Part shown: positions 1 to 64,000 of the stretch, one piece after another | How the letters are laid out: every line of letters starts with the position of its first letter | Numbering within the stretch: position 1 is the stretch's first letter | NCBI GenBank assembly: GCA_964627085.1 | Contig: CAZVIP010000002.1 | Coordinates: 4,416 to 68,415 of the forward strand | Direction: 5' to 3' | DNA from: an uncultured Candidatus Saccharibacteria bacterium | GTDB lineage: Bacteria > Patescibacteriota > Minisyncoccia > Phycocordibacterales > CAIZLB01 | Length of the DNA stretch: 64,000 nucleotides | Position numbers and translations under genes: made by a program | Notes under the pieces: generated by a model | Told to the model about the DNA's origin: nothing | Database searches by the model: none | Seen by the model: only the letters and a program-made list of their open reading frames with translations

Positions 1-25
1 CGCGTATGGAACAAAAAATCCACAC

Positions 26-328
26 ATGATTGCCTTTTTTCAAAAGTCACTCAGAGCTGCGGTCACGCAGTATCGCCGGAAACTACACAGTCCAAAAAAA
101 GGGCCAGCAAAAGTCACCCTGAAAAGAGTCCATCAATTCCCTGTCATCAAGGAAAGGATTCCGCTCTGGCGCCAAATGATAATCTGTTTCAGTCATCTTA
201 CTTCTGCTGGCGAGGATCTCTCACCAATTGAAAAAGAAGATTGGAATAGACATTCTGGTCAACCAATGAGTCACTTCTTAGACCCTGAATTCAGACAGGC
301 GCTGGAAGAAATGCGTTGGGCTTATTAG
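26..328 (+). CDS. hypothetical protein (100 aa)
   Basis: Intact ORF followed by a strong rho-independent terminator; local GC higher than most of the window. Confidence 0.3.
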   Translation: MIAFFQKSLRAAVTQYRRKLHSPKKGPAKVTLKRVHQFPVIKERIPLWRQMIICFSHLTSAGEDLSPIEKEDWNRHSGQPMSHFLDPEFRQALEEMRWAY

Positions 329-356
329 CACTAGTCTCAAGCAAAAAAACCACACG

Positions 357-399
357 GCCAACCTCACCCTCTTCTGGGTAAGGTTGGCCTGTTTTTTTA
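357..399 (+). terminator. rho-independent terminator (GC hairpin ggccaacc..ggttggcc followed by a T run)
   Basis: Perfect inverted repeat followed by ttttttt; an A run upstream makes it potentially bidirectional. Confidence 0.6.
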
Positions 400-429
400 T
401 TTATATTTTTTCACAATTAAAATTCAAAA

Positions 430-451
430 GGCGCGAGCTTGCGCTCGCGCC
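430..451 (-). terminator. terminator hairpin ggcgcgagc-ttgc-gctcgcgcc downstream of the HAAO-like gene
   Basis: 9-bp GC stem; T-rich tract follows on the minus strand. Confidence 0.5.
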
Positions 452-478
452 TTATATCAAAGTTTGCTCACAGCATTG

Positions 479-994
479 CTATGCTGATTCAAACAATTGA
501 ACCACATTCTGGATAAATGACGTCATCGTTCCAAGTAGCTGAACCAGCTCGGCAGGTCCGGTAAAATCAAGACCGGTATTTGATCCAGACAAATGGACAA
601 AGCGCTCTACCGGCAGCGACTTCCACTCGTCACCAGACTCCTTTTCTCCAGCCTGCCCATATGTGACATCACACAAGGGATGAGGATCGGCGCCTGGCGG
701 TAAATAAAACAACTGTATCCTGAGCAATCGCCCCACCAATTTGACACTGATAAGGTTGTGCTCTACGACACAATGGTCGGCTTGGGTTATTTGGATACCA
801 AAGCGCTCACCTTCAGTCATGTGATACACCTCACGTGCCGAACTTCCGAAAAATAAAGGCATCTTCTCATCCTCAAACCTTTGCGAAATCGCAGCGGACG
901 CAGGAATCTTGAATACACCAGTTGTGCAGTATTGCTGCATGAATCTAGGGAGTCTATTCAATACATCCTCCCAGCTATGCATTATTTTTGCCAT
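479..994 (-). CDS. nbaC: 3-hydroxyanthranilate 3,4-dioxygenase-like cupin (HAAO/NbaC family)
   Basis: Residues YHMTEGERFG..H..V and LFYLPPGADPHP match the HAAO cupin motifs YHIEEGEE and FLLPA.VPHSP; about 170 aa as expected; lies in a GC-rich block. Confidence 0.55.
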   Translation of the reverse strand: MAKIMHSWEDVLNRLPRFMQQYCTTGVFKIPASAAISQRFEDEKMPLFFGSSAREVYHMTEGERFGIQITQADHCVVEHNLISVKLVGRLLRIQLFYLPPGADPHPLCDVTYGQAGEKESGDEWKSLPVERFVHLSGSNTGLDFTGPAELVQLLGTMTSFIQNVVQLFESA

Positions 995-1189
995 AGTTTT
1001 TTTGTTTCTATTGTTGTGGGGATTAGCCCGATTTTGTTTTGTTCTAAGCGATATGTTCCAGTGTTAGAACAATGCATTTGAAACGAGAACTGAGTGTGCG
1101 TGCGGTAGTTAGCCTCAACTGCACCGACTACAGCAAAGCTGAATCTACAACAAGGTTATCATGCCAGTGACCATGTTTCAATATAAAAA

Positions 1190-1222
1190 AGAGGCACGAC
1201 CCTGCTTTGGGTGCGTGCCTCT
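1190..1222 (-). terminator. rho-independent terminator after the 1265..1945 gene
   Basis: Hairpin gaggcacg...cgtgcctc followed by a T run on the minus strand. Confidence 0.6.
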
Positions 1223-1264
1223 TCGAGATTAATTCTGCTTTGAACTGAACTTTGACACCGAATG

Positions 1265-1945
1265 TTAACCGAAATATTTTGACACATCGCCAACAAACTC
1301 CATGACGGAGTCCACAAAGGTTGCCAACTCATCAGGACCAAACTGATCCGAAAGTTGTAAGCCGTGAGGAAAACATGTCGCATACTTAGTCGTCGGCAAA
1401 CCGAAGCTCGGATGTTCTGATCCCGTATCAATGACTCGACCCTCCTTGTCCATATATTGCTTAGGGTCAGCTGAATACTTGTCGCTATATATGCAGATAT
1501 ATTTAGCACTAAATACGAGTATTGGGGCCATGCTTGCTGGTTTTTGCACCGCTATCACTGTATCAGCATTGGCCTGACCTTGTGCCACCTGTTCGCCCCT
1601 GTCATTGCTAAATGGCTTTATCTGGAATAATTCAATGGAAAGCAAAGCTCCGGCATCAACCGTATGGTGCTTGTGGCCTTCGGCGGATGCATCACCAAGA
1701 CAGATATGAAAAGCAAATTGCATATCAAACCTATAATACACTGGATCAAAAACCTTATAGCGATCCCTGCCGAAGCCAAGTGGGACACTACCACCCCTAT
1801 GATCGTGCGTCCCGTTTGTAGCAAAAGCAAAACCTGTCCGCACAGGTAATATCTCTCTACTGCAGACCCCAGACCCGTAATTGGCAAGGAATGAACTCGC
1901 CATTTTTTGGACATGTGCCCAGTTAAAATTCTGAAGCTGTTTCAT
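1265..1945 (-). CDS. hypothetical His-rich putative metal-dependent enzyme (226 aa)
   Basis: Long ORF with its own terminator; contains GTHDH and HKHH clusters; no confident family assignment from sequence alone. Confidence 0.4.
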   Translation of the reverse strand: MKQLQNFNWAHVQKMASSFLANYGSGVCSREILPVRTGFAFATNGTHDHRGGSVPLGFGRDRYKVFDPVYYRFDMQFAFHICLGDASAEGHKHHTVDAGALLSIELFQIKPFSNDRGEQVAQGQANADTVIAVQKPASMAPILVFSAKYICIYSDKYSADPKQYMDKEGRVIDTGSEHPSFGLPTTKYATCFPHGLQLSDQFGPDELATFVDSVMEFVGDVSKYFG

Positions 1946-2121
1946 CGTGTTTTATCTTTCTATGTTTGACGTTGTATGTAGATGGCAGTTGATGCGGTTT
2001 GCATAAACCAAGCCATATAAAGTGAATGAACTAGCAAGATTAAAGTACCATGAAGATTTCAACATGGCAATATGCCATATGCGCGCCTAAGACACAAAGT
2101 CAAAGTATTTTTGAAAATAAA

Positions 2122-2142
2122 AAGCCCTTTTGCGAAGGGCTC
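2122..2142 (-). terminator. terminator hairpin agccctt-ttgcg-aagggct
   Basis: Hairpin followed by a T run on the minus strand, downstream of the 2183..2584 gene. Confidence 0.5.
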
Positions 2143-2182
2143 TTTATCCTAAATAATTAACAATAGATTTAGCAAAAACAGA

Positions 2183-2584
2183 CTAACTATTCTTGATATA
2201 TTTCTTTGATGCAAAATAGAAAATGAGGACGACACCGACAAATGCAATCGATTCATATGTCAAAATTCCTGTTTGCAATAATTTCCAAAGTCTAAATCCC
2301 CCACCAATCAAGACCAAAATGATTGTCGACTGAGTTACCACCTTGTTCGCATCTTTGATGATGTAAGTCTTATTAACATATTTTGATGAATAAATAACAC
2401 CAAGCCAAATACTCACCAAACTGAGCAACATAAGTATTGGCATGAGTAGTTTTGGATTATCTGCAAAAGCCAATGTAAGCGGAGCACCGATAATAAGTGC
2501 GATCAAAAAAGGTACAGCAAAACCAGCGGTTAACCAATGTGTTGTAGCAATATACCAATCTGATGAATTCTTTTTTTGTTTCAT
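2183..2584 (-). CDS. integral membrane protein (4 predicted TM segments), unknown function
   Basis: Hydrophobic-segment pattern in the translation. Confidence 0.45.
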   Translation of the reverse strand: MKQKKNSSDWYIATTHWLTAGFAVPFLIALIIGAPLTLAFADNPKLLMPILMLLSLVSIWLGVIYSSKYVNKTYIIKDANKVVTQSTIILVLIGGGFRLWKLLQTGILTYESIAFVGVVLIFYFASKKYIKNS

Positions 2585-2700
2585 AATTTAATTATATATT
2601 ACTTGTTAAAAGATTTGAATACACAGCTTGACTCAAACTCTAGTGCATGGGACGATATCTTCGAAAGTTTCAAAGCAAATAAGGACTGCTTTGGAACAAT

Positions 2701-3480
2701 ATGTTCTTTGTCCTACAACCAATAATTAATATGAGTCAAGAAACTCCAAGTGCCACTAGTGCACCACCAGTAATAGGTCCAGTAACCACTGGTGCTACAG
2801 ACCCAGCCACTGACCACAGCCAAGAACCAGAACACGCATTCACCCTTCAGACCGAAACAGCTGTCTTGCCTGTGGACCCGGATGCTGAACTGCTTCAACA
2901 GCTACAACCAGAGGATATACTCAAGCAAATAAGAGCTGCTGTCACTGAATTTATCGAGAAAGCAAATAAGAGTTTACGCGAAGCAGAATCTAGGTCTAAC
3001 GAGCTACGCAGATTACTCGAGGTATACCCTCCTGGCGTAGTGAAAGCCTTACTCGAAAAATGCACAATGGGCACGGTTTTTTCTCCAATGATTACCGCAG
3101 CTATGCGAGATCACAACAGGAAAATAAAGTTACCGAGCACAGGCGATGAGCCAGCGTTCTTGACTGAAGTGGACTTTAAGAGGCTTCCGACACTGATTGC
3201 GCATTATCTGATACCAATACTCAATGAAACCTACGCAATCGGTGAGATGTTTAAAATAGCTGACATCAGAGCTTTGCTAAGAGCAAAATTCGGAAAGAAA
3301 GGTAATGGTAATTGGGCGGCCAGTGGCTACTTGGCAACCGCTCTAAACAACAGAACAGAGGGGCTTGTATTCACTCAAGGTGAGTTTACACCTACAACCA
3401 GGGTATCAACATCAACCTATCACCGAACCCAAGTGTTAACCTTGAAGGAAAAATGGCTCTCTCATCTTAATGATCTGTAA
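2701..3480 (+). CDS. hypothetical protein with Pro/Thr-rich N-terminus
   Basis: ORF followed by a terminator at 3493-3523; real start may be the internal Met (MSQET) at about 2731. Confidence 0.45.
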   Translation: MFFVLQPIINMSQETPSATSAPPVIGPVTTGATDPATDHSQEPEHAFTLQTETAVLPVDPDAELLQQLQPEDILKQIRAAVTEFIEKANKSLREAESRSNELRRLLEVYPPGVVKALLEKCTMGTVFSPMITAAMRDHNRKIKLPSTGDEPAFLTEVDFKRLPTLIAHYLIPILNETYAIGEMFKIADIRALLRAKFGKKGNGNWAASGYLATALNNRTEGLVFTQGEFTPTTRVSTSTYHRTQVLTLKEKWLSHLNDL

Positions 3481-3492
3481 GCTGAATAAATC

Positions 3493-3530
3493 GCGCACCC
3501 TTCCCTTTTTGGGACGGGTGCGATTTGTTT
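3493..3530 (+). terminator. rho-independent terminator
   Basis: Hairpin gcgcaccc...gggtgcg followed by tttgtttt. Confidence 0.6.
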
Positions 3531-3550
3531 TATGTGTATTTATGCGGTAG

Positions 3551-3964
3551 TTAAATTTCCAAACCCGCAAGCAAACCCTTGATTTCGTCTTTGATTCTTC
3601 TGGTTTCAATGAGGTCTTTGTTTTTTGGATCGAGCACAAACCATCGAATTAATTTTGGAGAATCAATTAAGTATTGTGGTAAATCTTCATCTTCAAGAAT
3701 TGCGATGACTTTATCAGAATTATTTACCATATCTTCAGTTACCTGCTTTCGTATTGCAGTGCTGATATCTAGACCCTCCTCTAACATGACATCAATGACA
3801 GCCTGTGTGAGTGGTACTAAATTTCCGATTGGTTCCTCGGGGCCACTTAATTTTGTGCCCGCGGATACTGCCTCGTATTTATTTGCATATAGTTTATGTA
3901 CCAAGAATTCAGCCATTTGACTTCTACCTACATTTCCTCGGCATAAGAATAGGATTTTTTTCAT
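3551..3964 (-). CDS. low-molecular-weight phosphatase family protein (LMW-PTP/ArsC fold)
   Basis: N-terminal P-loop LFLCRGNVGRSQMAE (CX5R(S) signature); no ArsC resolving cysteines, so a phosphatase is more likely than an arsenate reductase. Confidence 0.6.
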   Translation of the reverse strand: MKKILFLCRGNVGRSQMAEFLVHKLYANKYEAVSAGTKLSGPEEPIGNLVPLTQAVIDVMLEEGLDISTAIRKQVTEDMVNNSDKVIAILEDEDLPQYLIDSPKLIRWFVLDPKNKDLIETRRIKDEIKGLLAGLEI

Positions 3965-4081
3965 AGATGGATTGTATCATTTTTTTGTTTGGCTTTTATA
4001 TACAATTTAACCCCACGCAGACCAGTGCTGCGCGGGGCTTTGAAGTTAAGCGGGTTTAAGTGAGATTGAGCAGGTGTTTAA

Positions 4082-4738
4082 CTATTTATGTCGAAGCTCA
4101 ATAATATAGGTCTTACTCAATTCCCCACTTTTTTGTGCATGATAAGCATATGTGAGTTTTGAGCCATTTAAATAAGCTTCTGGTAGTGGGTCAAAATCCG
4201 CAAAACGAGAGCACATGACAAGTGCACGGCCATTCTTTGTCAAATACCTTGGAAGTTCATCGACAAACTTTTTGAGTAAAGTTGCATCATCACTCCAGAG
4301 TGACCACTTCCCTATTTTTGATTTAACGCGTTTTGGATGCGAAGCTGGTGCATTAAAAAGAATTAGATCATATTTTCCTTTTACTTCACTAAATACATTT
4401 GATTGTTTAATTTTTATTGCCGCATTATTTTGTCTAAAGTTTTCTTGTGCATTTACGACTGCATCTTCTGTGATATCAGTTGCATAGATATTGCTTACGC
4501 CTTTTTTCCATACAAGTAGCGCTAGTATGCCACACCCTGTGCCAAGGTCGAGCACTTTTTCATCTTGAGCGATGGGATATTTTTTTAAAAGAGAAATAAA
4601 CATTTTTGTAGACTTTCCATTTTTCGGGTTCCAAATGCCTGCTCCACTCTTGAGGGTGAGTCCTGCGATACGAATTTTTGCTGGAGCATTATCCGGTGCT
4701 CGAGAGTCGATAAATGAGAGGTGTTCTCTGATATTCAT
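4082..4738 (-). CDS. class I SAM-dependent methyltransferase (small-domain, HemK/RsmC-like)
   Basis: Motif I VLDLGTGCGILAL and a post-motif NAPAS variant of the NPPY/F motif; the listed ORF begins with TTG overlapping the GNAT stop, so the internal ATG (MNIREHL) is the likelier start. Confidence 0.6.
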   Translation of the reverse strand: MNIREHLSFIDSRAPDNAPAKIRIAGLTLKSGAGIWNPKNGKSTKMFISLLKKYPIAQDEKVLDLGTGCGILALLVWKKGVSNIYATDITEDAVVNAQENFRQNNAAIKIKQSNVFSEVKGKYDLILFNAPASHPKRVKSKIGKWSLWSDDATLLKKFVDELPRYLTKNGRALVMCSRFADFDPLPEAYLNGSKLTYAYHAQKSGELSKTYIIELRHK

Positions 4739-4803
4739 ATGGTTGTGTGTTGTGTGACTAAGGTGTTGTGTGTGAATAATAATATAGACATATAACACAT
4801 CTT

Positions 4804-5307
4804 TCAAGTTATATAGTGATTCGGTTTTTTAAGACTTACTTGCTCTTTTATATTCGTGAACACGACAAACGATATCTTTGAATTTATTTGAACGATGTTT
4901 ACTGTAAAGTTTTTTTTGTATGACTCAATCAGATGTTTATTATCATTATCTACTATACCCACAAACTTTCGCTCAGTTGATTTAACTTCTAATATTGCTT
5001 GTTTAAGCAATTCATATCCATATCCGTGATTTCTATATTCTGGTTTTGTGAATAAGCATGATGCGAATATAAAATCATCGAATAATGCTTTTGCTTTTTC
5101 AGTTATCTCAGAGTCTTCAGGACAAATATCGAACAAAGCAATACCTGAGACAAAATTTGATTCTTTGTATAAAAATAATAGTTTGGAATAAAGAGTTTCA
5201 ATGCCATTAATCCAGGGTATTTCTTTGAAATTTTGTTGTATTAATCTAATGTATTCAAAGTAATCAGAATCTTTTTTGGAGTTTTGTGTGATAGTGTTTA
5301 TGTTCAT
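4804..5307 (-). CDS. GNAT family N-acetyltransferase
   Basis: Motif A RNHGYGYELLKQAI (R/Q-x-x-G-x-G/A). Confidence 0.65.
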   Translation of the reverse strand: MNINTITQNSKKDSDYFEYIRLIQQNFKEIPWINGIETLYSKLLFLYKESNFVSGIALFDICPEDSEITEKAKALFDDFIFASCLFTKPEYRNHGYGYELLKQAILEVKSTERKFVGIVDNDNKHLIESYKKNFTVNIVQINSKISFVVFTNIKEQVSLKKPNHYIT

Positions 5308-5345
5308 TTCATTGGTGATTATCTATTTATCAATCAACCACGATG

Positions 5346-5705
5346 CTATGAAATAATCTGAATGTAGTTAAATATAAAATAACTTGCAATCAGAATCGCA
5401 ACACCTATAGCTATAAGCAACCAAAATAATTTACGTCGGTTGCTTGTATATAATTTCTTTAACAGAAAAATATAGCTTGTTACAACAAATAGTGAAATGA
5501 AGGTAATCACCATCGCAATATACGATAGAGTGGCATCGTCTCCTTTAAACATGTATTCAGACAATGAACACGAATTGTCAACAGAAATTGAACATTGATA
5601 TTTACCCTCTATGCCTACCAGATTAATTTTTTTGAGCACATCGATGGTTCTCAAAAAGATAATGATAATTGGTGCAATGAGGCTAATCAGTGTAATTTTT
5701 TTCAT
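5346..5705 (-). CDS. small membrane protein (3 TM segments), unknown function
   Basis: Hydrophobic segments; same strand within the KMO operon. Confidence 0.4.
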   Translation of the reverse strand: MKKITLISLIAPIIIIFLRTIDVLKKINLVGIEGKYQCSISVDNSCSLSEYMFKGDDATLSYIAMVITFISLFVVTSYIFLLKKLYTSNRRKLFWLLIAIGVAILIASYFIFNYIQIIS

Positions 5706-5775
5706 TTGTTAATTATACCATACAGACCCTTATCCGAATTGTAAGTAAAATTTAGTCGCATATTTGTAAAGTGGC

Positions 5776-6324
5776 TTACCTACTATCACGTAATGTTTCC
5801 TTTAGAGGATCGAAATTTACAAACTGGATACCACCTGAAACGGCATCATCGAGATTTAAATGACCTCTAACATGTGCTTCTTCATGCTGATATAGACGAG
5901 CTTTAAATCCATCAATTTTTTCAGAACGATTAATTCCTGTGCCATCTGTCCACTCCATCACTATCCATTCAGGTCGTTCAACATCGGCAGCGAGGATACC
6001 TGCACTCATGCAGAGCTCTTTATAAAAATTAGTCGTGGTAGATTTTTCTATAATTCTTGGATTAATAAACACTTCCGTCTTGTCATCCAGAAAGGTTATG
6101 AAAACAGATTTACCCATTCCAATTTGTGGCGCTGCGAGACCTCTGCCATAGCCGGTAATTTCACGATACTTGAGTAATACCTTTTCGAGCTTCTTTGCAA
6201 TTTCTAGTCCATCTTCCAAAGATGTTTCTTCGGTCTTTTCACGTAGCACAGCATTACCTGCATAATGTATCTCGGGTATCTCTTTTAGGATGATTTTGAA
6301 GATTTCTATCTTGTCGATATTCAT
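5776..6324 (-). CDS. divergent peptide deformylase-like metallohydrolase (PDF paralog)
   Basis: PDF motif 1 GRGLAAPQIG; motif 2 variant ELCMS (canonical EGCLS); motif 3 QHEEAHVRG (HExxH); immediately downstream of the KMO-like gene. Confidence 0.6.
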   Translation of the reverse strand: MNIDKIEIFKIILKEIPEIHYAGNAVLREKTEETSLEDGLEIAKKLEKVLLKYREITGYGRGLAAPQIGMGKSVFITFLDDKTEVFINPRIIEKSTTTNFYKELCMSAGILAADVERPEWIVMEWTDGTGINRSEKIDGFKARLYQHEEAHVRGHLNLDDAVSGGIQFVNFDPLKETLRDSR

Positions 6325-6342
6325 GGGGTTATTGTAGCATTG

Positions 6343-7548
6343 TTAATCTTTGAACCTTAATTTACTTTCATCCACCAAACTACTATGGGGCACACCTTCA
6401 AAATCAAGCCTTATTACTGCAATCGGTGTTTCATTTCTAAATATACCCTTAATAAATCCTGCTAACTTATTCCAAACCGTTGGTGGTTTTTGATAACTAG
6501 AATTAATAATAGTTACATAATGTTCAGCTGAAAGCACTGATGCAGCTAATCCTTGTTTTACCCTTTCTTTTGAAAATTCATTCAAGTCTTTATTTTTAAT
6601 AATATACTCATACAAAACGCCAACATCTTCCAGTCCGAGGTTTACTCCTTGCCCCATAAATGGAAGTATCGTGTGAGCGGCATCACCAATAAGAACAGTG
6701 TTACTTTTTTCATCATAATACGTATTCATTTCTATGATATTTAAATCTGCAAAACGAAGCGACTTTAAATCATTTTCAGTGTTTAGATTTTCATATATGT
6801 GAGGAAAAGATTCTTGTACAAAATTAATTACACTATCAGAATTTTCTGTTACATCTTTTGGAAGTATAAGTGTACATTTTAGTGATTTTTTTGAATTAGG
6901 CATGCCTACCATGCAATGATCTTTACGTGGCCATATATTGATAGCATGTAGGGCTTGTTTTGGTACATGATCCATCCCGAGTGATACTTGCGTGTATCTG
7001 TGTGAAAACTTTTCTTTGTGAATTTGTATTGATAGATCAGATACATTCACTAACTCTCGGACTTTTGAATTTGCACCATCTGCGCCGACAAGTAAATCTC
7101 CTTTTTCAAAAGTTTTAATTTCGCCGTTTACATCAAAAGTTAATGTATCTGAAGTACTGTTTACGAGTTGGTGGTTTGAATACAAAGATATATTTGGTGT
7201 ATTTTTTGCTTCAGTAAAAATTATGTCCGCAAGAGTGTTTCTGTCTACTGCATAATTTACCCATTCTTTTTTTCCATATGGCATAAAAACAGAATCCCAT
7301 GTCGGTAGGTGTCGAAATCGACCTGTAAGAGGAAAAGCTTTTTGTAAGAATATGTCCCATAGTCCCAGATCCTTCACTATCTTTTGACCTCGAGGTGAGA
7401 TAAGTAGTGATATAGATGGAAAACCCTCAGATGTTTGACCGACTTCTGACCTTTTTTCAAATAGGTTTATTTTGTAACCTGCTCGAGCAAGGAGTATGGC
7501 GAGGCCTGAGCCGACTGGTCCGGAACCGATGATTGAGATGGTTTGCAT
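6343..7548 (-). CDS. kmo: kynurenine 3-monooxygenase-like FAD-dependent monooxygenase
   Basis: N-terminal GSGPVGSG Rossmann motif; HAINIWPRKDHCMVGMPNSKKSLKCTLILP matches the KMO signature HAMHIWPR..MMIALPN.D.SFTCTLF.P; GDAAH..PF.GQG.N.G.ED motif present; likely start at the MQTIS Met. Confidence 0.7.
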   Translation of the reverse strand: MQTISIIGSGPVGSGLAILLARAGYKINLFEKRSEVGQTSEGFPSISLLISPRGQKIVKDLGLWDIFLQKAFPLTGRFRHLPTWDSVFMPYGKKEWVNYAVDRNTLADIIFTEAKNTPNISLYSNHQLVNSTSDTLTFDVNGEIKTFEKGDLLVGADGANSKVRELVNVSDLSIQIHKEKFSHRYTQVSLGMDHVPKQALHAINIWPRKDHCMVGMPNSKKSLKCTLILPKDVTENSDSVINFVQESFPHIYENLNTENDLKSLRFADLNIIEMNTYYDEKSNTVLIGDAAHTILPFMGQGVNLGLEDVGVLYEYIIKNKDLNEFSKERVKQGLAASVLSAEHYVTIINSSYQKPPTVWNKLAGFIKGIFRNETPIAVIRLDFEGVPHSSLVDESKLRFKD

Positions 7549-7670
7549 AGATAGAGTATAGCAATTGGTATGACACTTGTACCAGACGTTAAGTTTATGC
7601 ATTGCTCGCGCAAAGGAATATCTATCATTTTATATCACTTCTCAATGGATACTACAAACGTAGGCAAAAG

Positions 7671-7706
7671 ACGAGGCCGGTGCAAAAAAATGGTTTGCAC
7701 CGGCCT
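7671..7706 (-). terminator. strong 12-bp-stem hairpin (ggccggtgcaaa...tttgcaccggcc) followed by a U-rich tract on the minus strand
   Basis: Perfect inverted repeat; sits upstream of the KMO operon and about 480 nt downstream of the 8189 gene. Confidence 0.4.
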
Positions 7707-8188
7707 GTGTATGAAACCTCATTGAGGTGGAACAACTGTTGCGTTTGGGATCTGTGAGCGACGAATCCTGTTCCATGTTTTGCATGGTATACAAGAAATC
7801 TTGTACGCATACCCGGTGACTTACCTATTCCTCACCATTGATTACTCTTTGGCTACTTTTCGACGCAGTAGTATATTCTTTATCTTTTCTTACATCCTCT
7901 TTTGAAGGCTGTTTTCTTCCGAATTTCTTCGGTGCAGAATTGGGATTTCCCTTGGTCTGCTATTGTGGTGTACCACCCGTTGGCATATTACGGGGCTACT
8001 ACAGAGTCTTGTACTCGGCGTTTGGCATGGCATATTTATACACCAGATATAAATCTGGTCAACCCTTCTCGAACACTCTAATCCACTCTCTCAATGAGGG
8101 CCCACTTGCATATCTCTCAGGTCCACTGAATAACCCCCCTTCGAACAAGAAGCCGTATTCACGGATTGATAACCTCGATTAATCATCT

Positions 8189-8707
8189 CTAACTTAATAT
8201 ACCAACCCTAACCAGTGCATCTTCTAAATATTCACCATGCTTAAGAATTATTTTCTCATTTGGTTGTTTTAAGAAATCTTCAAAATCTGTTTCAATTGAA
8301 TTTGCAACCCTGTTAACAAATTCTTCATTTGCACCCCTATTTCTCGCACGGGTTTTATACTCTTCCTTGCAAATGGGATCTGGATACGCTAGTAAAAAAT
8401 TAATTCCATAATCTCTCATCTCTTTAAAAGGCATGCAAGGTGCGATGAGTATTATTGCGTGTTCGTTATTTTTACTTTCTTTAATGATCGCATCGTAATA
8501 GTTAGTTGGCCACTCTGGATTAATATCACGTTTTGTTGACTTGAGAGATTCTTTGTTTTTCACAGTTTTTTGCTCATCTGTCAAAATGTACTTATGGTCA
8601 CCGCTTGGCAGTTCTATTATCTCCTTATGTTTTTTTGTTAAATATGTTTTACCTGTACAAATCCAGGCGCTGATTATGATTGGTTTTTTATTGACCTCTT
8701 TTTTCAT
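8189..8707 (-). CDS. P-loop NTPase/kinase-like protein
   Basis: Walker A-like ISAWICTGKTY; the listed ORF start is a TTG inside the 81-bp repeat, so the real start is probably ATG (MKKEVNKKPIII). Confidence 0.5.
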   Translation of the reverse strand: MKKEVNKKPIIISAWICTGKTYLTKKHKEIIELPSGDHKYILTDEQKTVKNKESLKSTKRDINPEWPTNYYDAIIKESKNNEHAIILIAPCMPFKEMRDYGINFLLAYPDPICKEEYKTRARNRGANEEFVNRVANSIETDFEDFLKQPNEKIILKHGEYLEDALVRVGILS

Positions 8708-8747
8708 ATGTTTAATGTAATTATGATTTTTGTGCCTGTTGTTGAAG

Positions 8748-8828
8748 TGTGCGTCGCTCGCACAAGTGTATTTTGCTCCAAGTTTTCGCAAAATACTGAG
8801 TGCGCCGACATCACGATTTTATAGTCGC
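8748..8828. repeat. 81-bp perfect direct repeat, copy 1 (second copy at 10319..10399)
   Basis: Identical 81-nt strings at both positions with two internal hairpins (ttgtgcg-tcgct-cgcacaa; gtattttgc..gcaaaatac) and a TATAAAAT box on the minus strand; flanks diverge with residual similarity. Confidence 0.85.
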
Positions 8829-9137
8829 TCGCTTTGCTCCTTCCCTTTTTAAACTCTTGCGCGCAGCTGGTACTAACATATTTTCTTCGTAAAGCTCGAA
8901 AACATGAAGTACCCCTGCCTCACAAATTTATGGTCGCTCTGCTCTCTAAATTCTGTGATATCAAATCGACCTTTCTCATGCGTATTTCTGGAAGCTTTTC
9001 ATTTGTGGTGTATGACATATACATAACTTAAATGACAGGGTGGTCACAAGCTATTGAACCATTACGGTCCATTGACATAAACTAATAAATATTATATCGT
9101 CTATTTAGAAAACAGACAACCCCAACCCCAACCAACA

Positions 9138-9623
9138 ATGATCCCACCAATTCCGAGCGATTTGATCCAATTTGGACTTTTTAAAGACTTCAAGGTCCAG
9201 ATACCCTTTCTTGACCAATGGGCCTTCCTCCTAAACAACTTTCACATGCACTTTCCGACAGTTGATGGAGTGTGTGATGGAGAGACAGTAGAAGGACGCG
9301 AGGCTGTCAGTGTAGCTATAAATAAGTTGATAGGTCAATGGGAGAATCCTTTACGTGCATATCTCATCATATACCCTGATCAATTTAACCCACTCGATTG
9401 CTACAGCGACCTTAGACTCTCGCAAAGTTCAAAAGAATTCCATGAAGTCCTCTATGTTGTAGCAGAGAAAGAAGGATTTTCTCGACAGCAACTAAGTGAC
9501 GCCACCGCGCGACGGTATTCTTGGACTATGGAGAGTGACACTAGTAAATGGGTGGAAGTTTTAGCCCCCATCTATATCGCTATGCGCGAGAAGGGTTACT
9601 CACACCGTGACCTGACTGGCTAA
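9138..9623 (+). CDS. hypothetical protein (161 aa)
   Basis: ORF followed by a palindromic terminator; GC elevated. Confidence 0.4.
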   Translation: MIPPIPSDLIQFGLFKDFKVQIPFLDQWAFLLNNFHMHFPTVDGVCDGETVEGREAVSVAINKLIGQWENPLRAYLIIYPDQFNPLDCYSDLRLSQSSKEFHEVLYVVAEKEGFSRQQLSDATARRYSWTMESDTSKWVEVLAPIYIAMREKGYSHRDLTG

Positions 9624-9635
9624 CCAACAAACTAC

Positions 9636-9664
9636 GACCGCCGTTTTTTTTAAAACGGCGGTCT
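9636..9664. terminator. bidirectional terminator (gaccgccgtttttttttaaaacggcggtc)
   Basis: Perfect palindrome with a central T/A run. Confidence 0.6.
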
Positions 9665-10318
9665 AACCATTTTATGAAGTCGAGTTATTTGTAATAATCT
9701 AATCCATGTGTGCGCCACCCCACATCTCTATCCTAGCACCATACACAGCCTCAATTGAAGTATTTTTTGTCTTGTTGATTGAACTATTCCCAAATGACAG
9801 TTTTGTTGCAACCGACTATGCCATCGTTACGCCATTTTCTCCGTAAATATTTGCCCTCTCTATTTTAATGTCGCCGTTTTGAGCCAAAAAGCTAATTATT
9901 TTAGCAGATGTATTTGTATTATTAATATTCAACTCACTATTTAATTTTGTTATAGCATTAATATATTTATATTTAATGTTTTTAAATAGTTCAACCATCC
10001 TTCTTGAAAGATATATCTTGCTAATTACCACCTAATTAATCCAATAATAGCAGTTACTACATAAAAAACTGCAATACCGAAAAAGACCATCTTTTATCGA
10101 TTATTGCCCAACCAGCGAAAAGTAGTGCTGATATTAAAAGCAATGTAAAACCTAATATTTCATTTCTTGTATTTGATGCAAGTAAGAGTGCATATATTAT
10201 ATGCAAGAAAAGAACCGATGAATTCAAATATGGTAGTTATCTTGTTTTTGTTCATATTGTATTATGAGTATAAAAAACTTTAACCCTTCTCGAGTGCTCG
10301 AACTATCAATCTAAATTT

Positions 10319-10399
10319 TGTGCGTCGCTCGCACAAGTGTATTTTGCTCCAAGTTTTCGCAAAATACTGAGTGCGCCGACATCACGATTTTATAGTCGC
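10319..10399. repeat. 81-bp perfect direct repeat, copy 2
   Basis: Identical to 8748..8828. Confidence 0.85.
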
Positions 10400-10535
10400 A
10401 TCGCGGAGCTATGCTCCTTAAAATCTGTGAGCCTTCTCGAGATAGAACCAAATGGTTCATTGCTGGGTAAGGTTATTTTTAATGTTTTCATATATCACGA
10501 CGACCCTTCTCGTGCGTACCTTATCTAATACCTAA

Positions 10536-10958
10536 TCAAACTCCAACTACCCACCCATCAGGCTTACCAATATCACCACAGAGCTCAACAAGTGTTTGTT
10601 GAAATTCAATCACAGCTTCATATGTAGGTATCATAGTGTGACTAATAGTAACTGTCCAACTATTCCAAAAGTCTTTATTTTCTACTGATATAACCTCACC
10701 TTCTTTATACCCACCATTATGTTTAATATTTAGTGTATCAGCTAAATTTACCGCTTTTAATTTTTCAGCAATAACTTTTGCATTCTCATCATCTTTTACC
10801 AAGATGGAAAACTCAAACTCTATAGGATTGGCCATATCAACACCGTCGTCTGCAATTCTTCTCAAAGCATCTCCATCAGCATCATTTGGGTATTGAAATT
10901 TACCAACAAAAACCGGAGGTGTTACTGTTTTTTTCTTAAAAAAATTAAATATAGACAT
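10536..10958 (-). CDS. hypothetical protein (140 aa)
   Basis: Intact ORF; no recognised motif. Confidence 0.45.
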   Translation of the reverse strand: MSIFNFFKKKTVTPPVFVGKFQYPNDADGDALRRIADDGVDMANPIEFEFSILVKDDENAKVIAEKLKAVNLADTLNIKHNGGYKEGEVISVENKDFWNSWTVTISHTMIPTYEAVIEFQQTLVELCGDIGKPDGWVVGV

Positions 10959-11026
10959 GTTGTATATACACTATATCATAACTTTTTGATTCCACCCTTA
11001 TCGAGTGCTCACACCACATCTTCTCT

Positions 11027-11101
11027 TGGTGACCCTACCGGGAGTCGAACCCGGCTTTAAGCATTGAGAACGCTTCGTCCTAACCGATAGACGATAGGGC
11101 C
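11027..11101 (-). tRNA. tRNA-Glu (anticodon CUC)
   Basis: Minus-strand sequence GGCCCTATCGTCTATCGGTTAGGACGAAGCGTTCTCAATGCTTAAAGCCGGGTTCGACTCCCGGTAGGGTCACCA folds as a cloverleaf: 7-bp acceptor stem, D-loop AUCGGUUAG typical of tRNA-Glu, anticodon loop UUCUCAA, T-arm CCGGG-TTCGACT-CCCGG, encoded CCA. Confidence 0.8.
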
Positions 11102-11162
11102 ATATACACAGCAAATCTACATGTGTATGCAAGTATTGTACTGATTTTATGGAAAAAATAAA

Positions 11163-11187
11163 GGCCGTGTACGACATGTACATGGCC
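11163..11187 (-). terminator. terminator hairpin ggccgtgtac..gtacatggcc followed by a T run on the minus strand
   Basis: Imperfect 10-bp inverted repeat; T-rich 3' flank on the minus strand, downstream of the 11253 gene. Confidence 0.45.
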
Positions 11188-11252
11188 AATATTACTAATC
11201 TATAGACCCTGGTGATAGACAGTGTGATCGGAGTGCTCGGGGTCCTTGCTCT

Positions 11253-11462
11253 TTAACCCAAATAATACTTCTTCACATCAAGTAAAATCTTTGACTCATC
11301 ACCTGTTCCCTGTTTTTGCATAATGTCTATGAGTTCGTTGATTTCGAGCCATCTAATTTCACTCACCGACTCAGGACATGTGAGGTCTCTCACTTCATCA
11401 ATAGATAATAAATCGCAGACGAGGTATGGGAAGGTTTTTTGAACCATTTCGCGTCTACGCAC
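11253..11462 (-). CDS. small hypothetical protein (69 aa)
   Basis: ORF with a downstream terminator; could be a gene fragment. Confidence 0.3.
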   Translation of the reverse strand: MRRREMVQKTFPYLVCDLLSIDEVRDLTCPESVSEIRWLEINELIDIMQKQGTGDESKILLDVKKYYLG

Positions 11463-11659
11463 AAATGCATTAGCACATCTACACCCATCTATTTACAAAA
11501 CTGAATTATATGGCAATATATCAGCAGAAGTACTTTGCCAGCATTGTGAAAAACACTTTTCGCAAATAGTACAGACAACCAACAAAAACAATATAAATAG
11601 TCATTTCAGGTTTTCGTCCGCTGGCATGCGGATAACTTTGAGTGATAGGAGGACAAAAT

Positions 11660-12253
11660 ATGAGTGAAAAAGTTGATAGAAATGAGGCAAGGATTGCCGC
11701 TCAAAATGCAGCAGATGGCATCACAGATGACGGCTCGCAAGGAGATGTTGTTGATTTTGGCACTGATGCAGCTTTTGAGAAGGAATTAGCTTATGAGGAC
11801 GCACCAGACACTGAGGACGTTGCTGACTCTATGCCATTCACCGGCAAATGCATACAAAACATCTGTATTGCCTCAACTGCGCCACAGCAGACAGCTGATT
11901 GGATTATCGAAAACTTTGATGGTCGCACAGTGCGTGCCGCAAAAGGTTTTACCCCAATCATTGTGCAGCCCGCACTGGGGGCCATGTTTACACTTGAAAT
12001 TATCAAGGCAGGACCCTTTGGTAATGTTGAACCCCAACACAACTACTTCGGGCTCAATTTCACTAAAAAGGAAGAGTTCGACAATGCGTGCAAATGGCTT
12101 GTCAGTCGTCGCGATACCACAGAGGAACACTCAGTATCAGATGCTGCTGGCAATATCTTTACACTTTACAGAATCCCCGGTGAAGCAGGGGTTTGCGTAA
12201 GGTTTTGGGTAAAGCCATTTGCAGTGTTGCCGATCTTTGTGCCACCGGCTTAA
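11660..12253 (+). CDS. hypothetical protein with acidic N-terminus, GC-rich
   Basis: GGAGG RBS 7 nt upstream of ATG (MSEKV); GC markedly above window average; weak VOC-like beta-strand pattern only. Confidence 0.45.
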   Translation: MSEKVDRNEARIAAQNAADGITDDGSQGDVVDFGTDAAFEKELAYEDAPDTEDVADSMPFTGKCIQNICIASTAPQQTADWIIENFDGRTVRAAKGFTPIIVQPALGAMFTLEIIKAGPFGNVEPQHNYFGLNFTKKEEFDNACKWLVSRRDTTEEHSVSDAAGNIFTLYRIPGEAGVCVRFWVKPFAVLPIFVPPA

Positions 12254-12396
12254 GGAATTTCCAAGGAGATATATATACAGAGACTTTGGCAGATCCAAAA
12301 TGCAGCATCACCATTTAAAAAACCACACCCCTCGCGGAGCAACTGCTTCTGCGAGGGGTTTACCATTTACTGCTTACAGTGATTTTGTTTCTAGGT

Positions 12397-14112
12397 CTAT
12401 CTATCCGGTGGTAATTCAAAATGATTTATCAAAAACTTTGTGAGTTCGATAAATGGCTTTGCCAAAGTCTCAGAGGCATAACTGACACCCTTTGGGTTGA
12501 TTGTATAAATAAATATGAGGAATCTTGGATTATATGCAGGGAGAAAGCCGACAAATGAATGCTGTACGCGACTTTCATCATATGTCCCCTGTGCAGTTAC
12601 TGTCTGTGCAGTTCCTGTTTTTGCACCTACTGCATATCTGTCATTTTTTGCTTTGCCATCTAGGAGTGAATTGTCGACATTGTAGACCATCATATCTGTG
12701 ACTGCTCGCGCCGTTTCGGGCTTGATAATTTGCGCGCCGAAATCAGGCTTCACTTCCTTACTACTACCAATTTTGTAATTTATCTTTTTGACGACACGTG
12801 GATTAACCAGTTTTCCATTGTTTGCAATTGCTGTGTATGCACGCACAAGCTCAACTGGAGACATGGCAATTCCTTGTCCAAAAGATGCTGTCGCATATTC
12901 AATATCTCTATCTGTGAGAAGATTTTTGACAAGACCCGACGCTTCATTCGGTAAATCGATATTTGTTTTTTCACCAATACCGTATTTAAGGAAATAATCT
13001 CGCATGGCATCATTACCTACTTGCTGTGCTACATAGATGAAACCTGTGTTAAGAGACTTTGAAAGTGCGTACTGAAGTGTAATCACACCACGACCCTTCT
13101 TATCAAAGTTATACATGGTTTTATTATTGAGGGTCACTGAACCGGCATCGTTATATTTTGTATTTGCATTCACCTTCCCGGTATCGATACCGACTGACAA
13201 TGTGAGAGGCTTCACCACAGACCCCATTTCGTATACATCTTCCACGAGACTATTTGAAAATACCGCAGGGTCTTTAACATCCTTTAAATTATTTGGATCA
13301 AATGTTGGATATAGTCCCATGGCAATAATTTCGCCAGTTTTTGGGTCCATAATTATGGCACCGGTCTTTTCTGAACTATATTGCTTATTGATTTGAGCAA
13401 GCATTTGCTCAAGATATTGCTCAGTGTCAGGCTCGATAGTTGTGATGATGTCCCCTTCAAATTTTTCATCACTCAAGACTGTCTTTTTAATATTAGAAAA
13501 AATCTCTGCAAAAAAGTTCACATATGCCCCCTCAGTGTTTCGTGCAAGTGTTCCATCAAATGATCGCTCAAGACCATATCTACCGCCAAACTGATTTTCT
13601 TTGTCATATCCCATGAGCCCAAGGACATGTGCCGCAAGGCTTCCTCCTGGATAAAAGCGCCATTTATCCTTAAAGACACTCACACCTGGGATTTTTGCAG
13701 CGGCGACTTTTTCTCCAATTTTTTCATCGATCTTGCGTCGCACTTCCTCATATGTGTCATTTTGTTTATTTGCACGCATAGAAAAATCTTCATAGCTCAA
13801 GTTTGGGATTTGCTCAGCGAGTTTTGAATAAACAAAATCAGTACCAGCTTTTTGAACCAGTTTTGGATTGATTGAAATTATAAAACCCGTCTTGACTGTT
13901 GCAGCTGAAACAAGACCTCCACTTTTTTCAGTAAAATAGATGGTCCCACGATTAAAAATATTTCCACTTGGACTTTGATATTGTCTGTCTGCTCTTTCTG
14001 CAAAATCTCCCCCATTTACAATCTGTACCATGTAGAGCTTAATCACAAGGACAAAAGCGACACATAAAATCATCACAGACAAAATCCTAATTCGACCTTT
14101 TGAGGCATTCAT
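12397..14112 (-). CDS. ftsI: penicillin-binding protein / peptidoglycan D,D-transpeptidase FtsI-like
   Basis: N-terminal TM anchor, SxxK (GSVVKP) and KTG (GAKTGTAQ) motifs; position in the mraZ-rsmH-ftsL-ftsI order. Confidence 0.8.
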   Translation of the reverse strand: MNASKGRIRILSVMILCVAFVLVIKLYMVQIVNGGDFAERADRQYQSPSGNIFNRGTIYFTEKSGGLVSAATVKTGFIISINPKLVQKAGTDFVYSKLAEQIPNLSYEDFSMRANKQNDTYEEVRRKIDEKIGEKVAAAKIPGVSVFKDKWRFYPGGSLAAHVLGLMGYDKENQFGGRYGLERSFDGTLARNTEGAYVNFFAEIFSNIKKTVLSDEKFEGDIITTIEPDTEQYLEQMLAQINKQYSSEKTGAIIMDPKTGEIIAMGLYPTFDPNNLKDVKDPAVFSNSLVEDVYEMGSVVKPLTLSVGIDTGKVNANTKYNDAGSVTLNNKTMYNFDKKGRGVITLQYALSKSLNTGFIYVAQQVGNDAMRDYFLKYGIGEKTNIDLPNEASGLVKNLLTDRDIEYATASFGQGIAMSPVELVRAYTAIANNGKLVNPRVVKKINYKIGSSKEVKPDFGAQIIKPETARAVTDMMVYNVDNSLLDGKAKNDRYAVGAKTGTAQTVTAQGTYDESRVQHSFVGFLPAYNPRFLIFIYTINPKGVSYASETLAKPFIELTKFLINHFELPPDR

Positions 14113-14229
14113 ATCAGACTATTTTAGCATAATTTTAAAATATTTTTATCACCAAATTTAAATCAAATAAAGATAAATTCGTGCTTTGTGCTCTTTTTCA
14201 TTTTCTACTATATAATTGATAATTATATT

Positions 14230-14724
14230 ATGAAAACTTCACATCAATTCCTCACTGCTTTTATAGTGCTTATCATTATGTTTGTATTTGGGCTCTTTCA
14301 ATCAAAAAAAGATGCGAATATCGGACTTGATGATGTGGTCACAGTTGCAAAAAGTTCACAGCTCAAGGCGGTTCAAGACAAAATCTCTGAAATGAAAAAA
14401 AGTATTGTAGTCGACAATCTAGAACCCCTCAATGAAATCACACTCCCTCTTACCATCAACGGCAAGGCAGTCGGAGGTTGGTATTCAGGTGGTAATTTTG
14501 ATATTTTAATTTTGGATGAAAGCGGCCACCAGCTCGCGACCTCAACCGCCACCGCAGAATCTGAATGGCTCACAACCGACTTCGTCAATTTCAAGGCAGT
14601 GATCGAATTTGTTCCACATGACCCCACACTTTCTACAGTAGACAACAAAACACCCATGATTATTGTCTTCAAAGGAGCAAATCAGGAATCAATCGAGATA
14701 CCCCTATTCCTTATATCAAAATAA
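14230..14724 (+). CDS. membrane-anchored protein with Ig-like (Gmad2-type) domain
   Basis: N-terminal TM segment and a beta-rich C-terminal domain with GGWYSGGNFDILILDESGHQL; opposite strand inside the dcw cluster. Confidence 0.4.
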   Translation: MKTSHQFLTAFIVLIIMFVFGLFQSKKDANIGLDDVVTVAKSSQLKAVQDKISEMKKSIVVDNLEPLNEITLPLTINGKAVGGWYSGGNFDILILDESGHQLATSTATAESEWLTTDFVNFKAVIEFVPHDPTLSTVDNKTPMIIVFKGANQESIEIPLFLISK

Positions 14725-14779
14725 TTCGGCTGTCGTAGTTGAGACAAACACCAAAACATCTCAAGATTTTTTCGCAAGA

Positions 14780-15103
14780 CTATCGAATAGCAACGTTTGG
14801 TGCAGGCTTCGCGAGAGTGACGAAGTGTGTCTTTTGAGATGCAGTTACGAATCCGAGATTACTGGCGAGCTCTAGAGTTACCGCTCCTTTTGCACTGATA
14901 TATTCAAATTCTTTTTCACTGAGTTCAGAACTGAGAGTTGCAATTTGTGTTTCAATTTTTTCTTTTGCCACAGCATTCATCACAGTCTTATATACAAGGC
15001 CCACATACAAAGAAGCAAAGATGGCACAAAGCACTGCGAGTGTATAAAAAATTGTTTTTGATTTGTCTTCTACTTTTCGTACTATGTGTGATGCGTGGTT
15101 CAT
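14780..15103 (-). CDS. ftsL: FtsL-like cell division protein (single TM plus coiled coil)
   Basis: About 107 aa, one TM, coiled-coil periplasmic part; lies between rsmH and ftsI. Confidence 0.45.
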   Translation of the reverse strand: MNHASHIVRKVEDKSKTIFYTLAVLCAIFASLYVGLVYKTVMNAVAKEKIETQIATLSSELSEKEFEYISAKGAVTLELASNLGFVTASQKTHFVTLAKPAPNVAIR

Positions 15104-15124
15104 GTTTTTGTGTGTAATAATGTG

Positions 15125-16102
15125 CTAATTTTTTGTGATGATTCGAAGTTTGGCGCTTCGTGATCGTGGGTTATCCCTTTGCTCGTCTTCGGTTGGGATC
15201 GTCGGTTTTTTTGTGATTTCTGTGATTTTGTCCTCTTTGCTCCACTGCTTAAAATATTGTTTGACGATTCGATCTTCGAGGCTGTGATATGAGATGACAA
15301 TCAATTTTCCTCCTGGCTTCAACAATGGATATGATTTTTCAATTGCGATTCGCAAATGTTCTAATTCATTGTTTACTGCGATTCGGAGTGCTTGGAATGT
15401 CTTTGTGGCAGGATGTGTCTTATGCTTTGGTCCATTTTTGGTAAAGCGCAATCCACCCTTACCCAACTTCCCTTCAATGACTTCTGCAAGTGCGCGACTT
15501 GTCATAATTGGTGCTTTGTCTCTTGCTTCGACAATCGCTTTTGCAATTTTTCGAGCCAGAGTATCTTCACCGTATGCATAGATGACATTTGCAATATCCT
15601 CTTCATCCCATCCATTGACTATGTCGCTGGCATTGAAGGCATAATCGGTGTTGGCACCGAATGTCATATGAAGAGGCTCGTCCTCTCGGAAAGTAAATCC
15701 TTTACCTGAACCAATTAGGTCATACGTACTGAGTCCGAGGTCAAATAATATGACATCGATGCTCTCGCTTCCGTAGCCTCTTTTCTCCAGTTCTATATCC
15801 ATAGCGCTAAAATTCGCATGAATTGGAACCAAGACACTGAGTTCAGATTCAGAAAGTGATTCTCGAAGATAATTTTTTGTTCTCTCTATCGCATCACTAT
15901 CAAGATCGAATCCGAATATGGTGATATCCTTGCCATATTTTTTGATGATGGCTTCGCTGTGGCCACCATCGCCAAGATTACAGTCCACCACGACTGCACC
16001 CTTTTGTAGGTCAAGAATATCTACTATTTCATGTAAAAGTACTGGTTTATGCCGTTCGCCGATGTGATGGATATTTTCAGTATTTCTGGTTGTATCTGTC
16101 AT
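15125..16102 (-). CDS. rsmH: 16S rRNA (cytosine1402-N4)-methyltransferase RsmH (MraW)
   Basis: HKPVLLHEIVDIL..VVDCNLGDGGHS N-terminal signature; follows mraZ. Confidence 0.85.
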   Translation of the reverse strand: MTDTTRNTENIHHIGERHKPVLLHEIVDILDLQKGAVVVDCNLGDGGHSEAIIKKYGKDITIFGFDLDSDAIERTKNYLRESLSESELSVLVPIHANFSAMDIELEKRGYGSESIDVILFDLGLSTYDLIGSGKGFTFREDEPLHMTFGANTDYAFNASDIVNGWDEEDIANVIYAYGEDTLARKIAKAIVEARDKAPIMTSRALAEVIEGKLGKGGLRFTKNGPKHKTHPATKTFQALRIAVNNELEHLRIAIEKSYPLLKPGGKLIVISYHSLEDRIVKQYFKQWSKEDKITEITKKPTIPTEDEQRDNPRSRSAKLRIITKN

Positions 16103-16129
16103 AAATTTCTGTATTAGCCTGCAATTGGA

Positions 16130-16564
16130 TTAGATAACACCGATTTCACCGAGCTTCTCAGCAAGCTGATCAGCAGATTTGAGGATGCGAGTTTTGTACT
16201 CTTTCCACTTATCTTCATTCCACACTTCGACTCTGCTATGAACTCCTGCAAACACCACTTTGCCCTGAAGCCCTGCATATTCCCGCAAAAATTCTGGGAT
16301 AAGAATTCTACCATTTGAATCGATTTCAAGTTCCACCGCTCCGGCTAACATGATTCGATTGAAACCTCTAGAATCCGCTGCACCCATTGATAACCCACCA
16401 AGCTTGCCTGCAATGACCGCCCATTCCTTCATTGTGTAAAGAAAAAGACAATTATCGAGACCGTGTGTAATCACCACTTGTTTACCAAGCTCTTTTCGGA
16501 ATTTTGCTGGAAGCGAAATTCTTTTTTTCTCATCTTGTGTATGTGTATATTCTCCGATGAGCAT
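16130..16564 (-). CDS. mraZ: transcriptional regulator MraZ
   Basis: Duplicated MraZ domain, about 144 aa, directly upstream of rsmH. Confidence 0.85.
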   Translation of the reverse strand: MLIGEYTHTQDEKKRISLPAKFRKELGKQVVITHGLDNCLFLYTMKEWAVIAGKLGGLSMGAADSRGFNRIMLAGAVELEIDSNGRILIPEFLREYAGLQGKVVFAGVHSRVEVWNEDKWKEYKTRILKSADQLAEKLGEIGVI

Positions 16565-16881
16565 AAGCTTGATAATATGGCTAATTTAAAGGGTAAATCT
16601 GAATCTTTGCTTTATTGTTTCGCACTATTTTTGCGCGATTTTGCACGATTCTGGCGAAATTTTTCACTATCTTCGTGCAAATTTCGGCGAGAGTATTGTG
16701 TTTTTTCTCAGTTTTTTGAAAAAAGAGAATTTACCACTTCATCCCACCTATAAACATTTTATACCACTCTACTACCCTTTGCAAACACATTTATGCACAC
16801 CTAAAAATAAAAAACCTTTTTCACGTTGCGAGTACGCAAAAGAAAAGGGCTTTTTTGTTTTTAGGTGTGAATATAGCAAAT

Positions 16882-16915
16882 CCCCCCCGCACAGCTTGCG
16901 CTGTGCGGGGGGGGG
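16882..16915 (-). terminator. very GC-rich hairpin (c7gcacagc-ttgc-gctgtgcg7) terminating the 17000..17665 gene
   Basis: 14-bp perfect stem; A/T-rich flank on the minus strand. Confidence 0.55.
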
Positions 16916-16999
16916 TGAAGATTACTCAATCGAAACGTGAATTGCGATTGATCGTATGAAAGCTACCGGTAATGGCACTGCAGTATCCATCATGGTGCG

Positions 17000-17665
17000 T
17001 TATGCTGCACACTGAGAGACCCAGAGACTTGTTCCGGCCGGCCAAAAGTTCTCAGGACATTCCCCGTGAGTTGTGCGATGGTAAGTGATCGCCCACCCAG
17101 GTTGATTCGCGTCCGTGCAATCCTCGATCACAGAGATAATTCCACTTAACCGTATCGGGATCGAGTTTGCTTTTGCAGAACTCGATGCCTTAGGCGGTGG
17201 TTCTTGGACATAAAAAATGTTCGGCATCCCCACCTCGAGGACCGAACCTTGCACGGGGCGAGGCTGGATCTTTAGACATTGCCATACATGATAGAGAGTA
17301 ACAAAGCTTTCATTCCGCTGAGTAGCAGGAATGATACCGTTACCTCCGCAATCAATAGCGGGCTTTGTTGTGCGATAGCGGGCGCAGTGTAAATAATCTG
17401 CACCTGTCAATTTGTAAACATCACGAGGGCATACCCTGTGCAAATACTCGACAAATTCAGGGCTCATATATGTGATACAAACCCCGGACTGGCCGATACC
17501 AACTTTGAAGCAATCGCCAGGGTTAAAGATACCTGGCCCGACACCGATGCTTCCTGGGTCAATTTTGACACCCATGACACTGAGCAGCGGGACCTGTGCG
17601 ATTACCTCTTGCGATACTGTCGGAGGTGCTTCCATGCGGAAGTAATGACTTTTACTTTTGCTCAT
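17000..17665 (-). CDS. hypothetical Cys-rich protein (221 aa), GC-rich compositional outlier
   Basis: Long ORF with a strong terminator; roughly 55% GC against a ~37% background; 10 Cys residues. Confidence 0.45.
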   Translation of the reverse strand: MSKSKSHYFRMEAPPTVSQEVIAQVPLLSVMGVKIDPGSIGVGPGIFNPGDCFKVGIGQSGVCITYMSPEFVEYLHRVCPRDVYKLTGADYLHCARYRTTKPAIDCGGNGIIPATQRNESFVTLYHVWQCLKIQPRPVQGSVLEVGMPNIFYVQEPPPKASSSAKANSIPIRLSGIISVIEDCTDANQPGWAITYHRTTHGECPENFWPAGTSLWVSQCAA

Positions 17666-17910
17666 TTTGAGCCTTTCTTTCTATTTTTGTTGATGTGAAT
17701 ACAGCTGGTAGGTATTACCGGGCTGTTGTTGGAACTGAATTTTCACAGGAAAAGAATGACTTACCCATTGAATTCTGTTTAGATTATGTAGATACAAGCG
17801 TGTATTGTCAATACCCCGTAATGGTTCAACACCTTGGAATCACCCCATTGATTTAAGATATGAACATTGGATATCCCCGACAATTAGACGTTCCCTTCTC
17901 TATTTCTGCA

Positions 17911-18582
17911 CTATTTCTGTGCTTTCACGAAAGCTGGAGCGATTTCGCCGGCCTCTGACACATGCTTTGAAACTGCAAGATTAGCAATGGTTGCATAGCT
18001 GATTGCGATAGCGCCACAAACTACATATGTGAAAAATAAATCACCGAAAAATGAATTTCTGAGGAATGGTAGTCCTGCAATATATGATGCGCCAAGTCCG
18101 TTTATATTTTTTGGATAAAGAGTTCCGAAAAACCACACAGCCCAATTAGTGAGGACAAAAAATGAGATTGTACTTAGTGTTGATGCGATAGTTGTTTTTG
18201 CAAAGAAAGCCATTAAGGTGTTTTTTGTATTTTTTCCTGAGATATTTCTTTTGCTTACTGGTTCGTTTGACAATGCATCTGCTGGCTGACCAGACACTCT
18301 ATTGGCGATATGACTTGATATATATACAGCAAGAACCATCCCGACATATACACTTGTCATAATAAATGGATTATAAAATCCGATAAAAATGTCACTAAGG
18401 AGCATGGCGATCAAAGGCACAATAATTGCTAATTTACCACGTAGATACATTCCTGAGGCAATCGCAACAGCGCCCGCTGCTGTGACATTCCATACATGTG
18501 GCATGAGCCTTGTCACAAATGCAACAATAATTAATGCGAGTGATGTGATTATTTCTTTTCTGTATTTCATCATGTAGTTCAT
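17911..18582 (-). CDS. polytopic membrane protein, ECF-transporter S-component-like (candidate cobalamin-specific)
   Basis: 6 hydrophobic segments, about 220 aa, MPHVWNVTAAGAVAIASG motif resembling S-component N-termini; 32 bp downstream of the surface protein gene on the same strand. Confidence 0.45.
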   Translation of the reverse strand: MNYMMKYRKEIITSLALIIVAFVTRLMPHVWNVTAAGAVAIASGMYLRGKLAIIVPLIAMLLSDIFIGFYNPFIMTSVYVGMVLAVYISSHIANRVSGQPADALSNEPVSKRNISGKNTKNTLMAFFAKTTIASTLSTISFFVLTNWAVWFFGTLYPKNINGLGASYIAGLPFLRNSFFGDLFFTYVVCGAIAISYATIANLAVSKHVSEAGEIAPAFVKAQK

Positions 18583-18614
18583 AGTGTTTTTCTGTAATAT
18601 TCTCTTTATACCAT

Positions 18615-21104
18615 TTAATTTCGACTCTTATTATAACCTATATAACCCAAGCCCAAAAGCGCCAAAAACATTATAAATAACAAGGCTTTTGCAGCGCTAT
18701 TTCTAGCAATAAAGTCCAGGATACTTGAGCTTTCAGCGATTTGATTAATTTGACCCAAACCAGTTGCATCACCGCGCTCCACAAGATCACTGCTCTGAGG
18801 ACCGACACCCTGATTTAAGTTTGAACCATCCCGCTGATCTGAAGTCCGAGCGAGCTGTCTGTTATTTGATTCGCTGTTTACACCCGCAGTATCAAATTGA
18901 CCCGAAACTTCAGAACCTCTTGTGCCTGTTGTGCGCAAAGGTGTTGTAGTAGATGCACCAGTTTGTGCATTGCCGTTAAACAATGACGGACTTGTTGATG
19001 CTGTAGTTGTCGCGGACGAAGGACTTGATGTACCCGTTCCATTTGAACTGTTTTGGACACCAGCCTCAACGCCGTTATTCGCTGAATTTGCTGATTCATT
19101 CGTACCTGTTTGCTTGGCAAATGGGACCATAATACTTCCCCATGTTTTACCTAAATACCCCGGGACCGCATATGAAGTGGCCCAAAGTCTTGAATTATTA
19201 TCAAGTGAACTTTCGAGACCTCCGTCATTTGTTGATTGTTTTGCACCGAGATAATCATTTGGATTTTTTCCTGACACCGTCCAATTACGTGGTGATTCTC
19301 CGAGTGCTGAAATAGCCTGCATCACCCATGCTGTTGCAAAAGTATTTTGCCATCCGCCGTCTGATTCTTGCGTCGACTTGAGATATTGTTTTGCGCGGGC
19401 AAGTGCAGACGATACATTTGTTTCATTCGCGAAAGGAGCGAGCACGGATATTGCAGCTGCTGTCACGTCGACGCTTTCGAAGGCACCTGAGCTTTGCTGT
19501 TTTGACAAAATATATGAAATTGATTTTGAGATTTCAGGATCCGAAGTAGTGTATCCGGCTTTTGACAATACGAGCACACTGAATATGTCATCATTTACAA
19601 GCTCTGTACTACCGAATTGATTTCCATCAAAACTTTTTTTAATTTGTTCTATATAATTTTTTGATGTTCCATTATATGGATTCACTCCGAGCGACATGAG
19701 CGACATGGCTCGACGTGCATAATCGAGTGGATTTGAACTATTTATTTGATTATTGATTAAATAATTTTTAACAGGGTTTGTGCCAATACCACCGATGCCT
19801 CCATATGATGCAAAAGCAATTGCTGCCCAGTCCGCATAGAGTGCTGATGTATATGCGCCGCCATTTTCTTTTGTCAGGATAAAAGAGATTGCATTCTCCA
19901 CACTAAATTGATTTCCAATAACCCCACTACCCTGGCCTGCACCTCCGGAATTATTACCAGTACCTGACATATCTGTCGTGCTTGTCGCTGTTGATGTTGC
20001 TAAATAGCCTTCTGGTGCCTCGCTTATATCGACAACTGCAAAGTCATATAGTGGATAGTAATATTCTTCACTAATGCCGATGCCGTATGCGCCAGATGTA
20101 GCCACTGTCAGCGAAGCATATCCATCGGAAGAAGTTGTTGTAGCATTCACAATTTCTGGACTCCATGGATTTGATGGATCTGGTCTTGTTGCACCAACTG
20201 TTACACCAGCAAGCGGTGACCATGCATTTGTTCTATATTCATAATTCTCGGCTCTGACCAGAAAAGGAATTGTTGTATATGCAGTCTCGGTTGGAAGGAC
20301 GATGCGACTCTTTGTCCCAAAATATAAATACACATCATCGCCATCATGGAGAATATAATCATCAACGCCAACAAATGGATATGTATCATTAACTACAAAC
20401 TGCCAATTATAGCAAGCATTTACCGTTGTACTTGTTGCAATATTTTGAGTCTGAATATTTAGACAATTGATAATATATGAATCAAATGAATCGAAATACG
20501 AAAGATCGGTCAGCTCAAAATTATCTGACAATTTATCAGCTTCGATAATAGCCGCAAGCGTTGACGAACCCTGTATTTTTCGCACAACTGAAGCATTATC
20601 AATTACATCAATATCCCTCTGTGCGATTGTCACCTGTCTCTCAAAGACAATGTCATTGTTATAGCGGACATGGACCATTACCTTTTGTTCTGTTTGCTCT
20701 GCACTTGATGATGCAGTGCTTGTTGCAGTGTTTTCTTCTTGGATAAGGTTTGTTTGGACACTTTGCTGTGCCACAGGAGCAGGTTGTTCTTCTTGTGTCG
20801 ATGTTGACGTTTCTGTGTCCGTACCAGTTTGTATTTCAGTTTGTGTTTGTGTTTGTGTTTGTGTTTCTTCGCCCGGACCAGCTGTTACCTCAGTTGGCGT
20901 TTCAGTGACCACCATCGGCAGACTTTCGTCAGTTACCTCATCTGCAAATGCAATGTGTGCACTTTTTGTTGCCAAGACATTTCCGAAGGTAAAAACTAAG
21001 ACATAAAATAATAATAGTGAACTTGCTGTAATTTTCTTGAGAAATATTTGATATTTTTCACCTGCATATTTTTCTGATTTTGTTGGCGCGCTATTCTTTC
21101 TCAT
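18615..21104 (-). CDS. large cell-surface protein with a DUF4430-like module and a prenyltransferase/squalene-cyclase-type alpha/alpha-toroid repeat domain
   Basis: N-terminal signal/TM; TQTQTQ linker; W.FVVND..PFVGVDDYILHDGDDVYLYFG (DUF4430-like); repeats SKQQSSGAFES and STQESDGGWQNTFATAWVMQAI (QxxxGGW); C-terminal hydrophobic anchor. Confidence 0.7.
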   Translation of the reverse strand: MRKNSAPTKSEKYAGEKYQIFLKKITASSLLLFYVLVFTFGNVLATKSAHIAFADEVTDESLPMVVTETPTEVTAGPGEETQTQTQTQTEIQTGTDTETSTSTQEEQPAPVAQQSVQTNLIQEENTATSTASSSAEQTEQKVMVHVRYNNDIVFERQVTIAQRDIDVIDNASVVRKIQGSSTLAAIIEADKLSDNFELTDLSYFDSFDSYIINCLNIQTQNIATSTTVNACYNWQFVVNDTYPFVGVDDYILHDGDDVYLYFGTKSRIVLPTETAYTTIPFLVRAENYEYRTNAWSPLAGVTVGATRPDPSNPWSPEIVNATTTSSDGYASLTVATSGAYGIGISEEYYYPLYDFAVVDISEAPEGYLATSTATSTTDMSGTGNNSGGAGQGSGVIGNQFSVENAISFILTKENGGAYTSALYADWAAIAFASYGGIGGIGTNPVKNYLINNQINSSNPLDYARRAMSLMSLGVNPYNGTSKNYIEQIKKSFDGNQFGSTELVNDDIFSVLVLSKAGYTTSDPEISKSISYILSKQQSSGAFESVDVTAAAISVLAPFANETNVSSALARAKQYLKSTQESDGGWQNTFATAWVMQAISALGESPRNWTVSGKNPNDYLGAKQSTNDGGLESSLDNNSRLWATSYAVPGYLGKTWGSIMVPFAKQTGTNESANSANNGVEAGVQNSSNGTGTSSPSSATTTASTSPSLFNGNAQTGASTTTPLRTTGTRGSEVSGQFDTAGVNSESNNRQLARTSDQRDGSNLNQGVGPQSSDLVERGDATGLGQINQIAESSSILDFIARNSAAKALLFIMFLALLGLGYIGYNKSRN
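20824..20867. repeat. hexanucleotide microsatellite (GTTTGT)n inside the surface-protein CDS
   Basis: gtttgtgtttgtgtttgtgtttgtgttt encodes the (TQ)n linker on the minus strand. Confidence 0.8.
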
Positions 21105-21105
21105 G

Positions 21106-21834
21106 CTATTCGTTTGTTAATTCAAATCTGATAATGTCTCCGCTTTTTGGAATATAGTTAGAAATTCCAACATTTCCCCTTTGACTGTTCACACGATAAA
21201 ACCAATATAGATTATTTTTTGGCGATTCTTTTATGCCATTTATTGAGTCTATATAGTAACCAAGTCCATCAAATTCTTTTTGGGTAAAAGAGAGCACACC
21301 TTCATCGCTTAGTTTTTTTGTGAGATCATATACAGTTCCACCTATCTTGAGTTTTGTATCTATGCGCAAGGCGATTGTTTTTGTATTCGGACCAGCTGTC
21401 GAGACTCCTATTTTTTGCGCATTTTCAGCACTGACGAAAACCTCAAAAGAAACCGGCATTTGCTCAGCCACCTGGCCCCCTTGAACCCCAGCTGTATTTG
21501 CATTCATCTGTGCGATAGAGGTTGCGGTATAGGTCGCACTTCCCGGCGCATTCAAGTACATATCCATTTCCGCAGACCTATCTTTTGATACTTGTTTTGA
21601 GCGTAGGCTACTTAGAGATTTTGATTCACTCTGACCAGTCTGACCACTTTCACTAATCTGACTTAGGATTTCCTTGTCGAAAGAATTATTGTCTCTCACC
21701 TCCCTAACATTTCGTGAATATTCAGAATATAAAGATGCGAATACAGTCAGTGCAACACAAAAAGCAATAAGGAAAATATACTTAGCACTTTTTTTGATCG
21801 ACAGCCCTATAGATGATTGTATTTTTTGATTCAT
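21106..21834 (-). CDS. secreted DUF4430 domain protein (transcobalamin beta-domain-like)
   Basis: Signal peptide/TM; C-terminal SINGIKESPKNNLYWFYRVNSQRGNVGISNYIPKSGDIIRFELT matches the DUF4430 pattern SGW.Y.VNG...L.dGD.I.f.Y; stop overlaps the next gene start; true start is the ATG 6 nt inside the listed TTG. Confidence 0.65.
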   Translation of the reverse strand: MNQKIQSSIGLSIKKSAKYIFLIAFCVALTVFASLYSEYSRNVREVRDNNSFDKEILSQISESGQTGQSESKSLSSLRSKQVSKDRSAEMDMYLNAPGSATYTATSIAQMNANTAGVQGGQVAEQMPVSFEVFVSAENAQKIGVSTAGPNTKTIALRIDTKLKIGGTVYDLTKKLSDEGVLSFTQKEFDGLGYYIDSINGIKESPKNNLYWFYRVNSQRGNVGISNYIPKSGDIIRFELTNE

Positions 21835-21840
21835 AAACAA

Positions 21841-21863
21841 AAAAACTTCTGCGAGTCAGAAGG
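21841..21863 (-). terminator. intrinsic terminator/attenuator hairpin 7 nt upstream of the DUF4430 start codon
   Basis: Minus strand ccttctgac-tcg-cagaag followed by a 7-T run; candidate expression platform of the upstream riboswitch. Confidence 0.5.
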
Positions 21864-21989
21864 TTGTCGTGCTTTATTCATGTTGTATAGTTTTCACTTA
21901 AACATGTGTATGGATTTCTGTACCACATGCGCTCGGCCTTGAATATAATACCTGAAAAGATATTTGATTCACCGATTCGGAAACTATAT

Positions 21990-22160
21990 GTATGTATATA
22001 AAGACGTTCTGCTCGAAACTTACAAGTCATTTAAAGATCGGACTTATCATCTGCAATAATTGCGATGCATTACCGTTGCGGCACAGCGAAGGATTTTCAC
22101 CTTACTTCCACATTCAGCATTCTTTGTTCTGCTGACGCTCATTTCCCGCCCAAGAATCTG
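21990..22160 (-). promoter_or_regulatory. cobalamin (B12) riboswitch-like leader
   Basis: Minus strand GGAAGUAAGGUGAAAAUCCUUCGCUGUGCCGCAACGGUAAUG matches the conserved core GGGAAnnnGGUGnAAnUCCnnnGCnGnCCCGCaACgGUAA; a partial B12-box-like AAGUCCGAUC lies downstream; sits in the 5' leader of the DUF4430 operon. Confidence 0.5.
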
Positions 22161-22322
22161 TTCAAGATCTTGCAGTACAAGGGAAATAAGTAAATGACCT
22201 TCGCATATTCTATGCAAAGGTCATTTACTTGTAAACATATACAATTGGTTTTTTTGTGTTGCGATGAGGTCTTCTTGTGTGTATTTCAGCAAAACCAACT
22301 TCTCCATCCTCAATCCGCCAGA

Positions 22323-22787
22323 TTACTCAATATTTGCAACTGTGTATTCGATATCTGCAGTTGGAGTCTTTACTGTGAAATCTTCACCCTTCTTCTTTCC
22401 AAGTACAGCGGCACCAAATGGTGACTTGAATGAAACCTTTCCATTAGCTGTATCAATTTCTTCTGATCCTACAATAGTGAAGATTCGGACATCTTTTGAA
22501 CCCTTCTTTTGTGCGTGAACTTTTGATCCGATTTCTACGACATTGCTGTGGTGAACAGCGACAATCTCAGCTGAGGCAAGAATAGTTTCGAGCTGTGAGA
22601 TTCTATCTTCGAGTGCAGCCTGATCCTCTCGAGCCTCGTGATATTCGGCGTTTTCTGAAAGGTCTCCAAGTGATTTTGCAAATTCAAGTTCGTCAGCGAT
22701 TTGTTTTCGCTTCTCAGTTTTAAGGAGTGCAAGTTCTTTTTGTAATTCTTCGAACTTTTCTTTTGTGAGATATTCTTTATTAGCCAT
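22323..22787 (-). CDS. greA: transcription elongation factor GreA
   Basis: N-terminal coiled coil (KEKFEELQKEL, DLSENAEYH) plus C-terminal FKBP-like domain; 154 aa. Confidence 0.85.
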   Translation of the reverse strand: MANKEYLTKEKFEELQKELALLKTEKRKQIADELEFAKSLGDLSENAEYHEAREDQAALEDRISQLETILASAEIVAVHHSNVVEIGSKVHAQKKGSKDVRIFTIVGSEEIDTANGKVSFKSPFGAAVLGKKKGEDFTVKTPTADIEYTVANIE

Positions 22788-22899
22788 GAATTCTTGTTTT
22801 GAGTTAATTAATAGCGATATGCTGTATTATGCTTTATTAAAGCCCTGTTTTCGATTATGGCTGAAATTATAGCTTATTTTGAGTATTTTGGCAATCGGC

Positions 22900-23832
22900 C
22901 TACTTGCCTGTGGTGACTTTTGCTGGGTCAAATTTATTACCCTCGAAAACCACAGTTTCAACTGATCCATCAAATTCCGTGGTGCGCAGCACTACATCAT
23001 CATTTGCATCAGTGGTGATTTCTATCAGACTATTTCCGTCCTTATAATCCTTTGCTGAACTGTCATATAGCCCGATGACATCTTTCTTGTCATTATTCAA
23101 AACTAGAGCGATTATTGTCTTTCCGTTTTCTGTGAAGTTAACAATTTTGAAATTCTTCTTTTCCATTTCCACTTTTGCGCCGGCTGAGATTTTGATTGTC
23201 GGCTCTGGTGCGACAATTTTCTCTGAGACTTTATCTCCATCGACAGCGATGCCATGTGACTTTAATTCCGTGAGCATGTCTTTCAAAAAATGACCTTCAT
23301 TTATATAGCCTGTAGTTGGAACACCTTCAATTTCAAAAGCATGCTTATCTTTATAATATACTGCATAATGAAAATTAATTGATCGTAATATTACTTTTGA
23401 TTCACGAATAGAAATGTCTGGGTTACCGAGATCTTTTACCCATACATTTAGTTGAGCCACAAATTCATGGACACGCTCTTCATATGTCATATTTTTTTCA
23501 CTTCCTTTATGAGCATTCATTGTGGCATGTTCCTTGTCTCTACCTGCATCTGCCTTCAGGTCGCGCGCAGGTTGTTCGCCGGCAGTGGCAGTAGACATCA
23601 TAGTGGCCGCAGTCAATACCTGCCAAATCCGCTGTAGAGATTTTCCATGTGTTGCGCTGGGCGCCTTGCTATTTGTTTTTACTTCTGGCGACCCTACTTC
23701 CTCTTGGATGACAATTGGTGTATTAAAACTACTATCAACGTTTTCAATAGTACCGTCTATTGGCTGTCCTTCAACTGGTAAAGGCACAGACATTGAATCA
23801 GTATTAAATTCTTGTGGATTTCTTTCGAGCAT
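22900..23832 (-). CDS. hypothetical protein (310 aa)
   Basis: Intact ORF; disordered N-terminus; no motif recognised. Confidence 0.45.
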   Translation of the reverse strand: MLERNPQEFNTDSMSVPLPVEGQPIDGTIENVDSSFNTPIVIQEEVGSPEVKTNSKAPSATHGKSLQRIWQVLTAATMMSTATAGEQPARDLKADAGRDKEHATMNAHKGSEKNMTYEERVHEFVAQLNVWVKDLGNPDISIRESKVILRSINFHYAVYYKDKHAFEIEGVPTTGYINEGHFLKDMLTELKSHGIAVDGDKVSEKIVAPEPTIKISAGAKVEMEKKNFKIVNFTENGKTIIALVLNNDKKDVIGLYDSSAKDYKDGNSLIEITTDANDDVVLRTTEFDGSVETVVFEGNKFDPAKVTTGK

Positions 23833-23844
23833 ATAAATATATTA

Positions 23845-25767
23845 TCACAAATCCGCTCTAAAATACTCAGGCATATACAGCGCCATCTTGCCCATGAGCT
23901 CAGCAAATGCAGCTGTCGCGCCGAAAATTGCATTTGATGGCCCTTTTTCCATCATGATGACAAAAGCATACTTCGGTTTATCGTATGGAAAAAACCCTGT
24001 GGCCCAAGAGTTGATAAATTCATTATTTATACCAGTCTGCGCAGTCCCTGTCTTCCCAGCAATTTTAATACCCGGTAAATTAAGAGCCTTCATTGTTCCA
24101 TCAGTTACAGTCATTCTCATACCCTCTTGAACAATTTTAAAATACGAATTACTGGATATAGGTAATTTTTTATTTTCTTCTATCGGCTCAATCTCTTGTG
24201 GTGAAAGCTGTGATTGATTTGTACCAAGAGATGATATCGTTGATGAACTGACAGTGTTTGTCGATCCGAACTTAGAGTTGATATCCTCTGATTTTATTTT
24301 ACTCTCATCCAATCCAACTGTTTTGAAAATCCTTGGATCAACAAGTGTGCCGTTGTTCGCAATTGCTGCAATAGCACGAATAGCCTGTGTCGGAGTGATT
24401 TGATATCCATACTGACCAATTATAGTGTTGTAGGTGTCTCCCACTCTCCAGATATCACCATTGAAATTTTTTGCCTTCCATTCTGGTGTTGGGATAATAC
24501 CTGATTTACCTTTGAAAAAACCACTGGAAATAGCCTCACCTAGTCCAAACATTTTTGAGTATTGATCAATTTTCGTAATACCAAGACCTTTTTGCTGATC
24601 AAGGAAACCGCCACCAATTTGATAAAAATAAACATCTGATGAAACAGCGATTGCTTCACGCATGTCTGTGTACCCATGTGCTTTCCAGTCTCTGAAAATT
24701 GTATACTCACCAGGTTTATAAGGGTTTGGGAACCTGAGCTCACCAGTACTTTCAATTTGTTTATCAGGGGAAATAATTTGCTCCTGAAGTGCTGCAAGGG
24801 CAAAAATTGGCTTCACGATAGAACCTGGTGTGTATAGACCCTGTGAAATTCTATCAAGAAAAGGTTTTCGCTTATCAGTCAGATATTCTTTAATTGCCAC
24901 TGTATTTGATGCCGCCGTCATTATATTTGAGTCGTACTCTGGATATGAGACACTGGCAATTACTTCACCAGTATATATATCCATAATCATACCAGCCCCA
25001 TCCAAGAACCCTGATCTGTGACTAATTTCTTTGATTGATTCATACATTGACTCTTGAACTCGTGCATCAAGCGTTAATGTTATATTCGTTCCTTTTTGTG
25101 GTGGACGCATCACACTCTCTGAAATAACATTACCTTGTACATCCGTCTCTGTGAGTTTCAGTCCTGGTCCACCCTTGAGGACTTTATCGAAATATGACTC
25201 AACACCATCAGCACCAGAGTATTCGGTATTGTAGTAAAAGCCGGACTTATCTTTCTTTGGATATTTTACATAGCCAACTAAATTGTGAGTACCGGGTGTT
25301 TGCCTGTATTTGCGAATTGGAAAATCCTTTTGTTTATCATCCAACTGATTCCAGGCAAGTAAAATCCCATTTCTGTCTTGAATAACTCCTCTTTCTGAAA
25401 AAATAAGACTTTTGTTTAATCTGTTATTTTCCGCAAGGCCGACCCATTTTGCAGATTCAAAAAATTGTAGCTTGAGTGATTGTCCTAAATATATAATTCC
25501 AACAAGCAAAAAGATTCCTGCCGTCACATAAATAGTTGTCGCTGAAATTGGTTTTTCAATTCTCCCTTCAAATTGATTTGTGTCAAAATCTGGCAGGTTT
25601 GAAGAGTCGATAAATATTTCGTCAGGATCGACATCTTTATTCATGCGTCCTATGCTTTTTCTAAAAATAAGACCTGAGAAAAACAAACCAATTCTTTTTG
25701 TAAAAGAATATCTTCGAGATGGAATTTGATTGCTTTTGAGCAATGTTTGTTTTCTTGAAAAAAACAT
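23845..25767 (-). CDS. mrdA: penicillin-binding protein 2 (elongasome transpeptidase)
   Basis: TM anchor, SxxK (GSIVKP), KTGTAQ; immediately downstream of mreBCD. Confidence 0.8.
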   Translation of the reverse strand: MFFSRKQTLLKSNQIPSRRYSFTKRIGLFFSGLIFRKSIGRMNKDVDPDEIFIDSSNLPDFDTNQFEGRIEKPISATTIYVTAGIFLLVGIIYLGQSLKLQFFESAKWVGLAENNRLNKSLIFSERGVIQDRNGILLAWNQLDDKQKDFPIRKYRQTPGTHNLVGYVKYPKKDKSGFYYNTEYSGADGVESYFDKVLKGGPGLKLTETDVQGNVISESVMRPPQKGTNITLTLDARVQESMYESIKEISHRSGFLDGAGMIMDIYTGEVIASVSYPEYDSNIMTAASNTVAIKEYLTDKRKPFLDRISQGLYTPGSIVKPIFALAALQEQIISPDKQIESTGELRFPNPYKPGEYTIFRDWKAHGYTDMREAIAVSSDVYFYQIGGGFLDQQKGLGITKIDQYSKMFGLGEAISSGFFKGKSGIIPTPEWKAKNFNGDIWRVGDTYNTIIGQYGYQITPTQAIRAIAAIANNGTLVDPRIFKTVGLDESKIKSEDINSKFGSTNTVSSSTISSLGTNQSQLSPQEIEPIEENKKLPISSNSYFKIVQEGMRMTVTDGTMKALNLPGIKIAGKTGTAQTGINNEFINSWATGFFPYDKPKYAFVIMMEKGPSNAIFGATAAFAELMGKMALYMPEYFRADL

Positions 25768-25772
25768 ATTAA

Positions 25773-26048
25773 TTATGAATAAAATCTAATGCGTCTTTTT
25801 GTGACATAAATAATAACCATCAATATAGCAGCGCAATATGTGTATGTGAGCATAGGCATATGACTACTTGTACCTGACCACTCGGCTGATGAATAAAAAA
25901 TATCAGCCAAGAAACCCCAAATCAACACCTCGTGTAATTCATATTTCCAGATAATCAATGCGCTGTATACAAAAACAATATACCAAGGCAAAAAGATCAG
26001 GGCGAATAAAAAGAATATATTAATTAGTACTCTTTTTAATAAGGACAT
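25773..26048 (-). CDS. mreD: rod shape-determining protein MreD-like (small polytopic membrane protein)
   Basis: 91 aa, 3 TM, positioned between mreC and mrdA. Confidence 0.5.
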   Translation of the reverse strand: MSLLKRVLINIFFLFALIFLPWYIVFVYSALIIWKYELHEVLIWGFLADIFYSSAEWSGTSSHMPMLTYTYCAAILMVIIYVTKRRIRFYS

Positions 26049-26973
26049 AAATAAGTGAGTTTAAATTAATTGGCAATTTAAAATATGCGTAGATATATGC
26101 TTCGCCATCTTCTGAATCGACCGATTCAATTGCAGAGAAAACCTCTGGCTTCAAGAAATTTCTAGCGACCAAATCACCTTTGTGTATCTCTGTGACCTTT
26201 GGTAATTTGAGGAAAAAATTCCCACCACCCTTGCCTTCTGCTGTAAATGCCATTGTTGTAGTTCCAATCAGTACATCAATTTTTGATCCTGGCGCTGAGA
26301 GCAATTTGACTGTCGTGCGATGTTCTTTGACATCAACAACCTCACCAATTGGAAACCCTCTGAAAGCATATACCTGGTCGCCCAAAGTGACACCGTCTGC
26401 ACTTCCAACATTTACCACAAGGGCATCATATGGACTCTGCGGAGGCCGTACAAGGACACTAGCGAGTACTTCGTCCTTGCGGAGGGTATTATCAACCGCA
26501 GCAATACGCCCCGCTCCTGTAGTCATCTGTGGACTCAGAGTGCTGGTCGCGAGACTACTCTTTGTACTAGTTGCCGTGGTTGACGCGACACTTAGTGCGG
26601 TTGCCTGAGCTGGACTTTCCTCGCCTGTATCTTGATTTACTTTTTCAAGAGCCATTGGATCTGTGGCGATACCACTTGGTATTCGAACGCCGGCTTTTTT
26701 GATTAACTGGAGCAAAGCATCATTTTCTACTTCGAGTGCTTGTATCTTTGAATCATATGCAGATGGCAAGAGAGATATTTGTCCATTTGTATTTGGGACA
26801 AAGAGACTCTTTATTCCAAATAAAATATTTCCTATAAAACTACCGAGCACAAAATATAAAACCACGAGGATAATCAGAGTCACAATGATAAGCAAAAAAC
26901 CAACCGGCTTCTTGCTACCAGAAAGACTATGAGAAGAGCTTATATGTTTACTGGCGTGATGGAGGTAACTCAT
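26020..26973 (-). CDS. mreC: rod shape-determining protein MreC
   Basis: N-terminal TM, coiled coil, beta-rich C-terminal domain; follows mreB. Confidence 0.7.
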   Translation of the reverse strand: MSYLHHASKHISSSHSLSGSKKPVGFLLIIVTLIILVVLYFVLGSFIGNILFGIKSLFVPNTNGQISLLPSAYDSKIQALEVENDALLQLIKKAGVRIPSGIATDPMALEKVNQDTGEESPAQATALSVASTTATSTKSSLATSTLSPQMTTGAGRIAAVDNTLRKDEVLASVLVRPPQSPYDALVVNVGSADGVTLGDQVYAFRGFPIGEVVDVKEHRTTVKLLSAPGSKIDVLIGTTTMAFTAEGKGGGNFFLKLPKVTEIHKGDLVARNFLKPEVFSAIESVDSEDGEAYIYAYFKLPINLNSLIYVLIKKSTN

Positions 26974-28015
26974 CTTCGTTTTGAATTAGTATATCAGCAA
27001 AACGAATTAAATCCTCTAAAATAATCCCCGCCCCTCGCGCAACAGCTGTTAGTGGATCATCCGCAACATGAACCGGAATACCAACATATTCATTGAGTAC
27101 TTCTGGAAGGCCGTGAATCAAAGCCCCACCCCCTGCAAGATAAATACCATTTTTCATAATATCTGAAAGAATTTCTGGTGGAGTTGTTTCGAGAACTTCT
27201 TTGACCGCATCGAGAATGGTATCAACAGAAGCACCAATCGCACTTCGTACATCAGCATCAGTGACAACCACTTCACGTGGTAGACCAGTTACTAAATCTC
27301 GCCCTCTGATTGTTGCTTCGAGCGGTGGATTTGTTGGAATAACACTTGCGATAGCAACCTTAACTTCTTCGGCTGTTTTTTCTCCAATCAGAATTTTAAA
27401 TTCATTTCGGATGTATGAGACTATGTCTGTATTTAATTTATCACCTGCGACTTTGAGATTTTTTGCTCGTACAATTCCTCCGAGTGAGATCACTGCAATA
27501 TCAGTTGTACCACCACCGATATCAATAATCATACTTCCAGAAGCGTCATGGATCGGCAATCGAATACCAATCGCAGCTGACATAGGCTCTTCAACAATAT
27601 GCACTTCGCGAGCACCGGCATTTTTTGCGGCGTCACGAACGGCACGTCTCTCTACATTTGTGACACCATAAGGGACACCGACGACGACTTTTGGACCAAA
27701 CATTTTCTTTGAGATGCCTTCTGCTTTTTTAATCAAATATGAAAGCATTTCCTGTGTGACTTCGAAATCTGAAATCACTCCGTCAACAAGTGGTCTCACC
27801 GCAACAATGTGCGCAGGTGTGCGTCCAAGCATGTCTTTTGCAGTTTTCCCTACAGCGACAACACGACCAGTCTTTTGATTGACGGCCACAACTGAGGGTT
27901 CATTGATAACCACACCGCGCCCACGCACGTATACAAGCGTATTTGCAGTCCCTAAATCGATACCGATTTCATTAGAGGTGAGCGTATGGAATTTTTGTTT
28001 GAGTTTTTTGAGCAT
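26948..28015 (-). CDS. mreB: rod shape-determining protein MreB
   Basis: Actin-fold motifs IGIDLGTANT, IIDIGGGTTD, LAGGGALI. Confidence 0.9.
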   Translation of the reverse strand: MLKKLKQKFHTLTSNEIGIDLGTANTLVYVRGRGVVINEPSVVAVNQKTGRVVAVGKTAKDMLGRTPAHIVAVRPLVDGVISDFEVTQEMLSYLIKKAEGISKKMFGPKVVVGVPYGVTNVERRAVRDAAKNAGAREVHIVEEPMSAAIGIRLPIHDASGSMIIDIGGGTTDIAVISLGGIVRAKNLKVAGDKLNTDIVSYIRNEFKILIGEKTAEEVKVAIASVIPTNPPLEATIRGRDLVTGLPREVVVTDADVRSAIGASVDTILDAVKEVLETTPPEILSDIMKNGIYLAGGGALIHGLPEVLNEYVGIPVHVADDPLTAVARGAGIILEDLIRFADILIQNEDELPPSRQ

Positions 28016-28211
28016 AGGTTCTGAATTGCGCTTATTCTATAGGAAAAAAGCATATATGGCGAATTTGACTAAATATGGCAAATGTATGGTGGTTTTTGCC
28101 AATTTTTATGTGAAATTTTAGGTGAAAAGAGACACGCAAAACAGGGCTCTGCACCAAGCTTTCAGGGCCGAACAAACTGTTTAGATTGAAACCTACATCC
28201 TGACTGACAAA

Positions 28212-29666
28212 CTAATAAGACTTCGCAAATAACACTCTCTGAGCTGATGGTTTACCTGATTTGATACAGACACCGTCTTCTTTTACTTGATCGAAAGGTA
28301 GACAACGGATAGTTGCACCAGTCTCATCTTTTATTTGTTTTTCTACGTCTGCATCGCCTGACCAATGTGCAAGTACGAATTTGCCATCATTGATTGCTGA
28401 TTCAAAATCAGACCATGTGTCAGCAGTTACTGTATTTGCCACCCTCCTATTCAAAGCTGCGTCGAAGAGACTTTTTTGTATAAGGTCTAATGTATTTTTG
28501 ATTTCAACTTCAATTCCTGAAATTGTTACTTGTGACTTAACTGCAGTATCGCGTCTCACGAGCATTGCTGCATCATTTGCAATATCTTTTGGTCCAAGCT
28601 CGATTCGAACTGGCACACCTTTCTTTTCCCATTCGAAATATTTTTCACCTGGGCGCATATCTCTACTATCGACATGAACTCTAATACCATTTGCCTTAAG
28701 GATATCTGCAATTTCTTTTGCTTTTTGAATAACTGAATCTTTTGTTTCGGCGCTAGGAGTAATGGTTGTAATGACAACTTGGATAGAAGCGATTTTCGGA
28801 GGAAGAACGAGACCTTTGTCATCACTATGAGTCATAATCAAACCACCGATTGTTCGGGTACTCAGACCCCAACTTGTTTGCCAACCAAATTGTTCGACAT
28901 TCTCTTTGTCCAAAAACTTCACATCAAAAGCCTTAGCGAAATTTTGTCCGAGATTATGTGATGTCGCAAACTGAAGAGCCTTGCCATCTTGCATCATGGC
29001 TTCACATGCATATGTGCAATATGCACCTGCGAATTTCTCTGACTCAGATTTCATACCTGGCACAACTGGAATCGCCATATAATTCTCGGCAAAATCTCGA
29101 TAGATATCAAGCATCTCTCTCGCCCTCTTGTCTGCATCATCAAAAGTTTCGTGCACAGTGTGTCCCTCTTGCCACAAAAATTCTGTAGTACGGAGAAATA
29201 GTCTTGTACGCATTTCCCATCTAACAACATTTGTCCACTGATTGATGAGAAGTGGTAAATCTCGATATGATCTTACCCACTTTGAAAAAACCTCATACAT
29301 AATAGTTTCTGAAGTTGGTCTTACGACAAGTGGTTCATCGAGCTTTTTGCCTCCTGCATGTGTGACAACTGCTACCTCTGGTGCAAATCCTTCTACATGA
29401 CTTTCCTCTCTCTTGAGCAATTTCTCAGGGATAAGCATTGGGAAATAAGCATTTTGTACGCCAGTTTCCTTGAATTTTTCATCAAGAATTTTTTGTGTTG
29501 ATTCCCAAATAGCATAACCATATGGTTTGATAACCATAGTTCCCTTGACTGGACCGTAGTCCGCAAGATCAGCAGCATCGATTACATCTAAATACCACTG
29601 CGAATAATCCTCGCTCCGTGGGGTAATTTTCTTTTCTATGTTTTTTTCGTTTGGATTTGAAGTCAT
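28212..29666 (-). CDS. proS: proline--tRNA ligase (archaeal/eukaryotic-type class II)
   Basis: N-terminal YSQWY..ADLADYGPVKG, class II motifs, C-terminal zinc-binding-like tail; start chosen at MTSNPNEK. Confidence 0.85.
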   Translation of the reverse strand: MTSNPNEKNIEKKITPRSEDYSQWYLDVIDAADLADYGPVKGTMVIKPYGYAIWESTQKILDEKFKETGVQNAYFPMLIPEKLLKREESHVEGFAPEVAVVTHAGGKKLDEPLVVRPTSETIMYEVFSKWVRSYRDLPLLINQWTNVVRWEMRTRLFLRTTEFLWQEGHTVHETFDDADKRAREMLDIYRDFAENYMAIPVVPGMKSESEKFAGAYCTYACEAMMQDGKALQFATSHNLGQNFAKAFDVKFLDKENVEQFGWQTSWGLSTRTIGGLIMTHSDDKGLVLPPKIASIQVVITTITPSAETKDSVIQKAKEIADILKANGIRVHVDSRDMRPGEKYFEWEKKGVPVRIELGPKDIANDAAMLVRRDTAVKSQVTISGIEVEIKNTLDLIQKSLFDAALNRRVANTVTADTWSDFESAINDGKFVLAHWSGDADVEKQIKDETGATIRCLPFDQVKEDGVCIKSGKPSAQRVLFAKSY

Positions 29667-29746
29667 ATCTTTTTGTATAAAGCCATAATAGTACAAAGAG
29701 GGCGATAACTCAACAATATTTTCTGCCTTAAAATTTTAAAATTAAA

Positions 29747-30880
29747 CTAAAACAGCGCGAAAATATCTTTGAATGTCACCACAATCATGAGTCCGATGAG
29801 GAGCAAGAAACCAATTGCATTGACCCATCCGACAATTTTTGGATTGAGTCTTCGTCTAATTGTTCCTTCGATAGCGACGATAAGCAATCGTCCACCATCA
29901 AGTGCTGGGAAAGGCACAAGGTTAAGCACAGCAAGGTTTGCAGAAATAATTGCTGTGATAACAAGAAGCGCTGAGAACCCTTGTCTTGCAGATGAACCGA
30001 CAATAGAAGCAATTCCAACTGGACCACTGACACTATTGAGGGCGGCTTTTGCCCCACTGTCAGATGTAAATATTTTTACAATAAAATCATATAGTCCGAC
30101 TGCAACGTTTTGTAGGAGGTTCCATGAACTCTTTGCTCCATATGTAAATGATTCAAAGAAACCAAGTTTAACTGTTCCGACATCTTGCATCGAAATACCA
30201 ACTGCTTTTTTACCTGGGACCACGCCGTCTTTTGGTGTGACTTCATAGATTTTATATGCTCCATCTTTTGCATTATTCCCACTTGTTTGTGTACTTGCTT
30301 TTTCAACAGTAAACATGACTGTACCACTCGCGCTTGAGATGACATTCTGTACCGCAGCAACAGTGAGTGAAGATGATGCGACTGATAGACTTGCGACACT
30401 GCTTTCAACTGCAACTACCGTATCCCCTGCTTCAAGGCCTGCAACCGCTGCAGGACTTCCAGGTGTAGCAAGCATTAAGACGACTGCTTTGTCAGTTACT
30501 TTTTCTGCAGGAAAGCCTTCCACAGCAGATCGTGTACCAAACATAAAAGCAAGTGACAACAAAAGCCATGTCGCAATGACATTAAATGTCACACCAGCAA
30601 TAAGGACAACAGCTTGTTGCCATCTTGGTTTTGACAAAATACTGTCTGGAGTTAATTCATCATTTTCGCTCTCTCCGTGGATTTTCACGTAGCCACCTAG
30701 TGGAATGATGTTGAGCGCGAAGCGTGTGCCTCTTTTTACAAAACTAAAAACTCGTGGCGGGAAACCAATGGCAAATTCATCGACACGAATTTTGAATGAT
30801 TTCGCAGCGAGAAAATGTCCAAGCTCATGAATAAAGACAAGGAAAGTAAGTACAAGTAAAAATATTATTGTTGTTATCAT
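29747..30880 (-). CDS. rseP: RIP metalloprotease RseP (site-2 protease, M50)
   Basis: HELGHFLAAK HExxH in TM1, a PDZ-like insert, and LDGG motif in the C-terminal TM. Confidence 0.8.
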   Translation of the reverse strand: MITTIIFLLVLTFLVFIHELGHFLAAKSFKIRVDEFAIGFPPRVFSFVKRGTRFALNIIPLGGYVKIHGESENDELTPDSILSKPRWQQAVVLIAGVTFNVIATWLLLSLAFMFGTRSAVEGFPAEKVTDKAVVLMLATPGSPAAVAGLEAGDTVVAVESSVASLSVASSSLTVAAVQNVISSASGTVMFTVEKASTQTSGNNAKDGAYKIYEVTPKDGVVPGKKAVGISMQDVGTVKLGFFESFTYGAKSSWNLLQNVAVGLYDFIVKIFTSDSGAKAALNSVSGPVGIASIVGSSARQGFSALLVITAIISANLAVLNLVPFPALDGGRLLIVAIEGTIRRRLNPKIVGWVNAIGFLLLIGLMIVVTFKDIFALF

Positions 30881-30937
30881 GAGCTGGTTTTATTATTAGT
30901 TTTTATTCCGACAGTTTATTTACCGCTTATTGGATAG

Positions 30938-31489
30938 CTAGTTTGCAATTTCAGTTTCTTTTTTTGTGAAAAGAGTCTCCAACTTTTCTGAGCCTTCTTT
31001 TATCTTTTTTTCAACTTCGGCTTTGTTTCGCTCTGCTTCATCTTCACCCATCTCACCTGCCTTTTTCTGAGAGTTGATATCGTCCATCACTTCATTTCTT
31101 TCACGGCGGAGTGCAACACGCGCATCCTCTAATTTGTCCTTTGCAACTTTGACGAGCTGAATTCTTCTCTCGCCTGTGAGCTCTGGGAAAATCACTCGAA
31201 TACCTGATCCATCTGTAACAACTGAGACACCGAGGTTACTGACCGTGAGCGCTTTCTCAATTGATTTAATCTGAGAGTTATCCCATGGACTGATTCTGAT
31301 TGTCTTAGAATCTTCATTTGAAATAGTTGCAAGTGAAGAGATTGGCATTTCACTTCCATATGATTCTACTCGCACACCATCGAGAAAAGAAATAGACGCT
31401 CGGCCTGTTCGGATACCAGAAAGTTCCTTTGCAAGCCATTCTTCTGTGCCTTTAATTTTGTTCTGTAAATTTGTGAAGTTATAAGCCAT
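30938..31489 (-). CDS. frr: ribosome recycling factor
   Basis: 183 aa; conserved RRF pattern ..VRIxFPELTGERRIQLVKVAK..EDARVALR. Confidence 0.85.
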   Translation of the reverse strand: MAYNFTNLQNKIKGTEEWLAKELSGIRTGRASISFLDGVRVESYGSEMPISSLATISNEDSKTIRISPWDNSQIKSIEKALTVSNLGVSVVTDGSGIRVIFPELTGERRIQLVKVAKDKLEDARVALRRERNEVMDDINSQKKAGEMGEDEAERNKAEVEKKIKEGSEKLETLFTKKETEIAN

Positions 31490-31598
31490 AAATGTAGATA
31501 TCTATATGTATTAATTCTGTGTTTTTCTATAATTCTTAAATATAGGTGCATTTTAGCACAATTTTACTTTTTTTCATCTTGGACAGGTTCTTAGAGTC

Positions 31599-32360
31599 TT
31601 AGAGTCGGACCGCTAAATACTCGAGGAGCATCTTTATTGAATTGCCGGGTGCGTGCATATATTTTGATACAGTGGCACAAATTTCGAGGGTCTGTGCTCT
31701 TTCTGAAATTGACTGCTTATTTACTGCGGTCTTTGATGCGGTCTTTTGGTCACCCTGGTCACCAGCGACAACAGCCTCCATTTCATTTATAAAATTCCAT
31801 ACTTCGCTGATTGATATTGTTTCTTTGTCGAGCGCTGTGTGTATGTCTTTGACAGTCGCAAGTCGTGAGTCAATTCCTGAAATCAAGAAATTTTCTGCAT
31901 TCAGTAATTTATTTTTTTCTTTCGAACCTGCATTTGTTGAAATACCATTTGATATGTCATTTTCTGAGCCTGCACTATCTAGATCAAAAGCTGTATGCAA
32001 TACAGAGAATCTTGAACGAAGCGTTGGTATAAGGTGCGGTAAAAAGTCTGTGACCAAAATAATATGCGAACCCTGTGGTGGCTCTTCAGAGATTTTGAGA
32101 AGTGCATTTTGTGCCTGCTCTGTAATAGTTGTTGCATATACAACCACAATCACCTTATCGCCTTTTACAGGTTTTCGAAGGAGTGCATCGTGTATGAGGT
32201 GTGCTTCATCAACACCAAGCTTTTCTGCTACATATGAAAAAGTCATCAAATCTGGATGTGTTTTTGGAAAACCAAGAGTTGTCTCCAGGTGCGAAAGTAT
32301 TGATTTAAATTTTTGCAGATTACCCTCAATCAATTCTGCATGATGCGTGAGTATAGACAT
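31599..32360 (-). CDS. holB: DNA polymerase III delta-prime subunit-like (HolB), N-terminally reduced
   Basis: LLKISEEPP and TLRSRF (sensor-2/SRC) motifs; lacks a recognisable Walker A. Confidence 0.65.
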   Translation of the reverse strand: MSILTHHAELIEGNLQKFKSILSHLETTLGFPKTHPDLMTFSYVAEKLGVDEAHLIHDALLRKPVKGDKVIVVVYATTITEQAQNALLKISEEPPQGSHIILVTDFLPHLIPTLRSRFSVLHTAFDLDSAGSENDISNGISTNAGSKEKNKLLNAENFLISGIDSRLATVKDIHTALDKETISISEVWNFINEMEAVVAGDQGDQKTASKTAVNKQSISERAQTLEICATVSKYMHAPGNSIKMLLEYLAVRL

Positions 32361-32406
32361 GTATAACTATTATTGCCTAAATATTTGTTTTAGCAATATT
32401 ACTCTG

Positions 32407-33420
32407 TTATCTCTTACTAATAATAGTCTTTTTATATGTATCGAGGTGATTGAGTGCCTCGCCTGTACCCTTTACGACGCAATACAATGGGTCATTTGCG
32501 AGAATAGCCTTTACACCAGTCCGTCTATATACGAGCTCTGTGAGATTACGGAGCTGTGATGATCCACCAGTCATTATGATGCCGTTGTCAATAATGTCAG
32601 ACGCAAGTTCTGGTGGAGTCTCCTGTAATACATCTTTAATAGCCATAATCATTTCGCGCAATTCTTTTGCAATCGCTTTTACAATTTCATTTGTTTTGAC
32701 GTCTACAGAGCGTGGAAGTCCGGTGAGAAAGTCACGTCCTTTGATTGTGAGTACGAGTTCTTCTTCGAGTGGAATAGCTGAGCCGACATGGATCTTGATA
32801 TCCTCCGCTGTTCTATCACCGATGGCGAGGTTATAGGTTTTCTTAATGTAATCTGTGATAGCTGCATCAATTCTATTTCCCGCACATTTAACTGAAGTAC
32901 ATGCAACAATACCTCCAAGTGAAATAACGGCAACATCTGTTGTGCCACCGCCAATATCAACAATCATATGCCCCACTGCTTCTTGAATTGAAATACCAGC
33001 TCCGATTGCAGCAAGGATTGGTTCTTTGACGACATAGGCTTGTTTTGCTCCGGCCTTGATTGCGGCTTCGATAACTGCACGTCTCTCGGTCGATGTCACA
33101 CCAGCTGGTACTGAAATCATTACCTCTGGTTTCCAGATATTCCATTTGCCGAGCGCTTTGTTTATAAAATATCTAAGCATCGCCTCAGTCACACGATAAT
33201 CTGCAATAACACCATCACGCATCGGTCTGTACGCGATGATACTGTCAGGAGTTTTACCAATCATATCCTTTGCATCGAGACCCACTGCGAGGATGCGATT
33301 GTCTTGCTCTGAAACAGCCACAACTGAAGGTTCATTGAGAATAATTCCTTTGCCAGGAAAAAATACGAGTGTGTTTGCAGTTCCGAGGTCAATGCCTAAT
33401 TTTTTTGAGAAAATACCCAT
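32407..33420 (-). CDS. MreB/Mbl-family actin-like protein (second paralog)
   Basis: LGIDLGTANT, MIVDIGGGTTD, MTGGSSQL motifs; separate from the mreBCD cluster. Confidence 0.8.
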   Translation of the reverse strand: MGIFSKKLGIDLGTANTLVFFPGKGIILNEPSVVAVSEQDNRILAVGLDAKDMIGKTPDSIIAYRPMRDGVIADYRVTEAMLRYFINKALGKWNIWKPEVMISVPAGVTSTERRAVIEAAIKAGAKQAYVVKEPILAAIGAGISIQEAVGHMIVDIGGGTTDVAVISLGGIVACTSVKCAGNRIDAAITDYIKKTYNLAIGDRTAEDIKIHVGSAIPLEEELVLTIKGRDFLTGLPRSVDVKTNEIVKAIAKELREMIMAIKDVLQETPPELASDIIDNGIIMTGGSSQLRNLTELVYRRTGVKAILANDPLYCVVKGTGEALNHLDTYKKTIISKR

Positions 33421-33541
33421 GCGGTTATATTACCTTCTTTTGCCCCATGTCACAATCTTGACTATTTTAGCCAGAGTAACATATTTATGATAAAGAGCCG
33501 TGGACTTTGGTGTCCACGGCTCTTTTGAAGCCGGAGTTAAA

Positions 33542-33835
33542 TCAGCTGGGATGAATTGAAGAGAACTGATTAATCGCCATTGCAAATACCATTACTTCAA
33601 ATGGTGAAGGTCTACTTGCAATCCAGCCAATCTGTTTTTGCACCTCCTTATACTGTTCCTTACTCATTTCTGCGTTCTCATTTAGTAAATTGATGACAGA
33701 TTGAACAAAAGCATGCCGGAAGGGTGGTAATTGCTTGTCTGAAGGATCGAGAGTGCCGGCAATGTCACTTAGAGCTTTTTTAGCATTCATTTTTTTATAG
33801 GTTTGGGTTGTTTGACTACATCTTTTGAAACTCAT
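33542..33835 (-). CDS. hypothetical protein
   Basis: ORF only. Confidence 0.35.
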   Translation of the reverse strand: MSFKRCSQTTQTYKKMNAKKALSDIAGTLDPSDKQLPPFRHAFVQSVINLLNENAEMSKEQYKEVQKQIGWIASRPSPFEVMVFAMAINQFSSIHPS

Positions 33836-34147
33836 AAAGTTCTAAAAGATGTAGTCAAGACATTACTCTCAAAAAAGATAAGTCTATTAAAGGAATGCAA
33901 CCTAAAGAGTCAGGTGTTTCTGATTGCCACAATAACACAGTTATTAATATATGTAAATAATTATACCCAAATATCTTACAAAGAGTTTTTTGAGAAAAAT
34001 AAACCTTCTTCTCTCGCTCTATGTCCCGTTTTTTCGAACAACTCACGTGCCATTACCTGTAATTCATTTTTATCTTTTTTTGATATGAATTTAATGGTGT
34101 GTCCAGTAGACTTTGCACATATATATAAATAAAATATTTAGATAATC

Positions 34148-34456
34148 ATGAAAAAAGTTAATTCAAGTATGAGCAAATCAATTCCACTACCTATAGATAG
34201 ACCAGAGAGTGCACAGAGCCCGTCTTCGAGCCCATCTTCAGAAAGATTTGATGATAAATTAAATCAATTTGGTGAAAATTTGTACAGCAAAATCATGTCA
34301 GATATGCGGAGTGTACTCTTTGATACAATGGAATTGCAGAGAAATTATTTTGATAAAAAATTCAAAGACCTCACACAGCGCATCGACTTACTTATTTCAG
34401 ATACCGCAGTTAGACAGAATTTAATCGAAGCAAGAGTCACAACACTCGAATCCTAA
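34148..34456 (+). CDS. hypothetical coiled-coil protein (102 aa)
   Basis: ORF only. Confidence 0.4.
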   Translation: MKKVNSSMSKSIPLPIDRPESAQSPSSSPSSERFDDKLNQFGENLYSKIMSDMRSVLFDTMELQRNYFDKKFKDLTQRIDLLISDTAVRQNLIEARVTTLES

Positions 34457-34945
34457 AGTAAAAGTCACCAAAGGAAAAGTCCGGACCCCCTTGCGAGGAT
34501 CCGGACTGGATAGATGTTCTAGGTATATCTCACGTGAGTCAAGGTCACGGAAACTGATTACAGCGATTGGTTTTGTATCCACACAACGATGCACCAACAA
34601 CAGTGCGACGCGGTTAGTTACAGGCAGCAAACCTTTTGTCTGGAATTTTTTCCATCGAACACCCGTCCTGGGTTTGAGGCGCTAGTTATCGCCGCTGTCG
34701 CCCAGGATCGAACGGGATACCAGGAGTGAAGCCGGGGTTGTCCCGCATGAGCGCGAGCGCTGCCGCACTCAATGCTGAATGTTCATGGCTTCCATTGCTG
34801 TTACTGAGAGGCTGGTTTGCCTTCATAGTCAATGTTCCTTTCATTTTGGGCTTGTTGTTTACTGAGGACATTCCTTGGTGTGAATTAGCCGAAGCTCAAA
34901 AGGGTGATATATACTGCTTGGAATTTGCCAAGACAATTGAGTCAC

Positions 34946-34970
34946 CTCCTAAACCTCAACCGAGGTTTTT
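34946..34970 (+). terminator. terminator hairpin aacctc-aacc-gaggtt followed by a T7 run
   Basis: 6-bp stem and tetraloop followed by ttttttt, at the end of a GC-rich noncoding block. Confidence 0.4.
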
Positions 34971-35138
34971 TTCTACAGAGACAAAGAACTGTCACTTATA
35001 TAATTACACATTTTCCCACTTTGTAAACAAGGCGCAGACTTTTACACCTACAATACACACAACGTAGTATGCCTGGTATATTATTTACAAAAAACAAAAA
35101 CCCTTGTCCTTAGGCGTATTTTCTGACAATATACAGAT

Positions 35139-37058
35139 GTGTATCTCATTGGACTATACCCTATTGTCAAAGGTGGTTGGACAGAAGAATTACAGTACTG
35201 GTCAAAAGACCCAATCCCTCCAGGATCAATCATAGAAGCCCCACTCCGGAACAAGCAAATATCTGGTCTAGTTTTTAAATGCGTACCTGTACAAGAGGCC
35301 AAAGGAGAAATTAAATATGCGGATTTCAAAACTAAAAAAATAGAATCAGCAACACCTATTGATATTGTCCGACCTGAATTTATCCAAGCATCGCTCAAGA
35401 CAAGTACTTTTTTTGTACAAAATATTGGCAGTCTACTCAAGGCAGTCATACCTGCATGCGCTTTTGCTGATTTTGAAAAAAATAAAAAGGATAAAAAAAC
35501 TGAGGCACGCGAAGCACAGCAAACAGAAAAGCATGACAAGAAAGCAAATATCGAAGCAATTTCAACTAACACCGAAGACAGACACAGCACATACAGAAGC
35601 CTCATCCGCGAAGAACTAGCACGCAAAAAATCAATACTCCTCATCGCACCGACGACAAGAATCGCAGATCAATTATATGAGTCAATAAAAAAAGGTATTG
35701 AGCATGTCACATATTTGGTACATAGCTCGCTTTCAAAAAAGAAAATTGCCGAGGTGTGGGCTGAAGCAATACAAAATGAACGAAGTGTGGTCATTATCAC
35801 TACCCCACATTTTATGTCTATACCAAGACATGATATTGAAACATTAATTGTAGAAAGCGAATCCTCACGAGGCTACCGCACTTTCAATTCACCCTTGTTC
35901 GACTGGAAAAAACTTATCGAGAATTATTCAAAAGAACTCGGAGCAAGACTTGTCTACGGCGATACTTTCCTTAGTCTCGACACTATATATCGCGTCCATA
36001 ATCATGAGATATATGAGATATTTCCTCTTTCGTACAGAATACAGCAAGATGCCGAGGTTATATTGATAGACATGGTTGAAGCAAAACAAAAGACTGGAAA
36101 ATATTCAGTCCTCAGTGAAGAGCTTGTCTCAATGATTGAATATGCACAGAAAAAGAATCAACAAATATTTATTTTTGCATCACGCCGTGGACTATCACCA
36201 CAAACCATCTGTTCGGACTGTGGCAAAACAGTTATCTGTAAAGTCTGCAAAGCCCCTGTTGTACTACATAAAACAAATAAAGGTGAAAGATATTTCCTTT
36301 GCCATCATTGCGGAAAAGACAGAAGTGCACTCGAGGCATGTAGTAAATGTGCGAGTTGGAATTTGACCACTATTGGAATAGGAAGCGATACAGTGTATGA
36401 AGAAGTTAGAAGACTATTTCCGGAGACACCACTCTTTCGCCTAGATAAAGATAGTGCAAAAGGCGATAAAGAAGCCAAGAAAATTGCCAAAGAATTCTCA
36501 GAATCCAAAGGCGGTGTACTCATCGGAACAGAGACCGCACTCTCATATATTGAGAAAGTGAAATTGGTTGCAGTCGCATCGATGGATAATCTTTTCTCTA
36601 TCCCTGATTTTCGAATCAATGAAAGAATCGCGCATATCTGTATGCGATTATTTGAAATTGCAGAATCATATTTACTGATCCAAAGCAGAAAAACCGATTC
36701 AGAAATCTTGCGCGCCATGAACTCAAAGACACTTGCAGATTTCGTCAAAGAAGAGCTTGCTATGCGTGAAATGCTTTCATACCCACCCTACACATTAATG
36801 GGCAAAGTAGAACTCTCGGGTGACCTCGACACCATCACAAAACAAGCCAAGAAAATCGAAACTCTACTCGCAGAACAAGATCCACTCATTTTCCCTGCTG
36901 TTATCCCAAACAAAAAAGGTAGTGCACTTCACCTCTTGTTCACACTTCCAAAAGACATCTGGGAAAAAGAGACCCGTATACACACTGAGCTCTATCAAAA
37001 ACTAGTATTGATATCAAAGATCTCACCAGTCCTCATAAATCCAGAATCATTTTTGTAA
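35139..37058 (+). CDS. priA: primosomal protein N' (PriA) with degenerate helicase motifs
   Basis: PriA architecture with the Cys4-Cys4 zinc module (CSDCGKT..CKVC..CHHCG..CSKC); Walker A, Walker B (DEEH replaced by ESESS) and the motif VI arginines are not recognisable; GTG start. Confidence 0.75.
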   Translation: MYLIGLYPIVKGGWTEELQYWSKDPIPPGSIIEAPLRNKQISGLVFKCVPVQEAKGEIKYADFKTKKIESATPIDIVRPEFIQASLKTSTFFVQNIGSLLKAVIPACAFADFEKNKKDKKTEAREAQQTEKHDKKANIEAISTNTEDRHSTYRSLIREELARKKSILLIAPTTRIADQLYESIKKGIEHVTYLVHSSLSKKKIAEVWAEAIQNERSVVIITTPHFMSIPRHDIETLIVESESSRGYRTFNSPLFDWKKLIENYSKELGARLVYGDTFLSLDTIYRVHNHEIYEIFPLSYRIQQDAEVILIDMVEAKQKTGKYSVLSEELVSMIEYAQKKNQQIFIFASRRGLSPQTICSDCGKTVICKVCKAPVVLHKTNKGERYFLCHHCGKDRSALEACSKCASWNLTTIGIGSDTVYEEVRRLFPETPLFRLDKDSAKGDKEAKKIAKEFSESKGGVLIGTETALSYIEKVKLVAVASMDNLFSIPDFRINERIAHICMRLFEIAESYLLIQSRKTDSEILRAMNSKTLADFVKEELAMREMLSYPPYTLMGKVELSGDLDTITKQAKKIETLLAEQDPLIFPAVIPNKKGSALHLLFTLPKDIWEKETRIHTELYQKLVLISKISPVLINPESFL

Positions 37059-37149
37059 TTTTTTTCTAGCTACAGGACTTCTGACCGCGAGCCCGCAATT
37101 TTACCTGCCTTTATTTTTTAATTTACTTTTTTTATTCACGTTGGGCAAT

Positions 37150-37713
37150 TTACTTTTTCTCAACAACGCGCACGGCCTCTTTCATTATTTCTCTTGGTAG
37201 TACTATAAAAGAATACAAACCAACAATAATCGCGAGAATTGAAAACTCCAAACCTTTCAGCGGTAAGACACCGATAATAAACTGAAGTCCAAAAAGACTA
37301 AATAAAGAATATGAAAAAGCGGACCCACATGCGGCGCAACCATATCCAATAAAAGCCAATATGGCTGTCCACAAACCACCACCGCTCCACTGATATACCA
37401 CCGAAGCTTTTTTACCCCTGACCCTAAGAAGCTCAAAGAACAAGATCAGATCGGCAACAAAAACCAATGCAGAGATTATCAACAAGACATACTGTGTTAG
37501 TCCCACAAACTGATAACCATGGATACCCAGACTAAACAAATCACAGACTGAATTCCAGATCCCATACCCTTCACCGCGAATAGTTCGCACCAAAGGTAAG
37601 ACCTGAATCAATATCGTACCCCAAAACAATACACACCCAGCAAGTATCGCAATTAATACTGTGCTAGGTGTTCGTATTGATTTGATGTATATTTTTGAAA
37701 AGTCTCTAATCAC
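37150..37713 (-). CDS. VKOR-family membrane protein (candidate disulfide-bond-forming partner of the adjacent DsbA)
   Basis: Polytopic, with CAAC (CxxC) at a TM boundary and additional loop cysteines; adjacent to the DsbA-like gene. Confidence 0.45.
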   Translation of the reverse strand: MIRDFSKIYIKSIRTPSTVLIAILAGCVLFWGTILIQVLPLVRTIRGEGYGIWNSVCDLFSLGIHGYQFVGLTQYVLLIISALVFVADLILFFELLRVRGKKASVVYQWSGGGLWTAILAFIGYGCAACGSAFSYSLFSLFGLQFIIGVLPLKGLEFSILAIIVGLYSFIVLPREIMKEAVRVVEKK

Positions 37714-37767
37714 AATTGATTACACTTATTCCCTATATACGATATACAGGGCGCCGACTACGAAAGA

Positions 37768-38475
37768 TTATCTTGAATCTCTAATTGCCTTATCGATGAT
37801 TTTCTTAACTTGTTCATATGGATATGCACCACCGATGACGAACTTGTTCCCTTTTGTTGAGATAACAATTGTATACGGTGTACCCTGCGCTCCAGCATCT
37901 GCACCAGATTTTACCATTGAGGCAACAATTCCAGCTGTCTCCTTTGATGTGTAACAGTTGTTGAAAGCTTTGATATCCTTAACACCAGCTGCAGCAGCAA
38001 GCGCTGGAAGTGTCTTTAAATCGAGTCCATCATTTGATTTTGTTGTTGAAAAGATTCCATCAATGAAACTCCAAAAAGCTTCATTGCCTGCAACCTTAGC
38101 CACACATTCTGAAGCTATTGCCTCATCTGTTGCTTGTTCGTGGAGTTGTGTCAGTGGAAAATGTCTGTAGGCCCAAGCGATTTTTCCAGCAGGACCATAC
38201 TCAGCAAAAATCTGATTCATAGTCTCATGAAAATCTTTACAGAAAGGACATTCGAGATCTGAATATTCAATAACCTGTACTTTCATTTTGAAATCATCTC
38301 CACCTCGAAGATGATCTGCTGAAGTAATCGGTGGAACTTCAATATCTGATGTACCTGCAGGTCTTGCACTTGTTTGGATAATGATAGCAACCACAATAAC
38401 GGCAATTGCAATTATTGCACCAATAAATGATCCTGGCTTATTTGACTTAGTCGATGTAATATCATGTGTATTCAT
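37768..38475 (-). CDS. DsbA-like thioredoxin-fold thiol:disulfide oxidoreductase, membrane-anchored
   Basis: N-terminal TM; CPFC active site (DLECPFCKDFH); about 230 aa. Confidence 0.65.
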   Translation of the reverse strand: MNTHDITSTKSNKPGSFIGAIIAIAVIVVAIIIQTSARPAGTSDIEVPPITSADHLRGGDDFKMKVQVIEYSDLECPFCKDFHETMNQIFAEYGPAGKIAWAYRHFPLTQLHEQATDEAIASECVAKVAGNEAFWSFIDGIFSTTKSNDGLDLKTLPALAAAAGVKDIKAFNNCYTSKETAGIVASMVKSGADAGAQGTPYTIVISTKGNKFVIGGAYPYEQVKKIIDKAIRDSR

Positions 38476-38510
38476 GGCTGTAATTATGCCATAATTGAAG
38501 CTAACGTACA

Positions 38511-39221
38511 GTGGATATATCAAAAAAACATCAAAACACCAATAAAATGCATAATTTAGGCCCTAAAACTAAATCTAAAAAACAAGTTCCTGAGATTGTC
38601 CAGGTTGGCCACCCTGCCCTGCACAAACCCGCCAAAGAAGTACCTGTGGAAGAAATTGGCACAGCAAAAATAAATGACGTCATCGAGCAGATGATTCTTG
38701 CTCTTGAATCGCAAAGAGATGGCGTAGGTATCGCCGCTCCACAAATCGGAGTGAGTCTACAAATTTTTATTGTTGCTGGTTTTGTCTATGACCGAATTAA
38801 AATTGCAGACATCAAAAAGAAATACAGCAATATGATCGGTGTCCTTTCTTCAGAAGAAATCAAAGAAAAAATCAAGGCGGAAGTAAAATTGCTCAAGAAA
38901 AACCCGCATCATATTTTCATCAACCCTGTCATCACAAAAGAATCGAAAGAAAAAAAATGGATGGACGGCGAAGGATGTCTCTCAGTAAGATGGCTCTATG
39001 GTAAAGTGTATCGCTCAACAAAAGTAAGTATCAAGGCATATGACAAAAAAGGTAAACAAACTGAGAGAGGTGCGAGTGGCTTCCTTGCCCATATTTTCCA
39101 ACACGAAGTCGATCACCTTGCCGGTATTCTATTTATAGACAAAGCAAAAGACCTCGAAGAATTCGATCCTGAAGACATTAAAAAAGAGCAAAAGAAAAAA
39201 GACAAAAACGATGAACTCTAA
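38511..39221 (+). CDS. def: peptide deformylase (canonical)
   Basis: GVGIAAPQIG, EGCLS, QHEVDHLAG motifs; carries an internal insertion and a Lys-rich C-terminal tail. Confidence 0.85.
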   Translation: MDISKKHQNTNKMHNLGPKTKSKKQVPEIVQVGHPALHKPAKEVPVEEIGTAKINDVIEQMILALESQRDGVGIAAPQIGVSLQIFIVAGFVYDRIKIADIKKKYSNMIGVLSSEEIKEKIKAEVKLLKKNPHHIFINPVITKESKEKKWMDGEGCLSVRWLYGKVYRSTKVSIKAYDKKGKQTERGASGFLAHIFQHEVDHLAGILFIDKAKDLEEFDPEDIKKEQKKKDKNDEL

Positions 39222-40179
39222 TTCAAATTTGCATTCAATAGATGGTGTCCAGCCGACACAAGTCAGCGCGCTTGCACCAACAAAAACAGAAGAGATTCCA
39301 GAATGTCGTTTTGTATTTTTTGGGACATCAGAGCTTTCAGTTATTGTCCTCAAAAAGCTTCAGTCAGTTGGCCTTATACCCTCTGCAATAATTACAACAC
39401 CTGATAAACCAAAAGGGAGAAAACTTGTCCTCACACCACCTGACTCGAAGGTGTTTGGCATGGAGCATAATATACCCGTACTTCAATTTGCAAAACTAGA
39501 CGAAGATGCGATTGCGGAAATCAAAAAAATAGAATGTGATTTTTACCTTGTCGCCTCATATGGGCTGATTATTCCCCAGTCGATTCTCGATATTCCAAAA
39601 CTCGGTGTCCTCAATATTCACCCGTCACTTCTACCTATGTATAGAGGCGCGTCCCCTATTCAACAAGCAATACTTGATGATAGACATGCTACTGGCATAA
39701 CAATTATGAAGATGGACGCCAAAATGGACCACGGCCCGATACTCTATCAAGCAAAAAGACAAAACCAATTAGATTGGCCAAAGACATATACCGAACTTGA
39801 ACATGAACTTGCGATACAGGCAACAAATGCGCTTTTGCACATACTTCCCTCTTTTCTCAAAAAACAAATTATTGAGATCGAGCAAAATCACGGTGATGCG
39901 ACATTCACCAAAAAAATCCAAAAGGTTGATGGTCTAATTGATACAGAAAAACTAACAGGTGAAATCGGTCGCGCACAATTCCTCAAATTTTGTGCATATG
40001 AAGTCTGGCCTACGACATATTTTATAATCAAGAAACAAGGTGTCGATACAAGAATCAAAATCACAAAAGCACATTGGGATCGCGAATCTGCAAGTATGAT
40101 GATTGACAGAGTTATACCTGAAGGACAAAAAGAAACTGACTACGGCGATTTTCTTGAGCGAGTGAAATTATATTATTAA
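39211..40179 (+). CDS. fmt: methionyl-tRNA formyltransferase
   Basis: FVFFGTSE, SLLPMYRGASPIQ motifs; overlaps def (def-fmt operon). Confidence 0.85.
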   Translation: MNSNSNLHSIDGVQPTQVSALAPTKTEEIPECRFVFFGTSELSVIVLKKLQSVGLIPSAIITTPDKPKGRKLVLTPPDSKVFGMEHNIPVLQFAKLDEDAIAEIKKIECDFYLVASYGLIIPQSILDIPKLGVLNIHPSLLPMYRGASPIQQAILDDRHATGITIMKMDAKMDHGPILYQAKRQNQLDWPKTYTELEHELAIQATNALLHILPSFLKKQIIEIEQNHGDATFTKKIQKVDGLIDTEKLTGEIGRAQFLKFCAYEVWPTTYFIIKKQGVDTRIKITKAHWDRESASMMIDRVIPEGQKETDYGDFLERVKLYY

Positions 40180-40198
40180 ATTATAGAATCAACATAAA

Positions 40199-40230
40199 AA
40201 CACCCGAGCTTGGCCCAGGTGTTTTTATGT
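40199..40230. terminator. bidirectional terminator between fmt and hpf
   Basis: A run - acacc..ggtgt hairpin - T run. Confidence 0.55.
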
Positions 40231-40289
40231 TGATTGTTCTAAGCCTGATATTTGGCCACCTAAAACACAGTCTCGGCACAGACACACGT

Positions 40290-40643
40290 CTACACACCAA
40301 ACTTAAATATGTGTTTGATTTTTATCGCCCCTTTTTTGAAGAGGGATTGTCTTTTATCTTTTTTTGAACTCAATACCTCTTTTGCTTCGTCCCGAACCAT
40401 GTCTATAGCTTTGTATAAATCTGATTCTTCACATTCAACCCGAGTATACTGTCCACCGTTGGTAATATTAAGCTCTGCCCTAAAGATATCTCCATGTTTA
40501 TGATGGTTTGATACCTTACCTAAATCTGCCTCGATCATTGCACCCACTGAAAGAAATTTTTCGAGTGTCATTACCCGTCTGACGAGGTAATCGTGAATAG
40601 CACTTGTAATTTCAATATGCGATCCTTTTACAATTATGTTCAT
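40290..40643 (-). CDS. hpf: ribosome hibernation promoting factor (HPF/RaiA, short form)
   Basis: MNI.VKGSHIEITSAIHDYLVRRV..FRAELNI N-terminal signature. Confidence 0.85.
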   Translation of the reverse strand: MNIIVKGSHIEITSAIHDYLVRRVMTLEKFLSVGAMIEADLGKVSNHHKHGDIFRAELNITNGGQYTRVECEESDLYKAIDMVRDEAKEVLSSKKDKRQSLFKKGAIKIKHIFKFGV

Positions 40644-40804
40644 TGCTTATGTTATTACCAAACCGAACATTATGTGCACATCCAAAACCGAATCGGTTTG
40701 TATATTGCTTGTAACACAATAATTATACTATGACTTTTGATTTGTAAACAATGAATGTTTCGTGGCTAAATACAGCCCTACATCACATAGGATATGTAAG
40801 TGAG

Positions 40805-42703
40805 CTAGAGCGAATATCTAAATTTGAATTGCCAGATGTCCCCCAAATTAACAATAAAAGTCTTACCAAAAATTCTCACAATTCGCACCTGAATCTTATT
40901 GTTCTCCGGGTTTTTGTCTAAATATTCACGCACAGCTTCTGGGTTATCTGTAATAATTCCAGTGATACCAAGCCTTTGCAGATGATTGATTTTTTGCAAA
41001 TCATTTATTGTCCACATATACACAGGTTTTTGCTCATCGATAAATCTCCGAATAACATCGCTTGCCCGAAGACCCTCCTCAACACTAATGGCATCCATAG
41101 ATAAAATATCTGCATCGTCTGTTTTGCTATTCGGGAGACTGTATATATATAGATTTGTTTTTATATCTGAATAAAGAGACTTCACATCAAGCAACAAAGG
41201 GAGGTCAAATGAACCAACATATGAACAAGTGAGCATGTTATGTGAAATTAACTTTTCACGAAGTTGATGAGCAATTTCGATCGAATCATTTTTCGTACCA
41301 TAGTTTTTGATTTCAAAGAGCCATGTCTTTTTACAGTCGAAGTTCCTGTTATCAAAAAAACCATCGAGTGTAGTGAGATTTATTCCACTTTCTTGTAGCT
41401 CAGCAAGTGTGAGTTCTTTTAATTTATCACCGCGACCGAAGCTCTGTAAACTTTCGTCATGAAAGAATACAATGGTGCCATCTTTGAGCATTTGTAAATC
41501 TGTCTCTATACCATCTGCGCTACCAATTGTAATTGCACCTTGAAATGCGCTTGTAGTATTTTCTTCAGCTTTTGAAAGACTGGCACTTGCATACTGCCCC
41601 CTATGCGAGATGACCTCTGGTGATTTACCCGAACTCGGTGGTATAAACACATTCATGAATATATTTACGGAGAAAATAAAAAGAACGAAGACAATAACAC
41701 CGAATGTCAGTATTCTTTTTTTCTGTGCAAAAAGCCAAACGACATGACGATTCTTCAAAAGTGCGAGTGCATGTTCATGCTCCGCCTCAGTTTCTATACC
41801 AAGTGCAATTGGATTTCGCACCTCGAGGTATGCAGTTAGCGCAGTTACCACGCTCGGTGCGACAAGGATAGATAAAAGAGCAGTACTAATAAATACCCAG
41901 CTACTATAAAATAATATGTACACGCTCGCAGGTAATACACTAAAGAATAACCCCACCAAACCATTTAACAGCGAAACGAAAACAAGCAAAGACACTGCCG
42001 TCCCTGCGATGAGTAATAAAGAAATCAAAGCCGGCCACAATACACCAAAAGTCAAAAAATGCCTGAGACTCTTTCTCTTAAATGTAATTAACCAAGATGC
42101 TCGAAGCGATCCAAACAGACTAATTCTCCTTGTTGCAAAAATATGAAATGTAAAAACAGATCGATAGAAAATAAATGCAAATACAACAAGCGCACATTGA
42201 TATAGTGTATGGAGCGCACCAGATTTCAAAAGCTCTCCCGTCACAAAATCAGGCAAAGCAAAATTTCTAAACACCGAGGGTCCAATTTGGAAAACAGGAA
42301 ATAGAATAAATGCAAAGAAAATAATCAATACACTTGTCAGTCCATATGCATGAAAAAGCCCCAAAGCTTTTTTTGCAGAATACCTTAGGGTCGCAAGCTG
42401 GCTCGGCCTCTCCGCCCTTGTATATGAATGACTAATGTGAACAAGTCCAACAATTTCGGTAATTGATGTGAATAGAAGTATAAGCGTACAAAGTGAAAGC
42501 AAAACTAAATATGTACCATCCACAAAACCAAATAAATCACCGTTAATTGGTGTATATCCAGTTTTGATTTGAGCAACGGTACTAAGGACAATAGCAGCAA
42601 CCGTACCAACAATGACATTGATACCTCTCATCAAAATTTCAAACAATAAAAGATCTTCGCCTCTATGTCTTAGTATATTTAAAAAGCGCTTATACACATT
42701 CAT
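40805..42703 (-). CDS. polytopic membrane protein with C-terminal glycerophosphodiester phosphodiesterase (GDPD) domain
   Basis: About 10 TM segments followed by ISHRGQ...ETDLQMLKDGTIVFFHDESL (the HR..E.D..H GDPD catalytic motifs). Confidence 0.7.
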   Translation of the reverse strand: MNVYKRFLNILRHRGEDLLLFEILMRGINVIVGTVAAIVLSTVAQIKTGYTPINGDLFGFVDGTYLVLLSLCTLILLFTSITEIVGLVHISHSYTRAERPSQLATLRYSAKKALGLFHAYGLTSVLIIFFAFILFPVFQIGPSVFRNFALPDFVTGELLKSGALHTLYQCALVVFAFIFYRSVFTFHIFATRRISLFGSLRASWLITFKRKSLRHFLTFGVLWPALISLLLIAGTAVSLLVFVSLLNGLVGLFFSVLPASVYILFYSSWVFISTALLSILVAPSVVTALTAYLEVRNPIALGIETEAEHEHALALLKNRHVVWLFAQKKRILTFGVIVFVLFIFSVNIFMNVFIPPSSGKSPEVISHRGQYASASLSKAEENTTSAFQGAITIGSADGIETDLQMLKDGTIVFFHDESLQSFGRGDKLKELTLAELQESGINLTTLDGFFDNRNFDCKKTWLFEIKNYGTKNDSIEIAHQLREKLISHNMLTCSYVGSFDLPLLLDVKSLYSDIKTNLYIYSLPNSKTDDADILSMDAISVEEGLRASDVIRRFIDEQKPVYMWTINDLQKINHLQRLGITGIITDNPEAVREYLDKNPENNKIQVRIVRIFGKTFIVNLGDIWQFKFRYSL

Positions 42704-42804
42704 TACGCTCTATCATACCAAATTTAATTTCATTTTATCTACAAAACAAAAAACACACGGTGTATCCTGTGTGTTTTTTGTCGAAAAGTTTACTTATGCT
42801 TTCT

Positions 42805-43185
42805 TTATGCTTTTTTACCGAGTGAAAGCTTGATTGAACCTGTGTCGAGACAGAAAATTGCAGCAGAGACAAAGAGGAGTACCACATCAAGTTCCGCTTT
42901 TTTGAAATCACCACCTTTTACTTTAAATATAGCAACAAGCATGATGACTGCAAAAAGCGAAGCGACTACACGCGGGAATATACCTAGGATAAGCAAAAGC
43001 CCACCAAGAGTCTCAATTGTTGCAACTAGATATGCAAGAAATGGTGCAAATCCGAGTGTCTGGAAAAAACCAATAACACCTTCCATGCTTCCAAACTTAG
43101 TAATACCGTGGTACATGAATACCGCACCTACGATTAATCTAATAATGAAAAGCCCTGTATTTGGGCAAGTTTTGATTGATTTCAT
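42805..43185 (-). CDS. DoxX family membrane protein
   Basis: 126 aa, 4 TM, LIIRLIVGAVFMYHGITKF DoxX signature. Confidence 0.7.
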   Translation of the reverse strand: MKSIKTCPNTGLFIIRLIVGAVFMYHGITKFGSMEGVIGFFQTLGFAPFLAYLVATIETLGGLLLILGIFPRVVASLFAVIMLVAIFKVKGGDFKKAELDVVLLFVSAAIFCLDTGSIKLSLGKKA

Positions 43186-43356
43186 TTATGTATTTTATAA
43201 GTAATTAATGTCAACAATTTACACAGTGATTATATCAGCATTTTGAAGTCAGAAAAAGGCTGTACCATAGACATACATACCCCCACCTTTGTCTGTGCAC
43301 CAGAATGGATTATACTAATAGGTAATTAAAATTTAAGCTAAATTTAGCAAACACAT

Positions 43357-43602
43357 ATGAATATATTAGTATGGATTATTTTTGGAGGAATTTCAGGTTG
43401 GATTGCATCAATCTTTATGGGTACAAATGCAAGCCAGGGTTTTATCGGTAATGTGATTACAGGAATACTCGGTGCGATTATCGGAGGATTTTTGATGACT
43501 CATTTTGGTAAAGTGGGAGTCACAGGATTCAATGTATATAGTTTCGTGGTTGCAGTCATTGGTGCGATTGTACTTATCGGTATCGCAAGATTGATTTTTT
43601 AA
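43357..43602 (+). CDS. GlsB/YeaQ/YmgE (transglycosylase-associated) family stress membrane protein
   Basis: 81 aa, GGISGWIAS...GILGAIIGGFL Gly-zipper TMs. Confidence 0.7.
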   Translation: MNILVWIIFGGISGWIASIFMGTNASQGFIGNVITGILGAIIGGFLMTHFGKVGVTGFNVYSFVVAVIGAIVLIGIARLIF

Positions 43603-43691
43603 TTTAATTCATTTGGATTAAAGAGTGCTCTCGACACACCATCGACACAACTCGCACTACATGAAGATCATTTCTGAATATACAAATAAAA

Positions 43692-43718
43692 CACCCGCTA
43701 TAACTAGCGGGTGTTTTA
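43692..43718. terminator. bidirectional terminator (aacacccgc-tataacta-gcgggtgtt)
   Basis: Hairpin flanked by A and T runs between convergent genes. Confidence 0.6.
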
Positions 43719-43785
43719 TTTAAGTGTCCAGATGATTAAATACTATTTCAAAAGAAAGTTATTTAATGTGATCCGAAGCGCTGGA

Positions 43786-44181
43786 TTACCAACTACTTCG
43801 TCGATCGCCACCACCGAAGCCACCTCGATCGCCACCGCCAAAGCCTCCTCGGCCTCCTCGGTCACCACCGAAACCACCTCGTGATCCACCACGGTCACCA
43901 CCACCGAAAGATCGACGTGGAGCGCCTTCTTCTTTTGGTCGTGCAACGTTAACAGTAAGAGTTCGTCCTTCGAAGTCATTGCCATGGAACATGGCAATAG
44001 CCTTCTGAGCATCATCAGCTGATGCCATTTCTACGAAACCGAAACCTTTTGATCGGCCAGTCATTTTATCCATGATAATCTGAGCTGCGTCTACTGTTCC
44101 AGCCTGTGAAAAGGCTGCTCGTAATGCATCTTCAGTGGTTGAGTAAGGCAAACCACCGACATATAACTTTTTTTCTTCCAT
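43786..44181 (-). CDS. RRM-domain RNA-binding protein with Gly/Arg-rich (RGG) tail
   Basis: RNP2 LYVGGL, RNP1 KGFGFVEM; C-terminal (GGDRGG)n. Confidence 0.8.
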   Translation of the reverse strand: MEEKKLYVGGLPYSTTEDALRAAFSQAGTVDAAQIIMDKMTGRSKGFGFVEMASADDAQKAIAMFHGNDFEGRTLTVNVARPKEEGAPRRSFGGGDRGGSRGGFGGDRGGRGGFGGGDRGGFGGGDRRSSW

Positions 44182-44735
44182 TGAATTTTCTACTTAATTT
44201 AATGCGTACAGGGTAGATAATTGCTCTAAATGGCCAGAACCTACCTTGTATCGCAAGGGAAACCGAAACATTACTCATCTTAAGAACGACTCTCTAGCAC
44301 CGAAATAAGTACTCTATATCGCACTCCACGAATCTATAACTCGAAATACCCTTATTGGTACAATAGCACACATTGACAGTGTTTACAAATAGTTAGTTAA
44401 TTTGGTTTTTGTCATTTATGAGGCGAATCTACCTACAATAATTAGGGTTATCTATTTAACTGTGTCATAGAACACAATTTAACTTGCTATATGTCAATAT
44501 GAGCACATACTAACTATGTGGTAACAGATATCACCGATGCGGTGCACACACAATCTCGTTCATAGAATTCACATTTGAAGACTTCTCCTCCTCCGCATTT
44601 CCCCGACAAGGAAATACCGCACTACATTAAAATCAGATATGCATATAAACCCTCCCAGGTTTCGTGACAAAAAATCACATGTAAATAAACTTAGATTAGA
44701 TATTTCTTACTTCATAATTAATTATCACAACAAAT

Positions 44736-45401
44736 ATGAAAAATATCACAATGAAAAAATTAGGCACAAAGATTCTAGCGATCACAAGTCTTTCACTTGC
44801 ACTTGCAATCACATTAGCTATTCCAGCTGTTGCGAGCGCTGACGCACTTTACAGACAATTACAAACTGGCATGAGAGGAGATGATGTTTCATCACTCCAA
44901 AGCTTCCTTGCAAAGGATGCAACTCTTTACCCACAAGGACTTGTTACAGGATACTTCGGTTACCTTACAAAGTCTGCGGTTTCTAACTTCCAGACAAGAA
45001 ATGGTATTGCATCTGTAGGCCGAGTAGGACCAGCAACACTCCCAATTATTAATGCCCAGCTGGCAAATGGTACAGGAGTAGTTACAGGTGGACGTTCAGC
45101 GTCAATTGTAAATGTAAATATCTACACATCTCGTAACTCAGCACAGGTTAACTGGAATACGGACGAGCTTGCAAAAGGTGTAGTCTACTACAGTACAACA
45201 CCACTTGATACATACGAACGAACAAACTCAGTTGACGTTAGTGGTATGTCAGCAATGCTTGATACAAACCTACGAAGTGTCCAGACAGTTGCTCTTCCAA
45301 ACTTACAGGCAAACACTACTTACTACTACCTTATCTACACAACAGATCAGGATGGAAATGTAAGTGTCACTTGGCCATCAAGTTTCCAGACAACAAACTA
45401 G
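44736..45401 (+). CDS. secreted protein with peptidoglycan-binding (PG_binding_1-like) and FN3-like domains
   Basis: Signal peptide; LYRQLQTGMRGDDVSSLQSFLA..YFGYLTKSAVSNFQ; VNWNTDELAKGVVYYSTTP module shared with the 1341-aa protein. Confidence 0.6.
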   Translation: MKNITMKKLGTKILAITSLSLALAITLAIPAVASADALYRQLQTGMRGDDVSSLQSFLAKDATLYPQGLVTGYFGYLTKSAVSNFQTRNGIASVGRVGPATLPIINAQLANGTGVVTGGRSASIVNVNIYTSRNSAQVNWNTDELAKGVVYYSTTPLDTYERTNSVDVSGMSAMLDTNLRSVQTVALPNLQANTTYYYLIYTTDQDGNVSVTWPSSFQTTN

Positions 45402-45564
45402 TTTCTGTTAATACAGCAAACTAATTGGAAGACAACTTGCATTGGGTACATAAAGGTTGTTATTCCAAACGGGTTACATTGTAGCTAGTCATATGACAAA
45501 ATTACCGGTGTAATCATATACAAACCTACAAACATAAAAGCGCCAGTGATGGCGCTTTTATGTT

Positions 45565-46752
45565 TTATTCCTTACCATACACCCCATCAAATGGATGTGA
45601 ATTTTTCTTCAACAAAACATGAACTAAATACCTCGCCATAACCATCGAGGTGAGCTGAAGCCCTGCACCGCAAATGCGACTCATATTCCCTTTCTGTGAG
45701 AAATGCGGAATACCCTTTTTCGAGAGACCATACATACCTGTCCATGCATATTCAAAATCAATATCCAAGGTTGGGAAAATCCTTTTGATGAAAGAGGTCA
45801 TACTTTTAAAATGCACCTTATTTAAGGTTCTGTCTTTTTCAATACTTTTCGTTTGTTCATCACCAGATCCAACGAGCAGCCTCTTATCTTTTGTGACTTT
45901 GAAATAATGATAATTTACCAATTCATTTTCTATCATCATGTCATTGTCTTCGAGCTTCAAGAATTTGAGCTCTGCTGGGGTGAGTGTTCGCGTGATACCA
46001 ATTGTAGTCCGAAAATGATTGATTGGATTTTTTTCATCATAACTATCGGTCGTGAAAATAATATGTTTGTATGAAATATTTGCACCAGATGAAGTTTGAG
46101 CGACTGATTTTTTGACTGTGCCAGTTTTTGTAATTCCTGAATTTTCGAAAATTGCTGCACCATGTTTGACTGCAAGCAATGCAAGTTCCTGTACGAGTGC
46201 AAGCGGATTAACCGATAGGCCTTTGTGAACTTTTTCTCCGAATACATAACCTTCAATGTTGATATCTTTTTTGATTTCAGATCGATTCACAGCGCTGACC
46301 CATTTGTTCACTTTCTGCCTAATGATTAAATCTTTTGTTACCGCCTCAGCACCCTTGATATCATGTGCAAGTACATAGACATCTGTCTCTTCTAAGTCGC
46401 ACCTAAGTTTTTCTTCGATAATTATTTTTTTGATGAAAGAGTACATTTCATCGTGCGCTGTCCAGTATGACTTTGTAAACTCTTCGCCATATTTTTTGAT
46501 GAGCATTTCGGAATTTGTTCCCTCGAGTTCTGTCAAAATCATTCCTGCAGAAAAGCCTGTAGCACCACTTCCGATGGTGTCTTTTTCGACAAGGATAATT
46601 TTGCCAGCATTCTCTTTTGCCAACAAATAGGCCGTCATGATACCCGATATCCCGCCACCAACAATTAAATAATCGCAATCTAAACTCCCCTCTGCGGCTG
46701 GAAATTCAGTGCTATGTGGATTTGTCCAAAATGAATTTTGCATAGAATACAA
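45565..46752 (-). CDS. FAD-dependent oxidoreductase (DAO/glycine oxidase family)
   Basis: DYLIVGGGISGIMTAY Rossmann motif, ..VEKDTIGSGATGFSAGMI. Confidence 0.7.
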   Translation of the reverse strand: MYSMQNSFWTNPHSTEFPAAEGSLDCDYLIVGGGISGIMTAYLLAKENAGKIILVEKDTIGSGATGFSAGMILTELEGTNSEMLIKKYGEEFTKSYWTAHDEMYSFIKKIIIEEKLRCDLEETDVYVLAHDIKGAEAVTKDLIIRQKVNKWVSAVNRSEIKKDINIEGYVFGEKVHKGLSVNPLALVQELALLAVKHGAAIFENSGITKTGTVKKSVAQTSSGANISYKHIIFTTDSYDEKNPINHFRTTIGITRTLTPAELKFLKLEDNDMMIENELVNYHYFKVTKDKRLLVGSGDEQTKSIEKDRTLNKVHFKSMTSFIKRIFPTLDIDFEYAWTGMYGLSKKGIPHFSQKGNMSRICGAGLQLTSMVMARYLVHVLLKKNSHPFDGVYGKE

Positions 46753-46866
46753 GCAATTATAGTTTAGAAAGGTACCTAAGAAAAGTAGTGTGAAAAATAA
46801 ACAAAAAACCGCCCGGTTGCAAAGATGAGACTTGATAGTCCCACCTTTGCAACAAAGACGATTACC

Positions 46867-47406
46867 TTACACAAACACTGGAACAACAGTTGCCACAAGT
46901 CTTATGCCCGGACCCGGGAGTATCCCTTTGGTATCACAAGGTTCCAGCACGCCGTCTATCAATCTAAATTCAGTAACTCTGCTCCAGTCAAAGCCCGTCT
47001 CATGCGGAAACTGACCGCCACATAATTGTCTGACTTGGTTTGGAGTAAAAGAGTTTGGATTGTTGCCAGCAGGATGATGAACAATAACAGGTTCATCTTT
47101 CACAGATGACTTAGGTGCATTTTGCAACCAGATTGGCGCTGTGCGCAACCAATCAAAGCCACTGTGCTTTTCTGAGTATCGTCGCCGTTGTTCAATACTT
47201 ACTGTCCCAAGCAGGCAGACTTTGTCCGGCTCCTGAAACGAATGATACAAAGTCTGGACCTGGTGCCATGCTTCTTCTTCCGTTCTCCCTCTTCCGATCA
47301 TTGTTTTGAAGAAGCTTTCCTCACAACTAGGCACAGTCTTATAACCAAACTGCCAGAGCGGGAAGATATCGCCTGGTTTGATGGGTGCGAATCTGGGTGT
47401 GCTCAC
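46867..47406 (-). CDS. hypothetical protein (179 aa), GC-rich
   Basis: ORF overlapping (ATGA) the upstream membrane-protein gene. Confidence 0.4.
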   Translation of the reverse strand: MSTPRFAPIKPGDIFPLWQFGYKTVPSCEESFFKTMIGRGRTEEEAWHQVQTLYHSFQEPDKVCLLGTVSIEQRRRYSEKHSGFDWLRTAPIWLQNAPKSSVKDEPVIVHHPAGNNPNSFTPNQVRQLCGGQFPHETGFDWSRVTEFRLIDGVLEPCDTKGILPGPGIRLVATVVPVFV

Positions 47407-47786
47407 TTTGCACCTCCATTTCCATCTTGGGTCACAACGGGTTGCTGGTATGCCAGCAATGCCGATTTCAACCAGTTATTGATGTAGATCAGAATTGCAC
47501 CAAGGGCAATTGTTAGGAGTATTATCATTGTGATAACGAATGGGATGTCTCGTGGTTCTGCCAGCCTTGCGTCACCGTTAAGTGCCATCTTGGCGAGGCA
47601 GACTGCTGAAACAGGGCACCCAAGAGCAATCACCCAAATAAGTGTTAATACCGCTGCGCGCATTAGCTTCAGAAACGCCATATCCATTTCTAGTGTCATT
47701 TTCATTTTATGAAAGATTTGAAGGTTCAATTGCCGGACAGGCGAATAGTTTACATCCAGTGTGAATGTTCTAGTCCAAAAAGACAA
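47403..47786 (-). CDS. hypothetical membrane protein
   Basis: 2-3 TM; translationally coupled to the 46867 gene. Confidence 0.35.
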   Translation of the reverse strand: MSFWTRTFTLDVNYSPVRQLNLQIFHKMKMTLEMDMAFLKLMRAAVLTLIWVIALGCPVSAVCLAKMALNGDARLAEPRDIPFVITMIILLTIALGAILIYINNWLKSALLAYQQPVVTQDGNGGAK

Positions 47787-47918
47787 TACAATATATCTGA
47801 CTTAGTGTCTAGTTATCCAGTTATTTTGCAATCGCTTCAATGTGCGCAAATATATTTCTCTTTCCACATATAAAATTCAAAAAAAACAAAATCTAAAAAT
47901 CTGATAAAATATATTCAT

Positions 47919-48194
47919 ATGCAAAAAAGTTCCAATACTGAGCCCGCTATACAACAAAAGATTTCAAGCGGTACCGTGCACAATACCCCAAAGGACATGA
48001 AAGATGCGTTAGCTTCAAAGACCTTATCTACGACTTGGAATGGTTTGACTCCCCTTGCCCGAAACGAATGGATCTGCTGGGCGACTTCAGCAAAAAAATC
48101 TGAGACCCGCGAGCGCCGAATTAGAATCATGTCAGAGAATTTAGCCAAAGGAAAAAGAAGACCATGTTGCTGGGCTGGTTGCATACATAGATAG
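47919..48194 (+). CDS. YdeI/OmpD-associated family protein (small)
   Basis: W.GLTPLARNEWICWATSAKKSETRERRI pattern. Confidence 0.45.
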   Translation: MQKSSNTEPAIQQKISSGTVHNTPKDMKDALASKTLSTTWNGLTPLARNEWICWATSAKKSETRERRIRIMSENLAKGKRRPCCWAGCIHR

Positions 48195-48237
48195 CATGGA
48201 GGGTAATTATTATTGTTAAACAAATAATTAAAGAAAA

Positions 48238-48270
48238 AACCACCAGCGAACCGGTGGCCTTTCCCGATTA
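48238..48270. terminator. bidirectional terminator (ccaccagcgaaccggtgg)
   Basis: Hairpin flanked by A and T runs. Confidence 0.5.
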
Positions 48271-48279
48271 GTTGGTGGA

Positions 48280-49188
48280 TTATTTCGCGGCAACCGCGTG
48301 AGTGTGAATGATTTTACTTACTTTAAAGTCTAACGCGTCGCCACCATCCTTGTAGAAGCGATTCTCAATCGGGGCAGACTTCACATTTTTAAACCCTGCG
48401 GACTCCAAGTCTGCCGAGATTAGCATGGGATAGAAATCTCTTTTTACAAGTTCGAGATAGCCTTGCGTCATCGACTCGATAAAAGACACTTCCTTACCCG
48501 GCTTCAGTATTCTGAAAAACTCTCTCAACACTTTTAAGATATCTATTGGATATTTGTATCCAAAACAGACAGAGACAGCATCGAAAGAATTGTCTGGAAA
48601 AAAATCCAGCTCACAGCCATCGGCCAATTGATCCAAATTACAGCAAATTCTTCTTGCATTCGGATAATCATATCGAAGCAAAGACTCTTCGCACCCATCG
48701 ATTGCCACCAGACTTCTTGCGGTTGAATGTCGGAAATATGTTCGGTGACCAGATAAGGCCTCAAGAACTGTCCCCACACTATACCTACTCGACAGCAAGT
48801 TTCTCACTGCATTTGTGTTGTAGGGGTCAAGATATTCTTTCATCGTCTGCGCCCCTTGAATCCATAACGCCCCTGGGGAGCGATAATCAACTTCTGGCAT
48901 TTGCAATATCTTTAGCTGATCAAGTATCTGCAGAACCGTCGGATGCTTAGAGTCCTTGTGGGTCAAATATGCTTCATGCAAGTTCAATGCCAATTGTTTT
49001 GCCGCAGGGACATCATCCAAGTGAACACTGAAATTGAAGAGCATGGGGTTTTCGATCATCCAATCAACATAATCGAAGTTGCGTGGGTCTAGTTCTGTGA
49101 GACTAGGTAGGAAAACATTCCTCCTTTTATATTCTACAGGCACAGGTGCTACAGAGTCTGTGACTTCATGATATGTAACCATGTTCAA
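48280..49188 (-). CDS. SAM-dependent methyltransferase-domain protein (Methyltransf_11-like)
   Basis: C-terminal FDAVSVCFGYKYPIDILKVLREFFRILKPG; GC-rich. Confidence 0.5.
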   Translation of the reverse strand: MNMVTYHEVTDSVAPVPVEYKRRNVFLPSLTELDPRNFDYVDWMIENPMLFNFSVHLDDVPAAKQLALNLHEAYLTHKDSKHPTVLQILDQLKILQMPEVDYRSPGALWIQGAQTMKEYLDPYNTNAVRNLLSSRYSVGTVLEALSGHRTYFRHSTARSLVAIDGCEESLLRYDYPNARRICCNLDQLADGCELDFFPDNSFDAVSVCFGYKYPIDILKVLREFFRILKPGKEVSFIESMTQGYLELVKRDFYPMLISADLESAGFKNVKSAPIENRFYKDGGDALDFKVSKIIHTHAVAAK

Positions 49189-49402
49189 ATCTCCTTTCTA
49201 TTGATTGAGTTAATGGTTTTACGAAAAAGAACAACGGTAACTTTATATCATAAAAAATAGATGTTGTCCAATGTTTTAAACCCTTTAAGCAAGAAATATG
49301 CAGACAGATTAAAGTCAGAAAATAATTGCATTGAATGTAAAATTATAGCACCACATATAAATTGCATCTTTTTGCACAGACCCTACCTACAATAAATTGT
49401 AA

Positions 49403-50395
49403 TTGATGTATACTGTTTCGATTATGATTATGACAATATTTTTACTTATTATTGGTTTTGTTTTTCTTATCAAAGGTGCAGACCTGCTTGTTGATGGATC
49501 TTCATCGGTTGCCAAACGGTTTGGAATCTCAGACTTAGTAATTGGCCTCACAGTTGTTGCATTTGGTACCTCAGCACCAGAGCTGATCGTCAATCTTGTC
49601 TCTGCCATACAAGGTAATTCAGAAATTGCAATCGGAAATATTCTGGGGAGTAATATCGCAAACATCCTCCTTATACTTGGTGTCACTGCAATAATCTTTC
49701 CACTCGCTGTCCAAAAAACAACAATATGGAAAGAGATACCTTTTGCCCTATTGGCAGTCCTCGTGCTCGGCGTTATGTCAAATGACATTCTCTTCAGTGC
49801 CCAAAGTGAATCCTTTGTTTCTCTAGGCGACGGACTAATACTTATCGGTTTATTTATAGTATTCATGTACTATATTTTTGGATCGGCAAAAAATGGAGAC
49901 AACACCGAGGACGACGAAGGTGCAGACGCAGTCAAAAGCCTAAGCACAGGAAAATCATTCTTCTATATAATTGGAGGACTTACAGCGCTGGTAATTGGTG
50001 GAAAATGGGTTGTGGATAGTGCTGTCATTCTCGCAAGCCTTGTTGGTATGAGTCAATCTGTCATCGGGCTCACAGTTGTAGCTGTAGGTACCTCGCTACC
50101 AGAATTTGCAACTTCTATCGCAGCTGCCTTTAAGAAAAAAGCTGACATCGCAATTGGAAATGTAGTCGGATCAAATATATTCAATATTTTCTTTATCCTT
50201 GGTGTAACCTCGGTCATCTCACCTCTCCCGTTTTTACCTGCAAGTAACTTTGACGTCATAGCAACAATCATCACAACAACACTCTTGTTTGCATGGATGT
50301 TTATTGGAAAAAAACACAAACTCGAGAGATGGCAAGGCGTCGTATTTGTTCTCCTTTATGTCGTATATGTCATCCTATTGCTCACACAACGATAG
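49403..50395 (+). CDS. CaCA family Na+/Ca2+ exchanger (YrbG-like)
   Basis: Two alpha-repeats GTSAPELIVN..GNILGSNIANILLILG and GTSLPEFATS..GNVVGSNIFNIFFILG. Confidence 0.8.
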   Translation: MMYTVSIMIMTIFLLIIGFVFLIKGADLLVDGSSSVAKRFGISDLVIGLTVVAFGTSAPELIVNLVSAIQGNSEIAIGNILGSNIANILLILGVTAIIFPLAVQKTTIWKEIPFALLAVLVLGVMSNDILFSAQSESFVSLGDGLILIGLFIVFMYYIFGSAKNGDNTEDDEGADAVKSLSTGKSFFYIIGGLTALVIGGKWVVDSAVILASLVGMSQSVIGLTVVAVGTSLPEFATSIAAAFKKKADIAIGNVVGSNIFNIFFILGVTSVISPLPFLPASNFDVIATIITTTLLFAWMFIGKKHKLERWQGVVFVLLYVVYVILLLTQR

Positions 50396-50686
50396 GTCAT
50401 TACATACTAAATTGGCAAACTCTACTCAATAAACCCACAAACATCCAACTGCAATATTCTTAGATCACGAGCTGTATTAAATTTTCTTGTATAAAAATTA
50501 CTATTTGTCTTGGTGGTTAGACAAATCATACCATCAGTGTCCTTCAATAAAATTTTGACAGTTGGTCGATCAGAGAGTTGTTTGGTCTCATGTATTTCTC
50601 TATTCGGAAATACATCCTTATGTTGGATTTCAAAATTAAGTTCGGTCATATATCTATATTGTAGCAGACATCAAGTATTAACCAGA

Positions 50687-51121
50687 CTAATTTGAAGCTT
50701 CGACCGCTTTCTTAAAATTATTCAAAATGCTTTGCCAGCCATCTTTCTGCATTTCTTCGGGGTTTTGATTTTCCGGATCAAATATTTCTGTGACCTTGAC
50801 CTTACCATCTCCTATGTCACTGAATAATACTTCGCAGGCTCGCGCTTCTGTTTCATTTATATCTTTTGACATGACATAACTTATTTTTTCAAATTCTTTG
50901 ACTTCCGTATAAGTTCCAGAAAAATCAAAAGAAAAACTCTTATCTTTCGCTGACATTCGTGTGACAAATTTTCCGCCAACAACCAAATTATTTTCAGCAT
51001 GCGGACATTCCCAGTCATCACTCGCAAATGCCCATAATGTTATTAATTCAGGTTCATTCCAAAATTTCCACGCTTTTTCTAAACTGCAGTTAACAATAAC
51101 TTCTACTTGGATTTTATTCAT
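50687..51121 (-). CDS. SRPBCC superfamily protein (Aha1/activator-of-Hsp90-ATPase-like)
   Basis: 144 aa; VNCSLEKAWKFWNEPELITLW..KFVTRMSAKD pattern. Confidence 0.55.
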   Translation of the reverse strand: MNKIQVEVIVNCSLEKAWKFWNEPELITLWAFASDDWECPHAENNLVVGGKFVTRMSAKDKSFSFDFSGTYTEVKEFEKISYVMSKDINETEARACEVLFSDIGDGKVKVTEIFDPENQNPEEMQKDGWQSILNNFKKAVEASN

Positions 51122-51175
51122 TATATTATTTTATATATTAATAGTGGGATAAAGGCACGTCTTTGGTGTTGTGAG

Positions 51176-51247
51176 GTGTCTTTAGACGACGATTTGTGTC
51201 CCTTGTTTTTAAGTGTCTTTAGGTACCGATTTGTGTCCCTTTTTTTA
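51176..51247. repeat. tandem direct repeat, 2 x ~37 bp (gtgtctttag..cgatttgtgtccctt(g)ttttt)
   Basis: Two adjacent near-identical units in the intergenic region between the VOC and SRPBCC genes. Confidence 0.75.
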
Positions 51248-51673
51248 TTTTTCGGGAGCGAATTCAATTATCCATTCAATGCCGTATTTATCTCGAAGCA
51301 TTCCACTATATGTACCCCACGGACTATCACCCATTGGACCTTCTACTGCACCGCCCGCTGATAGACCATTGAATATTCTTTCTGCCTCTTCTTTAGTCTC
51401 AGTATTTATCAAAATTTTACTTCTATTTTCATTTTCATTCACACGTCCCATGAATTCAGGCACATCGTTTGCGATGAGCATATTGTTTTTTCCTAGGGGC
51501 AAAGAGATATACATAATTTTGTCTTCCTCTTTTTCAGGAACCGTAAATTCATCACTCGCTAAATCTTTGAAGCGCACAATCTTTGTAAACTCCCCACCGA
51601 AAATTGATTTATAAAACGTAAAAGCCTCCTCCGCATTTCCATTAAAGTTGATCCAAGGGTGTATCGTTGTCAT
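51245..51673 (-). CDS. VOC/glyoxalase-family protein (PhnB-like)
   Basis: 142 aa; IHPWINFNGNAEEAFTFYKSIFG...GIEWII. Confidence 0.6.
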   Translation of the reverse strand: MTTIHPWINFNGNAEEAFTFYKSIFGGEFTKIVRFKDLASDEFTVPEKEEDKIMYISLPLGKNNMLIANDVPEFMGRVNENENRSKILINTETKEEAERIFNGLSAGGAVEGPMGDSPWGTYSGMLRDKYGIEWIIEFAPEK

Positions 51674-51726
51674 GTATGTACGATATCAAATTCGAGGGGT
51701 TTGATAAAGGGGTTGTTTTTACAATT

Positions 51727-52188
51727 TTATTTCAGAGCATTAACCAAATTTTTTGACTGTTGAGCCAGCTCAAATGACTGAACATCTGTTTCAGGGATAA
51801 ATTCTTCACAAGAGTAATATTTTGCTTGCTCATTTCGCGGGGCTGTTTCATCAATTACAACTTCATACACAAGAACAAGAGCGTAAAACCATTCAATACC
51901 TCTGGTATTTTCAAACTTATGCGTCCAGGCAAACGAAGGGTTTGCTGCAACCTGCACAACTTTGTACCCAAGTTCTTCCCAGACCTCCCTTATTAGACCA
52001 GCTCTAATGTCCTCCCCAAAATCAAGTCCTCCACCTGGAAGCTCGTGCGCGCCCGATGGTTTTTTAATAAATAAAATTTTTCCATCTTTCTTATAAAACG
52101 CTTTTACAGCAACTCGATAGAAACTATCAGGAAAATCCTTTGATGCAGCAACTTTGTGTTCTTCTGGATTGGTATTACCATCTTTCAT
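51727..52188 (-). CDS. NUDIX hydrolase
   Basis: NUDIX box GGGLDFGEDIRAGLIREVWEELGY. Confidence 0.75.
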   Translation of the reverse strand: MKDGNTNPEEHKVAASKDFPDSFYRVAVKAFYKKDGKILFIKKPSGAHELPGGGLDFGEDIRAGLIREVWEELGYKVVQVAANPSFAWTHKFENTRGIEWFYALVLVYEVVIDETAPRNEQAKYYSCEEFIPETDVQSFELAQQSKNLVNALK

Positions 52189-52345
52189 GTATTTATCATA
52201 GCATAATACTTATTGTGCCCGATAGAAAAGACTTTGCATGCCTTAGCTTAGAAAACCACGGGGGTATTTCTTGCTTCTTAGGACAAGCAACAATGAGGAG
52301 AGTAAAAAAGTGGCAAAATGAGTTTGAAGAGTGTGAATCTCAAAA

Positions 52346-55300
52346 CTACAACACTTTCTTTGCTAAAAGCTCATTTATCTTTAATCGTGTTTTTGGACCA
52401 ACTATTCCATATCCTTGTTCTCTTGGACTCTTGACTACACCAAATTTTAGCTGGAATTTCTGAATAGCGCCCTTGGTTGCAGGGCCGAAGAAATCTGTCT
52501 CCTTTCCTGGTGACCCTACTCCTGCCGAAGCAATCTTTAGATCAGGAAAAGCATTAAGAAGTCTTTGTATAATCTTAATTTCTGGTGAATTCTTCCCTTG
52601 TGACTGGAGACTTGTGATGACGGCTCCAGATCCGATAATATTTCCAATACCACCTTGGTTCTGTCCGTTGTTCGCAGCTGTTGGATTTTGCGGAGACACC
52701 ACAGCCTTATTACCAAATATAGCCTGTAACTCTGAACTTGAAAGAGTTGATGCAGAAACCGCACTTCGTGATCCTGGTACAGGTGTATTAACGACTGGAT
52801 CCGTAGACACACTACCTGGTAATGCAGCAGTTGTGAAAACAGCATCACTTGTTGTCGAAATATTTTGAAGAAGTCTCGAAGCGAGTATACGATAATGATA
52901 TGTAGTCGAAGGAGAAAGACCAGAAAGCGATACAGAGTGAGTAGTATGACCAGTCGAAGTAGAAACAGTGCCATATGAAGTTGTCAGACCATATGCAATT
53001 GATGATGACGCATTGATATCAGTAGTCCAATTGATAGTAGCTGTTGTTGTACTTACATCAATACTTCCTCCAGTGATCATCGGGAGAATACCGTCGACAA
53101 CCAAGTTTTTACTCGCAGCAAGATTTGTGGCCGGTGCAAAGTTCGACATACTATTTCCATTTTGGTCTGAAATAGTACCTGATATTGATAGTGTAGTCAG
53201 ATCTGCTGATGTGTCCCCTCCTTGGACCACATAGTCGCATGTCGCGGTAGTAGAATTAGATACCGTAAATACACATGTCCGATCAGTAGTACCAGTCTCA
53301 AGTGTCACTGTGACATCACCTGTCGATGTCACTGCCTCAGAAAATCCTATGTCAATATCAATTGTATCCCCAATCTTATAGGTACCATTCGTAGCACTAG
53401 ATGAGACCGTGCTAATTGTCGGGGCAGTAAAATCTGTATTTATAGTAAATGTACGAGCTGTTGATGTAGAAGTATTACCCAATGAATCAGTTACACTCAC
53501 ATACATATTGTATGTACCATCAGAAAGACCGCTAAATGTATTACGTACACCATATGAAGTAGTTCGCCATACAGACCAATAATCAGCTTCGGTTGCTACA
53601 TATAGATAATCTCCAGTACCATCCCATGTTATACCTTCTGGCATTTCAAACAAGAAGTTACTACCACTATCTGCACGGGCATAAACTTTCTTTTCTCTCA
53701 AAACAGAACACGATGATGTACTTGTAACATCGATTTCAAACATTTTATCTGCTATATGAGAAAGAACATAGAGATGATTGTTGGTAGGTTCAAAATACAA
53801 ACCAGATATGTCGGAATATCCAGGACTCGCTGGGAATAGTGATGCATCATTCAATGTAAGTGTTGCAAAATTAATATTAGTACATATTTGTGTACTAGCT
53901 GCACTGTTGGTAGAAATGTTACCTGGTACAACTTCGTACAATTTTGGAGTTCCAGGCACACCTGCACTACTCTCTTGTCCTTCTGCAGCAGCAAAGAAAT
54001 ATCCATTATTTGAATTATACGCCACACCTTCCAATCCACTATTTGTGACAGCTCCACTACTAATACCAGTTGAATAATATTTAGTTCGGTTTACAGTCGC
54101 AGCACCTGTCGAGTGAATAACAACTTGAAATACCTGATGATTCAATGTGTTGACGTCCTCAGTCGAAATCAAGAATGTATGATCATATCCTCCAACTGTA
54201 GTAGAAGCCACACTTGAAACCAATGTTATATCTTCGGCATCATTACAAGCAGAACAGGTTATTGTTCTCACATTCACACCGGCTCGCGTCACTTCATGGA
54301 TTACGTTTTGATTATTGTGAATTGTGAACAATGTATCTGTAGTTGGCACATATGCAACACCAGATAAGTCCCCGGTTATAGAAAGATTTTGTTTGTTTGT
54401 AGTTGTAGAGAGCGCAGAGATATCATAGTTACCATATCTTGTTGATGTGGTTGCTTGCGAAACAAGAGTACCACCCGATGTCTCAAGTCGAAATGTAAAA
54501 TATGAAGGCGTTATTGATGAACCAAGTGTCGTAGAAGCATACCCTGTAACAGATCCAGATGTTGTAGAAAAACCATTACCGATCATCGGACTTGTGAAGG
54601 TCATCAAGTACGACGGTGTCGTAGTCGCCTGACTAGAGGTAGTACTTTCACTGACACCATTCAAACCAGCCACTCTAAAGTTATACACAGAACTGTTTGT
54701 AAGACCTGTCACCATAGTAGTTGTTCCAGTCGACACACCATCTGCAAATGTAGTCCAAGATGAATCCGACGAGAGCTTGTATTCTATTTTATAATCCGTA
54801 ACATCTCCTGAAGAAGCAGTCCATTGTAGGTAGGCTCGATTCTCATACGGCAAAGCTGTCAATCCGGTAGGTTGACCCGGAGCAGTCGGAGCACCTGTAG
54901 TGAGGGTCAAGTTAGACGACGTTGCGATATTTCCCAAAGTATCACGAGATACGATTTGAAAATTATATGTTATTCCACCAGTAAGACCTGTCAGAACTAC
55001 ACTGTGGCTCGTTGTCGCTGCGGCCAATGATGTTGAAGCCGACCCGTAACTTGTAGTGAGTCCGTAATTGATAGATGAGGTCGCCAATTCATCTGTCGTC
55101 CATGTTATGGTCGCAGTAGTTTGTGACGTAGAAGATGCAATTGCTGATATAACAGGAGATGTTACATCTGGCTGGCTCTCTACAGTTCCGTAGGTATTAA
55201 ATGTATCTTGTCCAGAACTATATGATGCACTAATCCAATCAGCAGATCGAGCAACATTGGATACACGCAATTCATCCATTTGCCCATCTAGAAAACCATT

Positions 55301-56371
55301 ATTTAAAGCATTGTTTCGTCCAATATTGAGATTAACTGCAGTTGACTCCATACCACAAGCAGTAGTACTCGCCGTTGCCTGTACCACACCATTAACATAG
55401 AGCTTCATAGCATTTGATGTATTGTCATCCCAAGTAGCTACGACGTGATACCACCCTGCTGCAGCACTGACAACAGAATCACTTCTAATAATCGGAGAAT
55501 TTGCAGAAGGAAGTGTACACTCAATCTGGTATGTTATTTTTTCAATATTTGTTGAACCCGAAGTAGTATCAACATATACACGAAGCTCTCCATCATTAGC
55601 ACCTGATTTTACTCTTGAGAATAAATATCTATTACTCGCTGACACCGCAACGGAATCTATGTCAAACCAAAATTCAGCCGACCCATCAGGCATAGTTGTA
55701 GTTGGCCCTTCTAGCCCCTCATCAACATACTGACTTGTACCATTAAAATCTAATCCGCTACCGAATTTCCCAGTAACTGAATTTCCTGAGGCCATGGTAG
55801 ATGTAGCTGTTCCGTCCTTGTTGTTTGCAGAACTGTCTTGAAATTGCGGAGCTGATCCTGCAGGATTTTCAGACAAGTGCTGAACCATAGAATAACTAGA
55901 ATCCCAAACCCCAGTCGTAGTCGCATTACTGACAGTTGCGGGATTGTTGTAATACATATAGATATAATCGGCATCTGACGCTGCGACATTTGGCACCTTT
56001 GCCCAAATTACAGAAGTGCCAGATGTATCCCATTTTTCAATTTCATGGCTCAAAACAGTAGATCCACCCACATCAACAAATCGGACATCAGCCCCAGCAG
56101 GAAGAAAATCGGCATATGTCACACGAGAAGAATTGAGACTGACTAATATAGGAAAATCAGTGAGCGATCCACGTGCGGCATTTGAAAAAGTAATCTTGAT
56201 TCTCTTTTGCCATGCAGAGTTCCACCACGCATCATCAGCGAGCGCTGTTTTAGGTGTAAACATTCCTGAGATAGATGCAAAACATATAACAAGCAACAAG
56301 AATGCTGCGGCTAATATATTTACTGAGGAAAGGATTTTGTGTGATGGATTGGAAAGGGTTTTTTTATTCAT
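52346..56371 (-). CDS. giant (1341 aa) secreted surface protein: LamG-like jelly-roll, multiple FN3-like repeats, C-terminal peptidoglycan-binding domain
   Basis: Signal/TM; LYVNGVVQATAS..LDGQMDELRVSNVARSADW (LamG-like); repeated ATITWTTDE..SINYGLTTSYG modules; C-terminal IKIIQRLLNAFPDL..FGPATKGAIQKFQ. Confidence 0.75.
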   Translation of the reverse strand: MNKKTLSNPSHKILSSVNILAAAFLLLVICFASISGMFTPKTALADDAWWNSAWQKRIKITFSNAARGSLTDFPILVSLNSSRVTYADFLPAGADVRFVDVGGSTVLSHEIEKWDTSGTSVIWAKVPNVAASDADYIYMYYNNPATVSNATTTGVWDSSYSMVQHLSENPAGSAPQFQDSSANNKDGTATSTMASGNSVTGKFGSGLDFNGTSQYVDEGLEGPTTTMPDGSAEFWFDIDSVAVSASNRYLFSRVKSGANDGELRVYVDTTSGSTNIEKITYQIECTLPSANSPIIRSDSVVSAAAGWYHVVATWDDNTSNAMKLYVNGVVQATASTTACGMESTAVNLNIGRNNALNNGFLDGQMDELRVSNVARSADWISASYSSGQDTFNTYGTVESQPDVTSPVISAIASSTSQTTATITWTTDELATSSINYGLTTSYGSASTSLAAATTSHSVVLTGLTGGITYNFQIVSRDTLGNIATSSNLTLTTGAPTAPGQPTGLTALPYENRAYLQWTASSGDVTDYKIEYKLSSDSSWTTFADGVSTGTTTMVTGLTNSSVYNFRVAGLNGVSESTTSSQATTTPSYLMTFTSPMIGNGFSTTSGSVTGYASTTLGSSITPSYFTFRLETSGGTLVSQATTSTRYGNYDISALSTTTNKQNLSITGDLSGVAYVPTTDTLFTIHNNQNVIHEVTRAGVNVRTITCSACNDAEDITLVSSVASTTVGGYDHTFLISTEDVNTLNHQVFQVVIHSTGAATVNRTKYYSTGISSGAVTNSGLEGVAYNSNNGYFFAAAEGQESSAGVPGTPKLYEVVPGNISTNSAASTQICTNINFATLTLNDASLFPASPGYSDISGLYFEPTNNHLYVLSHIADKMFEIDVTSTSSCSVLREKKVYARADSGSNFLFEMPEGITWDGTGDYLYVATEADYWSVWRTTSYGVRNTFSGLSDGTYNMYVSVTDSLGNTSTSTARTFTINTDFTAPTISTVSSSATNGTYKIGDTIDIDIGFSEAVTSTGDVTVTLETGTTDRTCVFTVSNSTTATCDYVVQGGDTSADLTTLSISGTISDQNGNSMSNFAPATNLAASKNLVVDGILPMITGGSIDVSTTTATINWTTDINASSSIAYGLTTSYGTVSTSTGHTTHSVSLSGLSPSTTYHYRILASRLLQNISTTSDAVFTTAALPGSVSTDPVVNTPVPGSRSAVSASTLSSSELQAIFGNKAVVSPQNPTAANNGQNQGGIGNIIGSGAVITSLQSQGKNSPEIKIIQRLLNAFPDLKIASAGVGSPGKETDFFGPATKGAIQKFQLKFGVVKSPREQGYGIVGPKTRLKINELLAKKVL

Positions 56372-56547
56372 ATATTATATATAGCGAACTAGCCGAATAT
56401 TCACTCAATTCTAGCATTTTTTGACTTATATTTCCATTTCGTTTTCCCCTATCATAGAATCGAAGCAAGAGATGGATATACGTAGTTGTATGGACACAAC
56501 CTCGCAAGCAGCTCGCGTAAAGTGAATTATTCAATTTTAAAACCAAG

Positions 56548-57138
56548 CTATATATTTAAAGGCGAAAACAACTCCTTCAGTACCTTGTATTTTTCAGTGT
56601 CCAGTAGTGCCTCATACAAATCTGGAATGATTTCTTTTTCCATGAACTTTTCATTACGACCTATCTGCAAGAACTCATCGAAAGTGACAGGTTTTAGAGA
56701 TATTCTTTCCCCGCCATCTAATTCTTGATCTTTAACTTTTGTACACCCTTTTGCGATAAAGAAATATACCACCCAATCAATTTTTGATGCAGGATGCATT
56801 GCTTTCCATAAAATATATTCGGTAGCTTCATAGCCTGTTTCTTCGAGGAATTCTCGTTTTGCAGATTCGAGGACGTCTTCTCCTTCTTCCATACGACCTC
56901 CGCATGCGCCGATAAAGGGATCCTTACCCGGCTGTTCCTGTTCAGTCAGAAGAATTGTCCCATTGTCCAAAACCGGAAAAACGACAACTGTATCTGGTCT
57001 TTTTAATTTTTCAAAAACCTTGGTACTACCATCATACATAGGCTGTTCCCATTGGTAGATGTCAAATATTTTTCCTTTAAATACTTTTTCTGCATTCTCA
57101 GGTGACCTTTGTGTTGATTCCGGGCGTTCAATTTTCAT
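56548..57138 (-). CDS. NUDIX hydrolase (second)
   Basis: NUDIX box GACGGRMEEGEDVLESAKREFLEETGY. Confidence 0.75.
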   Translation of the reverse strand: MKIERPESTQRSPENAEKVFKGKIFDIYQWEQPMYDGSTKVFEKLKRPDTVVVFPVLDNGTILLTEQEQPGKDPFIGACGGRMEEGEDVLESAKREFLEETGYEATEYILWKAMHPASKIDWVVYFFIAKGCTKVKDQELDGGERISLKPVTFDEFLQIGRNEKFMEKEIIPDLYEALLDTEKYKVLKELFSPLNI

Positions 57139-57221
57139 CCCTAGATTATATCAAATACCCTAAACTTACATAAGATGGACCAAAACCTGACCACAACTAC
57201 TTACATTCATGTCTGTACTCA

Positions 57222-57431
57222 CTATTTCGTACTTATAAAACCAAAATAGAAAGTTGTAATAAATAATGCAAAATGAACAAATCCTCTATATAACAAAAAA
57301 TCTGGCGTCATAGTTTCAAATCCAAAGAAAAGAAAAGGGACACTTATATCAAGCCATGAAAAATACCAACTCGCTCCAGCTGTTACAAAAAATGCACCTG
57401 ATAAAAATTTAGAAACGTTTTTGTATATCAT
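57222..57431 (-). CDS. small membrane protein (69 aa)
   Basis: 2 TM segments; ORF only. Confidence 0.3.
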   Translation of the reverse strand: MIYKNVSKFLSGAFFVTAGASWYFSWLDISVPFLFFGFETMTPDFLLYRGFVHFALFITTFYFGFISTK

Positions 57432-57562
57432 GTTTATGCTTTATAGAGTACATCAAAGGTTAGGGCTTCTATTAAGGTAAAAAACACCTCACTTGCGCTT
57501 GGTGCTTTTTCTTATTTCTATACTTCGAGCTCAGGACAACACCCGAACCTGTATCATACACA

Positions 57563-57967
57563 CTAAGACAAAATAGTTTTTTCTTCTTTAATTACATATC
57601 CTTGGGTCGCTTCAACAAATTTAGGCTCACTAAGCATTTCTACAACTTTGTCGCTCGCAGAATATTTCAAAAGTTCGTTCGAATATTGAGGAGGTACACC
57701 TCTTGCGCACGAAAGTGTGATGTGAGGGAATTCATTTTCAGATTCAGAATTTTCAACCATCAAGACATCGCATTTTGCGTCGTAAGTTCTGCCCACTATC
57801 TTAAGTAAGACTTTCTCTCCAACCCTCAAACCACTCAGCGAGTCTGGTTTATATTTAATTGTTAAATGATGGCCGTATAAATTCTTATGTTTTGGAGGAA
57901 ACACAGAGAATAATTTATTTGGTTCGTCTATAAAATACCCAGTATAGTAGATGTTTGAGGCACTCAT
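57563..57967 (-). CDS. 2H phosphoesterase-like protein (LigT/cyclic phosphodiesterase superfamily), short form
   Basis: Two H-x-T/S-x motifs (HHLTIKY and PHITLSCA) at appropriate spacing; 134 aa. Confidence 0.45.
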   Translation of the reverse strand: MSASNIYYTGYFIDEPNKLFSVFPPKHKNLYGHHLTIKYKPDSLSGLRVGEKVLLKIVGRTYDAKCDVLMVENSESENEFPHITLSCARGVPPQYSNELLKYSASDKVVEMLSEPKFVEATQGYVIKEEKTILS

Positions 57968-58173
57968 TGAGATAAATTATATCAAGAAGCGGGGTTGGGT
58001 TCAAACTTCTATTGGGATAATAAAAAATACCTTTACAAGATAGGGGTACCTTACTGCTCCGAGAGTTAAATGATGTTAGAACCAATTTGTGTTTAGCATG
58101 AAAAACAAAACTCCGCCCACATAGCAGACAGAGTTTGCTTGAGATGAGCGGAGAAAAGAATCTTGGTTGAGTT

Positions 58174-58686
58174 TTAGATGTGAAAAGAGAGAAAGAGTTC
58201 ATCTTCACCTAACCACTCACTCCTAGCCCACCCAATGTGGGAACACCATTCTCTGGTTCCACTTAACATACCTAGACTGGGCATGTGCACGTCCCCTTGA
58301 TGATTTGGCAGGCTTTCCAATAAGTCACAGGTAACGATTGGTAGCTCAGGAAGAGCCTCCCTCATTTCGTTATTCATCCAGACCAGGATGAGCCCCCTGA
58401 CTCCAGGGAAAACATTTTTTTCAAGAGTTTTCAGATACTCAATCCGATCTCTCATGAAATGCATTGGTTCAGTGGAAGTTTTTTGATGAATCCTGACTTC
58501 AATTGACATACCTGGTTCCATTATAAAACTTTGGCAAGCAAAATTCTGATCGCTCCAGTGCTGACTGAGAGGCCTGGAAAATCTATGGCCATAAGTAGAT
58601 CGAAACGAGTCGACACATCTATTGCCAACGTAACCCGCAGGGACCCTGAGTGTCCCTAAGGACTTGGTGCTATAATACTTATTCAT
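58174..58686 (-). CDS. hypothetical protein (170 aa), GC-elevated
   Basis: ORF only. Confidence 0.4.
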   Translation of the reverse strand: MNKYYSTKSLGTLRVPAGYVGNRCVDSFRSTYGHRFSRPLSQHWSDQNFACQSFIMEPGMSIEVRIHQKTSTEPMHFMRDRIEYLKTLEKNVFPGVRGLILVWMNNEMREALPELPIVTCDLLESLPNHQGDVHMPSLGMLSGTREWCSHIGWARSEWLGEDELFLSFHI

Positions 58687-58896
58687 GATGTTTTGGGTGG
58701 TTGAAATAAAAAGAACGTGACGTATTTATACCACGTTCTTTTTGATTTGTCGAACCCCAGTAGGGATCGGTCACAGGTTCTTTTTGCTACGCAAAAAGCC
58801 CTGCCACCCCGCCTCCTCGTTTTGCTTCGTCGCTTTGCTCCTCACTGCAAAACTTCGTCCGGCTTTCTCACCCATTCGGTAGATTAGGCAAAAGAA

Positions 58897-58930
58897 AAAA
58901 GCCGAGCACTGTGTGCTGGCTTTTTTCTTT
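58897..58930. terminator. hairpin gccgagcac-tgt-gtgctggc with a T run (bidirectional)
   Basis: Inverted repeat flanked by A and T runs, upstream of the RhuM-like gene. Confidence 0.45.
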
Positions 58931-59029
58931 TGCTGCTCCGGGTGTTGGATTATGTTAGAACCATATTACAACATATCCACTGAAATATTTAATATTGATT
59001 ACAGAATGAAGGGTGATAAAATTTTACTA

Positions 59030-60013
59030 ATGACAAAAGCAATACCAAAAAATAATATTGTTATTTACCAAGCAAAATCCGGTGCAATTGAGCTTAAGGG
59101 AGATTTTAAACATGAGACCGTATGGGCTACACAAGCACAGATTGCTGAGGCTTTTGATGTAAATGTTCGTACAATTAACGAGCACATTACAAATATTTAT
59201 AAAATAAACGAGCTTAACAAAGACTCAACTATCCGGAATTTCCGGATAGTTCAAAAAGAAGGCAAAAGAGAGGTAGAACGAGAGATTGGTCATTATAACC
59301 TAGACATGATTCTCTCTGTTGGATATCGAGTCAATTCAAAGAATGCTACAAAATTCCGACAATGGGCAACAAAAACTCTCAAATCACACATTGTAGACGG
59401 CTATACCATAAACCCGAACCGTATCGAAAAGAACTACGAAGCATTTTTATCTGCTGTTGAAAAAGTTAAACTACTCATTCCACAAGATACCATAGTCACA
59501 ACCAACGACACCCTTGAACTTGTTAAGCTCTTTGCAAACACTTGGTTTTCTCTTGATGCATATGACAAATCTGAATTCACTAAAAAGAACCTAACAAAAA
59601 AGCAGATTAAGATTAGTGGCCAAGAATTAACTTCAGCTATTCAAGAACTAAAGCAAGAGCTACTCGTAAAAGGTGAAGCTACAGACTTATTTGCAAACGA
59701 AAGACAAGCGGACAGTATTGAAGGAATAGTCGGAAATGTATTCCAATCATTTGGAGGTAAAAATGTCTATGAAAATATTGAGGAAAAAGCTGCTCACCTA
59801 CTTTACTTCATCGTAAAGAACCATCCATTTTCTGATGGAAATAAGAGAAGTGGAGCTTTTGCATTTGTGTGGTTCCTAAAGAAAGCGAAGATCCTTGATA
59901 CCAATAAAATAACACCTGAAGCACTAACTGCACTCACCTTGCTTGTTGCAGAAAGTGATCCGAAAGAAAAGGAACAGGTTACTGGGCTTATTGTAATGTT
60001 GTTGGGAAAGTAA
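59030..60013 (+). CDS. RhuM-family protein with C-terminal Fic/Doc-type domain
   Basis: N-terminal IVIYQAKSGAIELKGDFKHETVWATQAQIAEAFDV and HYNLDMILSVGYRVNSKNATKFRQWATK (RhuM signature); C-terminal HPFSDGNKRSGAF (Doc-type Fic motif HxFx(D/N)GNKR). Confidence 0.7.
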   Translation: MTKAIPKNNIVIYQAKSGAIELKGDFKHETVWATQAQIAEAFDVNVRTINEHITNIYKINELNKDSTIRNFRIVQKEGKREVEREIGHYNLDMILSVGYRVNSKNATKFRQWATKTLKSHIVDGYTINPNRIEKNYEAFLSAVEKVKLLIPQDTIVTTNDTLELVKLFANTWFSLDAYDKSEFTKKNLTKKQIKISGQELTSAIQELKQELLVKGEATDLFANERQADSIEGIVGNVFQSFGGKNVYENIEEKAAHLLYFIVKNHPFSDGNKRSGAFAFVWFLKKAKILDTNKITPEALTALTLLVAESDPKEKEQVTGLIVMLLGK

Positions 60014-60020
60014 CATAAGA

Positions 60021-60050
60021 AAAAGCACCGACTCTGGTTGGTGCTTTTTC
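60021..60050. terminator. bidirectional terminator gcaccgac-tctg-gttggtgc followed by a T run
   Basis: 8-bp stem; shares the 23-nt string ttggtgctttttcttatttctat with position 57509. Confidence 0.6.
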
Positions 60051-60192
60051 TTATTTCTATGTTCCGTATCGAGGACGAGTTCAGAACCGCAAATTGGACT
60101 AAGATTAAAAGCGATTTGGAGTTTAGCGGTATTCTTACACTATTTCCTCAGATGTCGCTTCAGAACTAACCGCACTTATTATAATTAAAGCT

Positions 60193-61509
60193 TTATAGAA
60201 AAATAACATCACCGCCAACTTCTTGTTTTAAAGCTTGGATATAGGACTCCTTTGTACCAGCAGGAACAATTTGTTCACTCCTGACCTCAATTTTCAACTC
60301 CTTATCAAGTCCTATCTCGCTATATAGATCGTGGACGAGCTTTCTTGCTTCTAGCTCGTCCTCTTTAATGGCTTCATTTATTGTATTCAATCTTTCCTTA
60401 TCAAAGTTAAATTCACCAATGAACTTTCCCTCGCAAGTAAGCTTTGCTGTGATGGTTCTTATTTCTTTTCTGTCTCCGTGATTTAGATATTTTAGTAAAC
60501 CAGATAAAAATCCAGTGCATCTATCTGCAAATGAGACTTTTTCAATACAGGCAAGAATATCATAACAACCATTACTGGTGTAAATTTCTCCAGCAGGATT
60601 ATGCTCTTGCTTTTTATTTTTAAGGTCTAATTTTAAGACACTGTCTTTCCATTCAAAATTAGATACTTCAATGACTTTTTCGTCGCCTGAGGCACATAAA
60701 GCTTCTACTTCTTTTTTTGTATAACCACTATAATACGCACCTGTTACATTGAAATTGACATTTTCTAAGTATGTAATAAAACCAGCTCTGAGAGACCATA
60801 AAGTTTTCTGAAATTCACTTAGCAGCTTCTCTAGTTCATTTTTGGTTAATATTACTTTCTCTTCTTGCCCAGAATTAATAGGTTGAAGCTCAATCTTGTC
60901 ATCGTCTAGTATCCTCCAACGTTCGTGAGCGATTGAATGTCTAATTCTTGGATCTATGTTCTCAATTAAAGTTTTTATATGGGCACTGGGTAATCCCTCA
61001 GCTTCCTCTATTCTTTGAAGCATTTTATCCGTTCCAACGTTTACAAACTCCTGAGCTGTTTTTTGTGGAACTCCTTTTTTAAGATAAGGAACAACAAAAA
61101 TGTATATTGGTGTTAGAAAATCACGCAGAAAAACCTCGAATAGTACTTTGTATTCTTCGATCATAATCAAAATCTCCTCATCACCATCATCTTCACTTTT
61201 TCTTGAAATAATCCTGTTTACTTTTTGTGGAGCGTTATGTTCTTGGTTTTTGAGAATTAAAGAAAAGACATCACCAATCAAGTCCTTGCTTTCGGCTTTT
61301 GTATATATTTCATCACAAATCGCTTGATAGAGTTTAGCTTTTTGTATGTCACTGGATTGAATGTTGTAGGAAAAAGCCCTACTCGCAAGATCTAACAAGA
61401 CATCATACGAATGAAATTTTATATGAGGAGACAGAAGTGGTTCTATGTAGTCCTTAAACAGAACTCTTTGCATATTTTTTCCAAGCATTGAATACATAAT
61501 ACTATTCAT
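60193..61509 (-). CDS. hypothetical protein (438 aa) with a possible HEPN-like R-x4-H motif (Abi-like?)
   Basis: RIRHSIAHERW segment; convergent with the RhuM/Doc gene; no confident family assignment. Confidence 0.45.
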   Translation of the reverse strand: MNSIMYSMLGKNMQRVLFKDYIEPLLSPHIKFHSYDVLLDLASRAFSYNIQSSDIQKAKLYQAICDEIYTKAESKDLIGDVFSLILKNQEHNAPQKVNRIISRKSEDDGDEEILIMIEEYKVLFEVFLRDFLTPIYIFVVPYLKKGVPQKTAQEFVNVGTDKMLQRIEEAEGLPSAHIKTLIENIDPRIRHSIAHERWRILDDDKIELQPINSGQEEKVILTKNELEKLLSEFQKTLWSLRAGFITYLENVNFNVTGAYYSGYTKKEVEALCASGDEKVIEVSNFEWKDSVLKLDLKNKKQEHNPAGEIYTSNGCYDILACIEKVSFADRCTGFLSGLLKYLNHGDRKEIRTITAKLTCEGKFIGEFNFDKERLNTINEAIKEDELEARKLVHDLYSEIGLDKELKIEVRSEQIVPAGTKESYIQALKQEVGGDVIFL

Positions 61510-61673
61510 TGATATGAAATGTAATCTAAAGTAAAGTATATATATGACCGACGAGTATTGTAAGAAGCAAAGAAACTCTCAAGCTTTTCTTAAGTTCATT
61601 AACTATACTGAGAACCTTAAAAACGATCCTGCATTCATTTCAGAATTAAGGTGGTTTCGTAATAATTATCACG

Positions 61674-61952
61674 TTGGATACGATACAAAGAAACCAACAC
61701 CTGAGAATTACTAAGGACGTCTATGACAAAAAGCATCAAGAGTATCAGGACAAGATGCAGACACTTGAAATTGAATTTTCTGAACATAGAAAAGCTGACT
61801 ACAATTACCAAACAACCCTTGCTACAGTGATTTCTGTAGCTCGCAGAGCAAAGACCATTTTTGAACTACATGCATCAGAACCCGACTGTAAACGGAAAAA
61901 AGCTATATTTTTCAATAGCTTCTCCGTTCAATTTAGTACTAGAACTAGCTAG
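61674..61952 (+). CDS. small hypothetical protein
   Basis: ORF only. Confidence 0.3.
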   Translation: MDTIQRNQHLRITKDVYDKKHQEYQDKMQTLEIEFSEHRKADYNYQTTLATVISVARRAKTIFELHASEPDCKRKKAIFFNSFSVQFSTRTS

Positions 61953-61984
61953 TAGCCCTAACTGGCTCCGAGCGTTGCATGAAG

Positions 61985-62245
61985 CTAGAACCTCTTTTTG
62001 TAACTTCTCCGTATAAAGTAAGTTGTGAGAATTGGTAAAAGGAGTGGAAAGAGGAAAAGCTGTAATCCTGGCAATTGGAGAAATCTTGGAAAATTATCGG
62101 CATGGATCGTGTGGAAACAAAGAATATATTGCAGACTACATACCTTCGTTGTTCCATTGCTGTATTCCACAGGGATAACGGGAAGCAGATTAAAAACAGC
62201 AAATGCTAAAATAAAGAAAAGAAATGTTATCAGGGATTTTTTCAT
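61985..62245 (-). CDS. small secreted/membrane protein (signal-peptide-like N-terminus)
   Basis: ORF only; tightly spaced upstream of the hydrolase gene. Confidence 0.3.
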   Translation of the reverse strand: MKKSLITFLFFILAFAVFNLLPVIPVEYSNGTTKVCSLQYILCFHTIHADNFPRFLQLPGLQLFLFPLLLPILTTYFIRRSYKKRF

Positions 62246-62247
62246 AA

Positions 62248-62814
62248 TTAAAATGTAATCTTCTCAATTTCATCTAACAACAACGGAAACTCTGCGTAAC
62301 CATCCTCGGTAGTTAGATGACCTCCATTTGAAATAACAATTTCTTTACTTCCAAGTTTTGAGAACTTTTCTTTATTTTCTTCATAACATCCAAATGGATC
62401 ATTGTCAGAAATTATCAAAGTTGAATTAGGTAATACAGATTTTACTTTTTCTAGATCAATTGGTGACTCGATCCAAGGCTTTGCAATCTCTGCAGTTTCT
62501 TCATCCTCAAGATTTTCTAGGTTGAACCAACCCGCCACAAACACAGCCCCACCGACAGTTGTGTCTATTGTCTCCAAATATCTCAAGATTGTTTGACACC
62601 CGATACTATGACCAACAAAATACGTGTTACTGTCTGGTGTTCCTACTACCTCTGATAATTTACCTACCCAAGCACCCATAACAGGGGTATCAATGTCTGG
62701 CATCTGAGGAATACAGACTTCAAAGCCTCGCTTTTCAAGCTCTGTCTTAATCCATGGTCTCCAGTCACCATTTGCATCATCCATCCATTGGTGAACAATT
62801 ATGATTCTTTTCAT
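62248..62814 (-). CDS. alpha/beta hydrolase, RBBP9/YdeN-like serine hydrolase
   Basis: IIIVHQW..GDWRPW and nucleophile elbow GHSIGC; 188 aa. Confidence 0.65.
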   Translation of the reverse strand: MKRIIIVHQWMDDANGDWRPWIKTELEKRGFEVCIPQMPDIDTPVMGAWVGKLSEVVGTPDSNTYFVGHSIGCQTILRYLETIDTTVGGAVFVAGWFNLENLEDEETAEIAKPWIESPIDLEKVKSVLPNSTLIISDNDPFGCYEENKEKFSKLGSKEIVISNGGHLTTEDGYAEFPLLLDEIEKITF

Positions 62815-63011
62815 GATTAAAGCTTAGCACATAAGCAAAACCTTGTCTGAGTAAAAACTTATATCAAAACCTGTATCTTGCATAGATTCCAGACTTATTT
62901 AAGATAGAAAAACGACTTATATTTATTTGTTAGTTTACACACATTACCAGTATAGATCGCCCCTCCTCCGTCGAAATTCGATCGCTGACTCTGAGTGATC
63001 AGACAAAATAC

Positions 63012-63045
63012 AAAACAGCACCGCTTGCGCTATGTGCTGTTTTGT
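63012..63045. terminator. bidirectional terminator (aaaacagcac..gtgctgtttt)
   Basis: Palindrome with flanking A and T runs. Confidence 0.55.
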
Positions 63046-63422
63046 ATTTTGATGCTCGCTTGGAGGGACGCATTTCGAACTTTCGATTGGGCTGGTTTAT
63101 ATAGTAATTTAAGTTTTCATTTAGAACAGACAGGTAAACTACTCTCACTGACACGTTAGCTCCGTGACAAAGCTGCTTATTTTTTTAATAAAACTTTTTT
63201 GTGTGTAAATCTAATGAAGGTAATAAAAAGGGAAAGGAAGGAAAATATATAATTTGCAAATATAATCTCATGCTTACATTTATTTTATTATGGTTAAATT
63301 ATGCCTAAAATACGAAACTGAATATTGTTATGTGCAAACAACGCTTAAACAGCAATGTTATCAACATTTTTTAATGCACAAATATTGCAATAATATTTGT
63401 AATTGTGCATAATATCATTAAT

Positions 63423-64000
63423 ATGATTAATTCATCTACTATTTTACGTTTAAGTGAGCTCGCGTTGAATGGAGAAAAAAAAGAATTAATTTCTTTTTTG
63501 GAAAACTTAGCAGCTGAAGCAGCTAACAACAATAAAAGGAGTTTATATAATAACTTGAAAGATTTAATTCATGACTATAAACAAGATCCAAGTATAGAGT
63601 ACAGCTCTGCAAATCCAGATAAAGTTATTGAGAACAAATCGATCTGGCTCCCAGATGTAATTTTAGCACGTGTAAATCAGTTTGTTGCCTTGAATTCTAT
63701 AAGTGGCCACCAAAAAACTACGCTATTAAGTCATACAAATAAACTATTATTGTTTGGCCCGCCAGGTACTGGTAAGACAACATTAGGTCTCCACATTGGG
63801 GAAAAACTTGGATTACCTGTGCGCTATGTAAAAATATCAGATGTCATATCTTCTAGGTTTGGAGAGACGCTGAAAAATATATCTCAACTATTCGATAATC
63901 AAATAAGAGAAGTTGTTTTTTTAGATGAGTTCGACGCTTTTGCAAAAAGTAGAAACGATACACAAGATATTGGTGAATTGAAAAGAATTGTTACCTCTAT
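63423..64000 (+). CDS. AAA+ ATPase (classic AAA clade), 5' partial - runs off the window end
   Basis: Walker A LLLFGPPGTGKTTL, Walker B VVFLDEFD; about 100-aa N-terminal domain of unknown function; not in the ORF table because no stop lies within the window. Confidence 0.7.
   Translation, partial: MINSSTILRLSELALNGEKKELISFLENLAAEAANNNKRSLYNNLKDLIHDYKQDPSIEYSSANPDKVIENKSIWLPDVILARVNQFVALNSISGHQKTTLLSHTNKLLLFGPPGTGKTTLGLHIGEKLGLPVRYVKISDVISSRFGETLKNISQLFDNQIREVVFLDEFDAFAKSRNDTQDIGELKRIVTS

Follow-up and report, generated by a model that had tools for sequence, protein, structure and literature searches.

A variable island beside tRNA-Asn in an uncultured lineage is probably a tandem array of partly decayed serine-recombinase elements

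Introduction

The tycheposons of Prochlorococcus are small, cargo-bearing integrative elements that insert at tRNA 3' ends, where newcomers displace older elements; their islands hold fragmented integrases and leftover att sites, with defence genes in the cargo (Hackl et al., bioRxiv 10.1101/2020.12.28.424599). The locus described here appears to follow the same accretion logic. It differs in that its recombinases are large serine recombinases (LSRs), whereas 910/937 in Hackl et al. are tyrosine recombinases, in that its leftover sites are P-type half-sites with a 5-bp offset rather than partial tRNA copies, in that no replication module was seen, and in that its host is apparently related to the Candidate Phyla Radiation (CPR). 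A 5-bp block shift between attP and attB has been published for serine integrases (PMC3783163). In the model of the Listeria A118/LI integrase (Rutherford et al. 2013, PMC3783163), both kinds of site have the same outer recognition block, 5 bp more distant from the crossover in sites of the element type than in those of the host type, and the innermost bases are common to both. These features recur at our locus, but here the putative target is the 3' end of a tRNA, the candidate sites form an array of six, and the reconstructed attP has weak dyad symmetry.

The cargo also has described counterparts. The IetAS system, which acts against phages and in plasmid stabilisation, is a two-gene operon in which the gene for an AAA+ ATPase (IetA) is followed, with a 1-nt overlap, by that for an S8 protease of the subtilase type (IetS), an order shared by the locus here. 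The fusion of RhuM to Doc was noted by Anantharaman et al. 2013, and in a paper on HEPN proteins RhuM/Doc adjoins these proteins in R-M loci.

Results

A variable island ends at tRNA-Asn

We analysed a 64,000-nt stretch, referred to as the window, and the contig 8.8 kb past its end. Beyond the window, ietA–ietS are followed by a zinc-ribbon protein, a wHTH-like protein, two small proteins, a 522-aa LSR and, ~7 kb past the window end, tRNA-Asn(GTT). This extension had been recommended in a preliminary description of the window, and it completed the AAA+ gene at the window edge as IetA, with IetS, the LSR and tRNA-Asn after it. The same description had advised a synteny comparison with related genomes to see whether the region is an indel. 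The distance from tRNA-Asn to the gene for a 134-aa protein is ~13 kb in this genome versus 2.3 kb in L015, a relative without the island that is collinear with the window at 30.6–40.6 kb and in which the 134-aa gene holds the same position relative to tRNA-Asn. A variable island of ~13 kb lies between conserved chromosomal genes and tRNA-Asn(GTT), and window positions 57.5–64 kb are its tRNA-distal and, as we propose, older portion. The earlier view of the region as accessory is borne out by this variable island beside a tRNA gene and a recombinase. Most island genes have host-like codon usage. Among 17–24 recovered contigs, all 100% identical and with ends that are adapter or coverage artefacts, we found no excision junction or empty site from the same species. 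The genes and repeats previously listed from the window all exist, with small corrections to coordinates and palindrome size. The genes and the inverted repeat are as follows:

57563–57967, minus strand: 2H-like phosphoesterase, 134 aa, two HxT motifs
58174–58686, minus strand: 170-aa orphan ORF of atypical composition
59006–60013, plus strand: RhuM-Doc fusion, 335 aa from the ATG at 59006 (ORF open from 58913)
60193–61509, minus strand: 438-aa protein (426 aa in some gene predictions), uncharacterised family
61544–62016, plus strand: C-terminal remnant of a second LSR, frameshifted, overlapping ORFs of 56, 92 and 51 aa
62248–62814, minus strand: RBBP9/YdeN-type serine hydrolase (PF06821, 5e-23; GHSIG)
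63374–63410, no strand: imperfect inverted repeat spanning the start region of ietA
63405–64000, plus strand: 5' part of ietA, AAA+ ATPase, Walker A GPPGTGKT, running off the window

The 522-aa LSR has Resolvase, Recombinase and Zn_ribbon_recom domains. Its stop codon falls within the 3' end of tRNA-Asn, the 3' end of the gene overlapping the tRNA. We collected LSR relatives in metagenome contigs (n = 194) and scanned 60 loci for tRNAs; a convergent tRNA lay at or near the end of the homologous LSR in at least 40 of the 60, mostly tRNA-Asn and otherwise Gln, Asp, Lys or Ser. Conserved small proteins adjoin the LSRs, namely p68 in 38 loci and p77 in 6. The second LSR is represented by the remnant at 61544–62016, whose 92- and 51-aa ORFs are 60–75% identical to the C terminus of an intact 506-aa LSR in locus L074. 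That intact LSR overlaps tRNA-Asn. The 56-aa ORF of the remnant matched L058 only. A sister element in L050 has an LSR 68% identical to the one here and shares its hydrolase flank and type of site, but its cargo differs, comprising a type IIG RM system, DUF488 and PDC-S42.

A complete IetAS pair across the window edge

The start of ietA is at 63405 or 63423 and the full gene encodes 365 aa; ietS, encoding an S8 protease of 751 aa, lies downstream of it with a 1-nt overlap, beyond the window. PADLOC, a run of which had also been suggested, matched both proteins over near full length (IetA 3.7e-59, IetS 3e-54), and they contain Walker A and Walker B motifs and the S8 motifs HGTSVA and GTSFAAP. 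Judged by these matches, IetA and IetS are a complete IetAS system, and together with a match to PDC-S23 (below) they constitute recognised defence content. The system is divergent in sequence (199 and 183 bits; NCBIfam IteA gave 113 bits against a cut-off of 510, scored on the in-window half of the protein) and, in this uncultured lineage, is part of an LSR element. The two proteins are predicted to act as a protease-toxin and ATPase-regulator pair. The AAA+ ATPase that had been seen truncated by the window edge is thus IetA, and its true partner is IetS. Over the IetA start, a large palindrome had been described at 63365–63410; a repeat is present but smaller, with 11-nt arms (63374–63384 and 63400–63410, 91%), and it may be an operator.

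We propose an intact youngest element of ~7.9 kb, with the tRNA at one end and ~63.05 kb at the other. It would hold the LSR, the two small conserved proteins and a cargo including IetA and IetS, the ATPase truncated at the window edge being its first gene.

Six att-type sites lie on the strand of the tRNA

Six co-oriented GTTC-N18-GGAGC sites lie on the tRNA's strand between 57.5 and 63.1 kb, and none was found elsewhere in the remaining 67 kb. The tRNA-Asn gene reads GTTC-N13-GGAGC and so differs from the sites by a 5-bp displacement of a 15-nt block. The sites are as follows:

57481–57552, minus strand: site C, P-type GTTC-N18-GAAGT (57522–57548), then a terminator-like hairpin; 23-nt string at 57499–57521
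58050–58085, minus strand: site e, P-type site GGTTCTAACATCATTTAACTCTCGGAGCA
58888–58964, minus strand: site d, P-type site (58929–58964), then a perfect 16-bp hairpin (58888–58933)
60015–60169, minus strand: site B, Type-2 terminal unit, P-type site (60054–60090)
61959–61995, minus strand: site b, P-type GGTTCTAGCTTCATGCAACGCTCGGAGCCA, overlapping the end of the LSR remnant
63004–63082, minus strand: site A, P-type site (63047–63082) AGTTCGAAATGCGTCCCTCCAAGCGAGCA, then a perfect 18-bp hairpin (63004–63051)

Two exact copies of a 23-nt string, and only two, are present (57499–57521 and 60038–60060; 0/100 shuffles gave a match). Both had been noticed before, although at incorrect positions (57509 and 60036), and had been read as bracketing a module of the 2H, 170-aa and RhuM genes. 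They instead belong to two of the six recombination-type sites with terminators, and the string is part of a longer repeat with a third copy near 63.0 kb.

Several sites have counterparts in relatives. L015 has a site at the position matching site C (10422–10450). Besides its P-type site, site B has a ~80-nt conserved arm (60088–60169) and a bidirectional terminator hairpin (60015–60054) in which the second 23-nt string lies. Sequence abutting the end of an LSR gene in L074 is homologous to site B as far as GGAGC, where the similarity stops. Site b, at which the LSR remnant closes, has a right arm homologous to the tRNA-Asn trailer, or P' arm, of L074. Site A, which we propose to be attR of the youngest element, has a near-identical counterpart at the equivalent place in L050. 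At the ends of LSR genes in L113, L116, L125/126, L074 and L058, the motif stands where the tRNA would otherwise be. In L074 and L058 a tRNA-Asn lies 8–9 kb further on, in L074 with a second LSR at that tRNA, which fits the expectation for a tandem array.

Genes between the sites

The protein with a RhuM domain and Doc-type Fic motif reported earlier is supported by matches to PF13310 (2e-25) and PF02661 (5e-12) and by the motif HPFSDGNKR. A match to the PADLOC candidate PDC-S23 covers the whole protein (1.5e-114); to our knowledge, PDC-S23 is a candidate without experimental validation. Like other RhuM-Doc fusions, it joins an N-terminal RhuM domain to a C-terminal Fic/Doc domain with the Doc-type motif H-x-F-x-D-G-N-K-R. 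It differs in that the DOC_P1 model scored 33 bits, below the cut-off of 38.65, and in that a Phd-like antitoxin gene is absent, as are R-M and PrrC neighbours. By analogy with P1 Doc, we predict a kinase-type translation toxin.

The neighbouring 170-aa ORF had been described as GC-elevated and without assignment, and both points stand. Its GC of 0.44 and GC3 of 0.46 compare with 0.26–0.33 in neighbouring genes, and its codon-usage score is 0.00 (versus 0.22–0.46); a search of 5.8 billion proteins returned only the ORF itself. Either the ORF is cargo, of foreign origin or in decay, or it is no true gene.

The 438-aa protein belongs to a sparse and patchy family of ~68 clusters, mostly from CPR genomes, with no conserved neighbour in 9 loci. 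It carries the motif IRHSIAH, and R190 and H195 are invariant in 55 family members; E125 is a further invariant residue. An invariant R-x4/5-H, usually RN...H, and an invariant upstream Glu are reminiscent of HEPN RNases; however, the motif here lies before a beta-hairpin, whereas the HEPN motif opens the last helix of a four-helix bundle. The HEPN-like label given to this protein earlier came from the motif alone: Pfam profiles, including HEPN, gave no match, and Foldseek with a pLDDT-90 model found no matching fold in PDB or BFVD. The invariant E, R and H residues hint that the protein could possibly be a nuclease.

Two further genes had been counted as accessory. The HxT motifs of the short 2H gene are present (HHLT and PHIT, invariant in 5/5 family members), but in relatives its homologues sit among tRNA synthetase and translation genes, a housekeeping context rather than that of defence cargo. 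With two invariant H-x-T motifs and a weak match to PF08302 tRNA_lig_CPD (sub-threshold at 21.8 bits, cut-off 23, covering the second motif), the protein resembles 2H phosphoesterases (LigT or the fungal tRNA ligase CPD domain), although its length of 134 aa is below that usual in the family; a PDB sequence search gave no match. The RBBP9-type hydrolase was correctly identified, as PF06821 confirms, but its role as cargo does not hold, since the sister element in L050, with its different cargo, is likewise flanked on the chromosome by a hydrolase of this family. Both are conserved lineage genes, not defence cargo.

Discussion

In our view the region probably consists of integrative elements, arrayed in tandem and partly decayed, that accumulated by repeated LSR insertion at tRNA-Asn. 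Small cargo elements would integrate serially, each LSR targeting the tRNA-Asn 3' end; integration would rebuild the tRNA from the element's P' arm, overlapping the last codons of the recombinase, and would leave a P-half-site at the far end of the element. Newcomers would push older elements outward, the recombinase genes decaying and the cargo persisting. The frameshifted LSR fragment and the six co-oriented sites, mostly with a terminator hairpin, would be the remains of older elements, and we infer both the role of the sites as recombination scars and the order of events. Between the sites would lie single cargo genes: the 438-aa protein, as cargo of the decayed second element, RhuM-Doc and the 170-aa ORF. 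Because each element would have carried its own defence or toxin gene, these genes would be independent passengers and not one system; they would act independently, and any defence activity of theirs is a prediction.

Some observations count against accretion. The tRNA end does not recur in this genome as long exact direct repeats, and whole-element alignments of the sites to tRNA-Asn were no better than shuffles, the similarity being confined to short blocks. Nor did the recovered contigs yield an excision junction or a same-species empty site. The 134-aa and hydrolase genes lie inside the site array though conserved across species. In addition, serine integrases are not expected to target attL, so repeated integration requires explanation, for instance that the integrases are related but relaxed in specificity, or that P' arms imitate B'.

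An alternative that we regard as unlikely, although far from negligible, is that the GTTC-N18-GGAGC units are lineage-specific regulatory or terminator-promoter modules (a TF operator or UP-like element) and that only the LSR–IetAS element is mobile, the island owing its variability to something else. L015 and L011 have several copies of the motif just 3' of terminators and just 5' of a good promoter (a TTGACA-like -35 and an extended -10), an arrangement that a regulatory role would fit as well. An Inositol_P gene that looks ordinary has a copy in front of it. Within the motif lies GTTC(N)GAAC, a short palindrome of the kind typical for dimeric DNA-binding proteins, and copies are well conserved across species. 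Against this reading, LSR gene termini in six loci have the motif exactly where the tRNA 3' end would lie, and homology between copies stops at GGAGC. One window copy closes an LSR pseudogene, all copies share the orientation of the tRNA and lie within the island, and the 5-bp offset fits the geometry of serine-integrase sites.

That 57.5–64 kb encodes one cooperating multi-gene defence or toxin-antitoxin system, a partnership of phosphodiesterase, Fic, HEPN and ATPase that the preliminary description had left open, seems very improbable to us. The genes are physically close, Fic/Doc, R..H motif, 2H and AAA+ themes recur in known defence systems, and RhuM/Doc does occur next to HEPN in R-M loci. 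Yet strong hairpins lie between all gene pairs, terminators and att-type sites set the genes apart, orientations are mixed, and the ATPase is paired with IetS downstream. The 438-aa homologues keep no constant neighbour and the 134-aa homologues keep company with translation genes; nor do the window's island genes recur together in 80 LSR loci, where the AAA+ ATPase, hydrolase and RhuM-Fic gave no more than one weak match apiece, in one locus each. We give equally little credence to the idea that there is no island here but plain chromosome, inherited vertically, whose small genes are poorly annotated. Conservation of the 134-aa and hydrolase genes in relatives, host-like codon usage and the failure to recover a strain lacking the region would agree with it. 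Against it stand the difference in tRNA distance from L015, an intact LSR beside an LSR pseudogene, the matches to IetAS and PDC-S23, the patchy 438-aa family and orphan 170-aa ORF, and a sister element that carries different cargo.

Organization of the accessory gene cluster

The preliminary description of this DNA treated the accessory genes at the 3′ end of the window as a defence or toxin island. ORF listing and Pfam scans recovered every gene that it had named:

57563-57967 (-), 134-aa protein scoring below threshold for the fungal tRNA-ligase CPD (2H) domain
58174-58686 (-), 170-aa ORF with no family assignment
58913/59006-60013 (+), RhuM+Fic protein with the motif HPFSDGNKR
60193-61509 (-), 438-aa ORF with no family assignment
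62248-62814 (-), serine hydrolase (PF06821)
63405/63423 to beyond the window end, AAA+ gene (Pfam and ORF listing)

The cluster is indeed accessory and defence-flavoured, but it is not one system. The region is probably the older portion of an island at tRNA-Asn, formed by tandem accretion of serine-recombinase elements. Composition is nearly even across the region, the main exception being a local rise in GC at the 170-aa ORF, and the palindrome reported before the ATPase gene exists but is small, with arms of 11 nt.

An IetAS pair spans the window end

An exact-protein look-up traced the source contig to 17 public assemblies, and the window was 100% identical to all recovered copies, which represent one strain. 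Following the contig beyond the window, as the preliminary description had proposed, completed the ATPase at 365 aa and revealed a 751-aa S8 protease ORF (IetS) directly downstream of ietA, with a 1-nt overlap. The PADLOC search that it had also suggested returned IetA, IetS and PDC-S23 matches. The assignments of the ATPase to IetA (3.7e-59, residues 13-363 of 365) and of the protease to IetS (3e-54) extended almost end to end, and the partial ATPase inside the window matched IetA by itself at 2e-38. Pfam profiles gave PF00004 at 1.4e-26 for the ATPase, which carries the Walker motifs GPPGTGKT and FLDEFD, and PF00082 at 1.4e-22 for the protease. IetAS is an anti-phage pair of a protease and an ATPase that resembles a toxin-antitoxin system and acts by a mechanism still to be elucidated (PMC13069673). 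By both gene criteria the ATPase and protease found here are IetAS, with phage protection or toxin-antitoxin behaviour predicted. Because IetS lies directly downstream and PADLOC recognizes both proteins, the partner of the gene first seen as a truncated AAA+ ATPase is located outside the window, not among the window genes. Past IetS, the genes encode, in order, a zinc-ribbon membrane protein, a wHTH-like protein, two small proteins and a 522-aa large serine recombinase (LSR).

Recombinase family and element boundaries

The 522-aa LSR has Resolvase, Recombinase and zinc-ribbon domains and marks the element end beside the attachment site; it converges with a tRNA-Asn(GTT) whose 3′ end contains the LSR stop codon. 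Metagenome contigs contained 194 relatives with 47-85% identity. A convergent tRNA was found at or overlapping the LSR end in at least 40 of the 60 loci scanned, mostly tRNA-Asn and otherwise tRNA-Gln, Asp, Lys or Ser, which documents a sizeable family of serine recombinases directed at tRNA 3′ ends. The small proteins encoded before the LSR recur at its side, the 68-aa protein in 38 loci and the 77-aa protein in 6, whereas the cargo was not conserved. On L001, a recovered contig that covers sequence past the window, they correspond to 3961-4167 (68 aa) and 3508-3741 (77 aa). Retained immediately upstream of the recombinase in many elements, they may act as a directionality factor or regulator.

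A sister element on contig L050, with an LSR 68% identical to that of the island, carries different cargo: a type IIG restriction-modification enzyme with a specificity subunit, DUF488, PDC-S42 and a tyrosine recombinase. It terminates at a site almost identical to site A of the window (63004-63082, -), with a PF06821 hydrolase just beyond. Since this hydrolase follows the site in L050 as it does in the window, we place the youngest element between approximately 63.05 kb and the tRNA, about 7.9 kb, and regard the hydrolase as flank and not cargo. Window 61544-62016 encodes the C-terminal ~115 residues of a second LSR type in three shifted frames, ending at site b (61959-61995, -). This remnant is 60-75% identical to the recombinases of loci L074 and L058; it was missed with the island's own LSR as query and found only against the second type. 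The same trio of LSR remnant, 431-aa homologue of the 438-aa protein and terminal unit occurs in locus L011.

At L074 12168-18108, an element at tRNA-Asn has an apparent DNA methyltransferase (376 aa), an adjacent 260-aa gene and several unknowns, which suggests that restriction-modification cargo is common in this LSR-element family, as in L050. In L069, L081, L082, L083, L093, L112, L115 and L122, GATGATATAGTCCAC and a hairpin precede the 3′ half of tRNA-Asn and replace its 5′ half; these halves lie ~100 nt past the recombinase stop, on the minus strand. GATGATATAGTCCAC resembles the conserved 'S' element found in group I introns, and these tRNA-Asn genes may be intron-interrupted and hence missed by ARAGORN. 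We rejected a reading of the apparent partial tRNAs beside some LSRs as attP sites with B-type spacing, because tRNA-Asn genes with a group I intron fit better.

The repeated sites as probable traces of successive insertions

The 23-nt string that had been noted beside terminators is present in exactly two copies, although at 57499 and 60038 and not at the positions first reported (0 of 100 shuffles matched). Both copies are part of longer repeats. Scanned with a profile derived from these copies, the extended 72.8-kb sequence showed six sites, which fall without exception in 57.5-63.1 kb and on the same strand as the tRNA; the remainder of that sequence has no further site. Similar co-oriented clusters of sites were observed in L015, an NCBI contig with a homologue of the 134-aa gene, and in L011. 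The site core is GTTC-N18-GGAGC(A/C), followed in most copies by a terminator hairpin, and the 3′ part of tRNA-Asn reads GTTC-N13-GGAGC. In L074, the 15-nt blocks of the site (GTTCTGAACTTGTCC) and of the tRNA (GTTCGAATCCTGTCC) are offset by exactly 5 nt. [quoted passage not shown]

The site motif takes the tRNA's place at the LSR gene ends of L113, L116, L125/126, L074 and L058. In L074 and L058 tRNA-Asn follows 8-9 kb further on, in L074 with a second intact LSR on that tRNA, and from this arrangement both loci are classed as tandem arrays. Site B of the window (60015-60169, -) contains a ~115-nt unit homologous to the sequence abutting the L074 LSR end, and the homology stops at GGAGC. Because the motif replaces the tRNA at LSR ends, a second LSR fragment is present and the homology breaks at GGAGC, we read the sites as putative P-type (element-side) half-sites that successive insertions left behind at their far ends. 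By this reading, a second, decayed element would run from site b to site B, with the 438-aa gene as its one kept cargo gene.

Several other origins of the repeats were considered. Degenerate copies of the whole tRNA-Asn were rejected because local alignments were no better than those of shuffled sequences, apart from one genuine 31-nt repeat in L015. That whole elements show no significant similarity to the tRNA, and that this genome lacks exact repeats of the tRNA end, are caveats to the insertion-scar reading too. A known RNA was likewise rejected, as Rfam searches at gathering thresholds and at E<=10 returned only hairpin noise and ARAGORN returned nothing. A phage attP was rejected as well: the 18-mer is absent from IMG/VR and the 17-mer matches one unrelated phage gene family. 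An integron cassette array does not fit an island that has no tyrosine recombinase, a motif with adjacent GTTC/GAAC instead of the separated R''/R' cores of attC architecture, and cassettes that point in different directions and carry promoters of their own. Regulation by the sites is a serious competitor of the insertion-scar reading, since several site copies in relatives lie just upstream of promoters. We also consider it improbable, if worth stating, that the sites are working and not only scars, forming a cassette-capture platform at tRNA-Asn on which serine recombinases acting in trans add, shuffle and remove one-gene cassettes (the hydrolase, 2H-like gene, RhuM-Doc, 438-aa gene and small ORFs). 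Such a platform would be a serine-recombinase analogue of the integron in CPR-like bacteria (CPR, Candidate Phyla Radiation) and would explain the cross-species conservation of the sites and the outward promoters on some of them.

Tandem accretion, the reading that we favour, follows the same logic as tycheposon islands (bioRxiv 10.1101/2020.12.28.424599); unlike those, the island here has LSRs, a recognizable 5-bp-shifted site and an apparently CPR-like host, as inferred from the relatives' taxonomy and gene content. On this reading, LSRs of this family build defence islands, apparently in streamlined uncultured bacteria, in which mobile elements and immunity are poorly known. A look-alike multi-domain defence cluster can consist of unrelated passengers of serial integrations and should be neither annotated nor tested as one operon. 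The site rule of one block with a 5-bp shift allows such elements to be delimited computationally, and the integrases and their natural sites could be parts for genome engineering.

The 438-aa family

The 438-aa family is sparse. Its close homologues number 9, and among 1.84 billion proteins it forms 68 clusters at 50% identity. Its named carriers are mostly CPR metagenome-assembled genomes (MAGs; Kaiserbacteria, Vogelbacteria, Paceibacterota, Peribacteria and Kazan), plus one Elusimicrobia MAG; it was a degenerate DNA pattern search that retrieved these six members, and no close relatives were found in GTDB genomes. A conserved partner gene was rejected, as none recurs across the 9 loci and the neighbours vary. 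Within the family E125, R190 and H195 are invariant, R190 and H195 in 55/55 sequences, and the consensus IRNAGxGH conforms to the Rx4-6H motif of HEPN proteins. The R..H motif of the earlier HEPN-like label therefore holds. The label itself is unproven: the protein has no Pfam, PADLOC or NCBIfam match, the 55 members share no recurrent Pfam match even at E<=10, comparison with PDB sequence profiles was negative, and Foldseek found nothing in PDB or BFVD for an AlphaFold model built with the 55 sequences (pLDDT 89.8). The confident predicted structure, the lack of a known fold relative and the invariant triad make this family a defined candidate for a new effector. It is conceivable, though improbable, that its members are single-gene defence effectors of a new fold whose active site is formed by E/R/H. 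In L012, a locus with a family member, a 610-aa reverse transcriptase (RVT_1; 1995-3827, -) is convergent with that member, and an unrelated 168-aa ORF (55-561, +) lies immediately upstream of it.

Other genes of the cluster

The RhuM-Doc protein matched PF13310 (2.2e-25) and PF02661 (5.3e-12), and its HPFSDGNKR fits the Doc-type motif HxFx[DN][AG]NKR. It matched PADLOC PDC-S23 at full length (1.5e-114, model positions 4-323 of 327), but scored 33.4 bits against the Doc equivalog TIGR01550, below the cut-off of 38.65. By these profiles it is a Fic/Doc-fold relative and not a canonical P1-type Doc. P1 Doc arrests translation, and by analogy RhuM-Doc here would do the same. Anantharaman et al. 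(PMC3710099) described RhuM-Doc fusions and proposed that they act as toxins that modify proteins.

In the 134-aa protein, HH[LCS]T and PHIT are invariant in 5/5 sequences (n=4 homologues). Its PF08302 match reached 21.8 bits against a cut-off of 23 and covered residues 68-105 only, and no PDB match was found by sequence. The gene lies among translation and housekeeping genes in all three relatives (3/3), which argues that it is not recent cargo. The hydrolase scored 82.3 bits against a cut-off of 22 for PF06821 and has the nucleophile motif GxSxG as GHSIG; by profile and motif, 62248-62814 is an RBBP9/YdeN serine hydrolase. The 170-aa ORF is an orphan whose codon usage is atypical.

In the window (56548-57967), the 2H-like gene adjoins NUDIX as a separate gene. 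In L013, a locus with a 438-aa family member, position 1-876 (-) encodes what by eye is a 2H phosphoesterase (HFHVSL, AHITIY) fused to NUDIX, adjoining that member. A 1341-aa predicted surface protein at window 52346-56371 (-), with DUF2341, LamG, FN3 and SdiA-regulated domains and a peptidoglycan-binding-like C-terminal tail, adjoins two NUDIX genes and is typical of CPR-like genomes.

Extent of the island in relatives

Strain variation read from contig ends was rejected, because the ends are Illumina adapter or coverage limits: those of the Logan contigs L009 (1-29) and L004 (last ~25 nt) are adapter and not biological junctions, with the strings …ACACGACGCT[T]TTCCGATCT, a near-match to adapter, and AGATCGGAAGAG. 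The synteny comparison that the preliminary description had called for drew on L015. This contig is collinear with window 30.6-40.6 kb, and the distance from tRNA-Asn to the 134-aa gene is 2.3 kb in L015 versus ~13 kb here, with the same relative order and orientation, indicating that the region between them is variable. In L015, tRNA-Asn comes directly after the S30AE/PF1765-like genes. The stretch from window 40.7 kb, after these genes, to the tRNA-Asn past the window end appears inverted relative to L015. L015 also contains an exact direct repeat of at least 31 nt (7672-7715 and 9908-9948), comprising the tRNA-Asn 3′ end and terminator (GGAGCCAGAAAATAGCCTCAGAAATGGGGCT). The pair brackets 2.2 kb with three small ORFs and no integrase, and looks like the attL/attR of a decayed or integrase-less insert.
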